Source: Spirochaetaceae bacterium (GTDB taxonomy: Bacteria > Spirochaetota > Spirochaetia > DSM-2461). Taken from it: a stretch of 64,000 nt of DNA. How positions within the stretch are numbered: the first letter of the stretch is position 1; every line of letters begins with the position of its first letter. A program made the position numbers and the translations under genes. The stretch covers positions 192,656 to 256,655 of the forward strand of contig JAOPTT010000006.1 in NCBI GenBank assembly GCA_051531975.1, written 5' to 3'. A model generated the notes under the pieces. It searched no databases, was not told the origin of the DNA, and saw nothing but the letters and a program-made list of their open reading frames with translations. Shown piece after piece: positions 1-64,000 of this stretch.

Positions 1-702
1 GAAGCTTTTTAATGTGGATTTAAGGTTAAATACAGGATATCCCTGTTCTATTAAATTAGAAATATTTTTTACAGTATAAATCCTCTGTTCCATGTCTAGA
101 CAAAGTTCATCAGCAACTCTATATGGGGTATGAAAGTTAAATGAGATTCCATTTAATTTTGGATGTTCTTTAGCATAAATTGTAAGTTTATTAACCTCTG
201 AAACATTCAACCTATTAATCGCCATGAATACTGAGATATTATTAACTGTTGCTTTATCAAGATTACTCTCTATAAGATCAAAAGTCTCTCCTCTTATAGA
301 GTTATGTACATCTTTAGTTCCATCTAGACTCAAAAAAATCAGATCAACTTCAGGAATATTCAGATTTATAGTTCCATTTGTTACAATATTAATTAGGAAG
401 AAGCCAATCTCCCGTGCTTTATTTATCAGATCATATATATTTTTATCCTCATGAGCCCATAGAAGAGTCTCTCCACCGGATAAAAAAAGAATTCTTATTC
501 CCTCTTTGTAAAACTTCAACATCTCATTCTCGATATCAATATATGCATACATCTTTTGATTAATATTATTTACAGAGCAGTGTTTGCAATTAAGATTACA
601 ATAATCTGTTACTATTATTGTTCCAAGTATAGGTCTCTTAGACCTTGTAATTACAGACTTAAATCCAAAAGTAATCAATCTAAATAAATCTCTATTTCTC
701 AT
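1..702 (-). CDS. Radical SAM protein (3'-partial, runs off window start)
   Basis: Not in the ORF track. Manual translation from ATG at 702 gives MRNRDLFRLITFGFKSVITRSKRPILGTIIVTDYCNLNCKHCSV..., with CxxxCxxC, LSGGE, VTNG and SLDG motifs. The frame stays open to base 1 and starts 10 nt after the upstream radical SAM gene. Confidence 0.88.
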   Translation of the reverse strand, partial: MRNRDLFRLITFGFKSVITRSKRPILGTIIVTDYCNLNCKHCSVNNINQKMYAYIDIENEMLKFYKEGIRILFLSGGETLLWAHEDKNIYDLINKAREIGFFLINIVTNGTINLNIPEVDLIFLSLDGTKDVHNSIRGETFDLIESNLDKATVNNISVFMAINRLNVSEVNKLTIYAKEHPKLNGISFNFHTPYRVADELCLDMEQRIYTVKNISNLIEQGYPVFNLKSTLKSF

Positions 703-712
703 TAGTTTAATT

Positions 713-1966
713 TTAGTATAAGTCCAGACCTTTTACCCATGGTTTTTTTAGGGAGTATTTCCAGGTTTTATCTATATATTGATGAGTATAAACTTGTTCG
801 ACAATATGAAATAGATAACTGCCTCTTGTCGTAACGATCCAGTTACTATTTTTTTGTTTTAATAAACCTAGTATTTTTCCTAAAAAGAGTGTGATTCTGA
901 ACTCAATATTTAATGATCTATGAAACAGATTATAAAACCTCTCCTCAGAAATTACACCGTTGTATATATTCCAGAAGAACCAATAGAGTTGTCTGCTACG
1001 TTTAGTAAATGTAAGATTTAGATTTGTTGGGATAGTTTTATTATTAATAGTCTCTATATAGTGATCAACCGAGAATACATTGGATTTAAAACAATCCATA
1101 CCTAATGTTGTTGCACTAGCTCCAAAGCCTACAAAATTATCTCTTGTAATTGATGAATATTTTAAAGAACCTTTTTTTGAAAAAGTCCAAACAGATGTAC
1201 GTATGAATCCAAGCTCTTCTGAGATAGTTAATAGTTCATCTAAAAGTCTTTTTTTTGCCAATAACCCTAAAGGTTTTTTTATATTTTCTGCATAAGAGAA
1301 ATCTATATATGGATATGTTGATATCTGAGTTGCCCCATGTTCAACAGCGGTTCTAAAATCTGAGACCAGCTGTTCAGAAGTTTGTCCTGGGATACCAAAT
1401 ATAAGATCAACATCTATCACTTTAAAACCACTATGACTAAGGGTTGTTAAAGGTGTTATCATATCTATCTCTTCTCTGCCCAGTTCTCTATTTAACTCTT
1501 TAGAAAATGATTGCACTCCAAGGCTAACCATATCTATATTTGAACGTTTTAGTATATCGATAAGTTCATCGGTTACATCTGACGGATTTAACTCTATGCC
1601 TCTACTGCCTATAATATTAAAATATCTGTCTATAGTAGTATTTATTTCCAGTAGTCTACCTCCTGCAAGGGCGGGGCTGCCTCCACCAAAATATAGAGAT
1701 GTTAAATCTTTCTTATTGGAGAAACTTCTGTTTGCCACTAATTTAATCTCCTCTAAAAGAGAGTCTATATAGGTATTTATAAGTTCTTTTTTATATAAAA
1801 CTTTATAATAAGGACAGAATGAACAGATACTTTTACAGAAAGGGATATGTATATATCCACCAAGATTTTGTACATTTAAATTAGGAAGAGAGTCACGTTT
1901 TGATCTGAACCTGAAGGGTTTTACCTGTTTAGCAAGAAATAATCTTAAGATTGATGTTAATATCAT
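713..1966 (-). CDS. HemN-like (class C) radical SAM enzyme
   Basis: YIHIPFCKSICSFCPY, YFGGGSP, SLGVQSF and DLIFGIPGQT motifs. Lacks the HemN RNFQGY and HemW HNxxYW motifs. Confidence 0.85.
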   Translation of the reverse strand: MILTSILRLFLAKQVKPFRFRSKRDSLPNLNVQNLGGYIHIPFCKSICSFCPYYKVLYKKELINTYIDSLLEEIKLVANRSFSNKKDLTSLYFGGGSPALAGGRLLEINTTIDRYFNIIGSRGIELNPSDVTDELIDILKRSNIDMVSLGVQSFSKELNRELGREEIDMITPLTTLSHSGFKVIDVDLIFGIPGQTSEQLVSDFRTAVEHGATQISTYPYIDFSYAENIKKPLGLLAKKRLLDELLTISEELGFIRTSVWTFSKKGSLKYSSITRDNFVGFGASATTLGMDCFKSNVFSVDHYIETINNKTIPTNLNLTFTKRSRQLYWFFWNIYNGVISEERFYNLFHRSLNIEFRITLFLGKILGLLKQKNSNWIVTTRGSYLFHIVEQVYTHQYIDKTWKYSLKKPWVKGLDLY

Positions 1967-2168
1967 ACTTAAATTGTAATGTTTTTTTATCTATATGTGA
2001 TAAATAAACTGATTAAGAATCCTAAAACCACTTATATAACAATGATCCAACTTAAAAACAATGAGAAGTATACAAATAATTCCTCAATAGAATAGATAAT
2101 ACTGGTTACAAAAAAGAGTATATTATAATTATTTTGACTACAAATAAAAATTATTATAGTATTTCAGT

Positions 2169-3731
2169 ATGATTAAAAAGGGACTTTACTATTTTGCCGT
2201 ATTATTATTCCTAGTTTCGTGCAATCAAGATCTTGATTCGACTATTGTTTCTAATTGGCAGGTCCTATACTCTCAAACAGAAAATATCCATGAAGTTTAT
2301 TCATTGGAAGAGTGGTTGGATATTGATATTGGAATACCAATAAGTCTTCCATACCCACAAAAGCACACATTTCAATATGTGTGGCTAAAGGGGAGCTTTA
2401 ATACACCTAAAGATTATACAAAATTATATGGAATTTCTATCTCAAAATTATCAATGGTTGATCGAGTGTATATAAATGGAGGGCTGATAGGGTATCTAAA
2501 TGAAGAAGAGGTTCACAATTTAGATAGTTCACGTAGTTATATCATCCCGACAGGAATTATTGATAAAGGGAAGAACGATGTTTATATCAGGGCAGGTGCT
2601 TATGATGAATGGGATATTGAAATTTCTAGATCTATACTGATTCAAGATGCAGAAAAGTTTAGAAGTATGAGAAAACAAAATCAACTCCTCTCTGAATTTC
2701 TACCTTTTTCAATACTAACTATTATCGTAGGTACGTTTTTTTCTTTTCTTTTTAAATCGGCTTATGAAAAATGGAATAAAGAGTACCTAATATTAGCTAT
2801 ACGATTAATAATTGTAATCTTATGTTATTTGACATTTTATTCACCCATTCCCATTTTTTCTATTAAAACAATTATTGCAATCTGGAAAATGGTGTTACCG
2901 TTATTTTTTATAACTATGATCATTTTATATCAGGAAATTTATAAAATTCATTTTGAAAAGCTTAATTTAACCATTATTCCATTTTTGGCTGGAATATCAA
3001 CAGTTGTATTCTTTTTAAGTATTAACAATATATATGAAGGTATATCTCATTTATTAGTAGGTCTAGCTATAATAGTTGCACTAATGTTCATTTTTTATAT
3101 ATTCAAAAAAATCCTTAAAAATAGGCAAAATGATTATAAATTTACTTTAGTTCTCTTTGATTCAGTAATAATTACTTTCAATATTATTATTGTTGCTATG
3201 TTTTTATTATTTAATATTACAGTAATAGACCCAAGCCTTCTGAGTATATTTAGTAGTTTGTTTTTGACAATATTATTTTCAATTTATTTTGCAAAAAGAG
3301 ATGGATTGCAAAAATTAAAAATGGAGAATCTATCTATTAGGTTAAATAAATCTGAAACAAAATCTGAGAATGTTCAAAAGTACAATATATCACCATCCTT
3401 GGAAAATAAACTAGAGAAAATCATTCTGTTTATCAGAGAAAATTATACATTCTCCATATCTAGGGAGGATCTTGCTGAAACGGTAGGTGTTAATCCCAAT
3501 TATCTTAGTTCACTATTTAATATATACACAGGAAAAAGAATTAATGAATATATAAATGACATTCGTTTGAAAAGAGCATCTGAATTATTGACTCTTCAAA
3601 ATGACTCAGTTACCGATGTAGCATTCTCATCGGGCTTTGAGAGTCTTACAACCTTTAATCGCTTGTTTAAGAAAAAATTCGATTGTACACCGAAAGACTA
3701 CAGTAATCGTCTTGAAAGTATAAAGAAGTAG
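2169..3731 (+). CDS. Membrane-anchored AraC-family regulator (extracytoplasmic jelly-roll-like domain + 7TM + AraC HTH)
   Basis: Lipobox-like LVSC, about 7 hydrophobic helices, and C-terminal AraC motifs (SREDLAETVGVNPNYLS; VTDVAFSSGFESLTTFNRLFKKKFDCTP). Confidence 0.88.
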   Translation: MIKKGLYYFAVLLFLVSCNQDLDSTIVSNWQVLYSQTENIHEVYSLEEWLDIDIGIPISLPYPQKHTFQYVWLKGSFNTPKDYTKLYGISISKLSMVDRVYINGGLIGYLNEEEVHNLDSSRSYIIPTGIIDKGKNDVYIRAGAYDEWDIEISRSILIQDAEKFRSMRKQNQLLSEFLPFSILTIIVGTFFSFLFKSAYEKWNKEYLILAIRLIIVILCYLTFYSPIPIFSIKTIIAIWKMVLPLFFITMIILYQEIYKIHFEKLNLTIIPFLAGISTVVFFLSINNIYEGISHLLVGLAIIVALMFIFYIFKKILKNRQNDYKFTLVLFDSVIITFNIIIVAMFLLFNITVIDPSLLSIFSSLFLTILFSIYFAKRDGLQKLKMENLSIRLNKSETKSENVQKYNISPSLENKLEKIILFIRENYTFSISREDLAETVGVNPNYLSSLFNIYTGKRINEYINDIRLKRASELLTLQNDSVTDVAFSSGFESLTTFNRLFKKKFDCTPKDYSNRLESIKK

Positions 3732-3821
3732 TAACCATTTATTCAAATTTGAGTTAATGATTAGCTAATAACTTATAAAAATCATAGATTTCTCCTAAAT
3801 AAAACATTTAAGGAGATTTTT

Positions 3822-4622
3822 ATGAATAAGAAAAATTGGATTTTGATATTCATCCCGATACTAATAATGACAACCATAGCTTCATTATTTAGTCTACTAA
3901 CTATGGACTTTTACTTTAGAGATTCTACAATTATTGCAGTAAAAAGTCATTATCTAGATTTGATCAACATTTGCATCGTAGTTCCATTAGGGATTGTAAT
4001 GTTTATCTTGGGTATGAAAAACCATTATTGGGCCAAACTATTCATAATGGGGATTATGGCATATTTGGCATTTATGTTTGGATTTAATTCTTTGAGTCTA
4101 TTTTTTAATGAGCTTTTTTTAATTTATGTTTCGCTTTTTAGCCTCAATATTTTTGGTATCATTCTAGGATATGAGGATGTTAAACAATCAGGGAATTATC
4201 TGGAAAATACTATTAAAATGAGAATTTCTGGTATATTTTTGGTGTTTTTTGCAATAACCGCTTATTCAGCATGGTTAATCGAAGTCATTTCATCAACTAT
4301 ATATGGCCTCATACCAGAAAGCATTGGAGGTATGAATCTACCGGTTAGTGTTGTTCATGTATTTGATATGGCATTTGCACTTCCAATTATTGTCTTCGGT
4401 GCAGTATTGCTTTTTAAAGGTAAAATATCAGGATTAATTATTTCATCCATAATGGTGGTCTTTGTATTTTTGGTTTGCATCAGTGTTTTTGGAATGGAAT
4501 TGGCTTTGCAATATCAGCATATGCCTATTGATGAGGGGAAACTCTACTCAATGTATTTATTAATTCCATTATGTATATTCCCACTGATAAATTTATTAAA
4601 AGCCACTTCTAAAAGATTTTAG
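3822..4622 (+). CDS. Polytopic membrane protein of unknown function
   Basis: 266-aa ORF with about 8 TM segments and an AGGAG RBS. Confidence 0.75.
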   Translation: MNKKNWILIFIPILIMTTIASLFSLLTMDFYFRDSTIIAVKSHYLDLINICIVVPLGIVMFILGMKNHYWAKLFIMGIMAYLAFMFGFNSLSLFFNELFLIYVSLFSLNIFGIILGYEDVKQSGNYLENTIKMRISGIFLVFFAITAYSAWLIEVISSTIYGLIPESIGGMNLPVSVVHVFDMAFALPIIVFGAVLLFKGKISGLIISSIMVVFVFLVCISVFGMELALQYQHMPIDEGKLYSMYLLIPLCIFPLINLLKATSKRF

Positions 4623-4731
4623 ACATTTTTTGGTAAGATCTCTTCAAGTGATGAAGTTCGAAACCTAAGCTGCAACACATCAAGAGAATTAATCATTAGG
4701 AATAGAGATAATTTTTTATAATTATTCTCAA

Positions 4732-5010
4732 ATGGATTTATATACTTCATAAAAAGTAAAAGATTTAGTTTTGGAAATGTTAGAGAAGAAGGTTACAAAG
4801 TTTATTATAAACTTAGATAAAGTTGTATATATTGATGAAATTGGAATTGGTGCATTAATATATATAACTCCTACTATTAAGAAAATTAATCTATAATTTT
4901 TGATTACAAATGTTCATAGATCAGTTAAAGAAGTTATCGAATTAACTAATCTAATGGGATATTTCCCTATGTCACCCACAGTTAATAATGCAATATCATC
5001 ATTAAAATAA
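4732..5010 (+). pseudogene. Degraded anti-sigma factor antagonist (STAS domain)
   Basis: In-frame translation MDLYTS*KVKDLVLEMLEKKVTKFIINLDKVVYIDEIGIGALIYITPTIKKINL*FLITNVHRSVKEVIELTNLMGYFPM... There are internal TAA stops at 4750 and 4894, the YIDSSG motif is eroded to YIDEIG, and the N-terminus is disrupted. Confidence 0.8.
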
Positions 5011-5139
5011 TTACATTATTTAAGATTATTTCACTATCTTTATCTCCCTTTTTTATAGTTTTTTAATGACTAAAATAAAAATTATTGAATTCCATTTGTT
5101 ATATTCTATACTTTATTGATATTATTCTGGGAGATTTCT

Positions 5140-7167
5140 ATGAGCAATGGCAATAAAACAATATCTTTAAACTCTATAGGTGGTAAGATCGTAATAATAT
5201 CCTCTATTATAGTGTTTTTTTCACTCTTATTATTATCAGCAATTTCAATTCCACAGATGAGTAATGCTATAGTTACAGAGGCTATGTCAAAACTTGTAGC
5301 TATGCAAAATAGTAAAGTTACAGCGCTTCATGATCTTTTAAATAGAACAGTCAACGATAGTAGTGTAATTGCCGACACCGTAGATATTAAAATGGCTGTA
5401 GATAATTTGATTACTTATCATAAGGAGATGGGAATATCCGCTACAGGAGATTATATTATAACAGGAGAGAGTGACGATCTAACACTTAAATATTCAGAAT
5501 TATATGCAAGTATTAATAAAAATGTTCAGAAATATAATGACATTTATAATTATTATGATGTTTTAATTGTATGTGTAAAACATGGACATGTTATGTATTC
5601 AAATGCCAGAGAGGCTGATCTGGGTTCAAATTTATCAGTTGGACAATATAAAGATAGTTCCCTAGGAAAACTCTGGAAAAAAGCTGTTACAGATAAAAAA
5701 ACTTCAATAGTTGACCTTGAATCCTACGAACCTTCTAATGGTGACCCTGCAATGTTTATTGGAAGTCCAGTATATGATGGGGAAGTAATGACTGCTCTAG
5801 TCGTTCTTCAGCCTAATAACAATTTGATTAATAAAATTATGACAAATTCAGCAGGAATGGGTGAGACTGGGGAGTCATACTGTGTTGGAGTTGATAATTT
5901 AATGCGTACTGAAAGTCGATTTTCAAAGCAAGGAGAGTCTACAATATTAAAAAGGTTTATAGATACTCCAGCCAGTCGAGTATTAGATATTGAAGTAAAA
6001 GATACAATTACAAATCAAATAGAGAACTCAAGTGGAGTTGAAGTACTATCAGCATATTCTCATGGAAGAATTGACGAGTTGTTTAATGCTGATTTTGACT
6101 GGGCTGTAATTGCAGAAATAAATAAATCTGAAATAATAAAACCAGTTAATAATTTAATTCGTGTGATTATTTTAATTGCTGTCATAATAATTATAATTGC
6201 AGTATTTATACTAATATTTGTATCAAAAACTATAACAACTCCAATAATCTTAGCAGTTGAAGTAGCAGAAAAGATATCTTCAGGTAATCTAGATGTTAAT
6301 ATTGAAAGTAAATATCTAAATAGAAAGGATGAGACAGGAGCCCTCTCAGTCTCTTTGCAGACAATGATAAAACAGTTAACCGAGGTCGTTGGAAGTGTGA
6401 TTACAGGTTCTGAACAGATGGCTACAGCTTCAAATCAGCTTTCAAACGGCAACCATGATCTGACTGTTAGAACAGAAGCTCAGGCCTCATCTCTACAAGA
6501 AACTTCAGCAGCTATAGAGCAGATGAACTCTTCAATTAGATCTAATGCAGATAATACAACAACTGCTGATCAGCTATCCCGGGATGCTCTAGTTAAGACC
6601 GAGGATGGTTCAAGAACGGTGCATTCTATGATAGATTCTATGAATGAAATTAGTACATCAAGTAATACCATTTCAGAAATTATTGATGTTATTAATAATA
6701 TAGCCTTCCAGACAAATCTTTTAGCACTAAATGCATCAATCGAAGCTGCAAGAGCTGGAGAACAAGGTAAAGGTTTTGCAGTCGTAGCTGTAGAGGTCAG
6801 AAAACTAGCAAAACGTTCAGATAAAGCAGCAACAGAGATATCCGAAATTATTAAAAATAGTAATAAAAAGGTTTCTGAAGGTTTGGATATGGCAAATGGT
6901 GCAGGAGATATGCTTAATGAGATTAATGGTGCAGTTAAAAAAGTAGCTGTATTAATTACAGAAATCTCAGCTTCCTCTCAGGAACAACTTACAAGTGTGG
7001 ATCAGATCGATAATACACTTTCTACCCTTGATGAAAATACTCAAAAAAATGCATCACTGGTTGAAGAAGCAGGTGCAGCTACTGAAGAGTTATCTACTCA
7101 AGCGGAAGAATTGTTAAACAAAATGAAATTTTTTAAGCTGTCTGAAGAGAAACATTTACTTACATAA
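5140..7167 (+). CDS. Methyl-accepting chemotaxis protein (Cache-like periplasmic domain, HAMP)
   Basis: Two TMs, HAMP (RKDETGAL) and the MA hairpin [33 protein letters not shown] 5140 follows a GGGAGA RBS; the ORF track starts at TTG 5116. Confidence 0.93.
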
Positions 7168-7190
7168 CTAAAAAATAAAGTAGCAAATAC

Positions 7191-7214
7191 TGATGCCCAC
7201 AATTATGGGCATCA
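7191..7214. terminator. Probable bidirectional terminator hairpin
   Basis: TGATGCCCA-caatta-TGGGCATCA, a perfect 9-bp stem between convergent genes. Confidence 0.7.
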
Positions 7215-7220
7215 AATATA

Positions 7221-8576
7221 TTATAGTCCTATTACTTTATTAAGAAATACAATTGCAATTAATATTGGTGTTATAAACTTTATCATAACAAAAAACATAT
7301 TAAGGTACTTACCTTTAAACTTACCATTACATGTAAGTTCATCCTCAACATCTTTCCTCTTCATAATCCAACCAGTAAAAATTGAAACTGATAGTGCAAC
7401 AAGTGGAAGCATCCAGTTAGCTGTTAAGTAGTCTGCAAAATCAAATAGATTCATATTAAAAACAGAGATACTACTTATGGCAGATGATGGCGACATGGAA
7501 AGAGAGAATATAGCTCCAATAATAATAAGGGCAATAATTACCAGAATGGTTGATCGTCTTCGTCCTAATTTAAAGTCTTCAGAAACATATGCAACTGTAA
7601 CTTCAAGCAGTGACACTGTGGATGTTAGAGCTGCAATCGCAAGTAATAAAAAGAATATTATCTGGAAAAATGCCCCACCAGCCATCTGGTTAAATATATT
7701 TGGAAGAGTAATAAATACTAACCCAGGACCTGATGCAGGTTCAATATTAAATGCAAATACAGCAGGAAATATTGCTACACCAGCAAGCAGTGCAATTATT
7801 GTATCAGCTGCACCAACTTGAATTGCAGTAGCACCTAAACTAATTTCTTTATTTATATATGAACCATATGTAAGCATTATACCCATTCCTAAACTTAAAG
7901 TAAAAAATGCATGCCCAAGAGCCTCTAGAACTCCATCTTTAGTAAGTTTAGAGAAGTCAGGTTGAAATAAGAATTTAAGACCTTCCGATGCACCATCAAG
8001 AGTGACAGCTCTTACATTTAAAATAATTATAATAACTAGTAAAAATGGCATCAAGATTTTTGAAGCTTTCTCAATTCCATTATGAACACCAAATACAACA
8101 ACAATTCCTGTTAAGATCATAAACATTGTCTGATAAATAATTGGTTCAACTGGACTAGTAATAAATCCTGTAAAAATACCAGCAATTTCATCAGGAGTTT
8201 TTCCTGCTGAACCACCTGTAAATGCAAGGTTTATATATTTTAATGTCCAACCAGCAACAACTCCATAAAAAGCTAATATAAAAAATGATGTACCCATGGC
8301 TAATCCACCAGGGATTTTCCAAGCTTTTAAGCCACTTAATTTTGTAAACCCATCTACTGCATTAGTTTCACTTCTTCTACCAATTAACATTTCTGATATT
8401 AAAATAGGTAAACCAATTAATACAATACAAATCAAGTACACAATTAAAAATGCACCACCACCATTTTGACCTGTAATATATGGAAACTTCCATATATTAC
8501 CTAAACCAATTGCAGAACCAGCTGCTGCTGCAATGATACCAAATTTAGATGAAAATGCATCTCTTTTTTCTAACAT
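7221..8576 (-). CDS. Sodium-dependent transporter, NSS/SNF family
   Basis: AAAGSAIGLGNIWKFPY...NGGGAF, AFFTLSLGMG and GPGLVFITLP signatures; about 12 TM. Confidence 0.93.
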   Translation of the reverse strand: MLEKRDAFSSKFGIIAAAAGSAIGLGNIWKFPYITGQNGGGAFLIVYLICIVLIGLPILISEMLIGRRSETNAVDGFTKLSGLKAWKIPGGLAMGTSFFILAFYGVVAGWTLKYINLAFTGGSAGKTPDEIAGIFTGFITSPVEPIIYQTMFMILTGIVVVFGVHNGIEKASKILMPFLLVIIIILNVRAVTLDGASEGLKFLFQPDFSKLTKDGVLEALGHAFFTLSLGMGIMLTYGSYINKEISLGATAIQVGAADTIIALLAGVAIFPAVFAFNIEPASGPGLVFITLPNIFNQMAGGAFFQIIFFLLLAIAALTSTVSLLEVTVAYVSEDFKLGRRRSTILVIIALIIIGAIFSLSMSPSSAISSISVFNMNLFDFADYLTANWMLPLVALSVSIFTGWIMKRKDVEDELTCNGKFKGKYLNMFFVMIKFITPILIAIVFLNKVIGL

Positions 8577-9057
8577 AAAACAAACTCCAATTTTTATTGA
8601 AGATAGTACAATACATTAACTTAATAATATATATGCCATTATTTAGTTTTGACATATATTGATCGTGAATTGATGATTATATAAATATAATATACCTATA
8701 TGGTGGTAATGATCCAAATTTTATTTAGGTATAGTGTTTAGGGAAACGTTTTAAAATTGTAACGAAAGTACGATTTACGTGTAATTATGGGTATATTCAT
8801 GCTATTAGTGTTGTTTTTGATATTCTTCAGCCTGCTATTATTAAAATTGAACTTTTATGTTAAAAAAGACTAAAACTGATTTATATTTAGAAAAACTGGT
8901 TTAATTTAAAAAAGTAAATATTAAATTATATAAAATTTCATTATAATATTCTTTGAACTTTTTTGAGTTATTTAACATATTAAACAACTTAATTTAATCA
9001 GGTGTTTTTTGATGAAAAAGTGTTTTAATAAAGTATACATATCCGTATAATACACAT

Positions 9058-12000
9058 ATGAAAAACCTTCTTTTAAGTATAGCTTCGTTATTTTTTTTAC
9101 TCTTTCTTTTTATACCTTCTAATATAGGAGCAAAAGAACCAGCATCTTTAGAACAAGTAACACTCCAATTAAGCTGGAAAAATCAGTTTCAGTTTGCAGG
9201 CTTTTATGTAGCTACTGAACTGGGTTTCTATAAAGATGCTGGACTTGAAGTAGATATAAATGAAGTAGAATCTGATATGTTGGTAACCGAAGAAGTTCTC
9301 TCGGGTAGAGCACACTTTGGTATGGGTAGATCAGGTTTGGTTCTAGAAAAAATGGAAGGTAAAGATGTACATTTACTTTCAGCTATATTACAACATTCGC
9401 CATTTATACTTTTAGGTAAAAAAGCTGAAAATCTTAAAAGTATTGATGATATTAAAAATAAAAAAATTATGCTACTCGACGATGAAGTCTTTATGGCTGA
9501 AGTTATTGCAATGCTTAAAACCAATAATTTACCAAAAGGTAGCTACATAAAACAAGAGCATACTTTCAATGTTAATGATCTGATTAGTGGGAAGACAGAC
9601 CTAATTGCAGCATATACATCAAATGAGCCATACCAGTTATTAAAAAGTGGACTTGAGCCTGTAGTATTTTCACCTAGAACTTATGGGTTCGATTTTTATG
9701 GTGATATTTTATTTACTTCTTCAGAGTTACAACAAAATGATCCAGAATTAGTTTATCGGTTTCATAAAGCAAGCCTTAAAGGATGGGAATATGCATTCTC
9801 TCACATCAATGAGGCCGTAAATATTATTCTGGAAAAGTATAATACCCAAAATAGAACATTTGATTCATTAGTCTTTGAAGGAAATGAACTTAAAAAATTA
9901 GCTTATGATCCTGGAGTTGAATTTGGAAAAATTGATTTAGGACGTATTAAACAGATATCCTTAACATATCATTTAATGGGTTTAGCATCAAAAAGTTTGC
10001 CAGAAAACAGTTCTTTCATAGCTGACCAAATTACTGAAGACAGGGTATTACTTTCAAGAATTGAACGTGAATGGTTAGAAGATCACTTAAAAATTAGAAT
10101 TGCAGCATTAAATGACTTTCCTCCATTCCATTATGTTGATAGTTCTGGTGCTTATGCTGGTATTGCAGTTGATATGCTAAAAATAATATCCTCCAGAATT
10201 GGATTTAATATTGAACCTACTTTTGGTTCCTGGCCAGAGGGACTCGATGCTGTAGAATCAAAAGAATTAGACCTATTACCTGAAATCGTAAATACATTAG
10301 AACGTAGAGAATATTTAAACTTTACTGAACCGATATTGACTGTTCCACATGTATTAGCTATTCCTAAGGACTCAAACATTCGTACTAGTTCAGAATTGAC
10401 AGGTAAAACAGTTGTATTAGAAAAAGGATATTACACAGTTCAATTTGTTAAAGATACATACCCAGATGTTAAAATAATAGAGGTAGATTCAACTATAGAT
10501 GCCTTAGTTACTCTATCAATAAAAGATGCCGATTTCTACATAGGGAACCTATCCCTAATTTCTTACCTTATTGAACAAAATAGTCTTTCAGGTATTAAGA
10601 CAATTCCTTTTAATGCTTTAGGACCACTAAAACTTTCTATTGGTGTTAGAAAAGATTGGAAAGAACTTATTCCTATTTTGGAAAAAGGTTTAGCTTCAAT
10701 AACATTAAAAGAGCGGCGTGAGATCTCAGAAAGGTATGTGCCCAATGCATATAATGTTGAAGGAGAATTAATCCTATCAGATGATGAGAAAAACTGGTTA
10801 AAAAATAATAAAATATTTAAACTTGATGGGTCTACAGATTGGGCTCCATTTGAATTTCTAAACGACCAAGGTATATATTCTGGAATCACCTCAGAATATT
10901 GCTCATGGTTAGAAGAAAACCTGAATATTTCCCTTGATATAAATACTGAAAGAGACAAGGAAGAATCGTTAATAGCAATAAAAAGTGGTGAGATAGATAT
11001 CATTCCGTCACTTATGCGAACTCCAGAAAGGGAAGAGTTTATTGACTTTACAGAACCATACTTAAGAACCCCACTTGTAGTAATTACAAAATTAGATACT
11101 CCATATGTTGAGAGCGTTGGTAATTTAATTAATAAAACTGTGGGCGTAATTAATGATTATGCAGCTACAAATTATATAAAGAGAGATAACCCACAAATAA
11201 ATTATATAAATTTTACTAGTTCAGAAGAGGCTCTACTAGCAGTATCAGAAGGTAAAGTATTTGCTATTATTGAAAACTCAGCAGTTTTAAATTATTTATC
11301 AAAAACATTATATATTGACAACCTTAAAGTAGCTGCACCAACACCTTATTTTATAGATCTAGCATTTGGAGTTAGAAAAGGTCTGCCTGAATTGGTATCA
11401 ATATTAGATAAAGCTTTAATAAGTATACCTGAAACAGATAAAGCAGTATTTCAAGAACGATGGGTTAATGCTCGTATAATGGAAAAGATTAACTGGAAAC
11501 CTGTATGGCAAATAGGAAGTATCATTGCAATTATTGTAATTATAATTATAGGTACAACACTTAATTCTAATAGAAAACTTAGTAAAGAAATACAAGACAG
11601 AATTCATTTACAGAGAGAACTGGTCTCAGCTAAAGAGTCTGCTGAAGAAGCAACTAAAGCAAAAAGTGACTTTCTAGCTAATATGTCACATGAGATTCGA
11701 ACTCCAATGAATGCAATAATTGGATTATCACACCTTATACAGAAAACAGATCTTAATCCTAAACAAGAAGATTACATACATAAGATTTATGGATCGGCCT
11801 ATAATCTTCTGGGTATTATTAATGATATTTTAGACTTTTCAAAGATAGAAGCAGGAAAGTTAACAATGGAAACTATCAATTTTGATCTTGTAGAAGTATT
11901 TGATAATTTAGGTAGTATGATAGGTGATAAAGCCTATCATAAAAAGCTAGAACTTGTATTTCATATAAATTCTAATGTTCCCAAGAAGTTAATTGGAGAT

Positions 12001-13869
12001 CCTCTACGCCTGGGACAAGTTTTATTAAACCTAGCTAATAATGCAATTAAATTCACAGATATTGGTGAAATTGTAATTACCGCAGAATTAATTAATCAAG
12101 AAAATGATCAAGCTGAAATTAAATTATCAGTTAGGGATACTGGTATTGGACTTACAGAAGAGCAGGCAGGAAAATTATTTCAAGCATTCTCACAAGCTGA
12201 TACTTCAACAACTAGAAAATATGGTGGTACAGGTTTAGGTCTTTCAATTAGTAAAAAATTAGTTGAATTAATGGGAGGTATAATTGGTGTCGAAAGTAAG
12301 GATGGTGAAGGTTCCACATTCTATTTCTCAGCAAAGTTTGATATTAGAGAAGACATACAACGTGAAAATATACCCATAGAATTTAATGGTATGAATGTTC
12401 TAATCGTAGATGATAATGCAACGAGCCGAGAAGTGTTAAATGCTTATACAAAAGACTTTTCATTAAATCCTACATCTGTGGATAATGGAGCTGAAGCTAT
12501 ACAATTAATCCAAAAATTATTTGATGAAGATAAAAAAGGATTTGATCTAATATTAATGGATTATAGTATGCCAGAATTAAATGGTTTTCAGACAGCAGAT
12601 AAAATCAATGAAATTCTAAAGCCAGAAGTAAGACCTAAGTATATTCTTGTTACAGGATTTGGGCGAGAAGAAGTTCTAACTGGTGTAAGTCACCATAGTT
12701 TTGAAGGTTTCATTTTAAAACCTGTGAATCAATCGTTATTATTTAACTCTATAATGCAAGCTTTTAATCATAAAAGAAAAGAGATAAAAACAAAGAAAAA
12801 ACATAAATTCCCTGATGGATTTAATTTAATTCGTGGTGCTCAGATATTATTGGTTGAAGATAATGACATCAATCAGCAAGTTGCAAGAGAGATACTAGAG
12901 GGTGAAGGTTTTTATGTTGATATAGCTGAAAATGGAGAAATATGTATTCAAATGGTTCAGCAAAAAGAGTACGATATAATTCTTATGGACTTACAAATGC
13001 CTGTTATGGGTGGTGTAGAGGCCACTATTGAGATTCGTAAGTTGGAATTTTTTAACAATCTACCTATAGTCGCAATGACAGCCGATGCAATGACTGGTAT
13101 TAGGGACAATGTCATAACATCTGGGATGAATGATTACATAAGTAAACCTATAGAAACAACTCATTTGTGGAAAGTTTTAGCATCTTGGATTAAACCTAAA
13201 GAGAGAATCTTACCTGAAAATTTTAATGCTGATTTAATTATTGAACTCGATAATAAATTCCCTGAAATTAAAGGTATTAATACTAGTGCAGGATTACATC
13301 GAGTCGCTCAGAACAAAAAATTATACACAAAATTACTTAAACAGTTTATAGAAGATTATACAGATATAGAATCAAAAGTTAACAATCTGCTAGAAAATAA
13401 TAAAATTGATGAAGCTATACGTGAAGCTCATTCAATAAAAGGTGTCTCAGCTAATTTAGGAGCTGAATCTCTACAAAATATTATGGGTGAAATTGAGAAA
13501 AATATAAAAGATGGTACAGAAATTAAAGATCAATTAGCAATTGGTAATACTATTATGACAGAACTAATACAAGCAATTAATGATAGTGGTGTTATATCAT
13601 CAGTTATTGATGATCAAGTTGTTAAAAATACTATATCAAATGAAGAATTGATCTCAAAATTACAAGAAGTAGAGAATTTTTTGATAAAGAGAAAACCCAA
13701 GCCTGCTTTAGAAATTCTAAACCAATTAGAAACTTATATTATTTCTGATAATATAAGTGAAAAAATTGATAATTCTAGAAGCTTTCTCTCTAAATATAAA
13801 ATGAAAGAAGCGGTAATTTCTATAGAGTCTCTAATTAAATCACTTTCTACAACTGTGTTAATATCATGA
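9058..13869 (+). CDS. Hybrid sensor histidine kinase (NMT1/THI5-like + 2 PBPb sensors, HisKA, HATPase, 2 REC, Hpt)
   Basis: QLSWKNQFQFAGFY N-terminus, FLANMSHEIRTPMN H-box, N/G boxes, two ILMD receiver motifs, AHSIKGVSANLGA Hpt. Confidence 0.92.
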   Translation: MKNLLLSIASLFFLLFLFIPSNIGAKEPASLEQVTLQLSWKNQFQFAGFYVATELGFYKDAGLEVDINEVESDMLVTEEVLSGRAHFGMGRSGLVLEKMEGKDVHLLSAILQHSPFILLGKKAENLKSIDDIKNKKIMLLDDEVFMAEVIAMLKTNNLPKGSYIKQEHTFNVNDLISGKTDLIAAYTSNEPYQLLKSGLEPVVFSPRTYGFDFYGDILFTSSELQQNDPELVYRFHKASLKGWEYAFSHINEAVNIILEKYNTQNRTFDSLVFEGNELKKLAYDPGVEFGKIDLGRIKQISLTYHLMGLASKSLPENSSFIADQITEDRVLLSRIEREWLEDHLKIRIAALNDFPPFHYVDSSGAYAGIAVDMLKIISSRIGFNIEPTFGSWPEGLDAVESKELDLLPEIVNTLERREYLNFTEPILTVPHVLAIPKDSNIRTSSELTGKTVVLEKGYYTVQFVKDTYPDVKIIEVDSTIDALVTLSIKDADFYIGNLSLISYLIEQNSLSGIKTIPFNALGPLKLSIGVRKDWKELIPILEKGLASITLKERREISERYVPNAYNVEGELILSDDEKNWLKNNKIFKLDGSTDWAPFEFLNDQGIYSGITSEYCSWLEENLNISLDINTERDKEESLIAIKSGEIDIIPSLMRTPEREEFIDFTEPYLRTPLVVITKLDTPYVESVGNLINKTVGVINDYAATNYIKRDNPQINYINFTSSEEALLAVSEGKVFAIIENSAVLNYLSKTLYIDNLKVAAPTPYFIDLAFGVRKGLPELVSILDKALISIPETDKAVFQERWVNARIMEKINWKPVWQIGSIIAIIVIIIIGTTLNSNRKLSKEIQDRIHLQRELVSAKESAEEATKAKSDFLANMSHEIRTPMNAIIGLSHLIQKTDLNPKQEDYIHKIYGSAYNLLGIINDILDFSKIEAGKLTMETINFDLVEVFDNLGSMIGDKAYHKKLELVFHINSNVPKKLIGDPLRLGQVLLNLANNAIKFTDIGEIVITAELINQENDQAEIKLSVRDTGIGLTEEQAGKLFQAFSQADTSTTRKYGGTGLGLSISKKLVELMGGIIGVESKDGEGSTFYFSAKFDIREDIQRENIPIEFNGMNVLIVDDNATSREVLNAYTKDFSLNPTSVDNGAEAIQLIQKLFDEDKKGFDLILMDYSMPELNGFQTADKINEILKPEVRPKYILVTGFGREEVLTGVSHHSFEGFILKPVNQSLLFNSIMQAFNHKRKEIKTKKKHKFPDGFNLIRGAQILLVEDNDINQQVAREILEGEGFYVDIAENGEICIQMVQQKEYDIILMDLQMPVMGGVEATIEIRKLEFFNNLPIVAMTADAMTGIRDNVITSGMNDYISKPIETTHLWKVLASWIKPKERILPENFNADLIIELDNKFPEIKGINTSAGLHRVAQNKKLYTKLLKQFIEDYTDIESKVNNLLENNKIDEAIREAHSIKGVSANLGAESLQNIMGEIEKNIKDGTEIKDQLAIGNTIMTELIQAINDSGVISSVIDDQVVKNTISNEELISKLQEVENFLIKRKPKPALEILNQLETYIISDNISEKIDNSRSFLSKYKMKEAVISIESLIKSLSTTVLIS

Positions 13870-14100
13870 TATTGTAATTCTCCAAACTTGCTAGTACTAA
13901 TAATTTTTAATATTTCTAATAGTATTTCAACCTGTATTGATGTTTGGTGAGATTGGGTTAACAGGAATGAAGCAGTATTTGAATATTTATTTAGTATTAT
14001 CTCTACATAAATCGGTTAGAAAAAAGTGCTGGTGCTTAGACTTTTTACATTCATTTAAATATTACTTGATGCACTTAAATAAAAAGATATAATTATATAT

Positions 14101-16299
14101 ATGAAAAAAAATATTATTATATTAATCATTCTATTATTAACACAAAATATCTGGGGTGAGAATTTACTCTCAGGGTCATATAAAATAAACTACTCGAATC
14201 TATCTCCAGGTAAATATTTATCAGAAGATACAGGCAGCTGGGACACCTGGGATAATAAAAATTTTACAGGTGATAGAAATAACTTTGATACCATGATTAC
14301 ACTGGCAACTAAGTTTGATAACTTAATAAACTTAAAAGATGAAATTTTAGGATTATCATTACCTGCAATATCATATCCCCTAAGAATTTATCTGAATAAT
14401 CATCTAATTGCTCTATCTGGAGACATTGGAGAAACAGTTATTGCAAATGGTTTCTCTTCAATAAAAGCGGTTATTTCCCCACAGATGTTAAAATTATCAG
14501 ATAATGATTTAAGAATTGAAATATATCCATATGGTTATTTAACAGCTATAGATAGTTTAAAAATATCAACCTATAGAGAAATATCAAAAGAAGCATTCTG
14601 GAGAGACTTTTTTAGTTCATATCTTATTAGAGCTATAAGTGTAGTCTGCTTAATAATGTCTCTATATTTTGTCTTTCTTTTTTTTACAAGTGAAACAAGT
14701 GACAGAAGTTTTATACTTTTTTCATTGTTATCTATGTCTGTTGCTATTGCTTATCTGGAAATCAGTCTTTCTTATGATTTTACAAATGAACTCCCAATAA
14801 TGAAGGCGAGTAAAATAGGATTTTTATTAGCAAATACATCGCTTCTAAATTTTGTCCTTGAATATACAAAAACTAAAAAGTTTAAAAAGAGTTTACAAAT
14901 AATATCAGTTGTTCCAGCATTTATTTTAACAATATTAATATTGGGTCAAAGCTCCAGATATGGTGTTGATATTATATTATCGGTAATGACTAACTATTAT
15001 TTTCCTTTTATAGTTTTTGTTACTCTTTATATTACTGTCTACTCTTTTATTAAAATAAGAAATAGCGAGACATTTATACTGTTATTGGCATTTTTAATTT
15101 TCTTTGGATTTATTTTACACGACCTTATATATGTTAGTTCAAATATTATTCCCTACGCATATTTAGTTCCATATGGATTTCTTTTTTACATACTTGCTAT
15201 GTTTATCATACTCTCTAATCAACAAAATACAATTGCTAGAAAGAGTCGTTTACAGGCAGAATCAATTGTAGATATAAACAAAAGTCAGCAGGAGATGATT
15301 CAAGGGATCAAAACCGTTGCATCAAGTATTCAAGATTCTGGTGTTATGTTAAAAGATAAAATTGACCTATCCAGTGAGATCATAATTGAAAATAGTGCTG
15401 CTAATAAAAAAGTATCTGAAGAGATTAAAGCTCAGGTTACAAATATTGAGGATACAATTCCAAAGATAAAAATAGATCTATCCAAATCTATCAATGAAAT
15501 TCTAGAAGCTGTAACAAACCAGACTCTTTTTGCTAATCAGATTGAAACTACGCTGTCCAGTGTTACTAATAAAATGATGGACAACCAACATAATATTGAT
15601 GATACCCATTCAAAATCAAAATATTTAAGTGAAATTGCACAAAATAATAGAGCTACAATAACAAACTCTACAAAGGCTGTAAAAACAATTCAGGGGCATG
15701 CACAGGTTATTAACGATGTTCTTACAGGAATTATGGATATATCGGAGAGAACAGACCTTCTTGCGGTTAATGCTGCAATAGAGTCTGCCCACGCTGGAGA
15801 AGCTGGTAAAGGATTCGCTGTAGTTGCAAACGAGGTCAGGACGCTCTCATCCCAAACAAGGGCACAAGTTAAAGAAAGCAGTTTAAAGCTAGAAGCTATG
15901 GAACTTGCTATTTCAGAAACTTCAAGATTATCTGTTGAAGTAGAAAAAGGACTTTTTACAATTATTGATGAGGCAGTAAATAGTTCAGAACTCATGGATA
16001 AAACTAGGGAGAATATCGAAGGACAGTATTCAGAAACAACACTACTACTAGAATCTATAAAAACACTAATAAAAGATAGTTCAACGATTAAAGAGCTTTC
16101 TGAATCGAATAAAAATATTAACGATGATGTTCAACATAGTCTCGAAAATTTTAAATCAATGCTGGAGTCTACCTTTATACTAATTGACAATCAGGAAAAT
16201 CAGATTACAAAGTTAAAAGACAATATTCTATCAATTGAGGAATTATTTAAAACTAATGTTAAACATAGTGAAGATCTAACCTCCCTATTAAAACTTTAG
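14101..16299 (+). CDS. Methyl-accepting chemotaxis protein with 7TM-DISM-like sensor region
   Basis: Signal peptide, extracellular domain, about 7 TMs, MA hairpin [34 protein letters not shown]. Confidence 0.85.
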
Positions 16300-16456
16300 A
16301 ATATATTTATATACGTTAAATATTACAAATGTTTGTTTGGATTCATCTGTATTTACAGGATTTTCTTTCCCCAATTAATATCAAATTAATTGATTATGAT
16401 TATACTATAAAATGCATTTAACAAAAAATTATTGTTCTGGAGTTTAATAATTATAC

Positions 16457-16642
16457 ATGTCTAATATTCATAAGATCAATTTAAAACAGCTCATGTTGGT
16501 AAATGAATGGTCTACGGAATTCTTAGCAGAAAAGCTTAATCTAGAGGTTGAAACAATTGAACACTGGGAATCAGGTCATTTAACACCTAGCAGGCGAGAA
16601 ATAATTGATATTCATAGATTGCTTGACAATGATGTGGAGTAA
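16457..16642 (+). CDS. Small XRE-family helix-turn-helix protein
   Basis: WSTEFLAEKLNLEVETIEHWESGHLTP fits the XRE HTH pattern. Confidence 0.7.
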   Translation: MSNIHKINLKQLMLVNEWSTEFLAEKLNLEVETIEHWESGHLTPSRREIIDIHRLLDNDVE

Positions 16643-16866
16643 GATATATGACTTTGAAGGCTGGGACTGACTAAATATTACAGACAATTTGTTATCTCTT
16701 TAATATTATTAAAAGAATTGGACATCCCACATTAAATAGAGTTATTTAATGCTGTTAATGAGATTATAAATTTAAAAAAACTGTTAATACTGAATACATT
16801 TCTTTTGTTTAATAAAGGGTTTACCTTACGTATATTTTACATTTACTATATAGGCAGGAGTAGTAT

Positions 16867-18585
16867 ATGAAACCGATAAAAGAGATGATAAAACAAGAGT
16901 GGTTAAGACAGGAGATTATTGGAAGAAACGAGTTCTTTAAATCTCCAGTTGGAAAAAGACCCTTGGTTTATGCTGATTATACAGCAAGTGGTAGAGGTCT
17001 ATATTTTATTGAGAACTATATCCAAAATTTACTACGATTCTATGCAAACTCCCATACAGATGATGATTTTACAGGTAAAACAATGACAAATCTGTTACAT
17101 GAAGCTGAACATAATATAAAAGAAATTGTTAATGCAGGGGACAGTGGTAAAATCATTTTTGCTGGTACAGGTGCCACAGGTGCAATAACCAGACTCCAAC
17201 AGATATTAGGAGTGTTCTGGTCTCCAGCACTTAAAGAAAGATTGGATATAATGATAGATTCATGTTCTGCTGTGTCTGAAGTATCAAGTCCATGTAATAC
17301 TTCCTTACGAGAAAGAATGGATAGTATGAAACCTATAGTTTTTGTTGGTCCATACGAACACCACTCTAATGAGATTATGTGGAGACAGAGTCTTTGTGAA
17401 GTTGTGGAAGTACCTCTGAATTCTTTAGGAGAACTAGATCTTATAATTTTAGAACAGATGGTTTCTGATGAAAAATATAACAAAAGAGAGAAGATTGGAT
17501 CATTTTCAGCTGCATCTAATGTATCAGGGATTATTACTTCAATTTATGATGTTGCTAAAATTATGCACAAACATAACGGTTTAGCATGTTTTGATTTTGC
17601 AGCATGTGCTCCATATGTAGAAATAGATATGAATAAATGTGAAGAATCATACTTTGATGCAATTTATGTCTCACCTCATAAATTTCTAGGGGGGCCTGGA
17701 ACATCTGGTCTGCTAATTTTTAATGAAAAAATATATAATACTGCTCTTGATCCATCTATTGCAGCTGGTGGAACAGTTGATTTTGTAACCTATGACACTC
17801 AGAAATTTACAGATGATATTGAAACAAGAGAAAAACCAGGAACACCAGGGATTCTACAAGCGATTAAGACATCTTTAGTATTTCAACTAAAAGATAGAAT
17901 TGGTATAGAAACAATTGATAAAATAGAAAAGTTTCTTTTTACTGAGTTTATAAATAGGTTTAAAGATAATAAACAGATCAAATTATATGGGTCAATCGAC
18001 CCAGAAAAAAAGGTAAATATAATAGCATTTAATGTAAAACATGGGGATAGATTAATTCATCCTAGACTCTTTACTAGAATAATGAATGATTTTTTTGGTA
18101 TTCAAACCAGAGCAGGTTGTTCATGTGCAGGACCTTATGGCCACCATTTACTGAGTATCGATAGAGAATTATCTTCAAGTTTTGTCTGCCTTTTAGAGAG
18201 CCGTGAATTAGCAGGGCTAAAGCCAGGTTGGGTCAGATTAAATCTTCACTTCTCATTTTCTGATAGCGAGTATGAATATATATGTAATACCTTGGAATAT
18301 TTAATAGAGAAAGCACATCTTTTTATACCTCTATATAAGTTTGATATAAAAACAGGAGAGTGGAAATACAAAGATGGACAGGAAGATAATTTTACATTAG
18401 ATCTTGATGAAGTCTTAGATTCTGGTCCTCTATGGAAAAGATCATCACCTTCTCTTGATCTGTTATTAGAAGAGAATATTAAAGAAGCTGATAAAATACT
18501 TTCTAAAGTTGATCCAAACCCTAAATATAAAATATATGATCCTGAAATAGAAAATGTTATATTCTTTAATACAATGGATGACTAA
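16867..18585 (+). CDS. Class V PLP-dependent aminotransferase (cysteine desulfurase-like)
   Basis: YADYTASG, PYEHHSN, SPHKFLGGPG (PLP lysine) and RAGCSCAGPY motifs. Confidence 0.88.
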   Translation: MKPIKEMIKQEWLRQEIIGRNEFFKSPVGKRPLVYADYTASGRGLYFIENYIQNLLRFYANSHTDDDFTGKTMTNLLHEAEHNIKEIVNAGDSGKIIFAGTGATGAITRLQQILGVFWSPALKERLDIMIDSCSAVSEVSSPCNTSLRERMDSMKPIVFVGPYEHHSNEIMWRQSLCEVVEVPLNSLGELDLIILEQMVSDEKYNKREKIGSFSAASNVSGIITSIYDVAKIMHKHNGLACFDFAACAPYVEIDMNKCEESYFDAIYVSPHKFLGGPGTSGLLIFNEKIYNTALDPSIAAGGTVDFVTYDTQKFTDDIETREKPGTPGILQAIKTSLVFQLKDRIGIETIDKIEKFLFTEFINRFKDNKQIKLYGSIDPEKKVNIIAFNVKHGDRLIHPRLFTRIMNDFFGIQTRAGCSCAGPYGHHLLSIDRELSSSFVCLLESRELAGLKPGWVRLNLHFSFSDSEYEYICNTLEYLIEKAHLFIPLYKFDIKTGEWKYKDGQEDNFTLDLDEVLDSGPLWKRSSPSLDLLLEENIKEADKILSKVDPNPKYKIYDPEIENVIFFNTMDD

Positions 18586-18666
18586 ATAGATTGTAGTTTA
18601 CAAACAAATTATTAAGTATTTTGTTGTAAAATAATTAAAAAATACAGAACTATAAGGGGCAATGTT

Positions 18667-19911
18667 TTGATTAAAATAATTTTATTTATATTTTGCTTAG
18701 TACTTTCTAGCAACTTTATTCATGCTTATGATGATTTTTTTTATACAAGTTACGATGATAAGGTTATTAATATATTTAAACTCAAAGAAGATAAAAATGA
18801 TTCTTCCCAATTTACAGATAAATTGTATAAAGCTATAAAAAGTGATAATGAATATGAGGTTTATAAACTTATACAAAGAGGTGGGGATCCTAACTATGAA
18901 ATAGAATATAGTAACTATAGAGGGTTATATATTTATAAATTGCCAATCTTACTTTATGCTGTAGAGAAAAAAGATTATAAATTAGCACAGTTATTATTAG
19001 ACAAAGGTGCTGATCCGATGACTTCCTATAAATACGAATATGAAGATAGTAACCTTACAGTTTTTTCAAGAGTATTAGAAATGGATAATGTAAGATTTAT
19101 ATCGATGTTTTATACTAAAAATATATGGAAAAATCAACTTGATCTATTTTCTAAAATACAAAGTACAATTACACTTCAGGTATTTATAAATGATGGATTA
19201 AAGATCATTAATAGTGACAATGAGAATAAAAAAAGTAATACATTAAACTACATTTCAGAAAGTAAAAAAAGTCATAATTTAATATCTCACTTTATCAAAA
19301 ATACTGATTTATCAAAAGTTCATATAAATAATTTACTAATTAAGGGTATTACTTCTGATCTATTAGTTTATGCAATTAAAAATGGTATTAAGTATGAAAT
19401 AGATTCTGAAACATATTTTTATTTTGGTGGCAAATGGAGAAAAGAAACTATATCTCCATTTAAACTTGCAGTGAGGTTAGGAAAACTTGAAGTATTGTTA
19501 GAAGCAGAATTAAAGTCAAAAGTGATGTTTAAAAAGGAATATGCTACTAATAATTCTTTATTACACACAGCTTTATTAGATAAAGATTATCAAGATGCAA
19601 AAAATCTTATTATATCAGGAATAGACTTAACAATTAGAAATTCTTATGGAGATACTATTTTTGATTATATCTTCTCAGAAATAGTTCCAGATAATATTAA
19701 AATAGATCTGTTTAAAGCGATGTCTATTTATGATATTTTACTTTATGAGTTACAAAACGAAACCATTGATGGTTTTTCTAGCTTAATAAATAAAATATAT
19801 TCTGAAGATACAATTATATCGGCTTATGAGCAGATTCAAAATAATGAAAAGTTACCATTAAAAACAAGAGATAATGCATCTTTCAATATTGAAATGTATG
19901 CCCTATGGTAA
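18667..19911 (+). CDS. Exported ankyrin-repeat protein
   Basis: Signal peptide; ankyrin-like motifs LLYAVEKKDYKLAQLLLDKGAD and LLHTALL...LIISGIDLTIRNSYGDT. Confidence 0.7.
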   Translation: MIKIILFIFCLVLSSNFIHAYDDFFYTSYDDKVINIFKLKEDKNDSSQFTDKLYKAIKSDNEYEVYKLIQRGGDPNYEIEYSNYRGLYIYKLPILLYAVEKKDYKLAQLLLDKGADPMTSYKYEYEDSNLTVFSRVLEMDNVRFISMFYTKNIWKNQLDLFSKIQSTITLQVFINDGLKIINSDNENKKSNTLNYISESKKSHNLISHFIKNTDLSKVHINNLLIKGITSDLLVYAIKNGIKYEIDSETYFYFGGKWRKETISPFKLAVRLGKLEVLLEAELKSKVMFKKEYATNNSLLHTALLDKDYQDAKNLIISGIDLTIRNSYGDTIFDYIFSEIVPDNIKIDLFKAMSIYDILLYELQNETIDGFSSLINKIYSEDTIISAYEQIQNNEKLPLKTRDNASFNIEMYALW

Positions 19912-20006
19912 TCTTTATTATCTATATTTATAAATAATTCTTCATTTTATAATCTCCTACAAAATAGTTATTGAACATAATAATACTACACTATGCAATT
20001 CCTCCA

Positions 20007-20055
20007 TTGACAAAAATAGTATTACGATGCAATATTGTGTATATACAGTATACAC
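20007..20055 (+). promoter_or_regulatory. sigma70-type promoter with putative YtrA/GntR operator
   Basis: TTGACA at 20007-20012. Inverted repeat GTGTATA-tacag-TATACAC at 20037-20055, directly upstream of an ABC/GntR(YtrA) operon. Confidence 0.6.
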
Positions 20056-20078
20056 GGTTTATTACTGTTGGAGGAACT

Positions 20079-20921
20079 ATGATACTAAAAGTTGAAAATT
20101 TAAATAAATCATTTCCTAAGTTTGAACTTAAGGATGTCTCTTTTTCATTAGATAAAGGCTATATTATGGGTTTCATTGGAGCTAATGGTGCAGGTAAAAC
20201 AACTACAATCAAATCAATCATTAATTTAATGCATCCAGAAAGTGGAAATATAGAGATACTAGGGTCGAACTTTAAAGAAAATGAATATGAAATAAAACAG
20301 AAGTTAGCATTTGTTGTTGGAGACTCTGACTATTACCCAAATAAAAAATTAAAAAACATAACTGAAGTAGTAAAGAGATTTTATATAAATTGGGATGATG
20401 ATAAGTACAATAAATATATGAAAAAATTCTCATTAGATGATGATAAAAAAATTAGAGAGTTATCAAGTGGGATGAAAGTAAAGTTTCAAATTACACTTGC
20501 ACTCTCTTATGGTGCAATTCTATTTATTTTTGACGAACCAACATCTGGTTTAGATCCTGTAGCAAGGGATAATCTCTTAGAACTTTTCCAGGAAATTGTT
20601 GAAGATGGAGATAAAAGTATTCTTTTTTCTACTCACATTACTTCTGATCTAGAAAAGTGTGCCGACTTTATTACTTTTATACAAAATGGAAGCATTATTA
20701 AAACCCAGGAAAAAGATGATTTTATTAATTCCTACAGAGTTATTAATGGTACTGAAGATCAACTAGAAAGTATTAAACCTAATCTTATTTCGTATAAAAA
20801 AGACTCTTTTGGTTTTAGAGCTTTAATAAAATATCCGGAATTTGAAAATCTAGATGACTACCAGAATGTCAGACCATCCTTAGACGAGATTATGATATTT
20901 CACTCAAAAATGGAGATATAA
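20079..20921 (+). CDS. ABC transporter ATP-binding protein (YtrB-like)
   Basis: Walker A GANGAGKTT, LSSGM signature, IFDEPT. ATG 20079 follows GGAGG; the ORF track start at 19971 is over-extended. Confidence 0.92.
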   Translation: MILKVENLNKSFPKFELKDVSFSLDKGYIMGFIGANGAGKTTTIKSIINLMHPESGNIEILGSNFKENEYEIKQKLAFVVGDSDYYPNKKLKNITEVVKRFYINWDDDKYNKYMKKFSLDDDKKIRELSSGMKVKFQITLALSYGAILFIFDEPTSGLDPVARDNLLELFQEIVEDGDKSILFSTHITSDLEKCADFITFIQNGSIIKTQEKDDFINSYRVINGTEDQLESIKPNLISYKKDSFGFRALIKYPEFENLDDYQNVRPSLDEIMIFHSKMEI

Positions 20922-20923
20922 TT

Positions 20924-21568
20924 ATGAATAACTTATTATATAAAGAATTTAAACTTTCAATACATAAAGCAATATATATGCTAATACCACTGCTTAGTAT
21001 CTTGCTTCTAATTCCTAACTGGCCATATTTTATAGCTTTAATGTACTTTTTCTTTATATCGATACCAAATATTTTTGGAGCCTATAATGCACAAAAAGAT
21101 ATGCAATTTTCAGTATTTATGCCAGTTAAGAAAAGTGACGTGGTAAAATCTAAAATAATTGCAATATCTATAATTGAGTTAATTCATCTGTTAAGCGCAG
21201 TATTATTTGGAATGATACACTATTTAATATTTGGTAATTATAATTTCTTTCTAGATATTGGTTTCTCATATTTTGGATTATCTTTCATTATGTATGGAGT
21301 ATTTAATCTGATATTTTTCCCTCTATATTTTAAAACTGCATATAAATATGGAATACCTCTAATAATTGGAGTTATTGTAACTTTAATTTATGCAACTATA
21401 ATTGAGTTTTCTGTTATTTTAAATCCTACTATAGCCTACCATCTTGAGAATAAAGATAAGATATTTTTTCAATTACTAATTCTAATTTTTGGTATACTAT
21501 TTTTTGTAGTAATAAATATGGTTACACATAATCTTTCTAAGAAGAGGTTTGAACTAGTAGAGCTATGA
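20924..21568 (+). CDS. ABC-2 transporter permease
   Basis: MNNLLYKEFKL start, 6 TMs, MPVKKSDVVKSK motif; 2-nt gap after the ATPase gene. Confidence 0.85.
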   Translation: MNNLLYKEFKLSIHKAIYMLIPLLSILLLIPNWPYFIALMYFFFISIPNIFGAYNAQKDMQFSVFMPVKKSDVVKSKIIAISIIELIHLLSAVLFGMIHYLIFGNYNFFLDIGFSYFGLSFIMYGVFNLIFFPLYFKTAYKYGIPLIIGVIVTLIYATIIEFSVILNPTIAYHLENKDKIFFQLLILIFGILFFVVINMVTHNLSKKRFELVEL

Positions 21569-21936
21569 ATATAAAATTTTCAAATGATTCAAACAAACCT
21601 ATCTATAAGCAGTTATTTGAACGTATAACTTTTCAAATAATAAATGGGCAATTAGATGGAGAAACAATACTACCTCCTATAAGAACAGCAGCTAAAGAGT
21701 TGGGAGTGAGTATAATTACAGTCAAAAAAGCTTGGGAAGAGCTAGAGAGAGAAGGTTTTATCTATACTATTGTTGGTAAGGGGTGTTTTGTTTCACCTTA
21801 TACAGATAAACAGTTATTTGATACAAAAAAACAACTAATAAAAAATCAATTAACAAAGGATCTTGTTTATTATAAAGAGTTAGGAACCTCTATGAAAGAT
21901 TTAATCTCAATTATAAAAGAGGAATATAATGAATAA
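21565..21936 (+). CDS. GntR-family regulator, YtrA subfamily
   Basis: PIYKQL...LPPIRTAAKELGVSIITVKKAWEELEREG...GKGCFV, with a short C-terminus. Confidence 0.92.
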   Translation: MNIKFSNDSNKPIYKQLFERITFQIINGQLDGETILPPIRTAAKELGVSIITVKKAWEELEREGFIYTIVGKGCFVSPYTDKQLFDTKKQLIKNQLTKDLVYYKELGTSMKDLISIIKEEYNE

Positions 21937-22045
21937 CAAAGTTAAATAATATAATTTTATATAATACTTAGAAGATATAGCTTATTTTGATACTTTACCT
22001 GATTTCGTAAATTTATATCGTTGTAAATTAAAAATTATACCAAAA

Positions 22046-22957
22046 TTAGATCTCTTTAGTTTTAATTATTCTATATAGAGTATCGTTAACAGGGACATCT
22101 AATCCATGTTTATTTGCTATTTTTATTAGGTCTCCTGCAAAAGATTCTACCTCTGTTTTTCTGCAAGCTTCTATGTCTTGGAGCATGGAAGTCTTCCCAG
22201 TAGGTCCTAATGTTTTAAGCACTTCGTACCATTTATCTATGTCTTTTTCATCGAGAGATATGTTTTCTTTTTGAGCAACTTTTATAGTTTCCATCATAGC
22301 ATTTTCCATTAGTTTTTGCAGAGTAGGGTCACTTTGGAACACTCCATAATTTGCTCCTGTAATTGCTGAAACCTGATTTACTCCAATATTTATCATCCAT
22401 TTATACCAGATGTCTCTATGTATATCTTTGGATAGGATATATTCAAGATTACAACTTTTGAGGAAGTTTACTACCGAATCCAACTCTGGAGTTTTTGTAT
22501 TATTTTTACTTCCTAATAGAAATTTACCTTTTCTTGTAAAATGTAAATCATCTCCCTCTTTTACTGCATCCATACCAAGAACTGCTGAATATAAAACAGT
22601 AGTTTCAGGAAGAAGTGACTCAAGATAAGTCTCACTTGTTATTCCGTTTAATACAGAGATAATAGTTGTTTCTGAGTTTGATACTGCTTCTAGTAGAGGT
22701 CGGATATTATCTAAGTGGTAGTTTTTTACACAGACTAGAATAAGATCGGCTTTTTCTGTTATATCGTCTATGGATTTGACTGGAAACTGTTTTATTTTAT
22801 TATTTATTTTAAATGTTCTGTTTTTTAGTTGTTCATATCTTTTATTATCAACAAGAAAGTAGGCATTTACAGTTGGATTAGAAATAATTGAATCCATAAA
22901 CATCAGGCCTAAAGCACCGGCTCCAATAATTGCGACAGATTTAATAGGTTTCATCAT
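22046..22957 (-). CDS. panE: 2-dehydropantoate 2-reductase (ApbA/PanE family)
   Basis: IIGAGALG, VKNY, LNGI, WYKWMIN and TSMLQDIEACRKTE motifs. Confidence 0.85.
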   Translation of the reverse strand: MMKPIKSVAIIGAGALGLMFMDSIISNPTVNAYFLVDNKRYEQLKNRTFKINNKIKQFPVKSIDDITEKADLILVCVKNYHLDNIRPLLEAVSNSETTIISVLNGITSETYLESLLPETTVLYSAVLGMDAVKEGDDLHFTRKGKFLLGSKNNTKTPELDSVVNFLKSCNLEYILSKDIHRDIWYKWMINIGVNQVSAITGANYGVFQSDPTLQKLMENAMMETIKVAQKENISLDEKDIDKWYEVLKTLGPTGKTSMLQDIEACRKTEVESFAGDLIKIANKHGLDVPVNDTLYRIIKTKEI

Positions 22958-23032
22958 ATTTCTCCTGATATTCTTTGAATTATATTATAAGTATCAGACT
23001 CCTAAAACTAGAAGCCTGATACAATTTTTATA

Positions 23033-25267
23033 TTAAGAACATTTACTATAACCACAACTAATACAAGTCATGCAACCGTCTCTAAATGCTAACTTTTCAT
23101 CACATTCGGGGCAGAAACCTTCACTTGTAATTACCTCTTCACCATCTTTTATATAACCTTTTAGAACTCTAGATATACTTCTTTCTACAGCTGTAAAGTG
23201 TGTATCTTTTTGTAACTGGCTAACTATAAATTGCAGAGGAGTACCATGTCTTAAAGACATTGAGATCATTCTTGCTAAGGAAGCATCAATTGAGTCGTAT
23301 TGATTAGTAAAATCTTTTAACTTAACAGAATCAGTACCATTACTAAATATCAGATCGTATTGACCCTTAGCTGCTTTTCTAACTAATGTTTTTTTATCTG
23401 TTTCAAGATTAATCTCTTTTTTAGGGTCATCTATAACAAATACTTCGTATAACGATCCATTTAAAAGACCAGCTATAACTAAGAAACTTTTAGCACCAGA
23501 TTTTATTCTATGTATTTCGCAAGGTAGTTCTACAGGTCTTTCAGGAGCTACACGTCTAGTAACTGTTTTTTTAGTATCGTTATATTCTAATATTCCCTTC
23601 ATACTTCCTTCAGGATTAAATGTTGTGAAACCTTTTAACCCTTTATCATAAGCATTCATAAATATTTTCTGATATTCCTCGTATGTCGTACCTGGAGGAA
23701 GATTTAGTGTTTTAGAAATACTATGATCAATATATTTTTGGAAGATAGCCTGTACATCTATTGAATCGTAAGGATCAATATCCATCGTTGTTGTAAAGTA
23801 GTCTGGTTTTACATCTGTATTAAACATAGAAGTATATAATTTCCATGCATAGTCACTTACATTTTCAGTTTTAGTTTCATCACCAGTTCCAGTACGAACT
23901 GTTCTGTTATATGAAAGTGAAAATATTGGTTCTATACCAGAAGAACAGTTTTGACCCATAGAAAGTGAAGTTGTACCTGTAGGAGCAATAGTATTTAACT
24001 GAACATTTCTCATACCCTGTGTTTTTATTTTATCTCTTAACCAATTTGGTAGTTGTTTAATAAACTCACCATCTAAATATTTCTCTGTATCAAAAGAAGG
24101 GAAGGTTCCTTTTTCTAAAGCCAAATCAGAGGAGGCACTATATGTTGCATCTCTTAAAGTTTTTGCTATCTCTTCAGATAATATTAAGGATTCTTTACTT
24201 CCATATGGTATTTTTAACATTGCAAAAACATCGGCAAGACCTGTAAATCCAAGCCCAATTCGACGCCATAACTTTGAGAAATCTTCAATTTTATCAAGAG
24301 GGTATTCTGTTACATCTAATATGTTATCTAAAAATCTTACAGCAATTGTTATTGATTTCTTAAAATCTTCAAAACTAAATGTAGCTTCTTCTGAAAATGG
24401 GTTTGAAACAAATTTAACAAGATTCAGTGCGGATAGACAACATAGAGAATATGATGGCATTACAAGTTCACCACATGGATTACATCTATCCATATCAAAA
24501 GCCCAATAACCGTTATTAAATTTATTTACTGTATCGGAATAAAAAATTCCAGGTTCATTATTAAAATATGCATTTTTAGCAAGTTTATTATATAAATCTT
24601 TAGCTTTAACAGTTTTATAGACTTCATTATCAAATACTAAATCCCAATCTGAATCGCTTTTAACAGCCTTTATGAAGTCATCTGTAACTTTTACTGATAT
24701 ATTGAATTGTGTAAGTTCTTTATTTTCATCACCTTTTTTAGCGTGGATAAAATCTTCAATTTCAGGATGTGATATATCAAGAAGAGCTATATGAGCAGCT
24801 CTACGTTGACCACCTGTCATAATAGTTTTAGCAGACTGATCAAATATTCGTAAAAATGATATAACTCCAGAAGACTCTCCTCCACTAGAAAGTGGGGCAC
24901 CTTTTGGTCTTAACTTTGAGATATCAAATCCTACACCACCACCCATTTTACTGATTTTGGCATCCTCGGCTAAAGAGTTGTATATTCCCTCCATAGAATC
25001 TTCTATATCTATAGTAAAGCAGTTATTATAGTTTTTCATTGGACTATCTGGTCTTGCATTGGCAAGTATTCTTCCAGCAGGCATTAATCGACCCTCTGAA
25101 AGTTCTTTGTAAAAGATCTCTTCCCACTTCTGTTGTTCTTTCTCTTTAGATGAAATCTCAGATGCAACACCTTTAAAAATCTCTTCTGCTGTCTTTTCGT
25201 TATTTAATCCGTATTTTTGAAAAAATATCTCTTTACTTATCGGTTGTTCCCATTGCCACTCGTTCAT
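23033..25267 (-). CDS. nrdJ: Adenosylcobalamin-dependent (class II) ribonucleotide reductase
   Basis: NCF, GGGVG, NPCGE thiyl motif, TIAPTGT, HSISKT, and a C-terminal CPEC...CISCGYSKC. No ATP-cone, no intein and no adjacent R2 gene. Confidence 0.9.
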   Translation of the reverse strand: MNEWQWEQPISKEIFFQKYGLNNEKTAEEIFKGVASEISSKEKEQQKWEEIFYKELSEGRLMPAGRILANARPDSPMKNYNNCFTIDIEDSMEGIYNSLAEDAKISKMGGGVGFDISKLRPKGAPLSSGGESSGVISFLRIFDQSAKTIMTGGQRRAAHIALLDISHPEIEDFIHAKKGDENKELTQFNISVKVTDDFIKAVKSDSDWDLVFDNEVYKTVKAKDLYNKLAKNAYFNNEPGIFYSDTVNKFNNGYWAFDMDRCNPCGELVMPSYSLCCLSALNLVKFVSNPFSEEATFSFEDFKKSITIAVRFLDNILDVTEYPLDKIEDFSKLWRRIGLGFTGLADVFAMLKIPYGSKESLILSEEIAKTLRDATYSASSDLALEKGTFPSFDTEKYLDGEFIKQLPNWLRDKIKTQGMRNVQLNTIAPTGTTSLSMGQNCSSGIEPIFSLSYNRTVRTGTGDETKTENVSDYAWKLYTSMFNTDVKPDYFTTTMDIDPYDSIDVQAIFQKYIDHSISKTLNLPPGTTYEEYQKIFMNAYDKGLKGFTTFNPEGSMKGILEYNDTKKTVTRRVAPERPVELPCEIHRIKSGAKSFLVIAGLLNGSLYEVFVIDDPKKEINLETDKKTLVRKAAKGQYDLIFSNGTDSVKLKDFTNQYDSIDASLARMISMSLRHGTPLQFIVSQLQKDTHFTAVERSISRVLKGYIKDGEEVITSEGFCPECDEKLAFRDGCMTCISCGYSKCS

Positions 25268-25282
25268 ATGTATCCTTTTGAT

Positions 25283-25298
25283 GCGCTATATATAGTGC
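25283..25298 (-). promoter_or_regulatory. Putative NrdR box
   Basis: Minus strand GCACTATATATAGCGC matches the NrdR consensus acaCwAtATaTwGtg, 15 nt upstream of the nrdJ start. Confidence 0.7.
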
Positions 25299-25434
25299 TT
25301 ATTATTGTTTTTATTGTAATATTGACACTATAAAGCAGTTCATAGAAATATTAAAGATATTTTCTGTGTTTTTTAATAAAAAGTTCAATATTAAATTACT
25401 ATCAAAATTGAAATAAACTGTTAGACTTATATTT

Positions 25435-26805
25435 ATGGTTTCTAAAAAAGAAAAGTTACCGCTTAAAGTGGCACTAATTTACTCTGTAGGACAATTTGGT
25501 TGGTCCATACTGGTAAATATTGTAAGTCTACAATTAGTTTATTTTTATATACCACCAGTCGGATCAGGAATAAAACTTCATATTACTCAAGCAATATTTT
25601 TAGTAGTTTTAAATACTTTGTCCATTTTAGCAGCTAGTGGAAGAATCTTTGATGCTGTAACAGATCCGGTTATTGCAAATCTAAGTGATAGATGGAGAGG
25701 GAAAAGAGGACGTAGAACCCCATTTTTACTATTTGGTGCTGCGCCTGCTGCAATTTTTTGTACATTAATGTTTTTACCAGTAGTTAATGGTATTAGTGGT
25801 TGGAATATCGCATGGTTATTTTTTATGCAGTTGCTGTTCTACTTTTTTATTACTGTCTATGTAACACCATATTTTGCCCTAATACCAGAACTTGGACATA
25901 CATCAAATGAGAGATTAAATTTATCGACATGGATTTCCATAACTTATGGGTTAGGATTAATTACAGCTGCAATGGTACCGTCAATTGCTGATCTTATAAA
26001 TCGAGATGATAGGGTAAGGTCTATTCAGATAGCCATTGCAATTGTCTCTTTTATAGCTTTTATTGCTATGATAATACCAGGGGTTTTTATAGATGAAAAA
26101 AAATATGCCGATGGACAGCCCTCCAATGTCCCCCTGATTAAGGCATTTAAACGTACATTTTCAAATATAAATTTTAGATATTATGCTATTGCAGATTTAA
26201 TATATTTTATTGGGTTAACAATAATTTTAACTGGTCTTCTCTACTATGTAACAGTTTTATTAGGTCTATCTGAGAGATTAGTTGGTTCATTGTTATTAAT
26301 TATGATAGCGGTTTCATTTATTTTTTATCCTTTAGTTAATATTCTAGCAAAAAAAGTTGGAAAAAAGATTCTAATAATAATTTCAATTCTATTTATGGGT
26401 TTAATATTTTTTGGACTGTTTTTTCTTGGTAAATATCCAATACCTACCATAATTCAAGCATATCTTGTTGTCATATTTTACTCAATTCCTCTCTCTTTTT
26501 TAGGTATATTACCAAATGCAGTTTTGGCTGATATCGCCGAACACGATAGCTTAAAAAGTGGAATAAGACAGGAAGGCATGTTTTTTGCAGCAAGAACTTT
26601 AATGCATAAGTTTGGTCAAACTATTGGAGTATTACTATTTGCAGCATTAACAACACTTGGAAAAGACCCAGGAAATGATTTTGGAATAAGAGTTAGCGGA
26701 ATTGTTGGATTTATTTTATGTATGTTCGCAGGATTCTACTTTCTTAAATATAATGAGAAGAAAATAATGTATGAAACAGAGCAGATGTTAAAGGATAAGG
26801 TATAA
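25435..26805 (+). CDS. MFS transporter, GPH (glycoside-pentoside-hexuronide)-like
   Basis: RIFDAVTDPVIANLSDRWRGKRGRRTPF, PYFALIPEL and RQEGMFF motifs; 12 TM. Confidence 0.88.
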   Translation: MVSKKEKLPLKVALIYSVGQFGWSILVNIVSLQLVYFYIPPVGSGIKLHITQAIFLVVLNTLSILAASGRIFDAVTDPVIANLSDRWRGKRGRRTPFLLFGAAPAAIFCTLMFLPVVNGISGWNIAWLFFMQLLFYFFITVYVTPYFALIPELGHTSNERLNLSTWISITYGLGLITAAMVPSIADLINRDDRVRSIQIAIAIVSFIAFIAMIIPGVFIDEKKYADGQPSNVPLIKAFKRTFSNINFRYYAIADLIYFIGLTIILTGLLYYVTVLLGLSERLVGSLLLIMIAVSFIFYPLVNILAKKVGKKILIIISILFMGLIFFGLFFLGKYPIPTIIQAYLVVIFYSIPLSFLGILPNAVLADIAEHDSLKSGIRQEGMFFAARTLMHKFGQTIGVLLFAALTTLGKDPGNDFGIRVSGIVGFILCMFAGFYFLKYNEKKIMYETEQMLKDKV

Positions 26806-26867
26806 TTTTTTTGGAATTAAATTCCAGTAATTATATGATATGATAAAGCATAGGAGAATTCAGAGAA

Positions 26868-27326
26868 ATGGCCAATGAAGAATTAAAATCCTTAAATTTA
26901 ATAATAGATCAACATAAAGATAGAACAGCACCTTTAATGCCTGTATTACATGCAGTCCAGGGAACCTTTGGCTGTATATCATATAATAGTCAAATAATCA
27001 TAAGTAAAGAATTAAAAATATCACTTTCTCAGATAAGTGGGGTAGTCACATTTTATTCTGGGTTTACAGTTGAACCAAGGGGCAAAAATATTATAGGTGT
27101 CTGTATGGGAACTGCTTGTTACGTTAAAGGCGCTAAATTAATATTTAGAGAAGTCACAAAAATACTAGGGGCTGGATTAGGGGAAACAACGGTTGATGGA
27201 TTGTTTACAATTGCTCCTACAAGATGTTTAGGGGATTGTTCCAAAGCTCCTGCAGTTGTGGTTAATAATATAGTTTATGGGAATTTAAATGTTGAAGATA
27301 TAAAAGATATCATTTCAAAATATTAA
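26868..27326 (+). CDS. NuoE/HydC-like [2Fe-2S] subunit of formate dehydrogenase complex
   Basis: GVVTFY, CMGTAC and RCLGDC motifs. Confidence 0.9.
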   Translation: MANEELKSLNLIIDQHKDRTAPLMPVLHAVQGTFGCISYNSQIIISKELKISLSQISGVVTFYSGFTVEPRGKNIIGVCMGTACYVKGAKLIFREVTKILGAGLGETTVDGLFTIAPTRCLGDCSKAPAVVVNNIVYGNLNVEDIKDIISKY

Positions 27327-27341
27327 TAAGGAAAAACTATT

Positions 27342-28871
27342 ATGAGTCTAAATAATTTAGAGCAGATAAAATTGGAAACATTGGAAAATGTTCAGTTCTT
27401 AGAAGTCAAAAAACATGAACTGGAAGTAAGAAGAGTTCTAAGAAATTGTGATGTTATTGACCCATTAAATATTAATGAATATATAGCCCGAGATGGATAT
27501 TTTGCTGCGTATAAAGCCATAAATACAATGACTCCTGATGTTATTATTAAAGAGATGAAAAAATCTGGACTTCGTGGACGTGGAGGTGGAGGATTTCCTA
27601 CTGGTATCAAGTGGGAAATCGCAAATAAAATTGACTCTAATCAGAAATATATTATATGTAATGCCGATGAAGGTGATCCTGGCGCATTTATGGATCGTTC
27701 CATATTAGAAAAAGATCCACACTCAGTAATTGAGGGGATGTTAATAGCTGGGTATTCCATCGGTGCATCTATCGGTTATATATATATTCGAGCAGAATAT
27801 CCTACTGCAGCTGAACATCTTAATTTAGCTATAAAAGCAGCCAAAAAGCTAAAATATCTTGGTAATAATGTTTTTGATAGTACCTTTAATTTCGATATAG
27901 AGATAAGGCTTGGTGCAGGCGCATTTGTTTGTGGAGAAGAAACAGCGTTAATTGCTTCTATAGAAGGGGAGAGAGGTATGCCTAGATTAAAACCTCCTTT
28001 CCCAGCAATAAAGGGTCTGTTTGGTAAACCAACAGTAATTAATAATGTTGAAACACTATCTAATATTCCGCAAATTATTTTTAATGGTTCACACTGGTTC
28101 CTTGAATACGGAACAGAGAATTCTCCAGGAACAAAAGTATTTGCCCTAGCTGGTAAAATAGTTAACGGTGGTTTAATTGAAGTACCAATGGGTATCAGTT
28201 TACAAAAGGTTATTTATGATATCGGTGGTGGTGTTGAAAAAAACCGTAAATTTAAAGCGGTTTTAACAGGTGGTCCAAGTGGTGGTTGTTTAACAACTAT
28301 TCATTTAGAAGAACAAATTGATTTTGATAACCTAAAGTCTTTAGGTTCCATGATGGGTAGTGGTGGAATGATAGTTTTGGATGATACTAACTGTATGGTT
28401 GATATTGCTGGTTTTTATATGGATTTTATGGTTGATGAATCCTGTGGTAAATGTACTCCCTGTCGTGAAGGTACCAAAAGAATGTCAGGTATATTACAGA
28501 AGATCATTAGTGGTTCTGGAAATGAACATGATTTTATAAAACTAAATCAACTAGCCAACACTGTAAAAAATACATCCTTATGTGGATTAGGTAAAACAGC
28601 TCCAAATCCGGTTTTATCAACTATTCAATATTTTAATGATGAATATCTAGATCATATTAATAACAGACATTGTGAAGCAGGTGTATGTGAAGATCTGAGT
28701 AAATATAATATTACTTCAAAATGTATTGGTTGCCAGAAGTGTAGCAAAAATTGTCCGGTGGATTGCATTTCTGGTGGGAATAAAGAACAACATAACATTG
28801 ATCAGGAAACATGTATAAAATGTGGTATATGTTTAAAAGTGTGTCCAATTAGTGCAATAGAGGTAGAGTAA
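27342..28871 (+). CDS. NuoF/HydB-like FMN/NAD-binding subunit with C-terminal 2x[4Fe-4S]
   Basis: SGLRGRGGGGFPTG, CNADEGDPGAFMDR, GEETAL, GGPSGG, ESCGKCTPCREG and two CxxCxxCxxxCP motifs. Confidence 0.92.
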   Translation: MSLNNLEQIKLETLENVQFLEVKKHELEVRRVLRNCDVIDPLNINEYIARDGYFAAYKAINTMTPDVIIKEMKKSGLRGRGGGGFPTGIKWEIANKIDSNQKYIICNADEGDPGAFMDRSILEKDPHSVIEGMLIAGYSIGASIGYIYIRAEYPTAAEHLNLAIKAAKKLKYLGNNVFDSTFNFDIEIRLGAGAFVCGEETALIASIEGERGMPRLKPPFPAIKGLFGKPTVINNVETLSNIPQIIFNGSHWFLEYGTENSPGTKVFALAGKIVNGGLIEVPMGISLQKVIYDIGGGVEKNRKFKAVLTGGPSGGCLTTIHLEEQIDFDNLKSLGSMMGSGGMIVLDDTNCMVDIAGFYMDFMVDESCGKCTPCREGTKRMSGILQKIISGSGNEHDFIKLNQLANTVKNTSLCGLGKTAPNPVLSTIQYFNDEYLDHINNRHCEAGVCEDLSKYNITSKCIGCQKCSKNCPVDCISGGNKEQHNIDQETCIKCGICLKVCPISAIEVE

Positions 28872-31574
28872 ATGGTTGATATAAATCTAATTAATATTAC
28901 TTTAAATGGTATAGCGGTGAAAGTCGAAAAAGGCTCAACCATTTTAACGGTATGTAAAATAAATGGTATAGATATACCAACATTTTGTTTTGATGAACGG
29001 TTAAAATCACATTCTGCTTGTAGAATTTGTATAGTAGAAGTTAATGGGCAAGATACATTATTACCTTCCTGTTCCACTTTAGTAGCTGAAGGAATGAATA
29101 TTCAGACACACAATGAGAGGGTTATAAATTCAAGACGGGATATTTTAGAGTTATTATGGGCTAACCACCCTAATGACTGCCTAGTATGTGAAAAATCCGG
29201 TGAATGTGATCTACAGAAATATAGTTATGAATATGATATCGATCCGGATAGTTATTACAGTTTTGATACTAAAAAATCTCATAAAATTAATTACTCTAAT
29301 AAGTTCTATATTAATGACCAAAACAAGTGCATTTTATGTGGCAAATGTATTCGAGTTTGTGATGAGTTGCAGAATGTAAATACAATTGGGTTTCTAGAGA
29401 GAGGGCAAGATTCGTATGTTGGATATCCACTAGATGGATCATATGAAAATAGTGTATGTGTTTCATGTGGAAATTGTGTTTCTATATGCCCAGTAGGTGC
29501 TTTAATGCCAAAAAGTAGGGATAAGTTTAGAAATTGGGATGTTAAGAAAGTTCAAACTACATGTTCATATTGTGGCGTGGGATGTCAGATGGATTTAGTA
29601 ATAAACAATGATAAAGTTGTTAGAATTGATCCAGTTGATAATGGACCTAATGAGGGACTTTTATGTGTAAAAGGAAAGTTCGCATATAACTATATAAATC
29701 ATAAGGATCGTTTAACAAAACCTCTGATTAAAAAAGATGGTGAATTTCAGGAAGCCACCTGGGATGAGGTTTTAAATACTATTGTAAATAAAATTACCCA
29801 ATTAAAATCTAAATATAGCTCTGATGTTTTTGCTGGACTATCTAGTGCAAAATGTACTAATGAAGAGAACTACCTAATGCAGAAGTTTATGAGGGCAGTT
29901 CTTGGTACAAATAATATTGATCATTGTGCAAGACTTTGTCATGCATCAACAGTAGCTGGTTTAGCATCTACTCTAGGCAGTGGTGCAATGACAAATAGTA
30001 TTTCTGAAGTAAAAAATAGTGATGTTATATTTATTTTAGGATCAAATACTACAGAAACACATCCTGTAATAGGTTCAATGATACTCCAGGCTAAAAGAGA
30101 TGGAGCAAGAATTATTGTAGCAGATCCAAGAGAGATTGAGATGGCAAAACATGCAGACGTCTACCTGCAGATTGAACCAGGTTCCAATATTGCTCTTGTA
30201 AATGCAATGTGTCATGTAATATATAAAGAGAAACTATATAAAGAAAGTTACATTGAAACTAGAACTGAAAACTTCGAAGAGTTTATAGAAATATTAGATG
30301 CTTATACTCCAGAAATTGTCTCTCATATATGTGGTGTTGATGCTGAAGATATAATAAAAGCAGCGAGAATTTATGCTAAAACTGACAAAGCTGCTATTTA
30401 TTATTCAATGGGGGTTACTCAACACTCAAGTGGAACTAATAATGTTAAATCATTAGCTAATTTAGCCATGATGTGTGGAAATATAGGTATAGAATCAGGT
30501 GGTATTAATCCATTAAGAGGACAAAATAATGTACAGGGAGCATGTGATTTAGGAGCTCTACCAAATAATTACCCAGGATATCAAAAAGTATTTGATGAAA
30601 AAGTCCAAAAGAAGTTTGAAAAGGCATGGGGAGTTCCACTGTCTGATAAAGTAGGATTAACAGTTACCTCTATGTTAGAAAAAGCTGTTACAGGAGAAAT
30701 TAAATTTCTTTATATTATGGGGGAGAATCCAGCTGTTTCAGATCCAAATACAAATCATGTATTAAAGGCTCTTAAAAGTTTAGATTTTTTAGTGGTACAG
30801 GATATATTTTTATCGGAAACAGCAAAATATGCAGATATAGTTTTGCCTGCGGTATCATTTGCTGAGAAAGATGGAACATTTACTAATACAGAGAGAAAGA
30901 TTCAACGAATTAGAAAAGCGATCCCATCCATAGGAGAATCAAAGGCTGACTGGGAAATAATCTCTGATCTGATGAACCGTCTCGGATATAGCACTGATTA
31001 TAATTCCCCATCTGATATTATGGATGAAATAGCTCTGCTCACACCTATTTATGGTGGAATTAATTTTAATAGGATCGAAGAGGAAGGGATTCAGTGGCCA
31101 TGCCCAAACATAAATCATAAAGGTACTAAATTCCTTCATAAAGATACTTTTACTAGGGGATTAGGTCTGTTTACTCCAACACAGCATTTTGGAGCCATGG
31201 AAACAATAGATGTTGAATATCCACTTATTTTAACTACAGGTCGTTCTTTATATCATTTTCATACAAGTACTATGACAAAGAGAACAAAAGAAATAAATGA
31301 AATTGTAGGTAGTAATTATTTAGAATTGTCTAACAAAACTGCTTATAAACATAATATTAAAAATGGTGATTTATTAAGAGTCACTTCTCGCCGGGGTAGT
31401 TCAGAGGCAAGAGCAAAAGTAATCGACAGAATTAAAGATGGTGTTGTATTTATGACTTTTCACTATCCAGGTGGAGCCAATATGTTAACTAGTAATAAAC
31501 ATTTGGATAAAGAGAGTAGTATCCCTGAATTAAAGGTTAGTGCAGTAAAAATAGAGTTAATTAGTGGAAGCTAA
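28872..31574 (+). CDS. fdhF: Formate dehydrogenase alpha subunit (Mo/W-bisPGD, Cys-type) with NuoG-like Fe-S N-terminus
   Basis: [2Fe-2S] motif, HxxxCxxC, 2x[4Fe-4S], CSYCGVGC, catalytic CARLCH (TGT codon, not Sec), LRGQNNVQG. Confidence 0.93.
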   Translation: MVDINLINITLNGIAVKVEKGSTILTVCKINGIDIPTFCFDERLKSHSACRICIVEVNGQDTLLPSCSTLVAEGMNIQTHNERVINSRRDILELLWANHPNDCLVCEKSGECDLQKYSYEYDIDPDSYYSFDTKKSHKINYSNKFYINDQNKCILCGKCIRVCDELQNVNTIGFLERGQDSYVGYPLDGSYENSVCVSCGNCVSICPVGALMPKSRDKFRNWDVKKVQTTCSYCGVGCQMDLVINNDKVVRIDPVDNGPNEGLLCVKGKFAYNYINHKDRLTKPLIKKDGEFQEATWDEVLNTIVNKITQLKSKYSSDVFAGLSSAKCTNEENYLMQKFMRAVLGTNNIDHCARLCHASTVAGLASTLGSGAMTNSISEVKNSDVIFILGSNTTETHPVIGSMILQAKRDGARIIVADPREIEMAKHADVYLQIEPGSNIALVNAMCHVIYKEKLYKESYIETRTENFEEFIEILDAYTPEIVSHICGVDAEDIIKAARIYAKTDKAAIYYSMGVTQHSSGTNNVKSLANLAMMCGNIGIESGGINPLRGQNNVQGACDLGALPNNYPGYQKVFDEKVQKKFEKAWGVPLSDKVGLTVTSMLEKAVTGEIKFLYIMGENPAVSDPNTNHVLKALKSLDFLVVQDIFLSETAKYADIVLPAVSFAEKDGTFTNTERKIQRIRKAIPSIGESKADWEIISDLMNRLGYSTDYNSPSDIMDEIALLTPIYGGINFNRIEEEGIQWPCPNINHKGTKFLHKDTFTRGLGLFTPTQHFGAMETIDVEYPLILTTGRSLYHFHTSTMTKRTKEINEIVGSNYLELSNKTAYKHNIKNGDLLRVTSRRGSSEARAKVIDRIKDGVVFMTFHYPGGANMLTSNKHLDKESSIPELKVSAVKIELISGS

Positions 31575-32154
31575 TACAGTAATTATATTAGCTGGTGGAA
31601 AGAGTACAAGAATGGGGATGGATAAACTAAGGATTAAAATTAATGGTAATTATCTCATTGATAATATTATTAACAAATTAAAAAACGAGTTTGATGAAAT
31701 TATTATTGTTACTAATGATCCTCTATATCATAGAGAAGATGGCATTATTGTTATAGATGATGAAGACAAAAGTTGTGGGCCATTATGTGGGATTTATTCA
31801 GGATTAAAAAGATCGAGTAGTAATTATTCATTTGTAATGGCCTGTGACATGCCCTATGTAAACCTTGATTTCATAAGATATGAAAAAGAAAAACTAAATA
31901 ATACATTCGATGTAATTATAGCAAAAATAGGAGTTTTTACTGAACCTCTATACGGTTTTTATAAGAAAGAGATGCTAACAAAAATATATAATGAAATAAA
32001 AAATGGGCAATATTCTATCAACAAATTATTAAAAAAAATAAATACTAAATATATTGATCAAAGCATTACACAGAGTTTCTCTAAAGATTTGTTAATGTTT
32101 AAGAATTTAAATACTTTATCTGATGTAGAAGAATTTCTTAAAAGTGGAGAATAA
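31564..32154 (+). CDS. mobA: Molybdenum cofactor guanylyltransferase
   Basis: ILAGGKSTRMG.DK, GPLCGI, ACDMP and NLNT motifs. Confidence 0.9.
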   Translation: MEANTVIILAGGKSTRMGMDKLRIKINGNYLIDNIINKLKNEFDEIIIVTNDPLYHREDGIIVIDDEDKSCGPLCGIYSGLKRSSSNYSFVMACDMPYVNLDFIRYEKEKLNNTFDVIIAKIGVFTEPLYGFYKKEMLTKIYNEIKNGQYSINKLLKKINTKYIDQSITQSFSKDLLMFKNLNTLSDVEEFLKSGE

Positions 32155-32156
32155 CT

Positions 32157-32948
32157 ATGGATATTTATGAAACTAAATCAATAATAAAAGTTTTAGGAAA
32201 TTCTAAGGAAATATTAGATGACGTGGTGGTTACAGAATATCCACTAACAATATATTTAAATAAAAATGAATTTGTAACTATACTTTGTACTCCTAAATCA
32301 TTAAAAGAATTAACTATTGGTTTTTTAATTGGTGAAGGAATAATAGAGAATTTATCTGATATTAGTAATATTGATTTACATTTAGATCGAAATATTTCCT
32401 GTGTTACACTTTCTGACAATATAAACATCGAAAACACACTCTCTAAAAAGGATATAAGAACAACAGGATGTGGTCGGGGATCAACTTTTAATCTATCAAT
32501 TAATGAACTATCTAAACATAAATTAGAATTATCAGATGATTTAGTAATAAAAACATCAGATATAATCAGTAACATGAATACCTTTGTTAAAAAATCCGAT
32601 CTGTTCAGACTTACTGGTGGGGTTCATAGTGTTATGTTAAGTGATAATAATAAAGAGTTGTTTTTTGAAGATGATATTGGTCGGCATAATGCTGTTGATA
32701 AAATAATCGGAAATGCCTTGATTCAAAAAATCTCATTAAATAGTAATATACTCTTTACCAGTGGGCGTATTTCTAGTGAAATAATAATGAAAATTGCTAA
32801 AGCAGGACTCCCAGTCATCATATCAAAATCAGCTCCTACATCTGTAGCAATTGAATTAGCAGAACACCTGAATATTACTCTAATTGGCTTTGCTAGAGGG
32901 AAACGAATGAATATTTACACACATCCCCAGAGAGTATTAGTTGAATAA
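32157..32948 (+). CDS. fdhD: Formate dehydrogenase accessory sulfurtransferase
   Basis: TTGCG, TGGVHS, DIGRHNAVDK, TSGRIS and SAPT motifs. Confidence 0.92.
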   Translation: MDIYETKSIIKVLGNSKEILDDVVVTEYPLTIYLNKNEFVTILCTPKSLKELTIGFLIGEGIIENLSDISNIDLHLDRNISCVTLSDNINIENTLSKKDIRTTGCGRGSTFNLSINELSKHKLELSDDLVIKTSDIISNMNTFVKKSDLFRLTGGVHSVMLSDNNKELFFEDDIGRHNAVDKIIGNALIQKISLNSNILFTSGRISSEIIMKIAKAGLPVIISKSAPTSVAIELAEHLNITLIGFARGKRMNIYTHPQRVLVE

Positions 32949-32949
32949 T

Positions 32950-34188
32950 TTAGATTATGGAAGCTCTTCTTATAGGCATGCTCATACATCGTGGACCACC
33001 TCGACCTCTAACTAGCTCAGAACCTTCTATTTCAACAACTTCAATATTATTGTTTCTAAGAGTTTCATTAGAAGCTTGATTTCTTCTGTAAGTTACAACT
33101 GTTCCTGGTGCAATAGCCAGTGTGTTTGTACTATCGTTCCACTGTTCTCTGGCGGCTGTTATTTTATCACCACCACCGCTATCCAGTAGTATAACATCTT
33201 CTCTACCCAATGCTTCATTTAATGCAACTTTAAGGTTATCTTTTGGTGTAATTTTTAATGTACCTATTCCCTTAAGTGCAGGGGTTATCTTAAATATTTT
33301 AAGTTCATCTTTGATACCTGGGAAAATAGTGAATTTATTACGATCAAGCATTGTAAAAACTGTGTCGAGGTGCATATATGCTCTTTTTACAGGTATTTGA
33401 ATTACAAGAACCTCTTTAACTTTTGATTCTCCATTAAATAAGTTTTCAGCAAGTTTTTCAATTGCACCTGGGGATGTTCTTGAACTACATCCAACAATTA
33501 TGGCTTTTTCGCTTAATACAAGAATGTCGCCTCCTTCAATTGAATCGACATTGTTATAATCATACCATAATCCAGCAAAAGATCCCTTTATATCCCTGTG
33601 ATACCTGTTTATATACGCTAGAATCATTGTTTCTCTGTTTCTCGCGAGAGTTTTCATGGAATTGATTGAAATACCATTTCCTATAACCGCTCCTGGATCT
33701 CTTGTAAAATACAGATTTGGGATTGGATTAATATAATAAGGGTAATCATCAGTAATGTAATACGATAGACTTCTGTTGCCAATTTTGTAATCGATTTCAT
33801 TTTTATGAAGTCCTGCAATAAGTATCTCTGTCAGTTCCTTTGGATTTCTTGATTTTAAATATTCAACAATAGCTTCATTCTCTTTTAGTTTTGCTATTCC
33901 GGTGAAATTGGTTATTTCAGATATTATTTTATTTTTTACGTGGTCTTCTTTTAAAATATCTTGGAGCAATTTCTCATAATAATAAACTTGACATCCTCTA
34001 TTCCGGAGAGTATCGGCAAATAAGTCGTGTTCTTCCTGCATTTTACCAAGCCATGGTATATCATCGAAGAGAAGTTCTTCCAGATACTGAGGAGTTAGTT
34101 TTTCTAGTTCTTTACCGGGTCTATGCAGAAGGACAGCTTCAAGTTTTCCCACTTCTGATTTTATGTTATAGAAAGGCATATCGTTCAT
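32950..34188 (-). CDS. arcA: Arginine deiminase
   Basis: SEVGKL..VLLHRPG, LLFDD, NLYFTRD, IEGGD, MHLDT and RGRGGPRCMSMP motifs. Confidence 0.93.
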   Translation of the reverse strand: MNDMPFYNIKSEVGKLEAVLLHRPGKELEKLTPQYLEELLFDDIPWLGKMQEEHDLFADTLRNRGCQVYYYEKLLQDILKEDHVKNKIISEITNFTGIAKLKENEAIVEYLKSRNPKELTEILIAGLHKNEIDYKIGNRSLSYYITDDYPYYINPIPNLYFTRDPGAVIGNGISINSMKTLARNRETMILAYINRYHRDIKGSFAGLWYDYNNVDSIEGGDILVLSEKAIIVGCSSRTSPGAIEKLAENLFNGESKVKEVLVIQIPVKRAYMHLDTVFTMLDRNKFTIFPGIKDELKIFKITPALKGIGTLKITPKDNLKVALNEALGREDVILLDSGGGDKITAAREQWNDSTNTLAIAPGTVVTYRRNQASNETLRNNNIEVVEIEGSELVRGRGGPRCMSMPIRRASII

Positions 34189-34386
34189 AACGTTTATCCT
34201 TATTGTTATTTTTATATAGTAATAATATCTTTTGATTGATCAATTTACAATAAAATATCAATAATTTCTTCTTTAACTCCAGGAAAATTTAAATGATAGA
34301 TTTTGATAGATCACTCATATATACCCCAAATGATACAGCTGGTGTAACACCGTATAATTTTGATGTCATATTTTAAGAAAAATAAA

Positions 34387-37300
34387 TTATAGTGATAACT
34401 TTTCCAAAATCCTTTTATTTATATCGTTACAAGTTGTAAAATTATACTTTCCTATAGCTGATTTTAACTCTTTAAGATCTTGATTCAGGTCATCTGTTAA
34501 TTTGTATTTCATAATCAATTCAAGCTGTTTCTTAATATTATTGGGTCTCCTGCTTAATATCTGTTTTTTAAGTTCATGAAATAGTAATATAAGATCACTG
34601 TTTGAAATAGTTTTTTCTGGAGATACCTCGATATTTTCTTGTGTTAAATTCACAAAATTTAGTGAATTAATTAGTGATTCTAATTCACTATTAAAATCTA
34701 TAAGTTCTTCTTTGAAATCTGTTTTATTTTTTAATAATCCTTCAAGCTTTTGTGAAGATTCAGTTAGAGATATTGCTCCTATGTTTGCTGAAATACCTTT
34801 AATTGTATGGACCATTCTTACTGCGGTATTGTAGTCATCTATCTCTATAGCACTAGAAATATCCTTAGGTACATTTATATAATTATCTTTGAAATTAATA
34901 AGGAGTTTAATATATAAGTCTACATTCCCATTTAGGTGTGACAGACCTTCTTGGGTATTTAATCCTTCTATTTGGGGTATAACATTTATATCAATATCAG
35001 ATTTAATTGAGTGTCTATATGTTTCCGGTAGTATTCGCTTCCCGGCTTTTATGTATTTTATTAAAACTCTCCACAACTCTTCAGGAATAATAGGTTTAGA
35101 TACATAATCATTCATTCCAGCATCTTTTACCTGTTCTCGTACACCAGTCATGGCATCTGCAGTCATAGCTACAATCGCAAGGTCTTCAAATTGCTCATTT
35201 TTCCTAATCTCTATAGTTGCCTCATACCCACCCATCCGTGGCATTTGCAGATCCATTAATACAAGATCATAATTTTTATTACCTATCGCATCTATCGCTT
35301 CAAAACCATCTTCTGCTATATCTACAATAAAGCCTTCACTTTCCAATGTTTCCATAGCAACCTGCTGATTTATTTTATTATCTTCAACAAGTAATAAGGT
35401 CGCTCCACGTATTAAATCCATTTCAGATATTGATATATCACTGTTATCTACACCTTGGTTTTCATCATTTATAGCCGACTCTAACTTTATAGTAAAATAG
35501 AAAGTACTACCTTCGCCATAAGTACTTTCCACACCAATCTCTCCGCCCATTAGTTCTGTAAGCTTTTTACTGATAGCAAGACCTAGTCCTGTGCCACCAT
35601 ACTCCCTAGTTGTTGAAGTATCAGCTTGTACAAATGATTGGAATAGTTTTGTCGTTTGATTATCTGTTAGTCCAATACCTGTATCAGTTACCTCAAACTT
35701 CATTGTTGTAATATTATCATTTATTTGGATTATTCTACTTTTAATTGTTATAGACCCTGAATTTGTAAATTTAATTGCATTGTTAGATAAGTTTAAGAGT
35801 ATCTGACTCAGTCTTAGTGGATCTCCTGAGAAATAAACATCCATATCTTTATCGTTATCAATAATAAGCTTTAAATTCTTAGTATGAACTTTGGGTATTA
35901 TCATCTCTTTTAGATCATGTATAACTGTAATAGGATTAAAATTTATTGTTTCAATATCTAATTTACCAGCTTCTATCTTTGAAAAATCAAGGATGTCATT
36001 AATAATACCTAGTAGATTATTAGCAGAGGAACCGATCTTTCCAACATAATCTGTTTGTTTCTCATTTAGTTCAGTTTTAGCTAATAATCTATCAAGTCCT
36101 ATTATCGCATTCATAGGTGTTCTTATTTCGTGACTCATATTTGCTAAGAAATCACTTTTTGATTTAGTTGCATCTTCAGCAATCTTTTTTGCATATTCTA
36201 ATTGTTCCGTATGTTGAATTTGCTTTTCAACTTCCATAAATGAACTGGCAAACCTCATTGTTAAGACAATCGACTGGAATATTATAAAGGTTAATAGACC
36301 ATAGGATATTAGATTAGATGAGTGGATGATACCTGCAGCAAAGAGAATGTCATTGATTATTGCTAAAAACATCGCTGTAAATCCTATAAGGATTAATAAA
36401 GCTGTTTTATCATTATTGATTAAGTTTTTTATCAATATAAATAGAACATAAATACCTGATGATAGTGTCGTAATTTGAAAAAATGGAATTAAATATGAGC
36501 TTATTGAAACTGATGAAACAATTGTAAAAATTGAAAAAGATATACTGATAACAAATACTATTTTTATAAGTTTTTTTAAGAAGTTATCTCTAAAAATGAA
36601 ATAGGTGAATAGTAGAAAAAGAGGTATAGCTGCAAAAAATGATATATACTCAATGTTTACTAGGATTTTCCATGGGAAGTTTGGAATAAGTTTTAATAGT
36701 AGAATATCCCCTGTTACAAATATTCGCACGACTATCACAAAACAATAAATAGAGAAAAACAGAGCCTCTTTCCCTTTTTTATGGATGAAAGAGAGGGCTA
36801 GATAGTATATTCCCATAATCACAATTGCTCCGATAAAAAATATATCTTTATCTCTTTTAGATTGAATAAATGATCTTATATTCTGTTCTGATCCTAGTGT
36901 TAGTGTTTCCCACATGCCACCCTGACGGTAATTATAATTGGATATTTTAACTATAATTTCAATATTCTCAGATTCTGGTCTAAAGGTTATTAAGTGTTGT
37001 TTATATCCTGGAATACTATTTAGTTTATCTTTTCCTATTTTACCAGAGCTACTTTTTAATTCTCCATTAATATATATTTCAGCAGAAGTTTGTAAGTAGG
37101 TTGCTGTAAGAGATAGGTTCTTTATATCTTTATCAATAAGTATATTAATTCTGTAAGTTGCATATCCATCACCCTTTAATTCTTCACCTTTATAATTATA
37201 ACCGTTCCATGTATCAGGAAGATAAAAAAACTGAATATTAGAATATGACGGATTGAATTCACCCCAATAAAATTCCCAGTCTCCTACTAATTCGATAGGT

Positions 37301-37443
37301 TTTTCATTATCGAAATCCCAATTTATTAAATCAATTACTCCCGTTTCGACTGTAGGAGCAGTATTTGAATTTAGACTTTTATTACATGTAGATAATATTG
37401 AGACAAATATAATAATTAGAGAAAATTTGAATGTTTTATGCAT
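34387..37443 (-). CDS. Hybrid sensor histidine kinase (7TM-DISM sensor, HisKA, HATPase, REC, Hpt)
   Basis: L.GDWEFYW/GYATY extracellular motif, 7 TMs, FLANMSHEIRTPMN, LVLMD REC, HTIKG Hpt. ATG 37443 is preferred over GTG 37461, which overlaps the promoter. Confidence 0.9.
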   Translation of the reverse strand: MHKTFKFSLIIIFVSILSTCNKSLNSNTAPTVETGVIDLINWDFDNEKPIELVGDWEFYWGEFNPSYSNIQFFYLPDTWNGYNYKGEELKGDGYATYRINILIDKDIKNLSLTATYLQTSAEIYINGELKSSSGKIGKDKLNSIPGYKQHLITFRPESENIEIIVKISNYNYRQGGMWETLTLGSEQNIRSFIQSKRDKDIFFIGAIVIMGIYYLALSFIHKKGKEALFFSIYCFVIVVRIFVTGDILLLKLIPNFPWKILVNIEYISFFAAIPLFLLFTYFIFRDNFLKKLIKIVFVISISFSIFTIVSSVSISSYLIPFFQITTLSSGIYVLFILIKNLINNDKTALLILIGFTAMFLAIINDILFAAGIIHSSNLISYGLLTFIIFQSIVLTMRFASSFMEVEKQIQHTEQLEYAKKIAEDATKSKSDFLANMSHEIRTPMNAIIGLDRLLAKTELNEKQTDYVGKIGSSANNLLGIINDILDFSKIEAGKLDIETINFNPITVIHDLKEMIIPKVHTKNLKLIIDNDKDMDVYFSGDPLRLSQILLNLSNNAIKFTNSGSITIKSRIIQINDNITTMKFEVTDTGIGLTDNQTTKLFQSFVQADTSTTREYGGTGLGLAISKKLTELMGGEIGVESTYGEGSTFYFTIKLESAINDENQGVDNSDISISEMDLIRGATLLLVEDNKINQQVAMETLESEGFIVDIAEDGFEAIDAIGNKNYDLVLMDLQMPRMGGYEATIEIRKNEQFEDLAIVAMTADAMTGVREQVKDAGMNDYVSKPIIPEELWRVLIKYIKAGKRILPETYRHSIKSDIDINVIPQIEGLNTQEGLSHLNGNVDLYIKLLINFKDNYINVPKDISSAIEIDDYNTAVRMVHTIKGISANIGAISLTESSQKLEGLLKNKTDFKEELIDFNSELESLINSLNFVNLTQENIEVSPEKTISNSDLILLFHELKKQILSRRPNNIKKQLELIMKYKLTDDLNQDLKELKSAIGKYNFTTCNDINKRILEKLSL

Positions 37444-37656
37444 ATTTATAAAGTATAACACTTAGAATTTTTAAGTCAATTATATTTACTTGGTTCGTTA
37501 AAGGATTAAAAAAGAACCATTTGCCATGAAAGAAATTGTTTCGAATCATAAAAATTATTATTTTATTAAAGTGGAATTAATATAAAACTAATTTTTTGTT
37601 TTCAAATCCTTATTACTGTCTATTGTTATATTTGTATCTAAACGATAATATTAATT

Positions 37657-38322
37657 ATGAAATATTTAGTAGATACAGCAAATTTAGAAAAGTTAGAGAA
37701 AATCTATAATTATTTTCCTATAAGTGGAGTTACTACAAATCCTACAATAATTAAAGATTCTGGTATGAAATTAAGTCAAGCAATAAATTCAATCCTTAAG
37801 ATTGTTGGTGATAGTTCCATACATATTCAGGTCATGAGTGAAACTTGTGAAGATATTGTAAAAGAAGCAAAAAAGTATAAATCATATTTTGATTTAGGTG
37901 ATAACTACTATACTAAGATTCCAATTACTCTAGAAGGATTGAAGGCAATAAAAATTTGTAAGGATTCTGGGATGAATGTTACAGCAACAGCTATTTTTAC
38001 TCAGCAGCAAGCTTTATTAGCAGCTAAAGCTGGTGCAGATTATGTTGCTCCTTACGTCAGTCGTTTGGATAATATAGCTTCTCATGGTATAGATGTTGTT
38101 CGGGATATTGCAATCAACATGTCAGATTTTAATCTAAATACTCAGGTTCTTGCAGCAAGTTTTAAAACAGTGGATCAGATCTATAGAATTAGTATGGCTG
38201 GGTGTCACTCGGCTACAATTAACCCAGAATTATTATTACAATTATTACACCATCCAATGACAGATATTAGTATCGAAAAATTCTTAGAAGATGGAAAGGG
38301 AATATACGATATTTCTATTTAA
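37657..38322 (+). CDS. fsa: Fructose-6-phosphate aldolase (transaldolase family)
   Basis: DTA, GVTTNP, KIP Schiff-base Lys. FSA-type Gln (HIQV) and Tyr (APYVSR) replace the transaldolase Glu and Phe. Confidence 0.8.
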   Translation: MKYLVDTANLEKLEKIYNYFPISGVTTNPTIIKDSGMKLSQAINSILKIVGDSSIHIQVMSETCEDIVKEAKKYKSYFDLGDNYYTKIPITLEGLKAIKICKDSGMNVTATAIFTQQQALLAAKAGADYVAPYVSRLDNIASHGIDVVRDIAINMSDFNLNTQVLAASFKTVDQIYRISMAGCHSATINPELLLQLLHHPMTDISIEKFLEDGKGIYDISI

Positions 38323-38363
38323 CATTTATTAAAACATAATAGTTTAAAAGAGCAATAATAGTA

Positions 38364-38768
38364 TTATTGCTCTTTATATAATCTTATATTTTCAATTACT
38401 CTTTCTAATCTAGATTCAATAGCAGGTGCAATTTTATTTAGCTCCTCGTTTTCTACTGAAGACATAGCTACGGTAGGTTTAATAATAGATACTGAAGTTC
38501 CACCATCTTTTTCAAATAGAATAACATTGCATGGTAATAGTAGTCCTATATTTTCTTCTGCTCTAACAGAATCGTATGCATCTTGAGGACTACATGCTCC
38601 TAATATAAAATATTTTTTAAAAATAATTCCAAGTTTATCCTTAAATTTTTCACTCATATCTACTGTACTAACTATTCCAAAACCTTCTTCTTTTAATTTT
38701 GAAATTACGAAATCCATACTAGATTCAATATCTTTTTCTAGATATGCTTCAAAACCATATTTAATCAT
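38364..38768 (-). CDS. DUF302 family protein
   Basis: LKEEGFG, ILGACSP and IGLLLPCNV motifs. Confidence 0.85.
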   Translation of the reverse strand: MIKYGFEAYLEKDIESSMDFVISKLKEEGFGIVSTVDMSEKFKDKLGIIFKKYFILGACSPQDAYDSVRAEENIGLLLPCNVILFEKDGGTSVSIIKPTVAMSSVENEELNKIAPAIESRLERVIENIRLYKEQ

Positions 38769-39007
38769 ATCACCTCCGAGTAATTACATGTATACATTTA
38801 ATTGTAGTAGAGTTCGGTATTAAAGTATAAAAATTTTTTTATCAATTTAAATATATTTTTTACTTATAGGAATTTTAAGATGGACTAAGAACTGATATAT
38901 ATGAACAGGATTAAAGTGTTACATGATTAATAGAAATATAATTGTGATTAACTATTACTTGTTTTTGATCTGAATTCAAATACAATTATATATAGAGGCT
39001 AATTAAA

Positions 39008-39766
39008 ATGAATAGATTAATAATAATTTCATTCGTTTTCTATTTAATGACAACATTTTGCTTTTCTCAATCAGAAATCATATTTAGAGTTTCAGAGCAT
39101 CCACCATACTATTTTTTAGAAGATGGTAAATGGACAGGTCTATCTGTTGAATTGATAAACATACTGCTTATAGAAGCTGGATATTCCATAACTTACAAAA
39201 ATATTCCATGGAAGCGTGCACTTGTAGATATAAAACTTGGAAATATTGATGCAATGGCTAATTTATCAATAACAGAAGAGAGAGAAGAGTTTATACATTT
39301 TATTGGGCCACAAATGGATGAATCAATGGTTCTTTTTCTTCCCCAAAAATCAGAATATACTATTACTAATTTTGATGATATAAAAAAAATATCTGGAAAA
39401 ATTGGAATTCAATTAGGAGTTTATTATGGAGAAGAATTTAGTAAAAAGTTTGATTCAGATTTAGAATTTCAAAAAAAGTTTGTTATAATTAAAGACGGAA
39501 GTATGTATGGGGTGTTATATAAAAACAGCCGTTTGATAGGGTTTATAATTAATAGATATGTATTTTATTACAACCAGTTTTTAAATGATGAATATAAGGA
39601 TTTGAAGGAGCATTCTTTTGTAATAAATGAGGATTTAATTTATTTTGGTTTTAGTAAAAATAATTTTTCAGAAGATGAGATTATTAAATTACAGAAAGTA
39701 CATAATAAAATTATGCAGAGAGGAGATTATAAAAAAATATTAAATAAATATAGGGGTTTTAAATAA
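39008..39766 (+). CDS. Periplasmic substrate-binding protein (family 3/PBPb)
   Basis: Signal peptide; HPPY, GLSVEL, PWKRAL and ITEERE motifs. Confidence 0.85.
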   Translation: MNRLIIISFVFYLMTTFCFSQSEIIFRVSEHPPYYFLEDGKWTGLSVELINILLIEAGYSITYKNIPWKRALVDIKLGNIDAMANLSITEEREEFIHFIGPQMDESMVLFLPQKSEYTITNFDDIKKISGKIGIQLGVYYGEEFSKKFDSDLEFQKKFVIIKDGSMYGVLYKNSRLIGFIINRYVFYYNQFLNDEYKDLKEHSFVINEDLIYFGFSKNNFSEDEIIKLQKVHNKIMQRGDYKKILNKYRGFK

Positions 39767-39768
39767 AA

Positions 39769-40365
39769 TTATATTTTTCTTAAAACAATATTAAACAGAT
39801 GCCAATGCTTTTCAGAACCATCCGCTATTAGACCTTTCTCATCAACTTCTTTATAATATTCAGGAATATAGTTCACAATAAGATCATCAATTTCTTCATT
39901 TGTAAAAAATGACATCTCTTGAATATTGGCCCAGTCATCATTTTCACCAAATATTTGTCCTGAGAAAACACCATTGCTTTTTAGACCTTTATAAATATCA
40001 TCCCATATTTTTATAAAATCTGATTTTTTGCAAAAAGGTAATGAAAATGTTGCATTAATTAAATTATATGAATTATTTGTTATAGTGAAGTTTTGCATAA
40101 ATGTATGTTCTAGAGTTAAACTTTTTTTTAGCTTTTTTGATACTTTATTTTTTATAATATCTATGGAATTTTTTTCTTGATCCAATGCTGTAACTTTAAA
40201 ACCTTGTTCTAACAGATGCAAAGCATCACTTCCAGTACCAGAACCAATATCTAATGCGCATTTATTAGGTTGATCTTTAATTAGTTTTGCTGCAAATACA
40301 AGTGTTTCATTTGGTTCTTTATCAATCGTATTTTTAAAATAATCGCTCCAAGGGCTTTTTTTCAA
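39769..40365 (-). CDS. Class I SAM-dependent methyltransferase
   Basis: ALDIGSGTG motif I; TTG start after AGGAG. Confidence 0.85.
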   Translation of the reverse strand: MKKSPWSDYFKNTIDKEPNETLVFAAKLIKDQPNKCALDIGSGTGSDALHLLEQGFKVTALDQEKNSIDIIKNKVSKKLKKSLTLEHTFMQNFTITNNSYNLINATFSLPFCKKSDFIKIWDDIYKGLKSNGVFSGQIFGENDDWANIQEMSFFTNEEIDDLIVNYIPEYYKEVDEKGLIADGSEKHWHLFNIVLRKI

Positions 40366-40558
40366 TAGTATCTCCTAATAAGCAGACTATAACACATTAA
40401 AAGTTTTTATTACAAACCTTCAAAGTATTGTCTGGAAATCAAATTATATATTGTTCTCATTCTCAATTAAGTACAAATAACATGTAAAATATTAACCAAT
40501 TATTATATGACCTTGTGCCCATTGGATCTTATAGGTTTAAAGGCACAAGATTTGATGT

Positions 40559-41230
40559 CTATTTTACTTCTATTTTTTTCTCTACCTTAAAACCTTTAAT
40601 TATTAACCATATACTAAGGTATAATTCAAATAATCCACCAGGAATGTTTAATAACATACTTAATTCAAAACCAAAAAGTTCACTTAATGATCCTATAATA
40701 AAAATTATATAACCATAAAACCCCCATATAGAAATATATTTTGGTATGAGTTTTGATCTATATAATAGATGGGTAAAAAACAATCCACCGATCCCCCAAA
40801 TTGCCATACTAATATGATAAGAGTAAAAAGCACCTTGGTTTAAAATATGGGATATTGTATCTACATTTATAGAAGCAGCATTGGACTCAAATGATTCACT
40901 TAATGGAAGCAATAATATTGAAAATAGAGCCCTTATTATCATTATTACTGTTGAAGTTATAGCAAATGCTAAATAACCGTAGGCTGCACTGCTATTGTAT
41001 TTTTTTAATGTTGGAACCATAAGAAGAGGTAAAGCGATATTGGCTATTGTATGTATAAATGCTATTAACAATATTCCAATAATAAATTGACTTCTCTGGG
41101 TTGTTAGTAGATTCCAGACATCCCCAGATAGAGATATTGAATCTACTAAAAAAGATCCTAAACCGTAAGATATAAATGCCATAATAAATGAGATTCCAAA
41201 AAGTTTAGTTTTAATATTATTGTTTTGCAT
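40559..41230 (-). CDS. DUF4386-like membrane protein
   Basis: About 6 TMs; LLYRSKLIPKYISIWG and PGGLFELYLSIWLIIKGF motifs. Confidence 0.75.
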   Translation of the reverse strand: MQNNNIKTKLFGISFIMAFISYGLGSFLVDSISLSGDVWNLLTTQRSQFIIGILLIAFIHTIANIALPLLMVPTLKKYNSSAAYGYLAFAITSTVIMIIRALFSILLLPLSESFESNAASINVDTISHILNQGAFYSYHISMAIWGIGGLFFTHLLYRSKLIPKYISIWGFYGYIIFIIGSLSELFGFELSMLLNIPGGLFELYLSIWLIIKGFKVEKKIEVK

Positions 41231-41294
41231 AATTTGCTCCTCTGTTTTAAAAGAAGTCTATTGCATATTTAGAATCTATATTTGATAGTTTGTG

Positions 41295-42188
41295 CTACTT
41301 TAAGGGAATTACATATTTAGTTTTAAAATTCCCTGTATATCGGTCTATAATATCTTCAAATAGTTCGTAATCGGTTCCTGAGCCTCTTTCATAACCAGAA
41401 TTGTATAACCAATATCCATAAATAAAGTCTACAGTCTTTTTAGCAATTTCATCGTCAACATTTGTAACTACATCAAAAACAGCCACTTTTTGTTTAGGTA
41501 TAATAAAACTTGTCATACCATGGGGTATTATATAAATTTTACTTACTGGGATACCTGCAATATATCTTAATAAATCTTCAGTATAAAATCCTGAAGGACT
41601 TATTGTTAATGCACATAGTTTAGAATTATCAGCACCTAATATCTCATTTTCCCTATCAAAAAGTTTAAACCAAGTCTCTCCAACAGATTCACAAATAGGA
41701 TCCAGAGTAGTAAAAGGGGATGGTACCGATGTTTCTAAACCTACAATATATTGTTTTGGTAAATCTACAATATGAGGTTTAAGATCCATACCATCAATTA
41801 GGTGAGTTAATAGTTCTTGGGATAGAACAGGTTTCTGGTTTGTTAATACCTTAGGCTTTACTTTTCTATATTGTTTTGGAGAATAATTAAAAAAGGCTTT
41901 AAAAGATCTAGTAAATGATTCATGGGAGTTAAAGCCCACTTCAAAAGCAATATCAATAATAGTTCTACTTGTAGTAGATAACAGTTCTGATGCTCTAGAT
42001 AGACGTCTACCTCTAATATATGAACCTATCGAATCACCAACTATACTCTTAAATAATCTCTGGAAATGCCATGGAGAAAGATCTAACTGTTTAGACAAAT
42101 CTAGGACATTAACTTTGTATGTTAAATTATTCTCAATTTCTTCAATTAGTTGAGAAATCATTTCCATATGTTTTTTTATACTGGTCAT
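41295..42188 (-). CDS. AraC-family regulator with GyrI-like effector domain
   Basis: IEENL..SPWHFQRLFK..YIRGRRLSRA..IIDIAFEVGFNSHESFTRSFK, followed by a C-terminal GyrI-like domain (IYGYWL...YE.F...IPL). Confidence 0.88.
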   Translation of the reverse strand: MTSIKKHMEMISQLIEEIENNLTYKVNVLDLSKQLDLSPWHFQRLFKSIVGDSIGSYIRGRRLSRASELLSTTSRTIIDIAFEVGFNSHESFTRSFKAFFNYSPKQYRKVKPKVLTNQKPVLSQELLTHLIDGMDLKPHIVDLPKQYIVGLETSVPSPFTTLDPICESVGETWFKLFDRENEILGADNSKLCALTISPSGFYTEDLLRYIAGIPVSKIYIIPHGMTSFIIPKQKVAVFDVVTNVDDEIAKKTVDFIYGYWLYNSGYERGSGTDYELFEDIIDRYTGNFKTKYVIPLK

Positions 42189-42272
42189 ATTATGATTATA
42201 TAGTAATACATAATTTATTTCTTGATTTCTACTATATGAAATATAATAATTAGAATATAAAAGGATTATTTA

Positions 42273-42578
42273 ATGACAGATAAAAGAAAACATACAAGGT
42301 ATACAGTTATGTGTAAAGCTGAATGTATAAACACAGAAGTTACCGTTCTTGATATGAGTAGGGAAGGTATGAGAATTAAATCTTCTTTTAACTTGAATGA
42401 AAAAGGTGACATATCCTTTTGTATAATTTTACCTGACCTCGATATAATAAACATTGTAGGTGAAATTATGTGGAATAAAAAAATAGAAGATGATGAATTT
42501 TATTATGGTATTAAAATAAATAGTATTTTAGGTGAACATGAATCCTCATTCCTCTCATTTCTAAATGAACTAAAGTAG
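42273..42578 (+). CDS. Stand-alone PilZ-domain (c-di-GMP-binding) protein
   Basis: RxxxR (KRKHTR) and DxSxxG (DMSREG) motifs. Confidence 0.85.
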   Translation: MTDKRKHTRYTVMCKAECINTEVTVLDMSREGMRIKSSFNLNEKGDISFCIILPDLDIINIVGEIMWNKKIEDDEFYYGIKINSILGEHESSFLSFLNELK

Positions 42579-42607
42579 TTTTAATTAGAATATGGGATAT
42601 TTATATC

Positions 42608-43396
42608 TTATTCTGTGTACTCTACTTCAATAAGATCTTCACCATATTTATTAAATACTTCAGTTATTTTTCCACTTTCTAATAAAATATCAAAGGTTGC
42701 CTGAAACCTACTTATTACTTCATCTGATGTTGAAGAACTAAAGGCATAATATAATTTTGATTCACTTGCGAGATAAATAGGTTCAAAGTTATTTATGTTG
42801 AGTTCTAAATGTTCTATATCAGCAATAAAAGAAGTCCACTCACTTAATAATATCTGTATTCTACCCTTATCAAGAATTTTAACAACATCAGAACCCTTAT
42901 GTGCTCTAACTAGCTTATTTAAGGGAACACCAAGGTTTTGTAGGAAAATCTCACTAGCATCATCGATTACTGAACCTATTTTATATTTATTAAGATCTTT
43001 AGTATTTGATATTGTAATATTTTGATCTTTTCTGGCTATTAAATAATTTTTATACTCTAAAACTGGACCAACCCATTTAAAAAGTTTTTCACGTTCTTTT
43101 GTTCTTGATGTTAAAAAAAGTATTGTATTATCTTTTTTTAATGCATTGTTATACGCCCTCGACCATGGAAGAATTTTTATATCCTCTTTTTTTTGTTCAC
43201 TGTTTAGCTGCTTAAGCATTAATTCCATAATATCTACAGATATTCCGGTTATCTCATTGTTCTCTATATACTGATATGGTTTCCAATTTTCAGTTGTAAT
43301 AGAAAATTTAGGTAACGTTTGACTGTATATTCCTGTTGTTGTAATAATAAATATAAGTGCCCATATTAAGTTTTTTATCGTTTTATATATTATCAA
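42608..43396 (-). CDS. Periplasmic substrate-binding protein (family 3/PBPb)
   Basis: TENWKPYQY, GISVD, PWSRA and RTKEREKLFKWVGP motifs. Confidence 0.85.
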   Translation of the reverse strand: MIIYKTIKNLIWALIFIITTTGIYSQTLPKFSITTENWKPYQYIENNEITGISVDIMELMLKQLNSEQKKEDIKILPWSRAYNNALKKDNTILFLTSRTKEREKLFKWVGPVLEYKNYLIARKDQNITISNTKDLNKYKIGSVIDDASEIFLQNLGVPLNKLVRAHKGSDVVKILDKGRIQILLSEWTSFIADIEHLELNINNFEPIYLASESKLYYAFSSSTSDEVISRFQATFDILLESGKITEVFNKYGEDLIEVEYTE

Positions 43397-43554
43397 TATC
43401 TTCTCGCTTTAATGTTTAATATTCTAAGTATAAGTTATCCTAGAAATTAATCAAACTTTTATTGAATCATTTGATTGTGATTATACCTAACATATAATCG
43501 GTGATTTAAATTTTACAGCTTTGAAGTATATTGTTGTAGATATTCTATCTAATA

Positions 43555-44577
43555 TTATTTATGAACTTCGTCATAACTCTCTAACAGGTCTTTGTAATAA
43601 AGTGCTAGATCAGCAGATTTTTTATCAAAATCCTCTAGAATAGTTGTATCTTCTACAGTTGTTTTACTTTTCATTCCTACAAGCTCTAGGTTCAAATGTT
43701 TTAAACTGTTTATAGATGTAATTATTTTTAGTTGTAATAACTCTTTCTGTTCTTCAAGGCGTTTAATTGTAACAATATGATTATCAATTTCTTCAATAAA
43801 ATTATTATATTCAGTAATTAACCTATCTGACTCAGCTTTATCTCTTTTATCAATAATCTTTGATTTTTCATCCTGTAATTCAGATATTGATATTTGTTTT
43901 AAGGACCTTTCAAGATCTTCTTCTTTTTTTGTAAGCAATTTTATAGTCTCAACATAACTATCAATTTTTGGCAGTAAATCTGCAGCAAAGTATTTAAACT
44001 TAACTCTTATCTCATCAATTACTGTTATTATAGAATTTCTTAAGGTTATAGCTTTTTGTAACTGAGTATTAGGAATATCTTCACCTAAGTCAACTTCAAT
44101 ATTTTCATCGTACTCTACATAACTCTTTTTATTAGTATAAGGACCCCAGTGTGAAGCTATACCAACAGCCATTGCGATTATAGGTATAAAACTCCACATA
44201 AAACCTGGAGAAGTTATAATATTTATCATTAGAAGGTAGATTGAAACTGCTACATTAGAAATTATATGCAGATAAAAATCATGCCTTGATTTCTGGAAAT
44301 TAATTAAAGTATTTAACTCATTCTCATTAATTTCTGTTATTACATTAACTTCCTGTAGATTTTTTGAAGCTACTAAAAGTTCGCCCCAATGGGATGCCAT
44401 TCCTATTCCCCATCCTCCTACTACAAATAGAAACCATGGAAAACTGGCTGAAGTCATCATATTCAATAAAAAAAGTCCTAAATTAACTGCTATATATGTA
44501 ACTAAATGAGTACGCAATTCTTGGTTTGTTTTAATTTCCTGTATTTTTGTCTTTTCTTTAAATGTTTTTAAGTCCAT
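43555..44577 (-). CDS. Protein with two 2TM domains and a C-terminal coiled coil
   Basis: Two H....Y..VN..L..IN...P..W....WGIG..SHW-like repeats, then a heptad-rich region. Confidence 0.75.
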   Translation of the reverse strand: MDLKTFKEKTKIQEIKTNQELRTHLVTYIAVNLGLFLLNMMTSASFPWFLFVVGGWGIGMASHWGELLVASKNLQEVNVITEINENELNTLINFQKSRHDFYLHIISNVAVSIYLLMINIITSPGFMWSFIPIIAMAVGIASHWGPYTNKKSYVEYDENIEVDLGEDIPNTQLQKAITLRNSIITVIDEIRVKFKYFAADLLPKIDSYVETIKLLTKKEEDLERSLKQISISELQDEKSKIIDKRDKAESDRLITEYNNFIEEIDNHIVTIKRLEEQKELLQLKIITSINSLKHLNLELVGMKSKTTVEDTTILEDFDKKSADLALYYKDLLESYDEVHK

Positions 44578-44788
44578 ATATCAATCCTCATAGTATTTAG
44601 TTAGTTTGTCAAGATAGATGAATAGGATTAGATTTTTTTGTAGTTTTTGAATTAAATAATCAAACGGTCATATTGTTTGCAATATAATAAAATTAAAAAA
44701 TATACTCATGTTAAGTAACAAAACTGTTATCTTAAAACATATAATTAATATAAAGATATATAATGATTTAAAAAGGATAGGAATTACT

Positions 44789-46225
44789 ATGGCAAGTTCA
44801 ACTTTTGATAACATATTAAAAGAACGCGAAATAATAAATGAAAAAAGAGTAGCTTATATCCGTTTTTTTCTTTCATCACTAAGCATATTCGAATTTTTAG
44901 CACTTTTTAAGATAATATCATTTGTTCAAGTACCAACAAAGTCTGCCATTATAATCTCAACAGTTCTGTTTGTTTATGCTACAACTGTACTTATAATATT
45001 ATTAAAAAAAATGCATTCAAAATATCTGAAGTTTATTGTGATATTTTTTGATTATTTATATGTATTGTCAAATTTTTTGTTTGATCCAACAATTACTGGT
45101 GAACCTAAAACTATTGCCTGGTATGCGCTAGTAGGAACAATAGTATTTTATCTGATCAATTTATTAAGATACTCGAAGGCAAGCACAATTTATGCTGGTA
45201 TTCTCTCAGTAATAATCTTTTTAAGTGTAAGTATATATTTTAATGCAGCAACTGATGAAATTATCTCTCTGCTTTTTGCTCAAATAGTACTGTTATTAAT
45301 TGGATATTCAATAACCTCATCAAATAAAAAAATGATGATAGAAGCAAACACAAAAAAAATGATGGAACGATATCTTCCTCCTCAGTTGATTGGGGAGTTA
45401 TATAAAGAAAATGTTAGTCTAGAACCTGGAGGTAAAAACCAACATGTAAGTATATTGTTTTCCGATATAAGATCCTTCACTTCTATTTCAGAGTCTATGA
45501 GTGCTGCTGAAGTTGTTAGTTTTCTTAATGAGTACCTATCAGCCATGACCGATATTATTTTTTCTTTTAAGGGAACTATAGATAAATTTATGGGGGATGC
45601 CATCATGACAATATTTGGTGCACCTATTCAGGGATCAGACGATGCTTTAAGAGCAGTTAAAACTGCTATTGCTATGAAAAAGGCTTTAAAAGAGTTTAAT
45701 AGTAGGTATCAAAATTTAAAGGAACCCTTAGAAATAGGTATCGGAATTAATTCTGGAAATGTTATTTCAGGTAATATAGGTTCAGAAAAAAGGTTTGATT
45801 ATACAGTTATTGGGGATAATGTAAATTTATCATCAAGGATAGAGGGGTTAACATTATATTATGGCTGCCCAATACTTATTTCAGGTAGCACTTATATTGA
45901 AATATCAAAAGAGGATATAGACAGCTTTTTTGTCTGTAGAGAAGTTGATAATGTTAGAGTTAAAGGTAGAACAACTTTAGTAAAAATATATGAGATAATG
46001 ACTTTTGAAAACACTATAGAAAAGCAACTATTAGAAGATAAAAAAAATAGTTTTGAAAGAGCATTAGAACTTTATCGAAATAGTAATTTTATTGCTGCTA
46101 TAGAAGAGTTTAAAAACTTAAACAGTGATAAATTATCTTTGTTATACATTAGACGTTGTAAAGAGTTTATATTAAATCCACCAGATAAATCCTGGGATGG
46201 TACATACACAATGGAAACAAAATAA
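44789..46225 (+). CDS. Membrane-bound class III adenylate cyclase
   Basis: About 6 TMs; FSDIRSF, IDKFMGDAIM and DYTVIGDNVNLSSRIE (K/D adenine-specificity pair). ATG 44789 follows AGGA; the ORF track starts at 44708. Confidence 0.88.
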   Translation: MASSTFDNILKEREIINEKRVAYIRFFLSSLSIFEFLALFKIISFVQVPTKSAIIISTVLFVYATTVLIILLKKMHSKYLKFIVIFFDYLYVLSNFLFDPTITGEPKTIAWYALVGTIVFYLINLLRYSKASTIYAGILSVIIFLSVSIYFNAATDEIISLLFAQIVLLLIGYSITSSNKKMMIEANTKKMMERYLPPQLIGELYKENVSLEPGGKNQHVSILFSDIRSFTSISESMSAAEVVSFLNEYLSAMTDIIFSFKGTIDKFMGDAIMTIFGAPIQGSDDALRAVKTAIAMKKALKEFNSRYQNLKEPLEIGIGINSGNVISGNIGSEKRFDYTVIGDNVNLSSRIEGLTLYYGCPILISGSTYIEISKEDIDSFFVCREVDNVRVKGRTTLVKIYEIMTFENTIEKQLLEDKKNSFERALELYRNSNFIAAIEEFKNLNSDKLSLLYIRRCKEFILNPPDKSWDGTYTMETK

Positions 46226-46262
46226 ACACTGGCATTCTGACTATATAAATATTTTAGTGTGC

Positions 46263-47000
46263 TTATGGCTCAGCAGTAGAAAATTGATAAAGAGTTCTAT
46301 ATATCTTTGTATCTTTTGTTTGTAATAATTCCATAATAGTTGTATTTGGGTTTTGCTGTAAATAATCATCAATTAACTTAAATCCCAAAGAATAACCTAT
46401 CCAAGGTAGACTTCCAAAAAACCACTCATCATAATCAAACTTTGTCTTCCAATATTCTTTTTCAGCTAATTCCATATAATATTCCAATTGGGTATCAGTT
46501 AGATTTTTACTCCAAGCTTGAGGTTTGTTTCCTGACATCATTATTTCAAAATGATCAGCCAATCCCTCTGCAACAATGTATGAAAATAAAAATTGTCCTA
46601 TTTCCGCACTTCTATGACGAATGATGTGGCCAATTTCATGTAATAAAATTCGTTTTAAACTGGTGTTGATTAAATGGTCAATATCAGAGAAATCTATATT
46701 CATAACAATTTGTATAGTATTTTTATCTACAAAGCGCCCGCCAATTCCCAAATGAGGTATAATGAGAGGATCACTCTTTCTATGGCTAACTATAACATCA
46801 AGATTATTTATTGAGTAAAGGGACTGACATTGTGCAATCGTTTCATTTATTTTTTGTTCTATTATTGGTTGATATTTAATAAATTCTTCATTCACTACTG
46901 CTTTTAAAAAATATATATTAATATTATCTGATTCTGTGTGGGAACTTTTTGTGCAAGAAGATAATACAATGAGAATAAAAATTAGATGATACCATTTCAT
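46263..47000 (-). CDS. DUF2268-like Zn-dependent protease lipoprotein
   Basis: HEIGH, AEGLADHF and PWIGYSLG motifs; lipobox LSSC when started at ATG 47000 (GAGG RBS). Confidence 0.8.
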   Translation of the reverse strand: MKWYHLIFILIVLSSCTKSSHTESDNINIYFLKAVVNEEFIKYQPIIEQKINETIAQCQSLYSINNLDVIVSHRKSDPLIIPHLGIGGRFVDKNTIQIVMNIDFSDIDHLINTSLKRILLHEIGHIIRHRSAEIGQFLFSYIVAEGLADHFEIMMSGNKPQAWSKNLTDTQLEYYMELAEKEYWKTKFDYDEWFFGSLPWIGYSLGFKLIDDYLQQNPNTTIMELLQTKDTKIYRTLYQFSTAEP

Positions 47001-47714
47001 TTTATTGACCTCTAATGTAAGGATTTTTTTCAAACTTTATTATATAATTTTAATAGTGTTGATATGGATGTCAATGTTTAAAGATTTTTCCGTTCTGATT
47101 CTAACTTAATTTTCTGTTTAAACAATCTAAAACCTTCACCTGATATTGTATATATGAGACTCATTAGCATTAAATAAATTATCATCATAAAAGTAAACTA
47201 TCCATAGAAAGAGACTGTTGTAAAAAAATGGGGTAGGGTTCATTTCCTGAAAATGGCTCCCCGGAGTACCTCAAAGTCACCTAATATGTAGTTTTATTTA
47301 GAATTACCACCTAGATCGTTAATAAATTTGATGGTGGGTATCGATTTCCAGATCGACCTTAAACTTACTATTCCAAAAAAAACATACACCCAATATTAGA
47401 CGCCAATATTCCCTTACTATTAAAGCGGGAGGGAAAGTAAAACAATCGCTGTTATCGTTATCATTAGTATTTAAAATTTGAATACGCTTATTTCAAATAT
47501 GAAAGAGTAACTTTGTGCAAAAATGCATTATGTTTCAATATAGAATAAGAACTAAGACCGCCTTTGTATTATATAACAATAAATGTTCTAAAGAATGATG
47601 ATTCTAAATATCAAACTAGTTCATTATCTGTTGTATCTAATAACCGAGGGGTAATCATTTTTTGAAAAATTAATGAAATAGACTATCCAAATATATTCAT
47701 GTATAATTTCCTCT

Positions 47715-49286
47715 ATGAATAGAATCATAATGATATTAACTATCCTCTTATTTGCAACTTCTATATTCTCAGAGAATAAATATGCCTTAGTCATTGGTAA
47801 TAGTAATTATGATGATTTAGGATCTTTAAAAAATCCCACTAATGATGCTACAGATATGGCTGAAGCACTCAAAAAGATTGGGTTTATTGTTAACCTAATT
47901 AAGGATGCAGATCTACAAAAAATGGAAGAAAGTGTTGCAGATTTTAAAAGAGACCTAGCAAAAAACAAGGATAATATTGGACTCTTTTATTATGCTGGAC
48001 ACGGGATACAGTCAAAGGGTGAAAACTTTTTAATACCAAGTAGAGCTAGAATAGATAGTGAGAATTATCTTAAGTACAAAAGTTTCTCAGTTAATATATT
48101 AATGGATGAGCTTAAATATGCAGGTAATTCACTAAATATGGTAATTTTAGATGCATGTAGAGATAACCCATTTGGCTGGAATAGAAGTGGATCAAGAGGT
48201 TTAACAGTTGTTGGATCTAGACCTACTGGTAGTATAGTTGTTTATGCCACATCAGAAGGTGAGAAAGCATCGGATGGAAATGGTCGTAATGGTCTTTTTA
48301 CAGGTGAATTATTAAAGAATATAACCAAACCAAATATAGATATTAGTGAAGTATTTAGATTAACAGGTGCAGCAGTACAAGATGAAAGTAATGGTGAACA
48401 AATACCAGCAATATATAATAAATATTTTGGTAAGAAAACATTGGTAAAACAAGCAAACTATAAAGCACCAACAAATAACAATATAACTTTCGTAGAACAA
48501 TATGGTTCTTTACAAATTAATGTAGTAGATGCTGGAGACTTATACTTAAATGGAAGTAAGCTAAAATCCTTTAAAAAGGGTGAATCAAGTAAAATACCTA
48601 AACTAAAAACTGGTAGTTACAATCTAGAGTATAGAAGTAGCGGAAATACTGAGAAAAGAAGTATAACTATTACAGATAGCAATGTTTCTAGGGTTAAATT
48701 TCTAGGTGAAGCAATAGCAAAAAAAACTAAATCTTCTGATAAAAAATCAACACCAATTATACAAAAGGGAAAAGAGAATGGTAACTCACATGAAACTACT
48801 TTTCAATCAACATCAAGTAAGGTCAGAAGGGTTGCTTATTTTCCTATATGCCAGTTCATGCCTTTACCATCAGTAATTACAATTAAAATCTATAATATGA
48901 TAGAGGGAGATATTAATGGAATCGGTGAAAAAGATTATAATAGAGATTTTTTTGATAAATATTATATAAAGCAGGGTTCAAATTATATATTAAACAGCAT
49001 CGTTTCTTATCAGAATAGACCTGAATTATGGGGTATCTTGGATAATGCAGGTTATGATGTCGTTAATGCGGCATACAAATTTAATAAAGACCTAAAAACT
49101 ACAATAATTTCTTTTGAGTTAAATATTAATTCTAACGTAATAAATGCAATAAAAAGTGCTGAAATAGTCTCATCTTGTGGAGACAAAAAATTAGATGAAG
49201 CTATACTATATGGATTTAGACAGTCAATATATTCGAATCGTTCTGAAGAAGTAGTAAAAGGGGTGTTTAAATATTATTTTAAATAG
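47715..49286 (+). CDS. Exported caspase-family (C14) protease with PEGA-like and TonB-C-like C-terminal regions
   Basis: Signal peptide, ALVIGNSNY, YYAGHG, ILDACRDNPF. The C-terminus AEIVSSCGDKKLDEAILYGFRQ...YYF resembles TonB_C. Confidence 0.82.
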   Translation: MNRIIMILTILLFATSIFSENKYALVIGNSNYDDLGSLKNPTNDATDMAEALKKIGFIVNLIKDADLQKMEESVADFKRDLAKNKDNIGLFYYAGHGIQSKGENFLIPSRARIDSENYLKYKSFSVNILMDELKYAGNSLNMVILDACRDNPFGWNRSGSRGLTVVGSRPTGSIVVYATSEGEKASDGNGRNGLFTGELLKNITKPNIDISEVFRLTGAAVQDESNGEQIPAIYNKYFGKKTLVKQANYKAPTNNNITFVEQYGSLQINVVDAGDLYLNGSKLKSFKKGESSKIPKLKTGSYNLEYRSSGNTEKRSITITDSNVSRVKFLGEAIAKKTKSSDKKSTPIIQKGKENGNSHETTFQSTSSKVRRVAYFPICQFMPLPSVITIKIYNMIEGDINGIGEKDYNRDFFDKYYIKQGSNYILNSIVSYQNRPELWGILDNAGYDVVNAAYKFNKDLKTTIISFELNINSNVINAIKSAEIVSSCGDKKLDEAILYGFRQSIYSNRSEEVVKGVFKYYFK

Positions 49287-49438
49287 ACTGATATCTTATT
49301 TATTTGTAAGAAGAACTTATTAATTAACATATCTGTACCTCATATAATTCAGTAGCTGGCAAGCTTAGAATTCACATTTTATATTGAACAATAATTAATA
49401 GTTGTACCTTCTATTTAAACTCATATATAATTTCCCCT

Positions 49439-51181
49439 ATGAAAAGAATTATTTTTATATTATCAATCCTCATATTTACAACTTCCTTATTAATCTCAGA
49501 GAATAAATATGCATTAGTCATTGGTAACTCATCATATAGCTCCGCACCATTAAAAAATCCAGTTAATGATGCCAACGATCTATCGACTACATTAAAATCT
49601 GTAGGATTTAATGTTACAAAAGTTACCAACGGATCAAAAAGAGATATTAAAGAAGCAGTTAAATCATTCAAATCAAAAATATCATCAGGTGATACAGCAC
49701 TTTTTTACTATTCGGGGCATGGAATACAGGTTGATGGGAAAAACTACATAATCCCTGTAGGTTCAGACCTTGTAGAAGAGTCAGATGTTGAATACGAAGC
49801 CGTGGAAATGGACTATATTCTTTCGACCTTAGAGGACTCAAGTAGTGGAAAAAATATAATAATATTTGATGCATGTAGAAATAATGCATTACAAAGATCA
49901 TCAAAATCTGCAACAAAGGGTCTAGTTATGACTAAAAGAGAAGTCTCTGAATCTATTATTATATATGCAACTGCCCCAGGTAAAGTTGCATATGATGGTA
50001 ATGGTAGAAATTCCCCTTTTGTTAAAAGCTTAATGAATAATATTAAATTTTCAAATGTAGGAATAGCATCTCTAATGATGAAAGTAATTAAAGATGTTAA
50101 AAATGAGACAGAAGGTAAACAGACTCCATGGGTATTATCTAGTTTAACTGAAGACTTTTATTTTACTAAAAATGCAAACTATAAAGAACCATCTAATAAT
50201 ATTATAACTTTAGAAGAGCTCTATGGCTCTCTGCAGATTACTGTAGATAACCCTGGAGATTTATATCTTGATGATAACAAAATAGGTTATTTTAAGCATG
50301 GTGAATCAAAAAAAATACCAAAACTTTCAACAGGTAAATATAGGCTTGAATTTAAAAGTAATGGTAAATCTGAATATAAAACAATCATGATAGATGAGAA
50401 CAGTATAGCGGAAGTAATTTTTTTTGGAGAAGCAATAGAAAAATTAAAAGAAAATAAACCGAGTAGTTCTGAAATAGAGATGGTTCTAGTTAAATCAGGT
50501 AGCTTTAACATGGGGTCAAATATTGGAGAAATTAAAGAAAGACCAGTTCACAAAGTAACAATAAGTAAAGATTTTTATATAGGTAAGTTTGAAGTTACAC
50601 AAAAACAGTGGGAAACTGTAATGGGTAGTAATCCATCTAGATTTCAAAGGGATGAATTACCTGTAAATCGAGTTTTGAGATTGGCGGTTATACAATTTTG
50701 TAACATTCTAAGTGAGAAAGAAGGATTTATACCAGCATATAAAATAAATGGAAATATAGTTACAATAAATAATTATTCCAATGGGTATCGACTACCTACA
50801 GAAGCTCAATGGGAATTTGCTGCTCGTGGTGGAAATAAAAGTAAGGGTTATAAGTATTCTGGTAGCAATATAGTTAGTGATGTTGCTTGGTATAAAGATA
50901 ACTCAACAAGAAGCCATAATGTAGGAACAAAAAAATCAAATGAGCTTGGAATATTTGATATGACAGGAAATGTTAAGGAGATTTGTTATGATTCTTATTA
51001 TGTTTATAGTCCTGATAGTCAAACAGATCCAATAGGTATCAGTAAATATACAAATTCAATAATACGTGGTGGGGGACACACGAATGATTTAAGATTTTTA
51101 ACCTCTACTTACAGGGGTATTATACCTTCATCTTCAAGTAATTTCGATATAGGTTTTCGACTAGTTCTTCCTGTTCAATAA
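49439..51181 (+). CDS. Exported caspase-family (C14) protease with PEGA-like and FGE/SUMF1-like domains
   Basis: YYSGHG and IFDACR; FGE motifs F.MGS, EVTQ, YRLPTEAQWEFAARGG, GIFDMTGNV, GFRLV. Confidence 0.9.
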   Translation: MKRIIFILSILIFTTSLLISENKYALVIGNSSYSSAPLKNPVNDANDLSTTLKSVGFNVTKVTNGSKRDIKEAVKSFKSKISSGDTALFYYSGHGIQVDGKNYIIPVGSDLVEESDVEYEAVEMDYILSTLEDSSSGKNIIIFDACRNNALQRSSKSATKGLVMTKREVSESIIIYATAPGKVAYDGNGRNSPFVKSLMNNIKFSNVGIASLMMKVIKDVKNETEGKQTPWVLSSLTEDFYFTKNANYKEPSNNIITLEELYGSLQITVDNPGDLYLDDNKIGYFKHGESKKIPKLSTGKYRLEFKSNGKSEYKTIMIDENSIAEVIFFGEAIEKLKENKPSSSEIEMVLVKSGSFNMGSNIGEIKERPVHKVTISKDFYIGKFEVTQKQWETVMGSNPSRFQRDELPVNRVLRLAVIQFCNILSEKEGFIPAYKINGNIVTINNYSNGYRLPTEAQWEFAARGGNKSKGYKYSGSNIVSDVAWYKDNSTRSHNVGTKKSNELGIFDMTGNVKEICYDSYYVYSPDSQTDPIGISKYTNSIIRGGGHTNDLRFLTSTYRGIIPSSSSNFDIGFRLVLPVQ

Positions 51182-51288
51182 GTGGTGCAAAGATCTGAGT
51201 TGTCAAAGTACTTTTCATCTATTTATATAAACAAATTTATCAGTATCTGAATCAGATCCATTATCACGTAAATCTTCTTCTATAAGCT

Positions 51289-51324
51289 CTCCCTTTCATT
51301 TTAAAATAGAGTGCTGAAAGGGAG
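51289..51324. terminator. Probable terminator hairpin between convergent genes
   Basis: CTCCCTTTCA (51289-51298) pairs with TGAAAGGGAG (51315-51324). Confidence 0.6.
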
Positions 51325-51330
51325 TACTTA

Positions 51331-52596
51331 TTAAAAACTACCGTAACCTAAACTAAAACTTAGTTTTATTTCAAATGGTGGGCTAGATGAATCTACACCA
51401 GTAAAATTATAATAGGATAGATCATTCCCATATCGAAATGTTGCACCTAGAGTTATAGAAGCATATTCTATCGGTTCCCACTCTATTTCTGGCATTATCA
51501 TACCAGACTGATCACTTAAATCTCCTAAATAAAGCAATGACAGAGTTATTGTACCTGAATTATTAGTATCAGGTTGCAGCAAAAATCCTTTTTCTATAGT
51601 GACTCCTGCATAATGGTGTCCAATTGTATCCCAGTCATCGGCAGATTGACTCTCTGCATCATACCAATATTGTGCAATTGATAAAAATCTTTTATCTGAA
51701 TTATAATAAAAGATTCCTGCTGTAGTAGATTGCATTAATTGATCTTCTTTTGTAACAATAACAGGTGTAGGGTCTATCTGTGAGTAAAAATCTAGATCTG
51801 AACCATATTGTATTAAACTTTCAGCAAAAAAATCTAATTTCCCTAAAGGTCCTGTAACAAATAAAGATCCTTTTGGAGTTAATGATTGGTTCAATATTCC
51901 CCCTATACCTAGTTCCCAGTTTCCTAATAGGAATTCAATTTTAGGTGCATATGTAATATCTTCTGGTTCTTCAATCTCGTTAGCCACGGTATATAGATAA
52001 AGAGTACTAGTACCAAGTGGAATTTGGGTCTTTAAAGCTAAAGGGCCTTCAATATCGCCATTAAAGTTTGTAGGATCTACTGGTGATATATTTAGCTTAT
52101 CGGTAGCTGTGTAGAGATAACCAACACCCCAATTAATAGTCTGTTTACCAACTCTAAAATAAGCCTTGTTATCCCAGTTAAAATCAGTAAATAGTTCATG
52201 AATAGTTACTGATTCTCCATCGGATAAGTCAAATGGATAAAATGCTTTGGCTTTAGCAAATACCCTGAAATTTGAGTTAGGACGGGCATCAAAAAATAGA
52301 TCTAGTCCAAACTGAGGATCCCATGTTGTATCATCTGCCAGGCCATCAAGTTCATTCCAAATAAAACTGGTACCAAGATCTGAGTATATTTTCCCACCCC
52401 ATAGGAATTCATTTTCTTCTACTTCAAGGCTATCAAGTGGAGATTTTGTCTCCAGGATTTCTACAACAGCGTCTTCTTCTGTTAAACCAAAAAGACTGTC
52501 CTCATCGAAGTTAAGAAAAAGGTCATCTGTATTATCTTCCTGAGCTCCCAAAAACAGTGATAGAGAGAATATTATACAAAATAATTTTAACCTCAT
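51331..52596 (-). CDS. Putative outer-membrane beta-barrel protein
   Basis: Signal peptide, alternating beta-strand pattern, RVGKQTINWGVG motif and C-terminal Phe. Last gene of the Lol-like operon. Confidence 0.6.
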   Translation of the reverse strand: MRLKLFCIIFSLSLFLGAQEDNTDDLFLNFDEDSLFGLTEEDAVVEILETKSPLDSLEVEENEFLWGGKIYSDLGTSFIWNELDGLADDTTWDPQFGLDLFFDARPNSNFRVFAKAKAFYPFDLSDGESVTIHELFTDFNWDNKAYFRVGKQTINWGVGYLYTATDKLNISPVDPTNFNGDIEGPLALKTQIPLGTSTLYLYTVANEIEEPEDITYAPKIEFLLGNWELGIGGILNQSLTPKGSLFVTGPLGKLDFFAESLIQYGSDLDFYSQIDPTPVIVTKEDQLMQSTTAGIFYYNSDKRFLSIAQYWYDAESQSADDWDTIGHHYAGVTIEKGFLLQPDTNNSGTITLSLLYLGDLSDQSGMIMPEIEWEPIEYASITLGATFRYGNDLSYYNFTGVDSSSPPFEIKLSFSLGYGSF

Positions 52597-53351
52597 CTGC
52601 TACTTCCTTCTAGGTAAGCTTTAGTAAAAAGATGATCTGGAAGACTGTTTAGGGATACTTTATCAAATACAAGAATTGTACGATTCCCTCTTTTTATTTC
52701 ATCTATAAAATAGACCTGTCTGTATATATACTTCCCTTCAATTAGGGACCACTTTGGAGCAAGAACTGTACGCATTAGAGTACCTGTTAGACTAAAATCC
52801 TGTTCTTTGTAGGGTAACATCTCTTTTTTCCCAACCCAGAGTTTAATTTGGTGGTAATCCACATTATCGGTTGTTGCTTCAAGATCTAAAATCCAGCAGT
52901 CAATCTTACCAAGTTTTCCTTCAGTTTTATTTACAACTTTATAATCATTCCAATAATCAGAATTACCTAAGTCGTCGTTATTCATATCAGAGTCCTGAAC
53001 AGAATCCCGGGCGGAAGAGTGGCTAAATCGTCTACTCTCTGGGTCGTAAATCCAGTAATTATCACCCTGACCCAGGTATCCTGTTCCTTTATCAATATCA
53101 GGTTTAAGGACTATAGCTAGGAATTTTTCCTCTCCATCGATCTCTTCAGGACGGGAGAAAAGGCTCATTTTTTGGGTAGTTGGATCGGAACCAGCTCTGT
53201 AAGTTACCATAGTAAATTGACAGCTGAAATCACTTTTAAAATTTAGTTTTTCATCTACCATCTTTAATATATCTTCATCAGTTATACTTTGTGCATTTAA
53301 TGTAAAACACAAAATAAAAAATGTTGTAATAGTTATTATCCATCGTTTCAT
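52593..53351 (-). CDS. Outer membrane lipoprotein-sorting protein (LolA-like)
   Basis: P..DKGTGYL....N.WIYDP and DSDMNNDDL motifs; signal peptide. Confidence 0.85.
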   Translation of the reverse strand: MKRWIITITTFFILCFTLNAQSITDEDILKMVDEKLNFKSDFSCQFTMVTYRAGSDPTTQKMSLFSRPEEIDGEEKFLAIVLKPDIDKGTGYLGQGDNYWIYDPESRRFSHSSARDSVQDSDMNNDDLGNSDYWNDYKVVNKTEGKLGKIDCWILDLEATTDNVDYHQIKLWVGKKEMLPYKEQDFSLTGTLMRTVLAPKWSLIEGKYIYRQVYFIDEIKRGNRTILVFDKVSLNSLPDHLFTKAYLEGSSR

Positions 53352-53365
53352 TATATAATTCTCCT

Positions 53366-54676
53366 TTAAGAAATACTCATTATGGCTTTTGCCGGATCTA
53401 CTTTGGTTGCTCTGTTTACAGGTTTAAGACTACCAATCCAAACCAGAAATAGGATGATTAGTCCACTACTTAAAAATCTTGAAGGAACAAAAATAAGAGT
53501 AAGATGTCCTCGGTATAAAAACATTGAGAAGAATGTATGCCCTTCATCAAAGTTAATATTATGAATAGCCAGACCTAATACAAGCGCTATAATAACTCCC
53601 ATAATAACTCCTAATAATGCAATTATCTGCATTTCTACTATAAAAGATAACTTAACAGCACCACGTTGCATTCCTAAAGCCCGTAAAGTTCCAATCTCTT
53701 TTCTTCTCTCAAAAATCATCATCCGTAGAGTATTAGATATTCCTACAAGAATTATACCCATTAAAATAACCATTATTACTATGGATAATATATTTAGAAA
53801 TGCACCTATTACATATACGAAGGAGAAGGTCTCCTCTAAACTTGTTATCTGATAACGTATTCCTTCCCAATCCTGGGTTCTTAAACGTGCAAGGATTTCC
53901 TGACGTTCTCCTCTATCTTCAGGTCTCTCTATTACCGCAACATTTTTACTAAGGAGGTAATTGTAAAAATTACTTGCTACTTCTTCTGTTGACTCATTTT
54001 TATCTAAAAAGATATTTAATTCTGTAAAATCATTAATACTAATTCCTAGTATTTCATTAAGATAACTACGATGAACAAATGCAGCCATTGAACTAATTGT
54101 TCCAAGATCATCGGCAATAATACCCTGTATCACAAAGTTCCCAACATTGTTTATTCCTTGTAGAGTACGGGTTTTAAGCATTACAGAATCACCTGTTTTT
54201 AAACCTAGATTTTCAGATATCTCCTTTGAAAGTAGTATTCCAGATTTTAAATCCTCTGATAGATAGTTTCCATCTTCAAGAATTAGAAGGTCTCTTAAAC
54301 CTTCCTCCTTATCTGGGTCTATACCCATAACGTATTGCTGCTGAGCCTCACTACCATTAATAAAAGTTGCCATGGTAGTACTACGAAGATTTAAATGATC
54401 ATTCTCTGAAAAATATTCTCTTGTATCCTCTAGAATTGGATCTTTATCATCCAAACATGAAACAAGAGAGTCTCTTGATGAAAAACTTAAACCTCTAACT
54501 ACAACATCACCGGAAATCATCCCTGCTTGCTGATTTACAAAAGAGTCCATAATCCCATCTGCTAGAGACCCTACTAATATAATAATTGATAATCCAAAAG
54601 CGATAGCCCCTGCAAGTAACAGGCTTCGTCGTTTTTCTCTAATCACATTTTTTATTGCTACATGTAAATATCTCAT
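53366..54676 (-). CDS. ABC transporter permease, FtsX/LolCE/MacB-like
   Basis: AIKNVIREKRRSLL and NTLRMMIFERRKEIGTLRALG motifs. Confidence 0.88.
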   Translation of the reverse strand: MRYLHVAIKNVIREKRRSLLLAGAIAFGLSIIILVGSLADGIMDSFVNQQAGMISGDVVVRGLSFSSRDSLVSCLDDKDPILEDTREYFSENDHLNLRSTTMATFINGSEAQQQYVMGIDPDKEEGLRDLLILEDGNYLSEDLKSGILLSKEISENLGLKTGDSVMLKTRTLQGINNVGNFVIQGIIADDLGTISSMAAFVHRSYLNEILGISINDFTELNIFLDKNESTEEVASNFYNYLLSKNVAVIERPEDRGERQEILARLRTQDWEGIRYQITSLEETFSFVYVIGAFLNILSIVIMVILMGIILVGISNTLRMMIFERRKEIGTLRALGMQRGAVKLSFIVEMQIIALLGVIMGVIIALVLGLAIHNINFDEGHTFFSMFLYRGHLTLIFVPSRFLSSGLIILFLVWIGSLKPVNRATKVDPAKAIMSIS

Positions 54677-56512
54677 CTATTCCTCTCTCATCGCTTCTAC
54701 GGGTTGAATCTTCATTGCATAAAAGACCGGATATAAACTGGATAAAACCCCTACAACAAACATAAATAATAAGCTGAAACCAATAGTCCATGCCGATAGA
54801 CTAGGATTTATTGAATTCCCTCCTGCAATCATCTGTAAAAAAGAGCCATCTGCAGCTGGGATACCAATATTACCTAGAATTGTAATAACCAGGGATCCCA
54901 CAATCATACCTAACGTCCCAAAAATTAGACTGATAGTCATAGTTTCTGTAATAAAAAGATAGAAGATAAAACTCTTCTGTCCTCCAATAGCTCTTAACGT
55001 TCCGATCTCTCCAGTCCGTTCCATTACCGAAATCATTAATGTATTCATAATAATAATAATTACCACTATAAAAATGATTATTAGTGCAAAGTTCATCGAA
55101 GCCTGGATAGCTGTTGTTGTTGTTGACATTGGAGAGGCTGCATGCCACCACTCACTTACCATGTAGTCAGGGCCAGGTGAGAGGGCATATGGATATAACT
55201 CCTCTAAAATTAACCTATTTCTCCGGATTAACTCATAATCTTTCTGAGTTTTTTTAACCAAATTATTGGTAATTGAAGAGAAATGGATCTTTTTAAAAGC
55301 CTCTTTCTCATATAGCTCATCTTTATCTAAAAATGATGTAAAGATAGAAACAATAGTAGAAGATAGAGCATCTTCATCCATAATAGACAGTGAATCAGAT
55401 AAAGAGTTTTTTTCTTCTAAAGTTAACAGACCGGCGATATAGGCAAACTCAGGTGTATTGGGTTCTAGTAGTGTCTGAGCGATTTTTATCGGTTTTAGTA
55501 TATACTTTTCCTCAAATGTTGAGAAACTCTGTTTAAAATGATTTTCTAAATCTGCTCTAAAGGTTTTTACACTTGAATCATCACTATTTTTTAGTGAAAG
55601 TAGCAGCCACTGCCAGTCAAAATTATTTACTTTAGAGAGTTCATGACGGACACTCATATCTCCTAAAAGAGAATCTAAATTTGTTTCTACTTGGTCTGCA
55701 GTTGTACCAATCTCTATAGTTTCAGAAAAAAGATCATCCATTGAGTCATTAAAAAGCATCTCTTCTAATTCTGGAGGTGGAGGAGTCTGCTCCTGTTTTA
55801 CAACTATACCGTTTAGAACATTGAAATTCTGTTGGTCTATAAAACATGTTCTTGGCAACATGGGATACATATCCCCTTTAACATAATTATATTCAAAAAT
55901 TCCCCGAATAGGAACTTCTCTTATCCTAAATCCATTAGCTGAATATCCATTAAGCAGTAGACTATCTCCTGGGTGGACTTCAATATCCTTGTATTCCATA
56001 AGGTATTCAACTACAGCACTTGATAATACAATTCCCTCTTCTCCAGGCTCCAAAAACCGACCTTCGTGAAGAATAATTGTATCTTTTATATCAAAAATAG
56101 AAGTATAACTTTCTGGATCAACCGCCATTCCCATAATCCATAAATCAGGGCTTAACTCTCCCGTGTTTACCATGAGCATATTTGATGAAACAGTAGTAAA
56201 AACATCAACTTCTGGATGTGTCTTTAGAAATTCTAGTGTATTTTCTAGATCTGGAACTACAGGTACTGAAAGGTTCCCAATATTATTCCAGGTTCCAAAC
56301 AGAGAAAAGTCGAAATCAATATTTTTAAGCACTGCAATATCTCCGGTAACGGAATTACTGTAGGCTCTCTGTATTCCCTTACTTGTTGAATCCAGGAAGG
56401 AGTTTCCAAGTACCATTAAAAAAATACCTAAAAATATTAAACTACCAACTATCATAGTTTTAACTTTATGTGCAAATACATTTCGTATTGCTATTTTAAA
56501 TATGGCAAACAT
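54677..56512 (-). CDS. ABC transporter permease, FtsX/LolCE/MacB-like, enlarged periplasmic domain
   Basis: IAIRNVFAHKVKT, NTLMISVMERTGEIGTLRAIG and IQPVEAM motifs. Confidence 0.88.
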   Translation of the reverse strand: MFAIFKIAIRNVFAHKVKTMIVGSLIFLGIFLMVLGNSFLDSTSKGIQRAYSNSVTGDIAVLKNIDFDFSLFGTWNNIGNLSVPVVPDLENTLEFLKTHPEVDVFTTVSSNMLMVNTGELSPDLWIMGMAVDPESYTSIFDIKDTIILHEGRFLEPGEEGIVLSSAVVEYLMEYKDIEVHPGDSLLLNGYSANGFRIREVPIRGIFEYNYVKGDMYPMLPRTCFIDQQNFNVLNGIVVKQEQTPPPPELEEMLFNDSMDDLFSETIEIGTTADQVETNLDSLLGDMSVRHELSKVNNFDWQWLLLSLKNSDDSSVKTFRADLENHFKQSFSTFEEKYILKPIKIAQTLLEPNTPEFAYIAGLLTLEEKNSLSDSLSIMDEDALSSTIVSIFTSFLDKDELYEKEAFKKIHFSSITNNLVKKTQKDYELIRRNRLILEELYPYALSPGPDYMVSEWWHAASPMSTTTTAIQASMNFALIIIFIVVIIIIMNTLMISVMERTGEIGTLRAIGGQKSFIFYLFITETMTISLIFGTLGMIVGSLVITILGNIGIPAADGSFLQMIAGGNSINPSLSAWTIGFSLLFMFVVGVLSSLYPVFYAMKIQPVEAMREE

Positions 56513-56516
56513 AAAT

Positions 56517-57206
56517 CTATACTCCCACTTTGTCGACAGTTAAACCATCATGTAGATATATAACCTTTGATACCATATTTACAATCATGGGATCATGGGT
56601 CGAAAATAGAAAAGTAGTTTTTTCTCTCTGATTAATTTCCTGCATCAAACTGATAATTTTTTCACTTGTAGCAGAGTCAAGATTTGCTGTAGGTTCATCG
56701 GCCAGTATAATTTTAGGCTTTGTAACTAAAGCACGGGCAATAGCAACACGCTGCCGCTGACCACCTGATAGTTCACTAGGTTTATGCCTTTTTCTATCAG
56801 ATAATCCAACTTCTTCTATTATGTGTTCTATCCACTCTTTTTCTTCTTTCCTTGACTGTTCGCTTTTACCCAAGAGTAGCGGTAATTGTACATTTTCATA
56901 AATATTCAGTACAGGGATGAGATTAAATGACTGGAAAATAAACCCCACTGTTTTATGTCGGAGTGTTGTTAGATCACGATCATTTAATTCATTAATGTTA
57001 TGTCCATCTACAATTATTTCACCTTCCGTAGATCTATCTATACAGCCTATCATATTAAGCAGAGTTGATTTCCCGGAACCAGAAGGTCCTGCAATAGACA
57101 TAAAATCACCTGAATTAATTTCAAGATCGATTCCTCTTAATGCAGGCACAGTTACTTTCCCAAGAAGATAGTTCTTCTTAACATTATTTAGTTTTATAAC
57201 ACTCAT
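56517..57206 (-). CDS. ABC transporter ATP-binding protein (LolD/MacB-like)
   Basis: GPSGSGKST, LSGGQRQRVAIARAL and LADEPTANLD motifs. Confidence 0.93.
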   Translation of the reverse strand: MSVIKLNNVKKNYLLGKVTVPALRGIDLEINSGDFMSIAGPSGSGKSTLLNMIGCIDRSTEGEIIVDGHNINELNDRDLTTLRHKTVGFIFQSFNLIPVLNIYENVQLPLLLGKSEQSRKEEKEWIEHIIEEVGLSDRKRHKPSELSGGQRQRVAIARALVTKPKIILADEPTANLDSATSEKIISLMQEINQREKTTFLFSTHDPMIVNMVSKVIYLHDGLTVDKVGV

Positions 57207-57258
57207 TTTTTCTCCAATAATATAATTTTAAGATAATATATTTATTTATTAATCTATA

Positions 57259-57275
57259 TACAATTTTAGTGCCAA
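57259..57275 (-). promoter_or_regulatory. Putative sigma54 (-24/-12) promoter
   Basis: Minus strand TTGGCAC-TAAAA-TTGTA versus consensus TGGCAC-N5-TTGCW (one mismatch at -12), about 50 nt upstream of the ABC ATPase start. Confidence 0.6.
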
Positions 57276-57317
57276 CTTTTTTACAATACAAACAATCTAA
57301 TTTTTTTAGGTTTATGA

Positions 57318-57350
57318 GGTTTGATTTACCTTTAACTGGTTAAATTAACC
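57318..57350. promoter_or_regulatory. Tandem GGT-N7-ACC palindromes (candidate bEBP upstream activator sites)
   Basis: GGT-TTGATTT-ACC at 57318-57330 and GGT-TAAATTA-ACC at 57338-57350, with a 20-bp period, upstream of the sigma54-like motif. Confidence 0.45.
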
Positions 57351-57509
57351 TTAAACGTATGGTTATAAATCAACTAATAATTAAACATCTAATTTCATAT
57401 AAAGTGTTACTATCCTAGTGTTTTTATAAATTTGTAATTAGTCCACAAAGTATTTAAGGGAATGGTATATACACTAGGTCAACAAAATAAAAACTGATAT
57501 ATTACTTAA

Positions 57510-58949
57510 ATGAACATTAAAGAAGTACTTAAGAACACTTTTAATATAGAAGATTTTAGAGGAAATCAGAAAGAAATTATCGAGAGATTATTAAATATTG
57601 ATAATGGACATAGTTTAGTACTCATGCCTACTGGTGGTGGTAAATCACTATGTTACCAACTGCCAGGACTCTGTTTTAAAGGTGGGACCCTTGTATTAAG
57701 TCCACTAATATCTCTGATGAAAGATCAGGTTGATAGTCTTAAAAAAAGAGGTATCAAAGCATCATATATAAATTCAACTGTACCGGCTAAGGATAGAATT
57801 AAAAGACTCGATGATTTTGTATATGGCAAAACTAAGTTTTTATATGTTACACCAGAGAGATTTAATAATGAAGATTTTAGATTAAAGATTAAAAGAGCGA
57901 ATATAGACCTTCTTGCAGTTGATGAAGCTCACTGTATTTCGACCTGGGGACATGATTTTAGACCTGAATACTCAAGAATATCTGAACTTATATCTCTACT
58001 TAAAATTCCAAGGGTGATAGCACTAACTGCAACTGCAACTATAGAAGTACAATCTGATATTATTTCTAGTTTAGGGTTTTCTGACACTGAGATGAAAATA
58101 TTTCATCAGGGTATTAATAGACCAAATTTAAAACTAGTTGCAGATGAGTTCTTTAGTGATTCTGATAAAATAGAAGAGATAAAAAGAATAAGTCACGACA
58201 TTCAAGGAAGTGGAATTGTCTATTTTTCCCTTATTAAGACTTTAAGTATATTCTCAGAGAAACTAGATACTTTAAAAATTCCTCATCTGATATATCATGG
58301 TAAATTAGACAATAGAGAGAGAAAAAAAGTACAAGATATATTTATGAAATCTGATAAACTAATTTTGGCAACAAATTCTTTTGGAATGGGAATTGATAAG
58401 TCTGATATTCGTTATGTTATACACGCTGAAATTCCAGGTAGTTTAGAATCTTATTATCAGGAGATTGGTAGGGCAGGACGTGATGGAAAACCCTCCCTAT
58501 GTAAAATGTTATATTCCCAGGACGATCTTACAATTCATATGGATTTTATAAAATGGTCTAATCCTGACCCAATCTTTCTTAAAAAACTTTATTTCTTACT
58601 TAAAAACCAGGAGACCAAGGTTCACGCTTTTGGTAGAGAGTATGTTGAAAATGAGCTTTTTTATAAAAATAGATTTGATTTCCGTCTAGATACAGGACTT
58701 AATCTTTTTGCAAGATACAATGTAACAAAGGGTGATTTACATAAAAAAAATATTAAAATTATAGCCGAAGGACTCTCTGAAAATTTACTGGATAATAACT
58801 TATACGAAGAGAAATTATTAAGAGATCAGAAGAAGCTTTTATCAATTGTTAATTATTTTAGAGATGAAAGATGTCGTAAAAAAAGTCTTGAATCATATTT
58901 TGGGTTTGATGATGAACCAAAATGTAATAATTGTGATAGATGTTGTTAA
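57510..58949 (+). CDS. recQ: ATP-dependent DNA helicase RecQ family (short form, no HRDC)
   Basis: MPTGGGKSLCYQ, VDEAHCISTWGHDFRP, YYQEIGRAGRDG, and a C-terminal Zn site CR...CNNCDRC. Confidence 0.9.
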   Translation: MNIKEVLKNTFNIEDFRGNQKEIIERLLNIDNGHSLVLMPTGGGKSLCYQLPGLCFKGGTLVLSPLISLMKDQVDSLKKRGIKASYINSTVPAKDRIKRLDDFVYGKTKFLYVTPERFNNEDFRLKIKRANIDLLAVDEAHCISTWGHDFRPEYSRISELISLLKIPRVIALTATATIEVQSDIISSLGFSDTEMKIFHQGINRPNLKLVADEFFSDSDKIEEIKRISHDIQGSGIVYFSLIKTLSIFSEKLDTLKIPHLIYHGKLDNRERKKVQDIFMKSDKLILATNSFGMGIDKSDIRYVIHAEIPGSLESYYQEIGRAGRDGKPSLCKMLYSQDDLTIHMDFIKWSNPDPIFLKKLYFLLKNQETKVHAFGREYVENELFYKNRFDFRLDTGLNLFARYNVTKGDLHKKNIKIIAEGLSENLLDNNLYEEKLLRDQKKLLSIVNYFRDERCRKKSLESYFGFDDEPKCNNCDRCC

Positions 58950-59142
58950 TAAAATAACAAACTCATTTATATAGGGGATAGAGCATAACCTTTGTATATT
59001 AAACCATTTGAATGAAATATCTACTCTAGATGAAAGTTGTAGTAATTAAAGAGATCAGTGCTATAATATTTGATCTAGTTAATACATTTATAAATACTAA
59101 GTATCATTTACAAAATTATAAAAAACAGCAGGAGTGGTTACT

Positions 59143-62100
59143 GTGGTTACAGAAGATATTGCAGAAAAGGATTCACTTAAACTAATAAGTACTATAGTGG
59201 AACTAACTTCTATAAATAGTCCTATGAATATAGTTCTACAGAAAGTTGTCGATGAGATAATGAGTTCCCTTAGTTTAACAGATATTCTATCGGTTCGACT
59301 AATAATCGATGGTGTAGAATATATGAACTCTGGATTTATTAAAACCTATTGCCTCGAGAAAATTATTCTAGATCTACCTGAGAACAATTCCGGAGTATTT
59401 GAAGTCTATTACGAAAAAAAATATGGTGAAAATGGTGATAGATGTTTTAATTGTCTTTCTATTATTGGAAACATACTTACTGGTTATATCTCAAAAAATA
59501 AGCTAGATAATCTCTACTTTAAGAATCATGAAAGAGTTAAAGGGATAAATAGTATTCAATTGACAAATTTGATATTAAAAAAACACAATACACTAAGCGA
59601 CTCACTTCAGGAGATCTGTAATCTTCTTCCAGAAGCATGGCAATTCCCCAAGTATACAGCAGCCCGTATTTTCTTTGATGAAAAAGTATTTGAAAGTAGC
59701 CGATTTAAAGAGACGACCTGGTCACTTAATAAAAGTTTTGAAACTCCAGATAACAAAAAAGTTGAAATTGAAGTATTTTATCTAAAAGAATTTCCAAAAG
59801 CAGATATTGGACCTTTTTTAAACGAAGAACAATCTCTACTAGATATTTTAGCCTCCATAATTTCTGGAACTTACTCCAATCGTTCCCTTCAGGAACTATT
59901 GGAACACAATACTGAGCGTTTAAAAGAATTAAGGGGTATTAATAGGACTTCTGAAATTCTTAAAAATAGTAGTTCTGTAGAAGAGTCCCTGGAAGAAGTT
60001 TGTAATATCTTACCAGAAGCATGGAAACATCCTGAAGATACTGTTGTAAGGATCAGTTATAACGATAAGATTTTTACAAGTGAAAATTTCAGGGAGAGTA
60101 TATGGGTACAACATCAGAGTTTTGAGTGTCCTGGAAATAAGAAGGGCGAAATAGAGGTCTTTTTACTAAAAGAGTATGCAGTAGAAGATGAAGGCCCTTT
60201 TTTAAAAGAAGAGAGAGACCTTCTAGTAAATCTTGCTCGTTTAATATCTGGTTCTGCAGGTAGTGATGTATTAAAAAAACTTATTTTTGAAAATAATGAA
60301 CGTCTTAAAGAGCTTAGAGCAATTAATATGACATCAAAAATTATCTCAGAATATAAACCTGTAGATCAAACAATGTTTGAAATTACTTCAATATTAAAGA
60401 TGTCCTGGCAGTATCCTGAGTTTACAGAGGTAAAAATCCATTATGAGGGCTGTAACTATACTTCAGAAGGTTTTAGAGAGACATCCTGGAATCAGAAAGA
60501 GAACTTTATAACAATTGATAATAATAAGGGGTATATTCAGGTTGTCTATCTTAAAGAATTTCCAACCTCTGACGAAGGACCCTTCCTAAGGGAGGAGAGA
60601 GACCTTCTAATTAACATTGGAAAACTGATAAGTGGATATTTTAATAATAATAAAGGACGGGATATTTTTAGAAAGAATGTCCATAAGCAAAGGCAGATAG
60701 AGAAGCCTGAAGAGTATAAAAAGATGTTTATGACTAATAAGAGACCTCTTCAGTTATTCTTTAATCAGCAAGTTATCGATAAATATATTTATATGGACAT
60801 GATGAAATATAAAGTTAAAGAGATTCTTTTTGTCGCAACATTTTACGATGCCTTTATACTTGAAAATGAAGACGGTTTTTTTGAACGTTTTATGGGTGAA
60901 ATATATCAATATAGCCTCTTCTCCTTACCTAGAATTACCGGGGTTACAACCTCAGAAGAAGCTCTTGAAATGTTAGATAACAAATCGTTTGATCTGGTTA
61001 TTTTAATGGCAGGTCTTGATAGGGAAGCTCCGGTTTTACTAAGCGAAAAGATAAAAGATAAAACTCCTTCTCTTCCTGTATACATTCTACTTAATCAGAA
61101 GAGTAATATTAAATACTTTGAAGCAAAAGTTACATCATCTAAAACATTGGACAATCTATTTTACTGGAATGGTGATTCTGAGATTCTGTTTTCTATTGTA
61201 AAATCCATAGAAGATAGAGCTAATGTGGCCAATGATACCCAAGTTGGGTTGGTTCGGGTTATTCTTATAGTTGAAGATTCTTGTCTCTATTATTCAAAAT
61301 ATCTACCAATGTTATATAGTATTGTCTTTGGTCAGGTTCAGAGACTTTTACCAGAAGTCGAGAAGAATGAACTAGATAAAATTTGTAAAATGAGATCTAG
61401 ACCCAAGGTTCTTTTGGCTAGGAATTATGAAGACGCAATGTATCTGTTTAACAAATATAAGGATTACCTATTATGTGTTATCTCGGATATTGAGTTTGAC
61501 CATGGAGGGCAACTAGATAAAAAAGCGGGTATAAATTTTATCAAGTATGTTAAATCACATATGGTCAAATTGCCTATTATTCTTCAATCTTCAAACGCTA
61601 GAAACAAGAAGAAAGCGAAAGATCTTGATGTTTTCTTCATAAATAAAAACTCAGATACTCTTTTAAACGATCTAAAAAAGTATCTAAACTCATATCTCGG
61701 GTTTGGTAACTTTATTTTTCAGGATAAAAATGGACAGAAGATTGCAGAGGCTCGAACTCTGAAGGAATTTGAAAAGCAACTTGCAGTTGTTCCTGACGAG
61801 ACACTTTATTTACATGCTATTGCAAATCAGTATTCTATTTGGCTGATGGCAAGAGGTGAAATAACTCTGGCCAAAACAATAAATCCAATGCGGATAGAAT
61901 CCTTGGATAACATATCACTAACTAGAACACAATTAATTAGTATCATAAAAGATTCTCAGGATGAAAAAAAGAAAGGTAAAGTTTTTCGTTTTGAAGAAGA
62001 TACTCTGTTTACTGAGCAAAATATAGTAACTTTTGCTGATGGATCTCTTGGAGGAAAAGGTAGAGGTTTGGCATTTATAAATACACTTATTTATAATTTT

Positions 62101-63708
62101 GATTTCTCTTCTATCTCTTCTGAAATTAATATCAGGACACCAAGGACTGCGATTATAGGTACCAAGGAGTTTGATTCTTTTATTAAAAAAAATAAACTCT
62201 ACAGAAAGTCTGTTGGAAAAGATAGAAGCTTTGATGAAATTAAACTTGCATTTCTTTCTGGGAAGCTCTCAAATGGACTTGAACATAAATTAGCAACATA
62301 TCTTGATCAGATTAAAAATCCAATTGCTGTACGATCTTCTAGTTTATCAGAAGACTCTTTTACCCAACCATTTGCTGGGGTTTTTCATACTTATATTCTC
62401 CCTAATACCTGTGAAGATAAGGCTCTTACCCTCGAAAAATTGAAAGATTCTGTAAAGCTTGTTTTTGCATCAGTTTTTTCCGACGAAGCACAGGAGTACT
62501 ACAAGGCCATTAATCACAGAATGGAAGGGGAAAAGATGGCTGTTGTATTACAAGAACTTGTAGGAAACCATTACGGCGATTATTATTACCCACATATTAG
62601 CGGAACAGCCTGTTCTTATAACTACTATCCCGTGGCTGATATGAAACCGGAAGAGGGATTCGCCATGACAGCTTTAGGCCTTGGTTCCTATGTCTCCGAT
62701 GGAATGTGTTCCTACCGTTTTTCACCAAAATATCCAAAGGTTGATATGTATACAAATAAAGATCTGATTAACAGTTCTCAGGTTAAATTTTATGCTGTAG
62801 ATTGTACTAAAAATAATATGAACTATGAAGTTGATGGAGAACTCGCATCTCTTGTACTGCTTAACATAAGTGAGGCTGAAAAACATGGATCTCTAAAACA
62901 CTGTGTTTCGGTTTATGATCAGCAGAATGATAGAATTGTTCCAGGACTTTCTGCGGCTGGACCAAGAATATTAAATTTTGCAAATATACTTAAATACGAT
63001 TATATCCCTTTGGCTAAAACTTTAGAAATTATTCTTAATACTATTAAAGAAGCATTTGGATCTCCAGTAGAAATTGAATTTGCTGTGGATCTTAATGAAG
63101 CAGAAAATGGATTACCAACGTTCTATCTTCTTCAAACAAAACCTATGGTTGAAAGCAGAGGGAGCATACACTTTGATCTTGAGCAATTTGGGAAGTCTGA
63201 AGCTCTTCTATACACAGAAACAAGTCTAGGTAATGGCGAAATAAAAGATATTTTTGATATTATATATGTTGATAAAGATGCATTTGATAAGTTAAAAACC
63301 CTGGAAATGGTAAAGGAGATTGAATACCTTAACCGACTTATGGTGGATCAAAAAAGGCCTTATATACTCATTGGTCCAGGTCGCTGGGGGACAAGGGATC
63401 AGTTTCTTGGAATACCAGTAAATTGGGCTCAGATTTCAAATGCAAAAATTATTGTGGAAATTAGCTTAGATAATTTTCCTTTGGATTCATCCTTAGGGTC
63501 ACACTTTTTCCATAATATTACATCTATGAATATTGGGTACTTTTCAGTTAATAACAAGAAAGAAGCAGAATTTCTTAATTGGGATAGATTATACAAGGAA
63601 GAACTTATTAATGAAACAAAATATTTTAAACATGTGCGCTTTAGGAAACCATTAAGAATTTTAATGGATGGCAAAGAAAAAAAATCTATAATTACCTGGA
63701 ATCTTTAG
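59143..63708 (+). CDS. PPDK/PEP-synthase-like ATP-grasp protein with N-terminal sensor-like repeats, two REC domains and a C-terminal His-swivel-like domain
   Basis: LGGKGRGL, AVRSSSLSEDS...FAG, MAVVLQE, VEIEFA and LLQTKP ATP-grasp motifs; REC motifs; SLGSHFF. GTG 59143 is 8 nt after AGGAG; the ORF track starts at 59134. Confidence 0.85.
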   Translation: MVTEDIAEKDSLKLISTIVELTSINSPMNIVLQKVVDEIMSSLSLTDILSVRLIIDGVEYMNSGFIKTYCLEKIILDLPENNSGVFEVYYEKKYGENGDRCFNCLSIIGNILTGYISKNKLDNLYFKNHERVKGINSIQLTNLILKKHNTLSDSLQEICNLLPEAWQFPKYTAARIFFDEKVFESSRFKETTWSLNKSFETPDNKKVEIEVFYLKEFPKADIGPFLNEEQSLLDILASIISGTYSNRSLQELLEHNTERLKELRGINRTSEILKNSSSVEESLEEVCNILPEAWKHPEDTVVRISYNDKIFTSENFRESIWVQHQSFECPGNKKGEIEVFLLKEYAVEDEGPFLKEERDLLVNLARLISGSAGSDVLKKLIFENNERLKELRAINMTSKIISEYKPVDQTMFEITSILKMSWQYPEFTEVKIHYEGCNYTSEGFRETSWNQKENFITIDNNKGYIQVVYLKEFPTSDEGPFLREERDLLINIGKLISGYFNNNKGRDIFRKNVHKQRQIEKPEEYKKMFMTNKRPLQLFFNQQVIDKYIYMDMMKYKVKEILFVATFYDAFILENEDGFFERFMGEIYQYSLFSLPRITGVTTSEEALEMLDNKSFDLVILMAGLDREAPVLLSEKIKDKTPSLPVYILLNQKSNIKYFEAKVTSSKTLDNLFYWNGDSEILFSIVKSIEDRANVANDTQVGLVRVILIVEDSCLYYSKYLPMLYSIVFGQVQRLLPEVEKNELDKICKMRSRPKVLLARNYEDAMYLFNKYKDYLLCVISDIEFDHGGQLDKKAGINFIKYVKSHMVKLPIILQSSNARNKKKAKDLDVFFINKNSDTLLNDLKKYLNSYLGFGNFIFQDKNGQKIAEARTLKEFEKQLAVVPDETLYLHAIANQYSIWLMARGEITLAKTINPMRIESLDNISLTRTQLISIIKDSQDEKKKGKVFRFEEDTLFTEQNIVTFADGSLGGKGRGLAFINTLIYNFDFSSISSEINIRTPRTAIIGTKEFDSFIKKNKLYRKSVGKDRSFDEIKLAFLSGKLSNGLEHKLATYLDQIKNPIAVRSSSLSEDSFTQPFAGVFHTYILPNTCEDKALTLEKLKDSVKLVFASVFSDEAQEYYKAINHRMEGEKMAVVLQELVGNHYGDYYYPHISGTACSYNYYPVADMKPEEGFAMTALGLGSYVSDGMCSYRFSPKYPKVDMYTNKDLINSSQVKFYAVDCTKNNMNYEVDGELASLVLLNISEAEKHGSLKHCVSVYDQQNDRIVPGLSAAGPRILNFANILKYDYIPLAKTLEIILNTIKEAFGSPVEIEFAVDLNEAENGLPTFYLLQTKPMVESRGSIHFDLEQFGKSEALLYTETSLGNGEIKDIFDIIYVDKDAFDKLKTLEMVKEIEYLNRLMVDQKRPYILIGPGRWGTRDQFLGIPVNWAQISNAKIIVEISLDNFPLDSSLGSHFFHNITSMNIGYFSVNNKKEAEFLNWDRLYKEELINETKYFKHVRFRKPLRILMDGKEKKSIITWNL
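59530..60681 (+). repeat. Three tandem 384-nt (128-aa) intragenic domain repeats
   Basis: ER(V/L)K starts at 59530, 59914 and 60298. Each unit carries ..W.(F/H/Y)P...F.E..W and EVF.LKE....GPFL.EE..LL-like motifs. Confidence 0.85.
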
Positions 63709-63710
63709 AA

Positions 63711-64000
63711 ATGGATTATATTAGAATTGGAATTTACAGTGAGCACAAACTTCTACAAGAAGGGATTTGCAGCTTAATTGAAAAAGTAGAAGGTCTTCAG
63801 ATCTGTCTTCAGGAAAATACTATAGGAAAACTATTAAAAACAATAAGACTTAGTCAGATTAATATTCTTATTTTACACCCCGTAGCTCTAGATCTCTCAG
63901 TTATGACCCTATTAGAACAATTAAGAAATAAGTACCCGAGGATACAAGTTCTTATACTCTCAGCAGTAGAGAATGAAGTGAATATTCTGAAAACAATAAA
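63711..64000 (+). CDS. NarL-like response regulator with atypical receiver (3'-partial)
   Basis: Manual translation MDYIRIGIYSEHKLLQEGICSLIEK...INILILHPV...KYPRIQVLILS...ILKTI aligns to the NarL REC pattern; starts 2 nt after the upstream stop. Confidence 0.75.
   Translation, partial: MDYIRIGIYSEHKLLQEGICSLIEKVEGLQICLQENTIGKLLKTIRLSQINILILHPVALDLSVMTLLEQLRNKYPRIQVLILSAVENEVNILKTI

Follow-up and report, generated by a model that had tools for sequence, protein, structure and literature searches.

A dikinase-type sensor protein and an aspartate-less regulator upstream of gdhA in a Spirochaetaceae bacterium: a putative control system for glutamate dehydrogenase

Genes and features of the locus

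The window analysed is a stretch of 64,000 nucleotides from the genome of a Spirochaetaceae bacterium (contig JAOPTT010000006.1, positions 192,656 to 256,655). It closes with a long ORF and the beginning of a regulator gene, which are followed on the contig by a palindrome and by gdhA, coding for glutamate dehydrogenase (GDH). The features are:

59134..63708, + strand: whole ORF, 1524 aa, GTG start, coding for repeats, pseudo-REC, REC, DUF5752-like linker, PPDK_N ATP-grasp and C-terminal His domain
59143..60693, + strand: four tandem sensor-like repeats of ~130 aa each (self-comparison by BLASTP)
60811..61218, + strand: pseudo-receiver REC1, residues ~560-695 (Pfam REC below cut-off; family profile against solved REC domains)
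61246..61698, + strand: receiver REC2, residues ~705-855 (AF2, structure comparison, Foldseek, pocket conservation)
61747..62037, + strand: DUF5752-like linker, residues 872-968, mostly helical in the AF2 model (PF19027)
62044..63153, + strand: PPDK_N ATP-grasp, residues 971-1340 (Pfam PF01326, E 1.8e-38, 133 bits against a cut-off of 27)
63148..63705, + strand: C-terminal domain with a swivelling beta/beta/alpha fold, residues 1339-1524, 186 aa (AF2, structure comparison, conservation)
63711..64000, + strand: start of the Asp-less REC-LuxR regulator (REC and GerE), which runs to window-equivalent position 64373 (contig 257028)
contig 257067-257083 (window-equivalent 64412-64428), beyond the window: palindrome TTAAGTGTTTCACTTAA (motif search)
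contig 257211-258563, beyond the window: gdhA, 450 aa (Pfam E 6.4e-95)

The original prediction, made from the letters alone, placed repeats, a degenerate REC, an intact REC, a PPDK_N ATP-grasp and a C-terminal His domain in this order within one ORF, and the analysis bears out that arrangement. In front of the catalytic module, the sensor and receiver domains take up some 970 residues. The same protein is 1521 aa long in a database gene call, so the start position is uncertain by three codons. Its closest database relatives are Spirochaetales proteins of 1513-1529 aa with 73-84% identity over residues 860-1524. Across the 1524 aa, Pfam gives no match at E <= 0.1 to HisKA or HATPase_c, to PEP-utilizers, or to a third, substrate-binding domain, either the PEP-utilizers_C TIM barrel or a rifampin-binding domain; the absence of a PEP/pyruvate barrel noted originally thus holds. 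The family is uncharacterised, the literature searched containing no characterised member, and each mechanistic step given below for the 1524-aa protein is one that we infer.

Sensor repeats and receiver domains

The repeat units at residues ~125-262, 255-390 and 383-520 show 36-48% identity (E 1e-32 to 1e-40 in BLASTP of segments against residues 1-560), and a fourth, diverged unit at residues 4-135 shows 20-23% (E 2e-10 to 6e-6). These sensor repeats have no Pfam match even at E <= 10. Clusters of the Atlas named after GAF appear first at rank 19 with a score of 0.90, to be taken as a lead only. PPDK_N is found in 113 of the 120 matches listed in the repeat search, the other seven being shorter proteins.

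REC1 is a degenerate receiver without Asp, as had been read from its DLVILM motif. This motif occupies residues 620-625 and brings Met625 to the acceptor position, while the acidic pair is replaced (FVATFYD), so that the domain lacks these elements of a phospho-acceptor pocket. Its relation to receivers is indicated by Pfam REC (E 1.8e-5 and 8.5e-4, under the gathering score) and by positions 44-163 of the family profile, the part covering REC1, which match solved REC domains (3hv2, E 6e-6). The family consensus at the REC1 acceptor motif is FDLVIxM.

REC2 is a true receiver with a CheY-like fold and an intact phospho-acceptor pocket, in agreement with its first assignment. The pocket is made of E714, D715, D785 (codon 61486-61488), S819 and K838, of which E714, D785, S819 and K838 are each at least 90% conserved among 82 aligned sequences. 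Helix 1 of REC2 is followed by an insertion, and Pfam REC alone matches the domain weakly (E 0.036). Residues 695-970 are modelled by AF2 with a pLDDT of 94.2; the REC2 part of this model superposes on receivers with Z 13.4-15.6 over 113-128 residues (1.8-3.5 A) and yields 96 Foldseek matches at E <= 0.001. The linker that follows is matched by PF19027 when scanned alone (E 3.2e-6, 27.1 bits against a cut-off of 23); the term DUF5752 was not found in the literature searched.

The catalytic module

The PPDK/PEP-synthase type of ATP-grasp that had been proposed is confirmed by the PPDK_N match (E value listed above), and the domain features the motifs GGKGRGL and RSSSLSED. Its best matches with the family profile are to rifampin phosphotransferase (RPH; 5hv6/5hv1, E 5.5e-12 to 2.4e-11), and PEP synthases are matched at E 8e-9 to 2e-6. 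Partial NCBIfam matches to PEP synthase, PigC, RedH and RPH all lie far under their cut-offs.

The C-terminal domain bears the motifs LIGPGRWGT and SLGSH1457FFHN, the stretch SLGSH1457FF corresponding to residues 1453-1459. His1457 is encoded by CAC at 63502-63504, and the chain ends 67 residues beyond it. This His is conserved in 97% of 75 sequences and in seven of seven distant paralogues. The check by structure prediction suggested originally, for a swivel fold and for the placement of the His, gives a swivelling beta/beta/alpha model at pLDDT 93.9 with His1457 at the amino terminus of a helix behind a strand and a loop, like the site of the T-S-H motif. In a wide structure search the model matches the PPDK carrier domain 2fm4 (Z 6.1), RPH 5hv1 residues 756-867 (Z 5.8), the pyruvate kinase C-terminal domain 2e28 (Z 5.8) and maize PPDK residues 373-512 (Z 5.7). 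Five of its ten best matches are PEP-utilizers-type domains (2fm4, 2e28, 5hv1, 1vbg, 2wqd). The top three of a second search are PPDK and RPH, led by 5lu4 and 5fbu at Z 5.8.

The fold and the near-invariant His agree with the claim that GSHFF holds the swivel His, but the Z scores reach only 5.7-6.1, barely above those of chaperonin apical and other domains of this fold class (Z 5.0-5.5), and neither PF00391 nor hhalign confirms homology. PF00391 matches seven other genes of the genome and not the 1524-aa ORF. Against 33 PEP-utilizers domains hhalign gives a probability of 1.4-1.5% (P 0.03-0.04, compared with 0.3-0.4 for two controls); its default alignment covers the last hairpin only, and the His falls on T-S-H only with the greedy setting. 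The C-terminal domain is probably a phosphohistidine carrier, an identity that rests on middling fold scores and on context.

Family distribution and linkage to gdhA

The family counts 948 representatives (clusters at 50% identity) at E <= 1e-30 from many phyla, and the best 150 representatives are mostly of ~980-1000 aa, that is, core only. The dominant conserved partner is gdhA: GDH is encoded in 30 of 80 relatives' loci, at most 1500 nt from the family gene in 28 of them and at most 300 nt in 20. Among loci having full 10-kb flanks it is present in 15 of 35; the 50 loci without GDH in the fetched DNA include many short contigs. The GDH-bearing loci are titled Bacteroidota, Spirochaetota, Cloacimonadota, Gemmatimonadales, Syntrophomonadaceae and Ignavibacteriaceae.

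The regulator occurs in 13 of the 80 loci, solely beside N-terminally extended forms (1141-1541 aa). When spirochaete relatives are compared with 1.5-kb flanks, the long-form orthologues have the regulator directly downstream in seven of seven cases and gdh next in six, the seventh contig ending there. Core-only spirochaete forms (38-45% identity) have no regulator (0/6) and an adjoining GDH gene in five of six. Gaps of ~40 nt to gdh suggest co-transcription. The survey proposed originally therefore finds the regulator linkage conserved for the N-terminally extended forms but not for the others.

In the genome studied here the TAG stop of the long ORF (63706-63708) and the regulator ATG at 63711 are separated by 2 nt. 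The product of 220 aa combines REC (E 7.2e-10, 39.5 bits) and GerE (E 5.6e-18) in Pfam and has His56 at the acceptor position; the atypical NarL-type regulator anticipated at this place is therefore present and lacks the acceptor Asp. By alignment of the protein with 13 orthologues (14 sequences), the acceptor position is not conserved, being H, S, A, L, K, V, N or E, which weakens the case for the phosphorelay proposed originally. We take this regulator to belong to the aspartate-less receiver (ALR) regulators of the NarL/LuxR class.

Inspection of the contig beyond position 64000, another check that had been suggested, finds the palindrome and then gdhA, missed in the original prediction, directly after the regulator. 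The gene starts 182 nt after the regulator and codes for the single 450-aa GDH of this 5.46-Mb genome. The palindrome has a 17-bp consensus, TTAnGTG-TTT-CACnTAA. Scanning 400 nt upstream of gdh locates GT[GA]WTTYAC at -81 to -155 in all 14 relatives' loci with the regulator and in this genome, versus 3 of 26 loci without it. If G is required at position 3 of this pattern, the counts become 13/14 loci with the regulator vs 0/26 without. The exact 17-mer pattern has two matches in its own genome, the second one within an ORF. Palindrome and regulator co-occur across two phyla; another factor could own the palindrome.

A putative control system for glutamate dehydrogenase

GDH connects carbon with nitrogen metabolism, and its control in anaerobes, such as Bacteroidota of gut and sediment or spirochaetes, is to our knowledge poorly understood. 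The giant sensor and the Asp-less regulator upstream of gdhA probably form an undescribed control system for this step of nitrogen assimilation. We favour with moderate confidence a role of the ORF product as a signal-gated phosphotransfer enzyme of the dikinase type within that system.

His1457 would autophosphorylate at the expense of ATP, in the manner of PpsA, RPH and VadK, under the control of the sensor repeats and of D785 phosphorylation by an unlinked donor. The signal perceived by the repeats may be of the 2-oxoglutarate or glutamine type, a guess from context. The phosphoryl group of His1457 would be passed to a protein and not to a metabolite. N-extended forms, including the present protein, would relay their state to the Asp-less regulator, via binding or phosphorylation at a non-canonical site, and the regulator would bind the palindrome and set gdhA transcription. 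The core-only forms of ~990 aa, often co-transcribed with gdh and devoid of the regulator, would probably act on GDH itself or on its immediate metabolism.

A bolder version of this control system, possible but doubtful, is that a widespread ATP-driven protein-histidine kinase system of dikinase fold is the missing GDH controller in anaerobes (Bacteroidota, Spirochaetota, Cloacimonadota and others). Proteins would then receive the phosphate of phospho-His1457: GDH from core-only forms, and from long forms the Asp-less LuxR regulator, whose invariant pocket His12 is a possible site and from which the signal would reach the gdhA operator. If true, His-based phosphorelays would come in three kinds, the dikinase-fold system joining two-component systems and the PTS. 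Reversible inactivation of GDH in vivo was reportedly described long ago in Bacteroides fragilis, and a dikinase-fold GDH controller might account for it.

Gene adjacency cannot tell control of GDH from a shared metabolic role, and almost all characterised enzymes combining an ATP-grasp with a swivel His work on small molecules, which counts against the proposed control system. The protein might be a small-molecule dikinase or ligase of 2-oxoglutarate/glutamate metabolism, in which His1457 serves a metabolite bound by the DUF5752-like linker, a paralogous subunit or a partner enzyme, like in HpeHI or in PigC and RedH, with REC and sensors only tuning activity. PpsA, PPDK, RPH, HpeHI and PigC/RedH all act on small molecules, and the partial NCBIfam matches are to such enzymes. 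The neighbourhoods are rich in metabolic enzymes of one node: beside GDH (30 loci) there are 2-oxoacid:ferredoxin oxidoreductase (11-12 loci), GltD-like/molybdopterin and NuoE/F-like oxidoreductases (8-13) and Asp/Glu racemase (10). Tandem paralogues, found in 19 of the 80 loci, and the ~40-nt gaps to gdh also fit such an enzyme. We nevertheless judge it unlikely: Pfam recognises no substrate-binding domain, four sensor repeats and two receiver-type domains are a heavy signalling load, and a dedicated transcription factor and a putative gdhA operator accompany the long form. Moreover, some paralogues end with a nucleotidyltransferase domain, and domains of this type modify proteins in nitrogen control.

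A self-contained phosphorelay, along the lines of the original prediction, is also conceivable, in which phosphate flows from the ATP-grasp to His1457 and on to Asp785, in cis or within a dimer, phospho-REC2 then acting on the Asp-less regulator or another partner; histidine kinase and receiver would be united in one chain on a dikinase fold. Receivers take phosphate from phospho-His donors, and swivel His domains of the PTS hand it to protein residues. The conserved pocket and canonical fold of REC2 agree with such a relay. No histidine kinase that might serve as D785 donor is found among the 16 neighbour clusters present in at least six of the 80 loci, and the LytS-type kinase encoded 2 kb downstream is paired with a LytTR protein. 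However, seven distant paralogues (26-30% identity) match the family profile only from position ~395 and thus lack both REC domains, yet they keep the ATP-grasp and the G[ST]HFF His, one of them as a stand-alone module of 564 aa, and GDH adjoins in three of six loci holding them. A receiver Asp, offered in the original prediction as acceptor beside a partner protein, is therefore unlikely to be the general one in cis. When a REC precedes an enzymatic domain in the chain, it usually serves as an input and not as an acceptor, and a relay of this kind leaves no output for the core-only forms, which lack the regulator. We regard it as quite improbable.

Very doubtful, too, is that the C-terminal domain is no phosphocarrier, the ATP-grasp being a direct kinase or ligase and the swivelling fold a common one that is merely shared, with the conserved His and GPGRWG loop serving to bind substrate or partner or as catalytic base: phosphohistidine domains are not separable by Z score from DRTGG (Z 6.4) or from chaperonin apical, nicastrin and aconitase domains (Z 5.0-5.5), Foldseek returns nothing for the model at E <= 0.001, PF00391 and hhalign are silent on homology, and the domain is ~60 residues longer than PEP-utilizers with invariant motifs of its own, but it directly follows a PPDK_N ATP-grasp whose only known chemistry employs such a carrier, PPDK and RPH lead the second structure search, and the His is placed like that of T-S-H.

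Comparison with known systems

The signal-gated phosphotransfer enzyme favoured here resembles RPH (5hv1, 5fbs/5fbu), PEP synthase and PPDK in its ATP-grasp sequence, and RPH has its His domain at the end of the chain, where the putative one lies here. It differs from the three by having neither the PEP/pyruvate TIM barrel nor a rifampin-binding domain, by GSHFF in place of T-S-H in a longer, putative His domain that PF00391 misses, and by its long sensor and receiver extension in front.

Enzyme I-Ntr (PtsP) of the nitrogen PTS is a swivel-His enzyme fused to a GAF sensor; it hands phosphate on to proteins and signals the glutamine/2-oxoglutarate state. Enzyme I-Ntr draws its phosphate from PEP in a TIM barrel rather than from ATP in an ATP-grasp, and it has no receiver domains. 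EIN-Ntr is among the structural matches of the C-terminal domain (5t12, Z 4.4; 5t1o, Z 5.5). The regulator shares with ALR regulators of the NarL/LuxR class a REC fold and a GerE helix-turn-helix without acceptor Asp, but it is here coupled to a dikinase-like sensor enzyme and a putative gdhA operator.

HpeHI is described as a two-component small-molecule dikinase with an RPH-type ATP-grasp and the swivel His on a separate module, demonstrating that dikinase chemistry can be split and recombined (PMC12167813). It differs in being a catabolic enzyme without signalling domains and in the domain by which HpeH binds its substrates, phenolic ketones (PMC12167813).

For a regulatory His kinase built from a dikinase fold, as envisaged in the original prediction, the literature offers a precedent: VadK (Rv1127c) from Mycobacterium tuberculosis is a regulatory kinase derived from PPDK that autophosphorylates on His422 (PMC13400623). 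According to that paper, VadK is a truncated PPDK relative of ~50 kDa with ATP-binding and phospho-His domains and no PEP/pyruvate domain, its catalytic His was placed by overlay of a predicted model on solved PPDK structures, and it interacts with metabolic enzymes rather than making PEP, being tied to the methylcitrate cycle (PMC13400623). The protein studied here agrees with VadK at the fold level in architecture, but its putative His domain is not recognisable as a PEP-utilizers domain with PF00391. VadK differs by the absence of REC and sensor domains and by its link to the methylcitrate cycle instead of GDH, and the sections consulted describe no regulator or operator for it. Should the module prove to be a protein kinase that autophosphorylates on His, what VadK exemplifies in a single actinobacterial lineage would extend to a major class of signalling proteins equipped with sensors, receivers, a transcription factor and an operator of their own.

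Domain organization of the protein

The feature singled out by the original prediction, a dikinase-type ATP-grasp protein carrying receivers and encoded next to an atypical regulator, is real, and every sequence element listed for it is found in the open reading frame (ORF) at the residue assigned to it.

Window features and domains of the 1524-aa protein
53366-57206, minus strand: ABC transporter set of the MacB/FtsX type in divergent orientation to recQ, with an ATPase gene and two permease genes (FtsX, MacB_PCD)
57510-58949, plus strand: RecQ-family helicase (DEAD, Helicase_C, RecQ_Zn_bind), 184 nt upstream of the big ORF
59134-63708, plus strand: big ORF, one reading frame of 1524 aa starting at GTG
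Residues 4-135: diverged fourth repeat copy (self-comparison)
Residues 125-262, 255-390 and 383-520: N-terminal repeats, 36-48% mutual identity (self-comparison)
Residues ~560-695: pseudo-receiver REC1, Met625 in the acceptor position, acidic pair absent
Residues ~705-855: receiver REC2 (model of residues 695-970, pLDDT 94.2)
Residues 872-968: helical DUF5752-like linker (PF19027, E 3.2e-6, over the cut-off, scanned alone)
Residues 971-1340: PPDK_N ATP-grasp (Pfam, E 1.8e-38)
Residues 1339-1524: C-terminal domain (AF2 model, 71-row alignment, pLDDT 93.9)

The identical protein in the database gene call has 1521 aa while the longest ORF from GTG 59134 has 1524, so that the start codon is ambiguous by three codons (window 59134-59145). 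The closest relatives in a database protein search, those named coming from Thiospirochaeta, Oceanispirochaeta and Spirochaetales MAGs, have 1513-1529 aa and 73-84% identity across residues 860-1524, which makes the host a spirochaete. The upstream recQ gives no sign of a functional link to the big ORF.

The repeats have no Pfam match, even at E <= 10. GAF-named clusters appear in Protein Atlas from rank 19 down only (score 0.90), and a GAF-like nature of the repeats is a lead only. Among the matches listed for one repeat PPDK_N is present in 113 of 120, the remaining seven being shorter proteins (463-1044 aa). Elsewhere in this genome a repeat is matched only once and weakly (E 5.5e-8, 31% identity over 80 aa), in a GAF-PAS-PAS-HisKA sensor kinase (locus L134, G000:C12:83363-86596, ORF from 970), at about residues 178-255, an unannotated stretch between GAF and PAS.

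REC1 stays under the Pfam REC threshold; over this stretch the family profile aligns with REC domains of known structure (3hv2, E 6e-6). The REC2 model aligns with receiver domains at Z 13.4-15.6 and gives 96 Foldseek hits at E <= 0.001; its E714, D785, S819 and K838 have a conservation of at least 90% (n=82 sequences). Nothing on DUF5752 was found in the literature searched, which took in few subscription journals. Among solved chains, the ATP-grasp part of the family profile matches rifampin phosphotransferase (RPH) best (E 5.5e-12), followed by PEP synthases. The Pfam scan of the big ORF gave no match to HisKA, HATPase_c or PEP-utilizers_C, the last of which agrees with the predicted lack of a PEP-binding barrel.

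The C-terminal histidine domain

LIGPGRWG(S/T) and GSH1457FFHN are near-invariant in the C-terminal domain, with the His present in 97% of 75 sequences. His1457 had been proposed as the phosphorylated His of a swivel domain, and structure prediction upholds the fold class and the placement of this residue. In the AF2 model it (His119 of the model) sits at a helix N-terminus, preceded by a strand and a loop and followed by a strand. The T-S-H site of PEP-utilizers domains has the same topology, its His lying at a helix N-terminus after a strand and loop.

A structure search of 48,161 chains returned DRTGG 2ioj (Z 6.4), the PPDK carrier domain 2fm4 (Z 6.1), the pyruvate kinase C-terminal domain 2e28 (Z 5.8), RPH 5hv1 residues 756-867 (Z 5.8), maize PPDK residues 373-512 (Z 5.7) and Enzyme I 2wqd (Z 5.1), values below 8 being ones that, as the tool warns, may reflect a mere common arrangement. 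PPDK 5lu4 and RPH 5fbu head a second search (Z 5.8). Competing matches to chaperonin apical, nicastrin and aconitase domains reach Z 5.0-5.5; we take these to be of the same swivelling beta/beta/alpha fold class.

Homology to phosphohistidine domains is not confirmed by further comparisons: structural similarity to them stays at Z 6.1 or less, and PF00391 leaves the C-terminal domain unmatched, though seven other genes of this genome match it. Foldseek gave no hit at E <= 0.001 for this domain (best PPDK 2r82, E 0.024), and solved dikinases align to the family profile over the ATP-grasp alone, in one stretch each. Compared by hhalign with 33 PEP-utilizers domains taken from this genome and relatives, the domain reaches a probability of 1.4-1.5% and P 0.03-0.04, a reversed and an unrelated control having P 0.3-0.4; the default alignment covers only the terminal 'I-DG--G' hairpin, and SH falls on T-S-H under the greedy setting only. 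It is improbable that the domain is not a phosphocarrier. It is probably a swivel-type carrier domain, in view of its modelled fold class and conserved His, its place directly behind a PPDK_N ATP-grasp and the enrichment of phosphohistidine domains atop both structure lists. A fucosyltransferase-like identity suggested by Protein Atlas (0.85-0.90) reflects about 120 shared features only and was treated as chance.

Distribution and gene neighbourhoods of the family

The family sharing this ATP-grasp/His module is uncharacterised and widespread. At E <= 0.001 it counts at least 7998 members among 8000 candidates scored, and 948 representatives at E <= 1e-30 in a 50% identity library. Most of the best 150 of these 948 have about 980-1000 aa and the organization REC-REC-linker-ATP-grasp-His, without repeats. 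No publication on the family was found in the literature searched, which took in few subscription journals.

Neighbours of the family gene in the best 80 loci of 591 stretches encoding a relative (35 loci with full 10-kb flanks)
Glutamate dehydrogenase (GDH): 30/80, within 1500 nt in 28 and within 300 nt in 20; 15/35 with full flanks
Tandem paralogues of the family gene: 19/80
Regulator: 13/80; 6/35 with full flanks
GltD-like/molybdopterin oxidoreductase: 13/80
FabD: 13/80
2-oxoacid:ferredoxin oxidoreductase: 11-12/80
Asp/Glu racemase: 10/80
NuoE-like and NuoF-like subunits: 8/80 each

GDH was not found in the fetched DNA of 50 of the 80 loci, many of these 50 being short contigs. Neighbour clusters present in at least six loci include no histidine kinase. 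The regulator occurs beside forms of 1141-1541 aa only and never beside those of ~990 aa.

In 23 of 41 spirochaete genomes a match runs from query residue 1-6 to at least 656 of a 665-aa query. Thirteen loci of spirochaete relatives were compared over 1.5-kb flanks. In all seven long-form orthologues the next gene downstream is the regulator, and in six gdh comes after it; the contig of the seventh ends. The six core-only forms (38-45% identity) lack an adjoining regulator, and five adjoin GDH. The predicted linkage to the regulator thus holds for the spirochaete long forms and for extended forms among the 80 loci but not for ~990-aa proteins.

Distant paralogues (26-30% identity), which comprise proteins of 760-1054 aa and one stand-alone 564-aa module, align with the family profile no earlier than position ~395 and hence lack both REC domains. 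GPGRWG and G[ST]HFF are kept in all seven. GDH adjoins those of loci L135, L137 and L139, the last from another spirochaete (G009:C35:65500-73000).

Genes of locus L139
6167-7447, minus strand: GDH gene
4405-6096, minus strand: 564-aa ATP-grasp/His module
1248-4409, minus strand: 1054-aa paralogue with a C-terminal nucleotidyltransferase domain (NTP_transf_2)

The ATP-grasp/His module, and not the receiver, is therefore what accompanies GDH. The NTP_transf_2 domain hints that protein nucleotidylation might operate within the same system.

The regulator and a candidate operator upstream of gdhA

The window corresponds to G000:C6:192656-256655. Beyond its position 64000 lie the rest of the regulator gene, a palindrome and gdhA.

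Features downstream of the big ORF
Start 2 nt past the big-ORF stop: regulator, 220 aa (REC E 7.2e-10, GerE E 5.6e-18)
G000:C6:257067-257083 (window-equivalent 64412-64428; L001 2202-2218): perfect 17-bp palindrome TTAAGTGTTTCACTTAA (TTAAGTG-TTT-CACTTAA), ~412 nt beyond the window end and 128 nt upstream of gdhA
Start 182 nt beyond the regulator: gdhA, a 450-aa GDH gene that is single in this genome (5.46 Mb, 29 contigs)
L002 3223-7211 (G000:C6, ~3-7 kb beyond the window): consecutive genes for a LytS-type histidine kinase (5TMR-LYT, His_kinase, HATPase_c), a LytTR response regulator and a CstA-family transporter

Downstream of gdhA come a hydrolase, the LytS/LytTR pair and cstA, which appear to stand apart from it as a unit of their own; the last three are probably an ordinary two-component unit. 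A second, partial ELFV_dehydrog match (E 3.8e-37; G000:C2:300227-300724, minus strand) lies within a 963-aa open frame that may encode a large or fused dehydrogenase.

The regulator has His56 at the acceptor-Asp position, which across 14 aligned sequences (this genome's and 13 orthologues) is H, S, A, L, K, V, N or E; in 11 sequences neither H12 nor S84 varies. A complex prediction of enzyme residues 695-1524 (82 rows) with regulator REC residues 1-130 (11 rows), run without controls, scored 0.00 and 0.01, the mark being 0.32, which speaks neither for nor against binding.

A ~40-bp block with invariant GTGTTTCAC recurs in the spacers between regulator and gdh of this genome and six spirochaete orthologues, and the palindrome lies inside it. 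The conserved GAATTACnGAAT part of the block is found just upstream of the palindrome. Bacteroidota loci having both regulator and gdh carry the palindrome element in their spacers, in either orientation. Scanning 400 nt upstream of gdh in all loci whose GDH match begins within the first 25 residues revealed GT[GA]WTTYAC in 14/14 loci with the regulator (-81 to -155) versus 3/26 without; G is fixed at motif position 3 in 13/14 versus 0/26. The exact 17-mer pattern occurs twice in this genome, the second time within an ORF. The simplest reading would be that a dimeric helix-turn-helix regulator binds the palindrome and controls gdhA.

Three Bacteroidales loci (L036, L037 and L049) have a motif-like 9-mer (GTAAATCAC or GTAAAACAC) at -133 to -155 of gdh and no regulator gene in the fetched 10-kb flanks; either the 9-mers are due to chance or the gene for the regulator may lie in another part of the genome. 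The further 17-mer matches inspected, exact or with one mismatch (L141, L143, L145), are within ORFs, and the 17-mer with one mismatch is not enriched over control (9 vs 13). Autoregulation of the big gene was rejected: GTGWTTYAC is at chance level in the window (3 vs 1.6 expected) and absent from the spacer before this gene. A sigma-70-like site, TTCATA-17-TATCAT, 19 nt past the palindrome, was discarded since such sites are at chance density there (7 vs 6.4 expected).

Proposed mechanism

From the conserved anatomy, the linkage to GDH and the way regulator and palindrome occur together, a composite mechanism can be drawn to which we give an even chance: a gated ATP-grasp would phosphorylate His1457, whose phosphate would pass to a protein in a chain controlling GDH. 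Gating would be exerted by the repeats and by phosphorylation of D785 from an unlinked donor, and His1457 phosphorylation is envisaged by analogy with PpsA, RPH and VadK. In long forms the signal would travel through the Asp-less regulator to gdhA transcription. In core-only forms, often encoded ~40-120 nt from gdh, the module would act on GDH or its immediate metabolism.

A protein is favoured as acceptor because the substrate domain is absent; a small-molecule dikinase or ligase at the 2-oxoglutarate/glutamate node, the foremost alternative, is rather unlikely. The original interpretation is upheld in part: its architecture is borne out, and the relay it proposed from His to a receiver Asp in cis is weakened by the REC-less paralogues and appears still less plausible.

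Comparison with known systems

EI-Ntr is a functional analogue of the big protein. Compared with the dikinases PpsA, PPDK and RPH, the protein resembles their first two-thirds but the third, substrate-binding domain is missing, and the His domain resembles theirs in fold without matching PF00391; it is not filed as a member of any of them. Literature on GDH inactivation in Bacteroides, searched by title and abstract, yielded nothing on the family. HpeHI shows that an ATP-grasp need not share a polypeptide with its swivel module (PMC12167813). VadK, a PPDK-derived regulatory His kinase with an ATP-binding and a His domain, autophosphorylates at His422 and interacts with methylcitrate-cycle enzymes; it is the published precedent for a kinase of this kind (PMC13400623). 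The big protein looks like part of a new control circuit for GDH.
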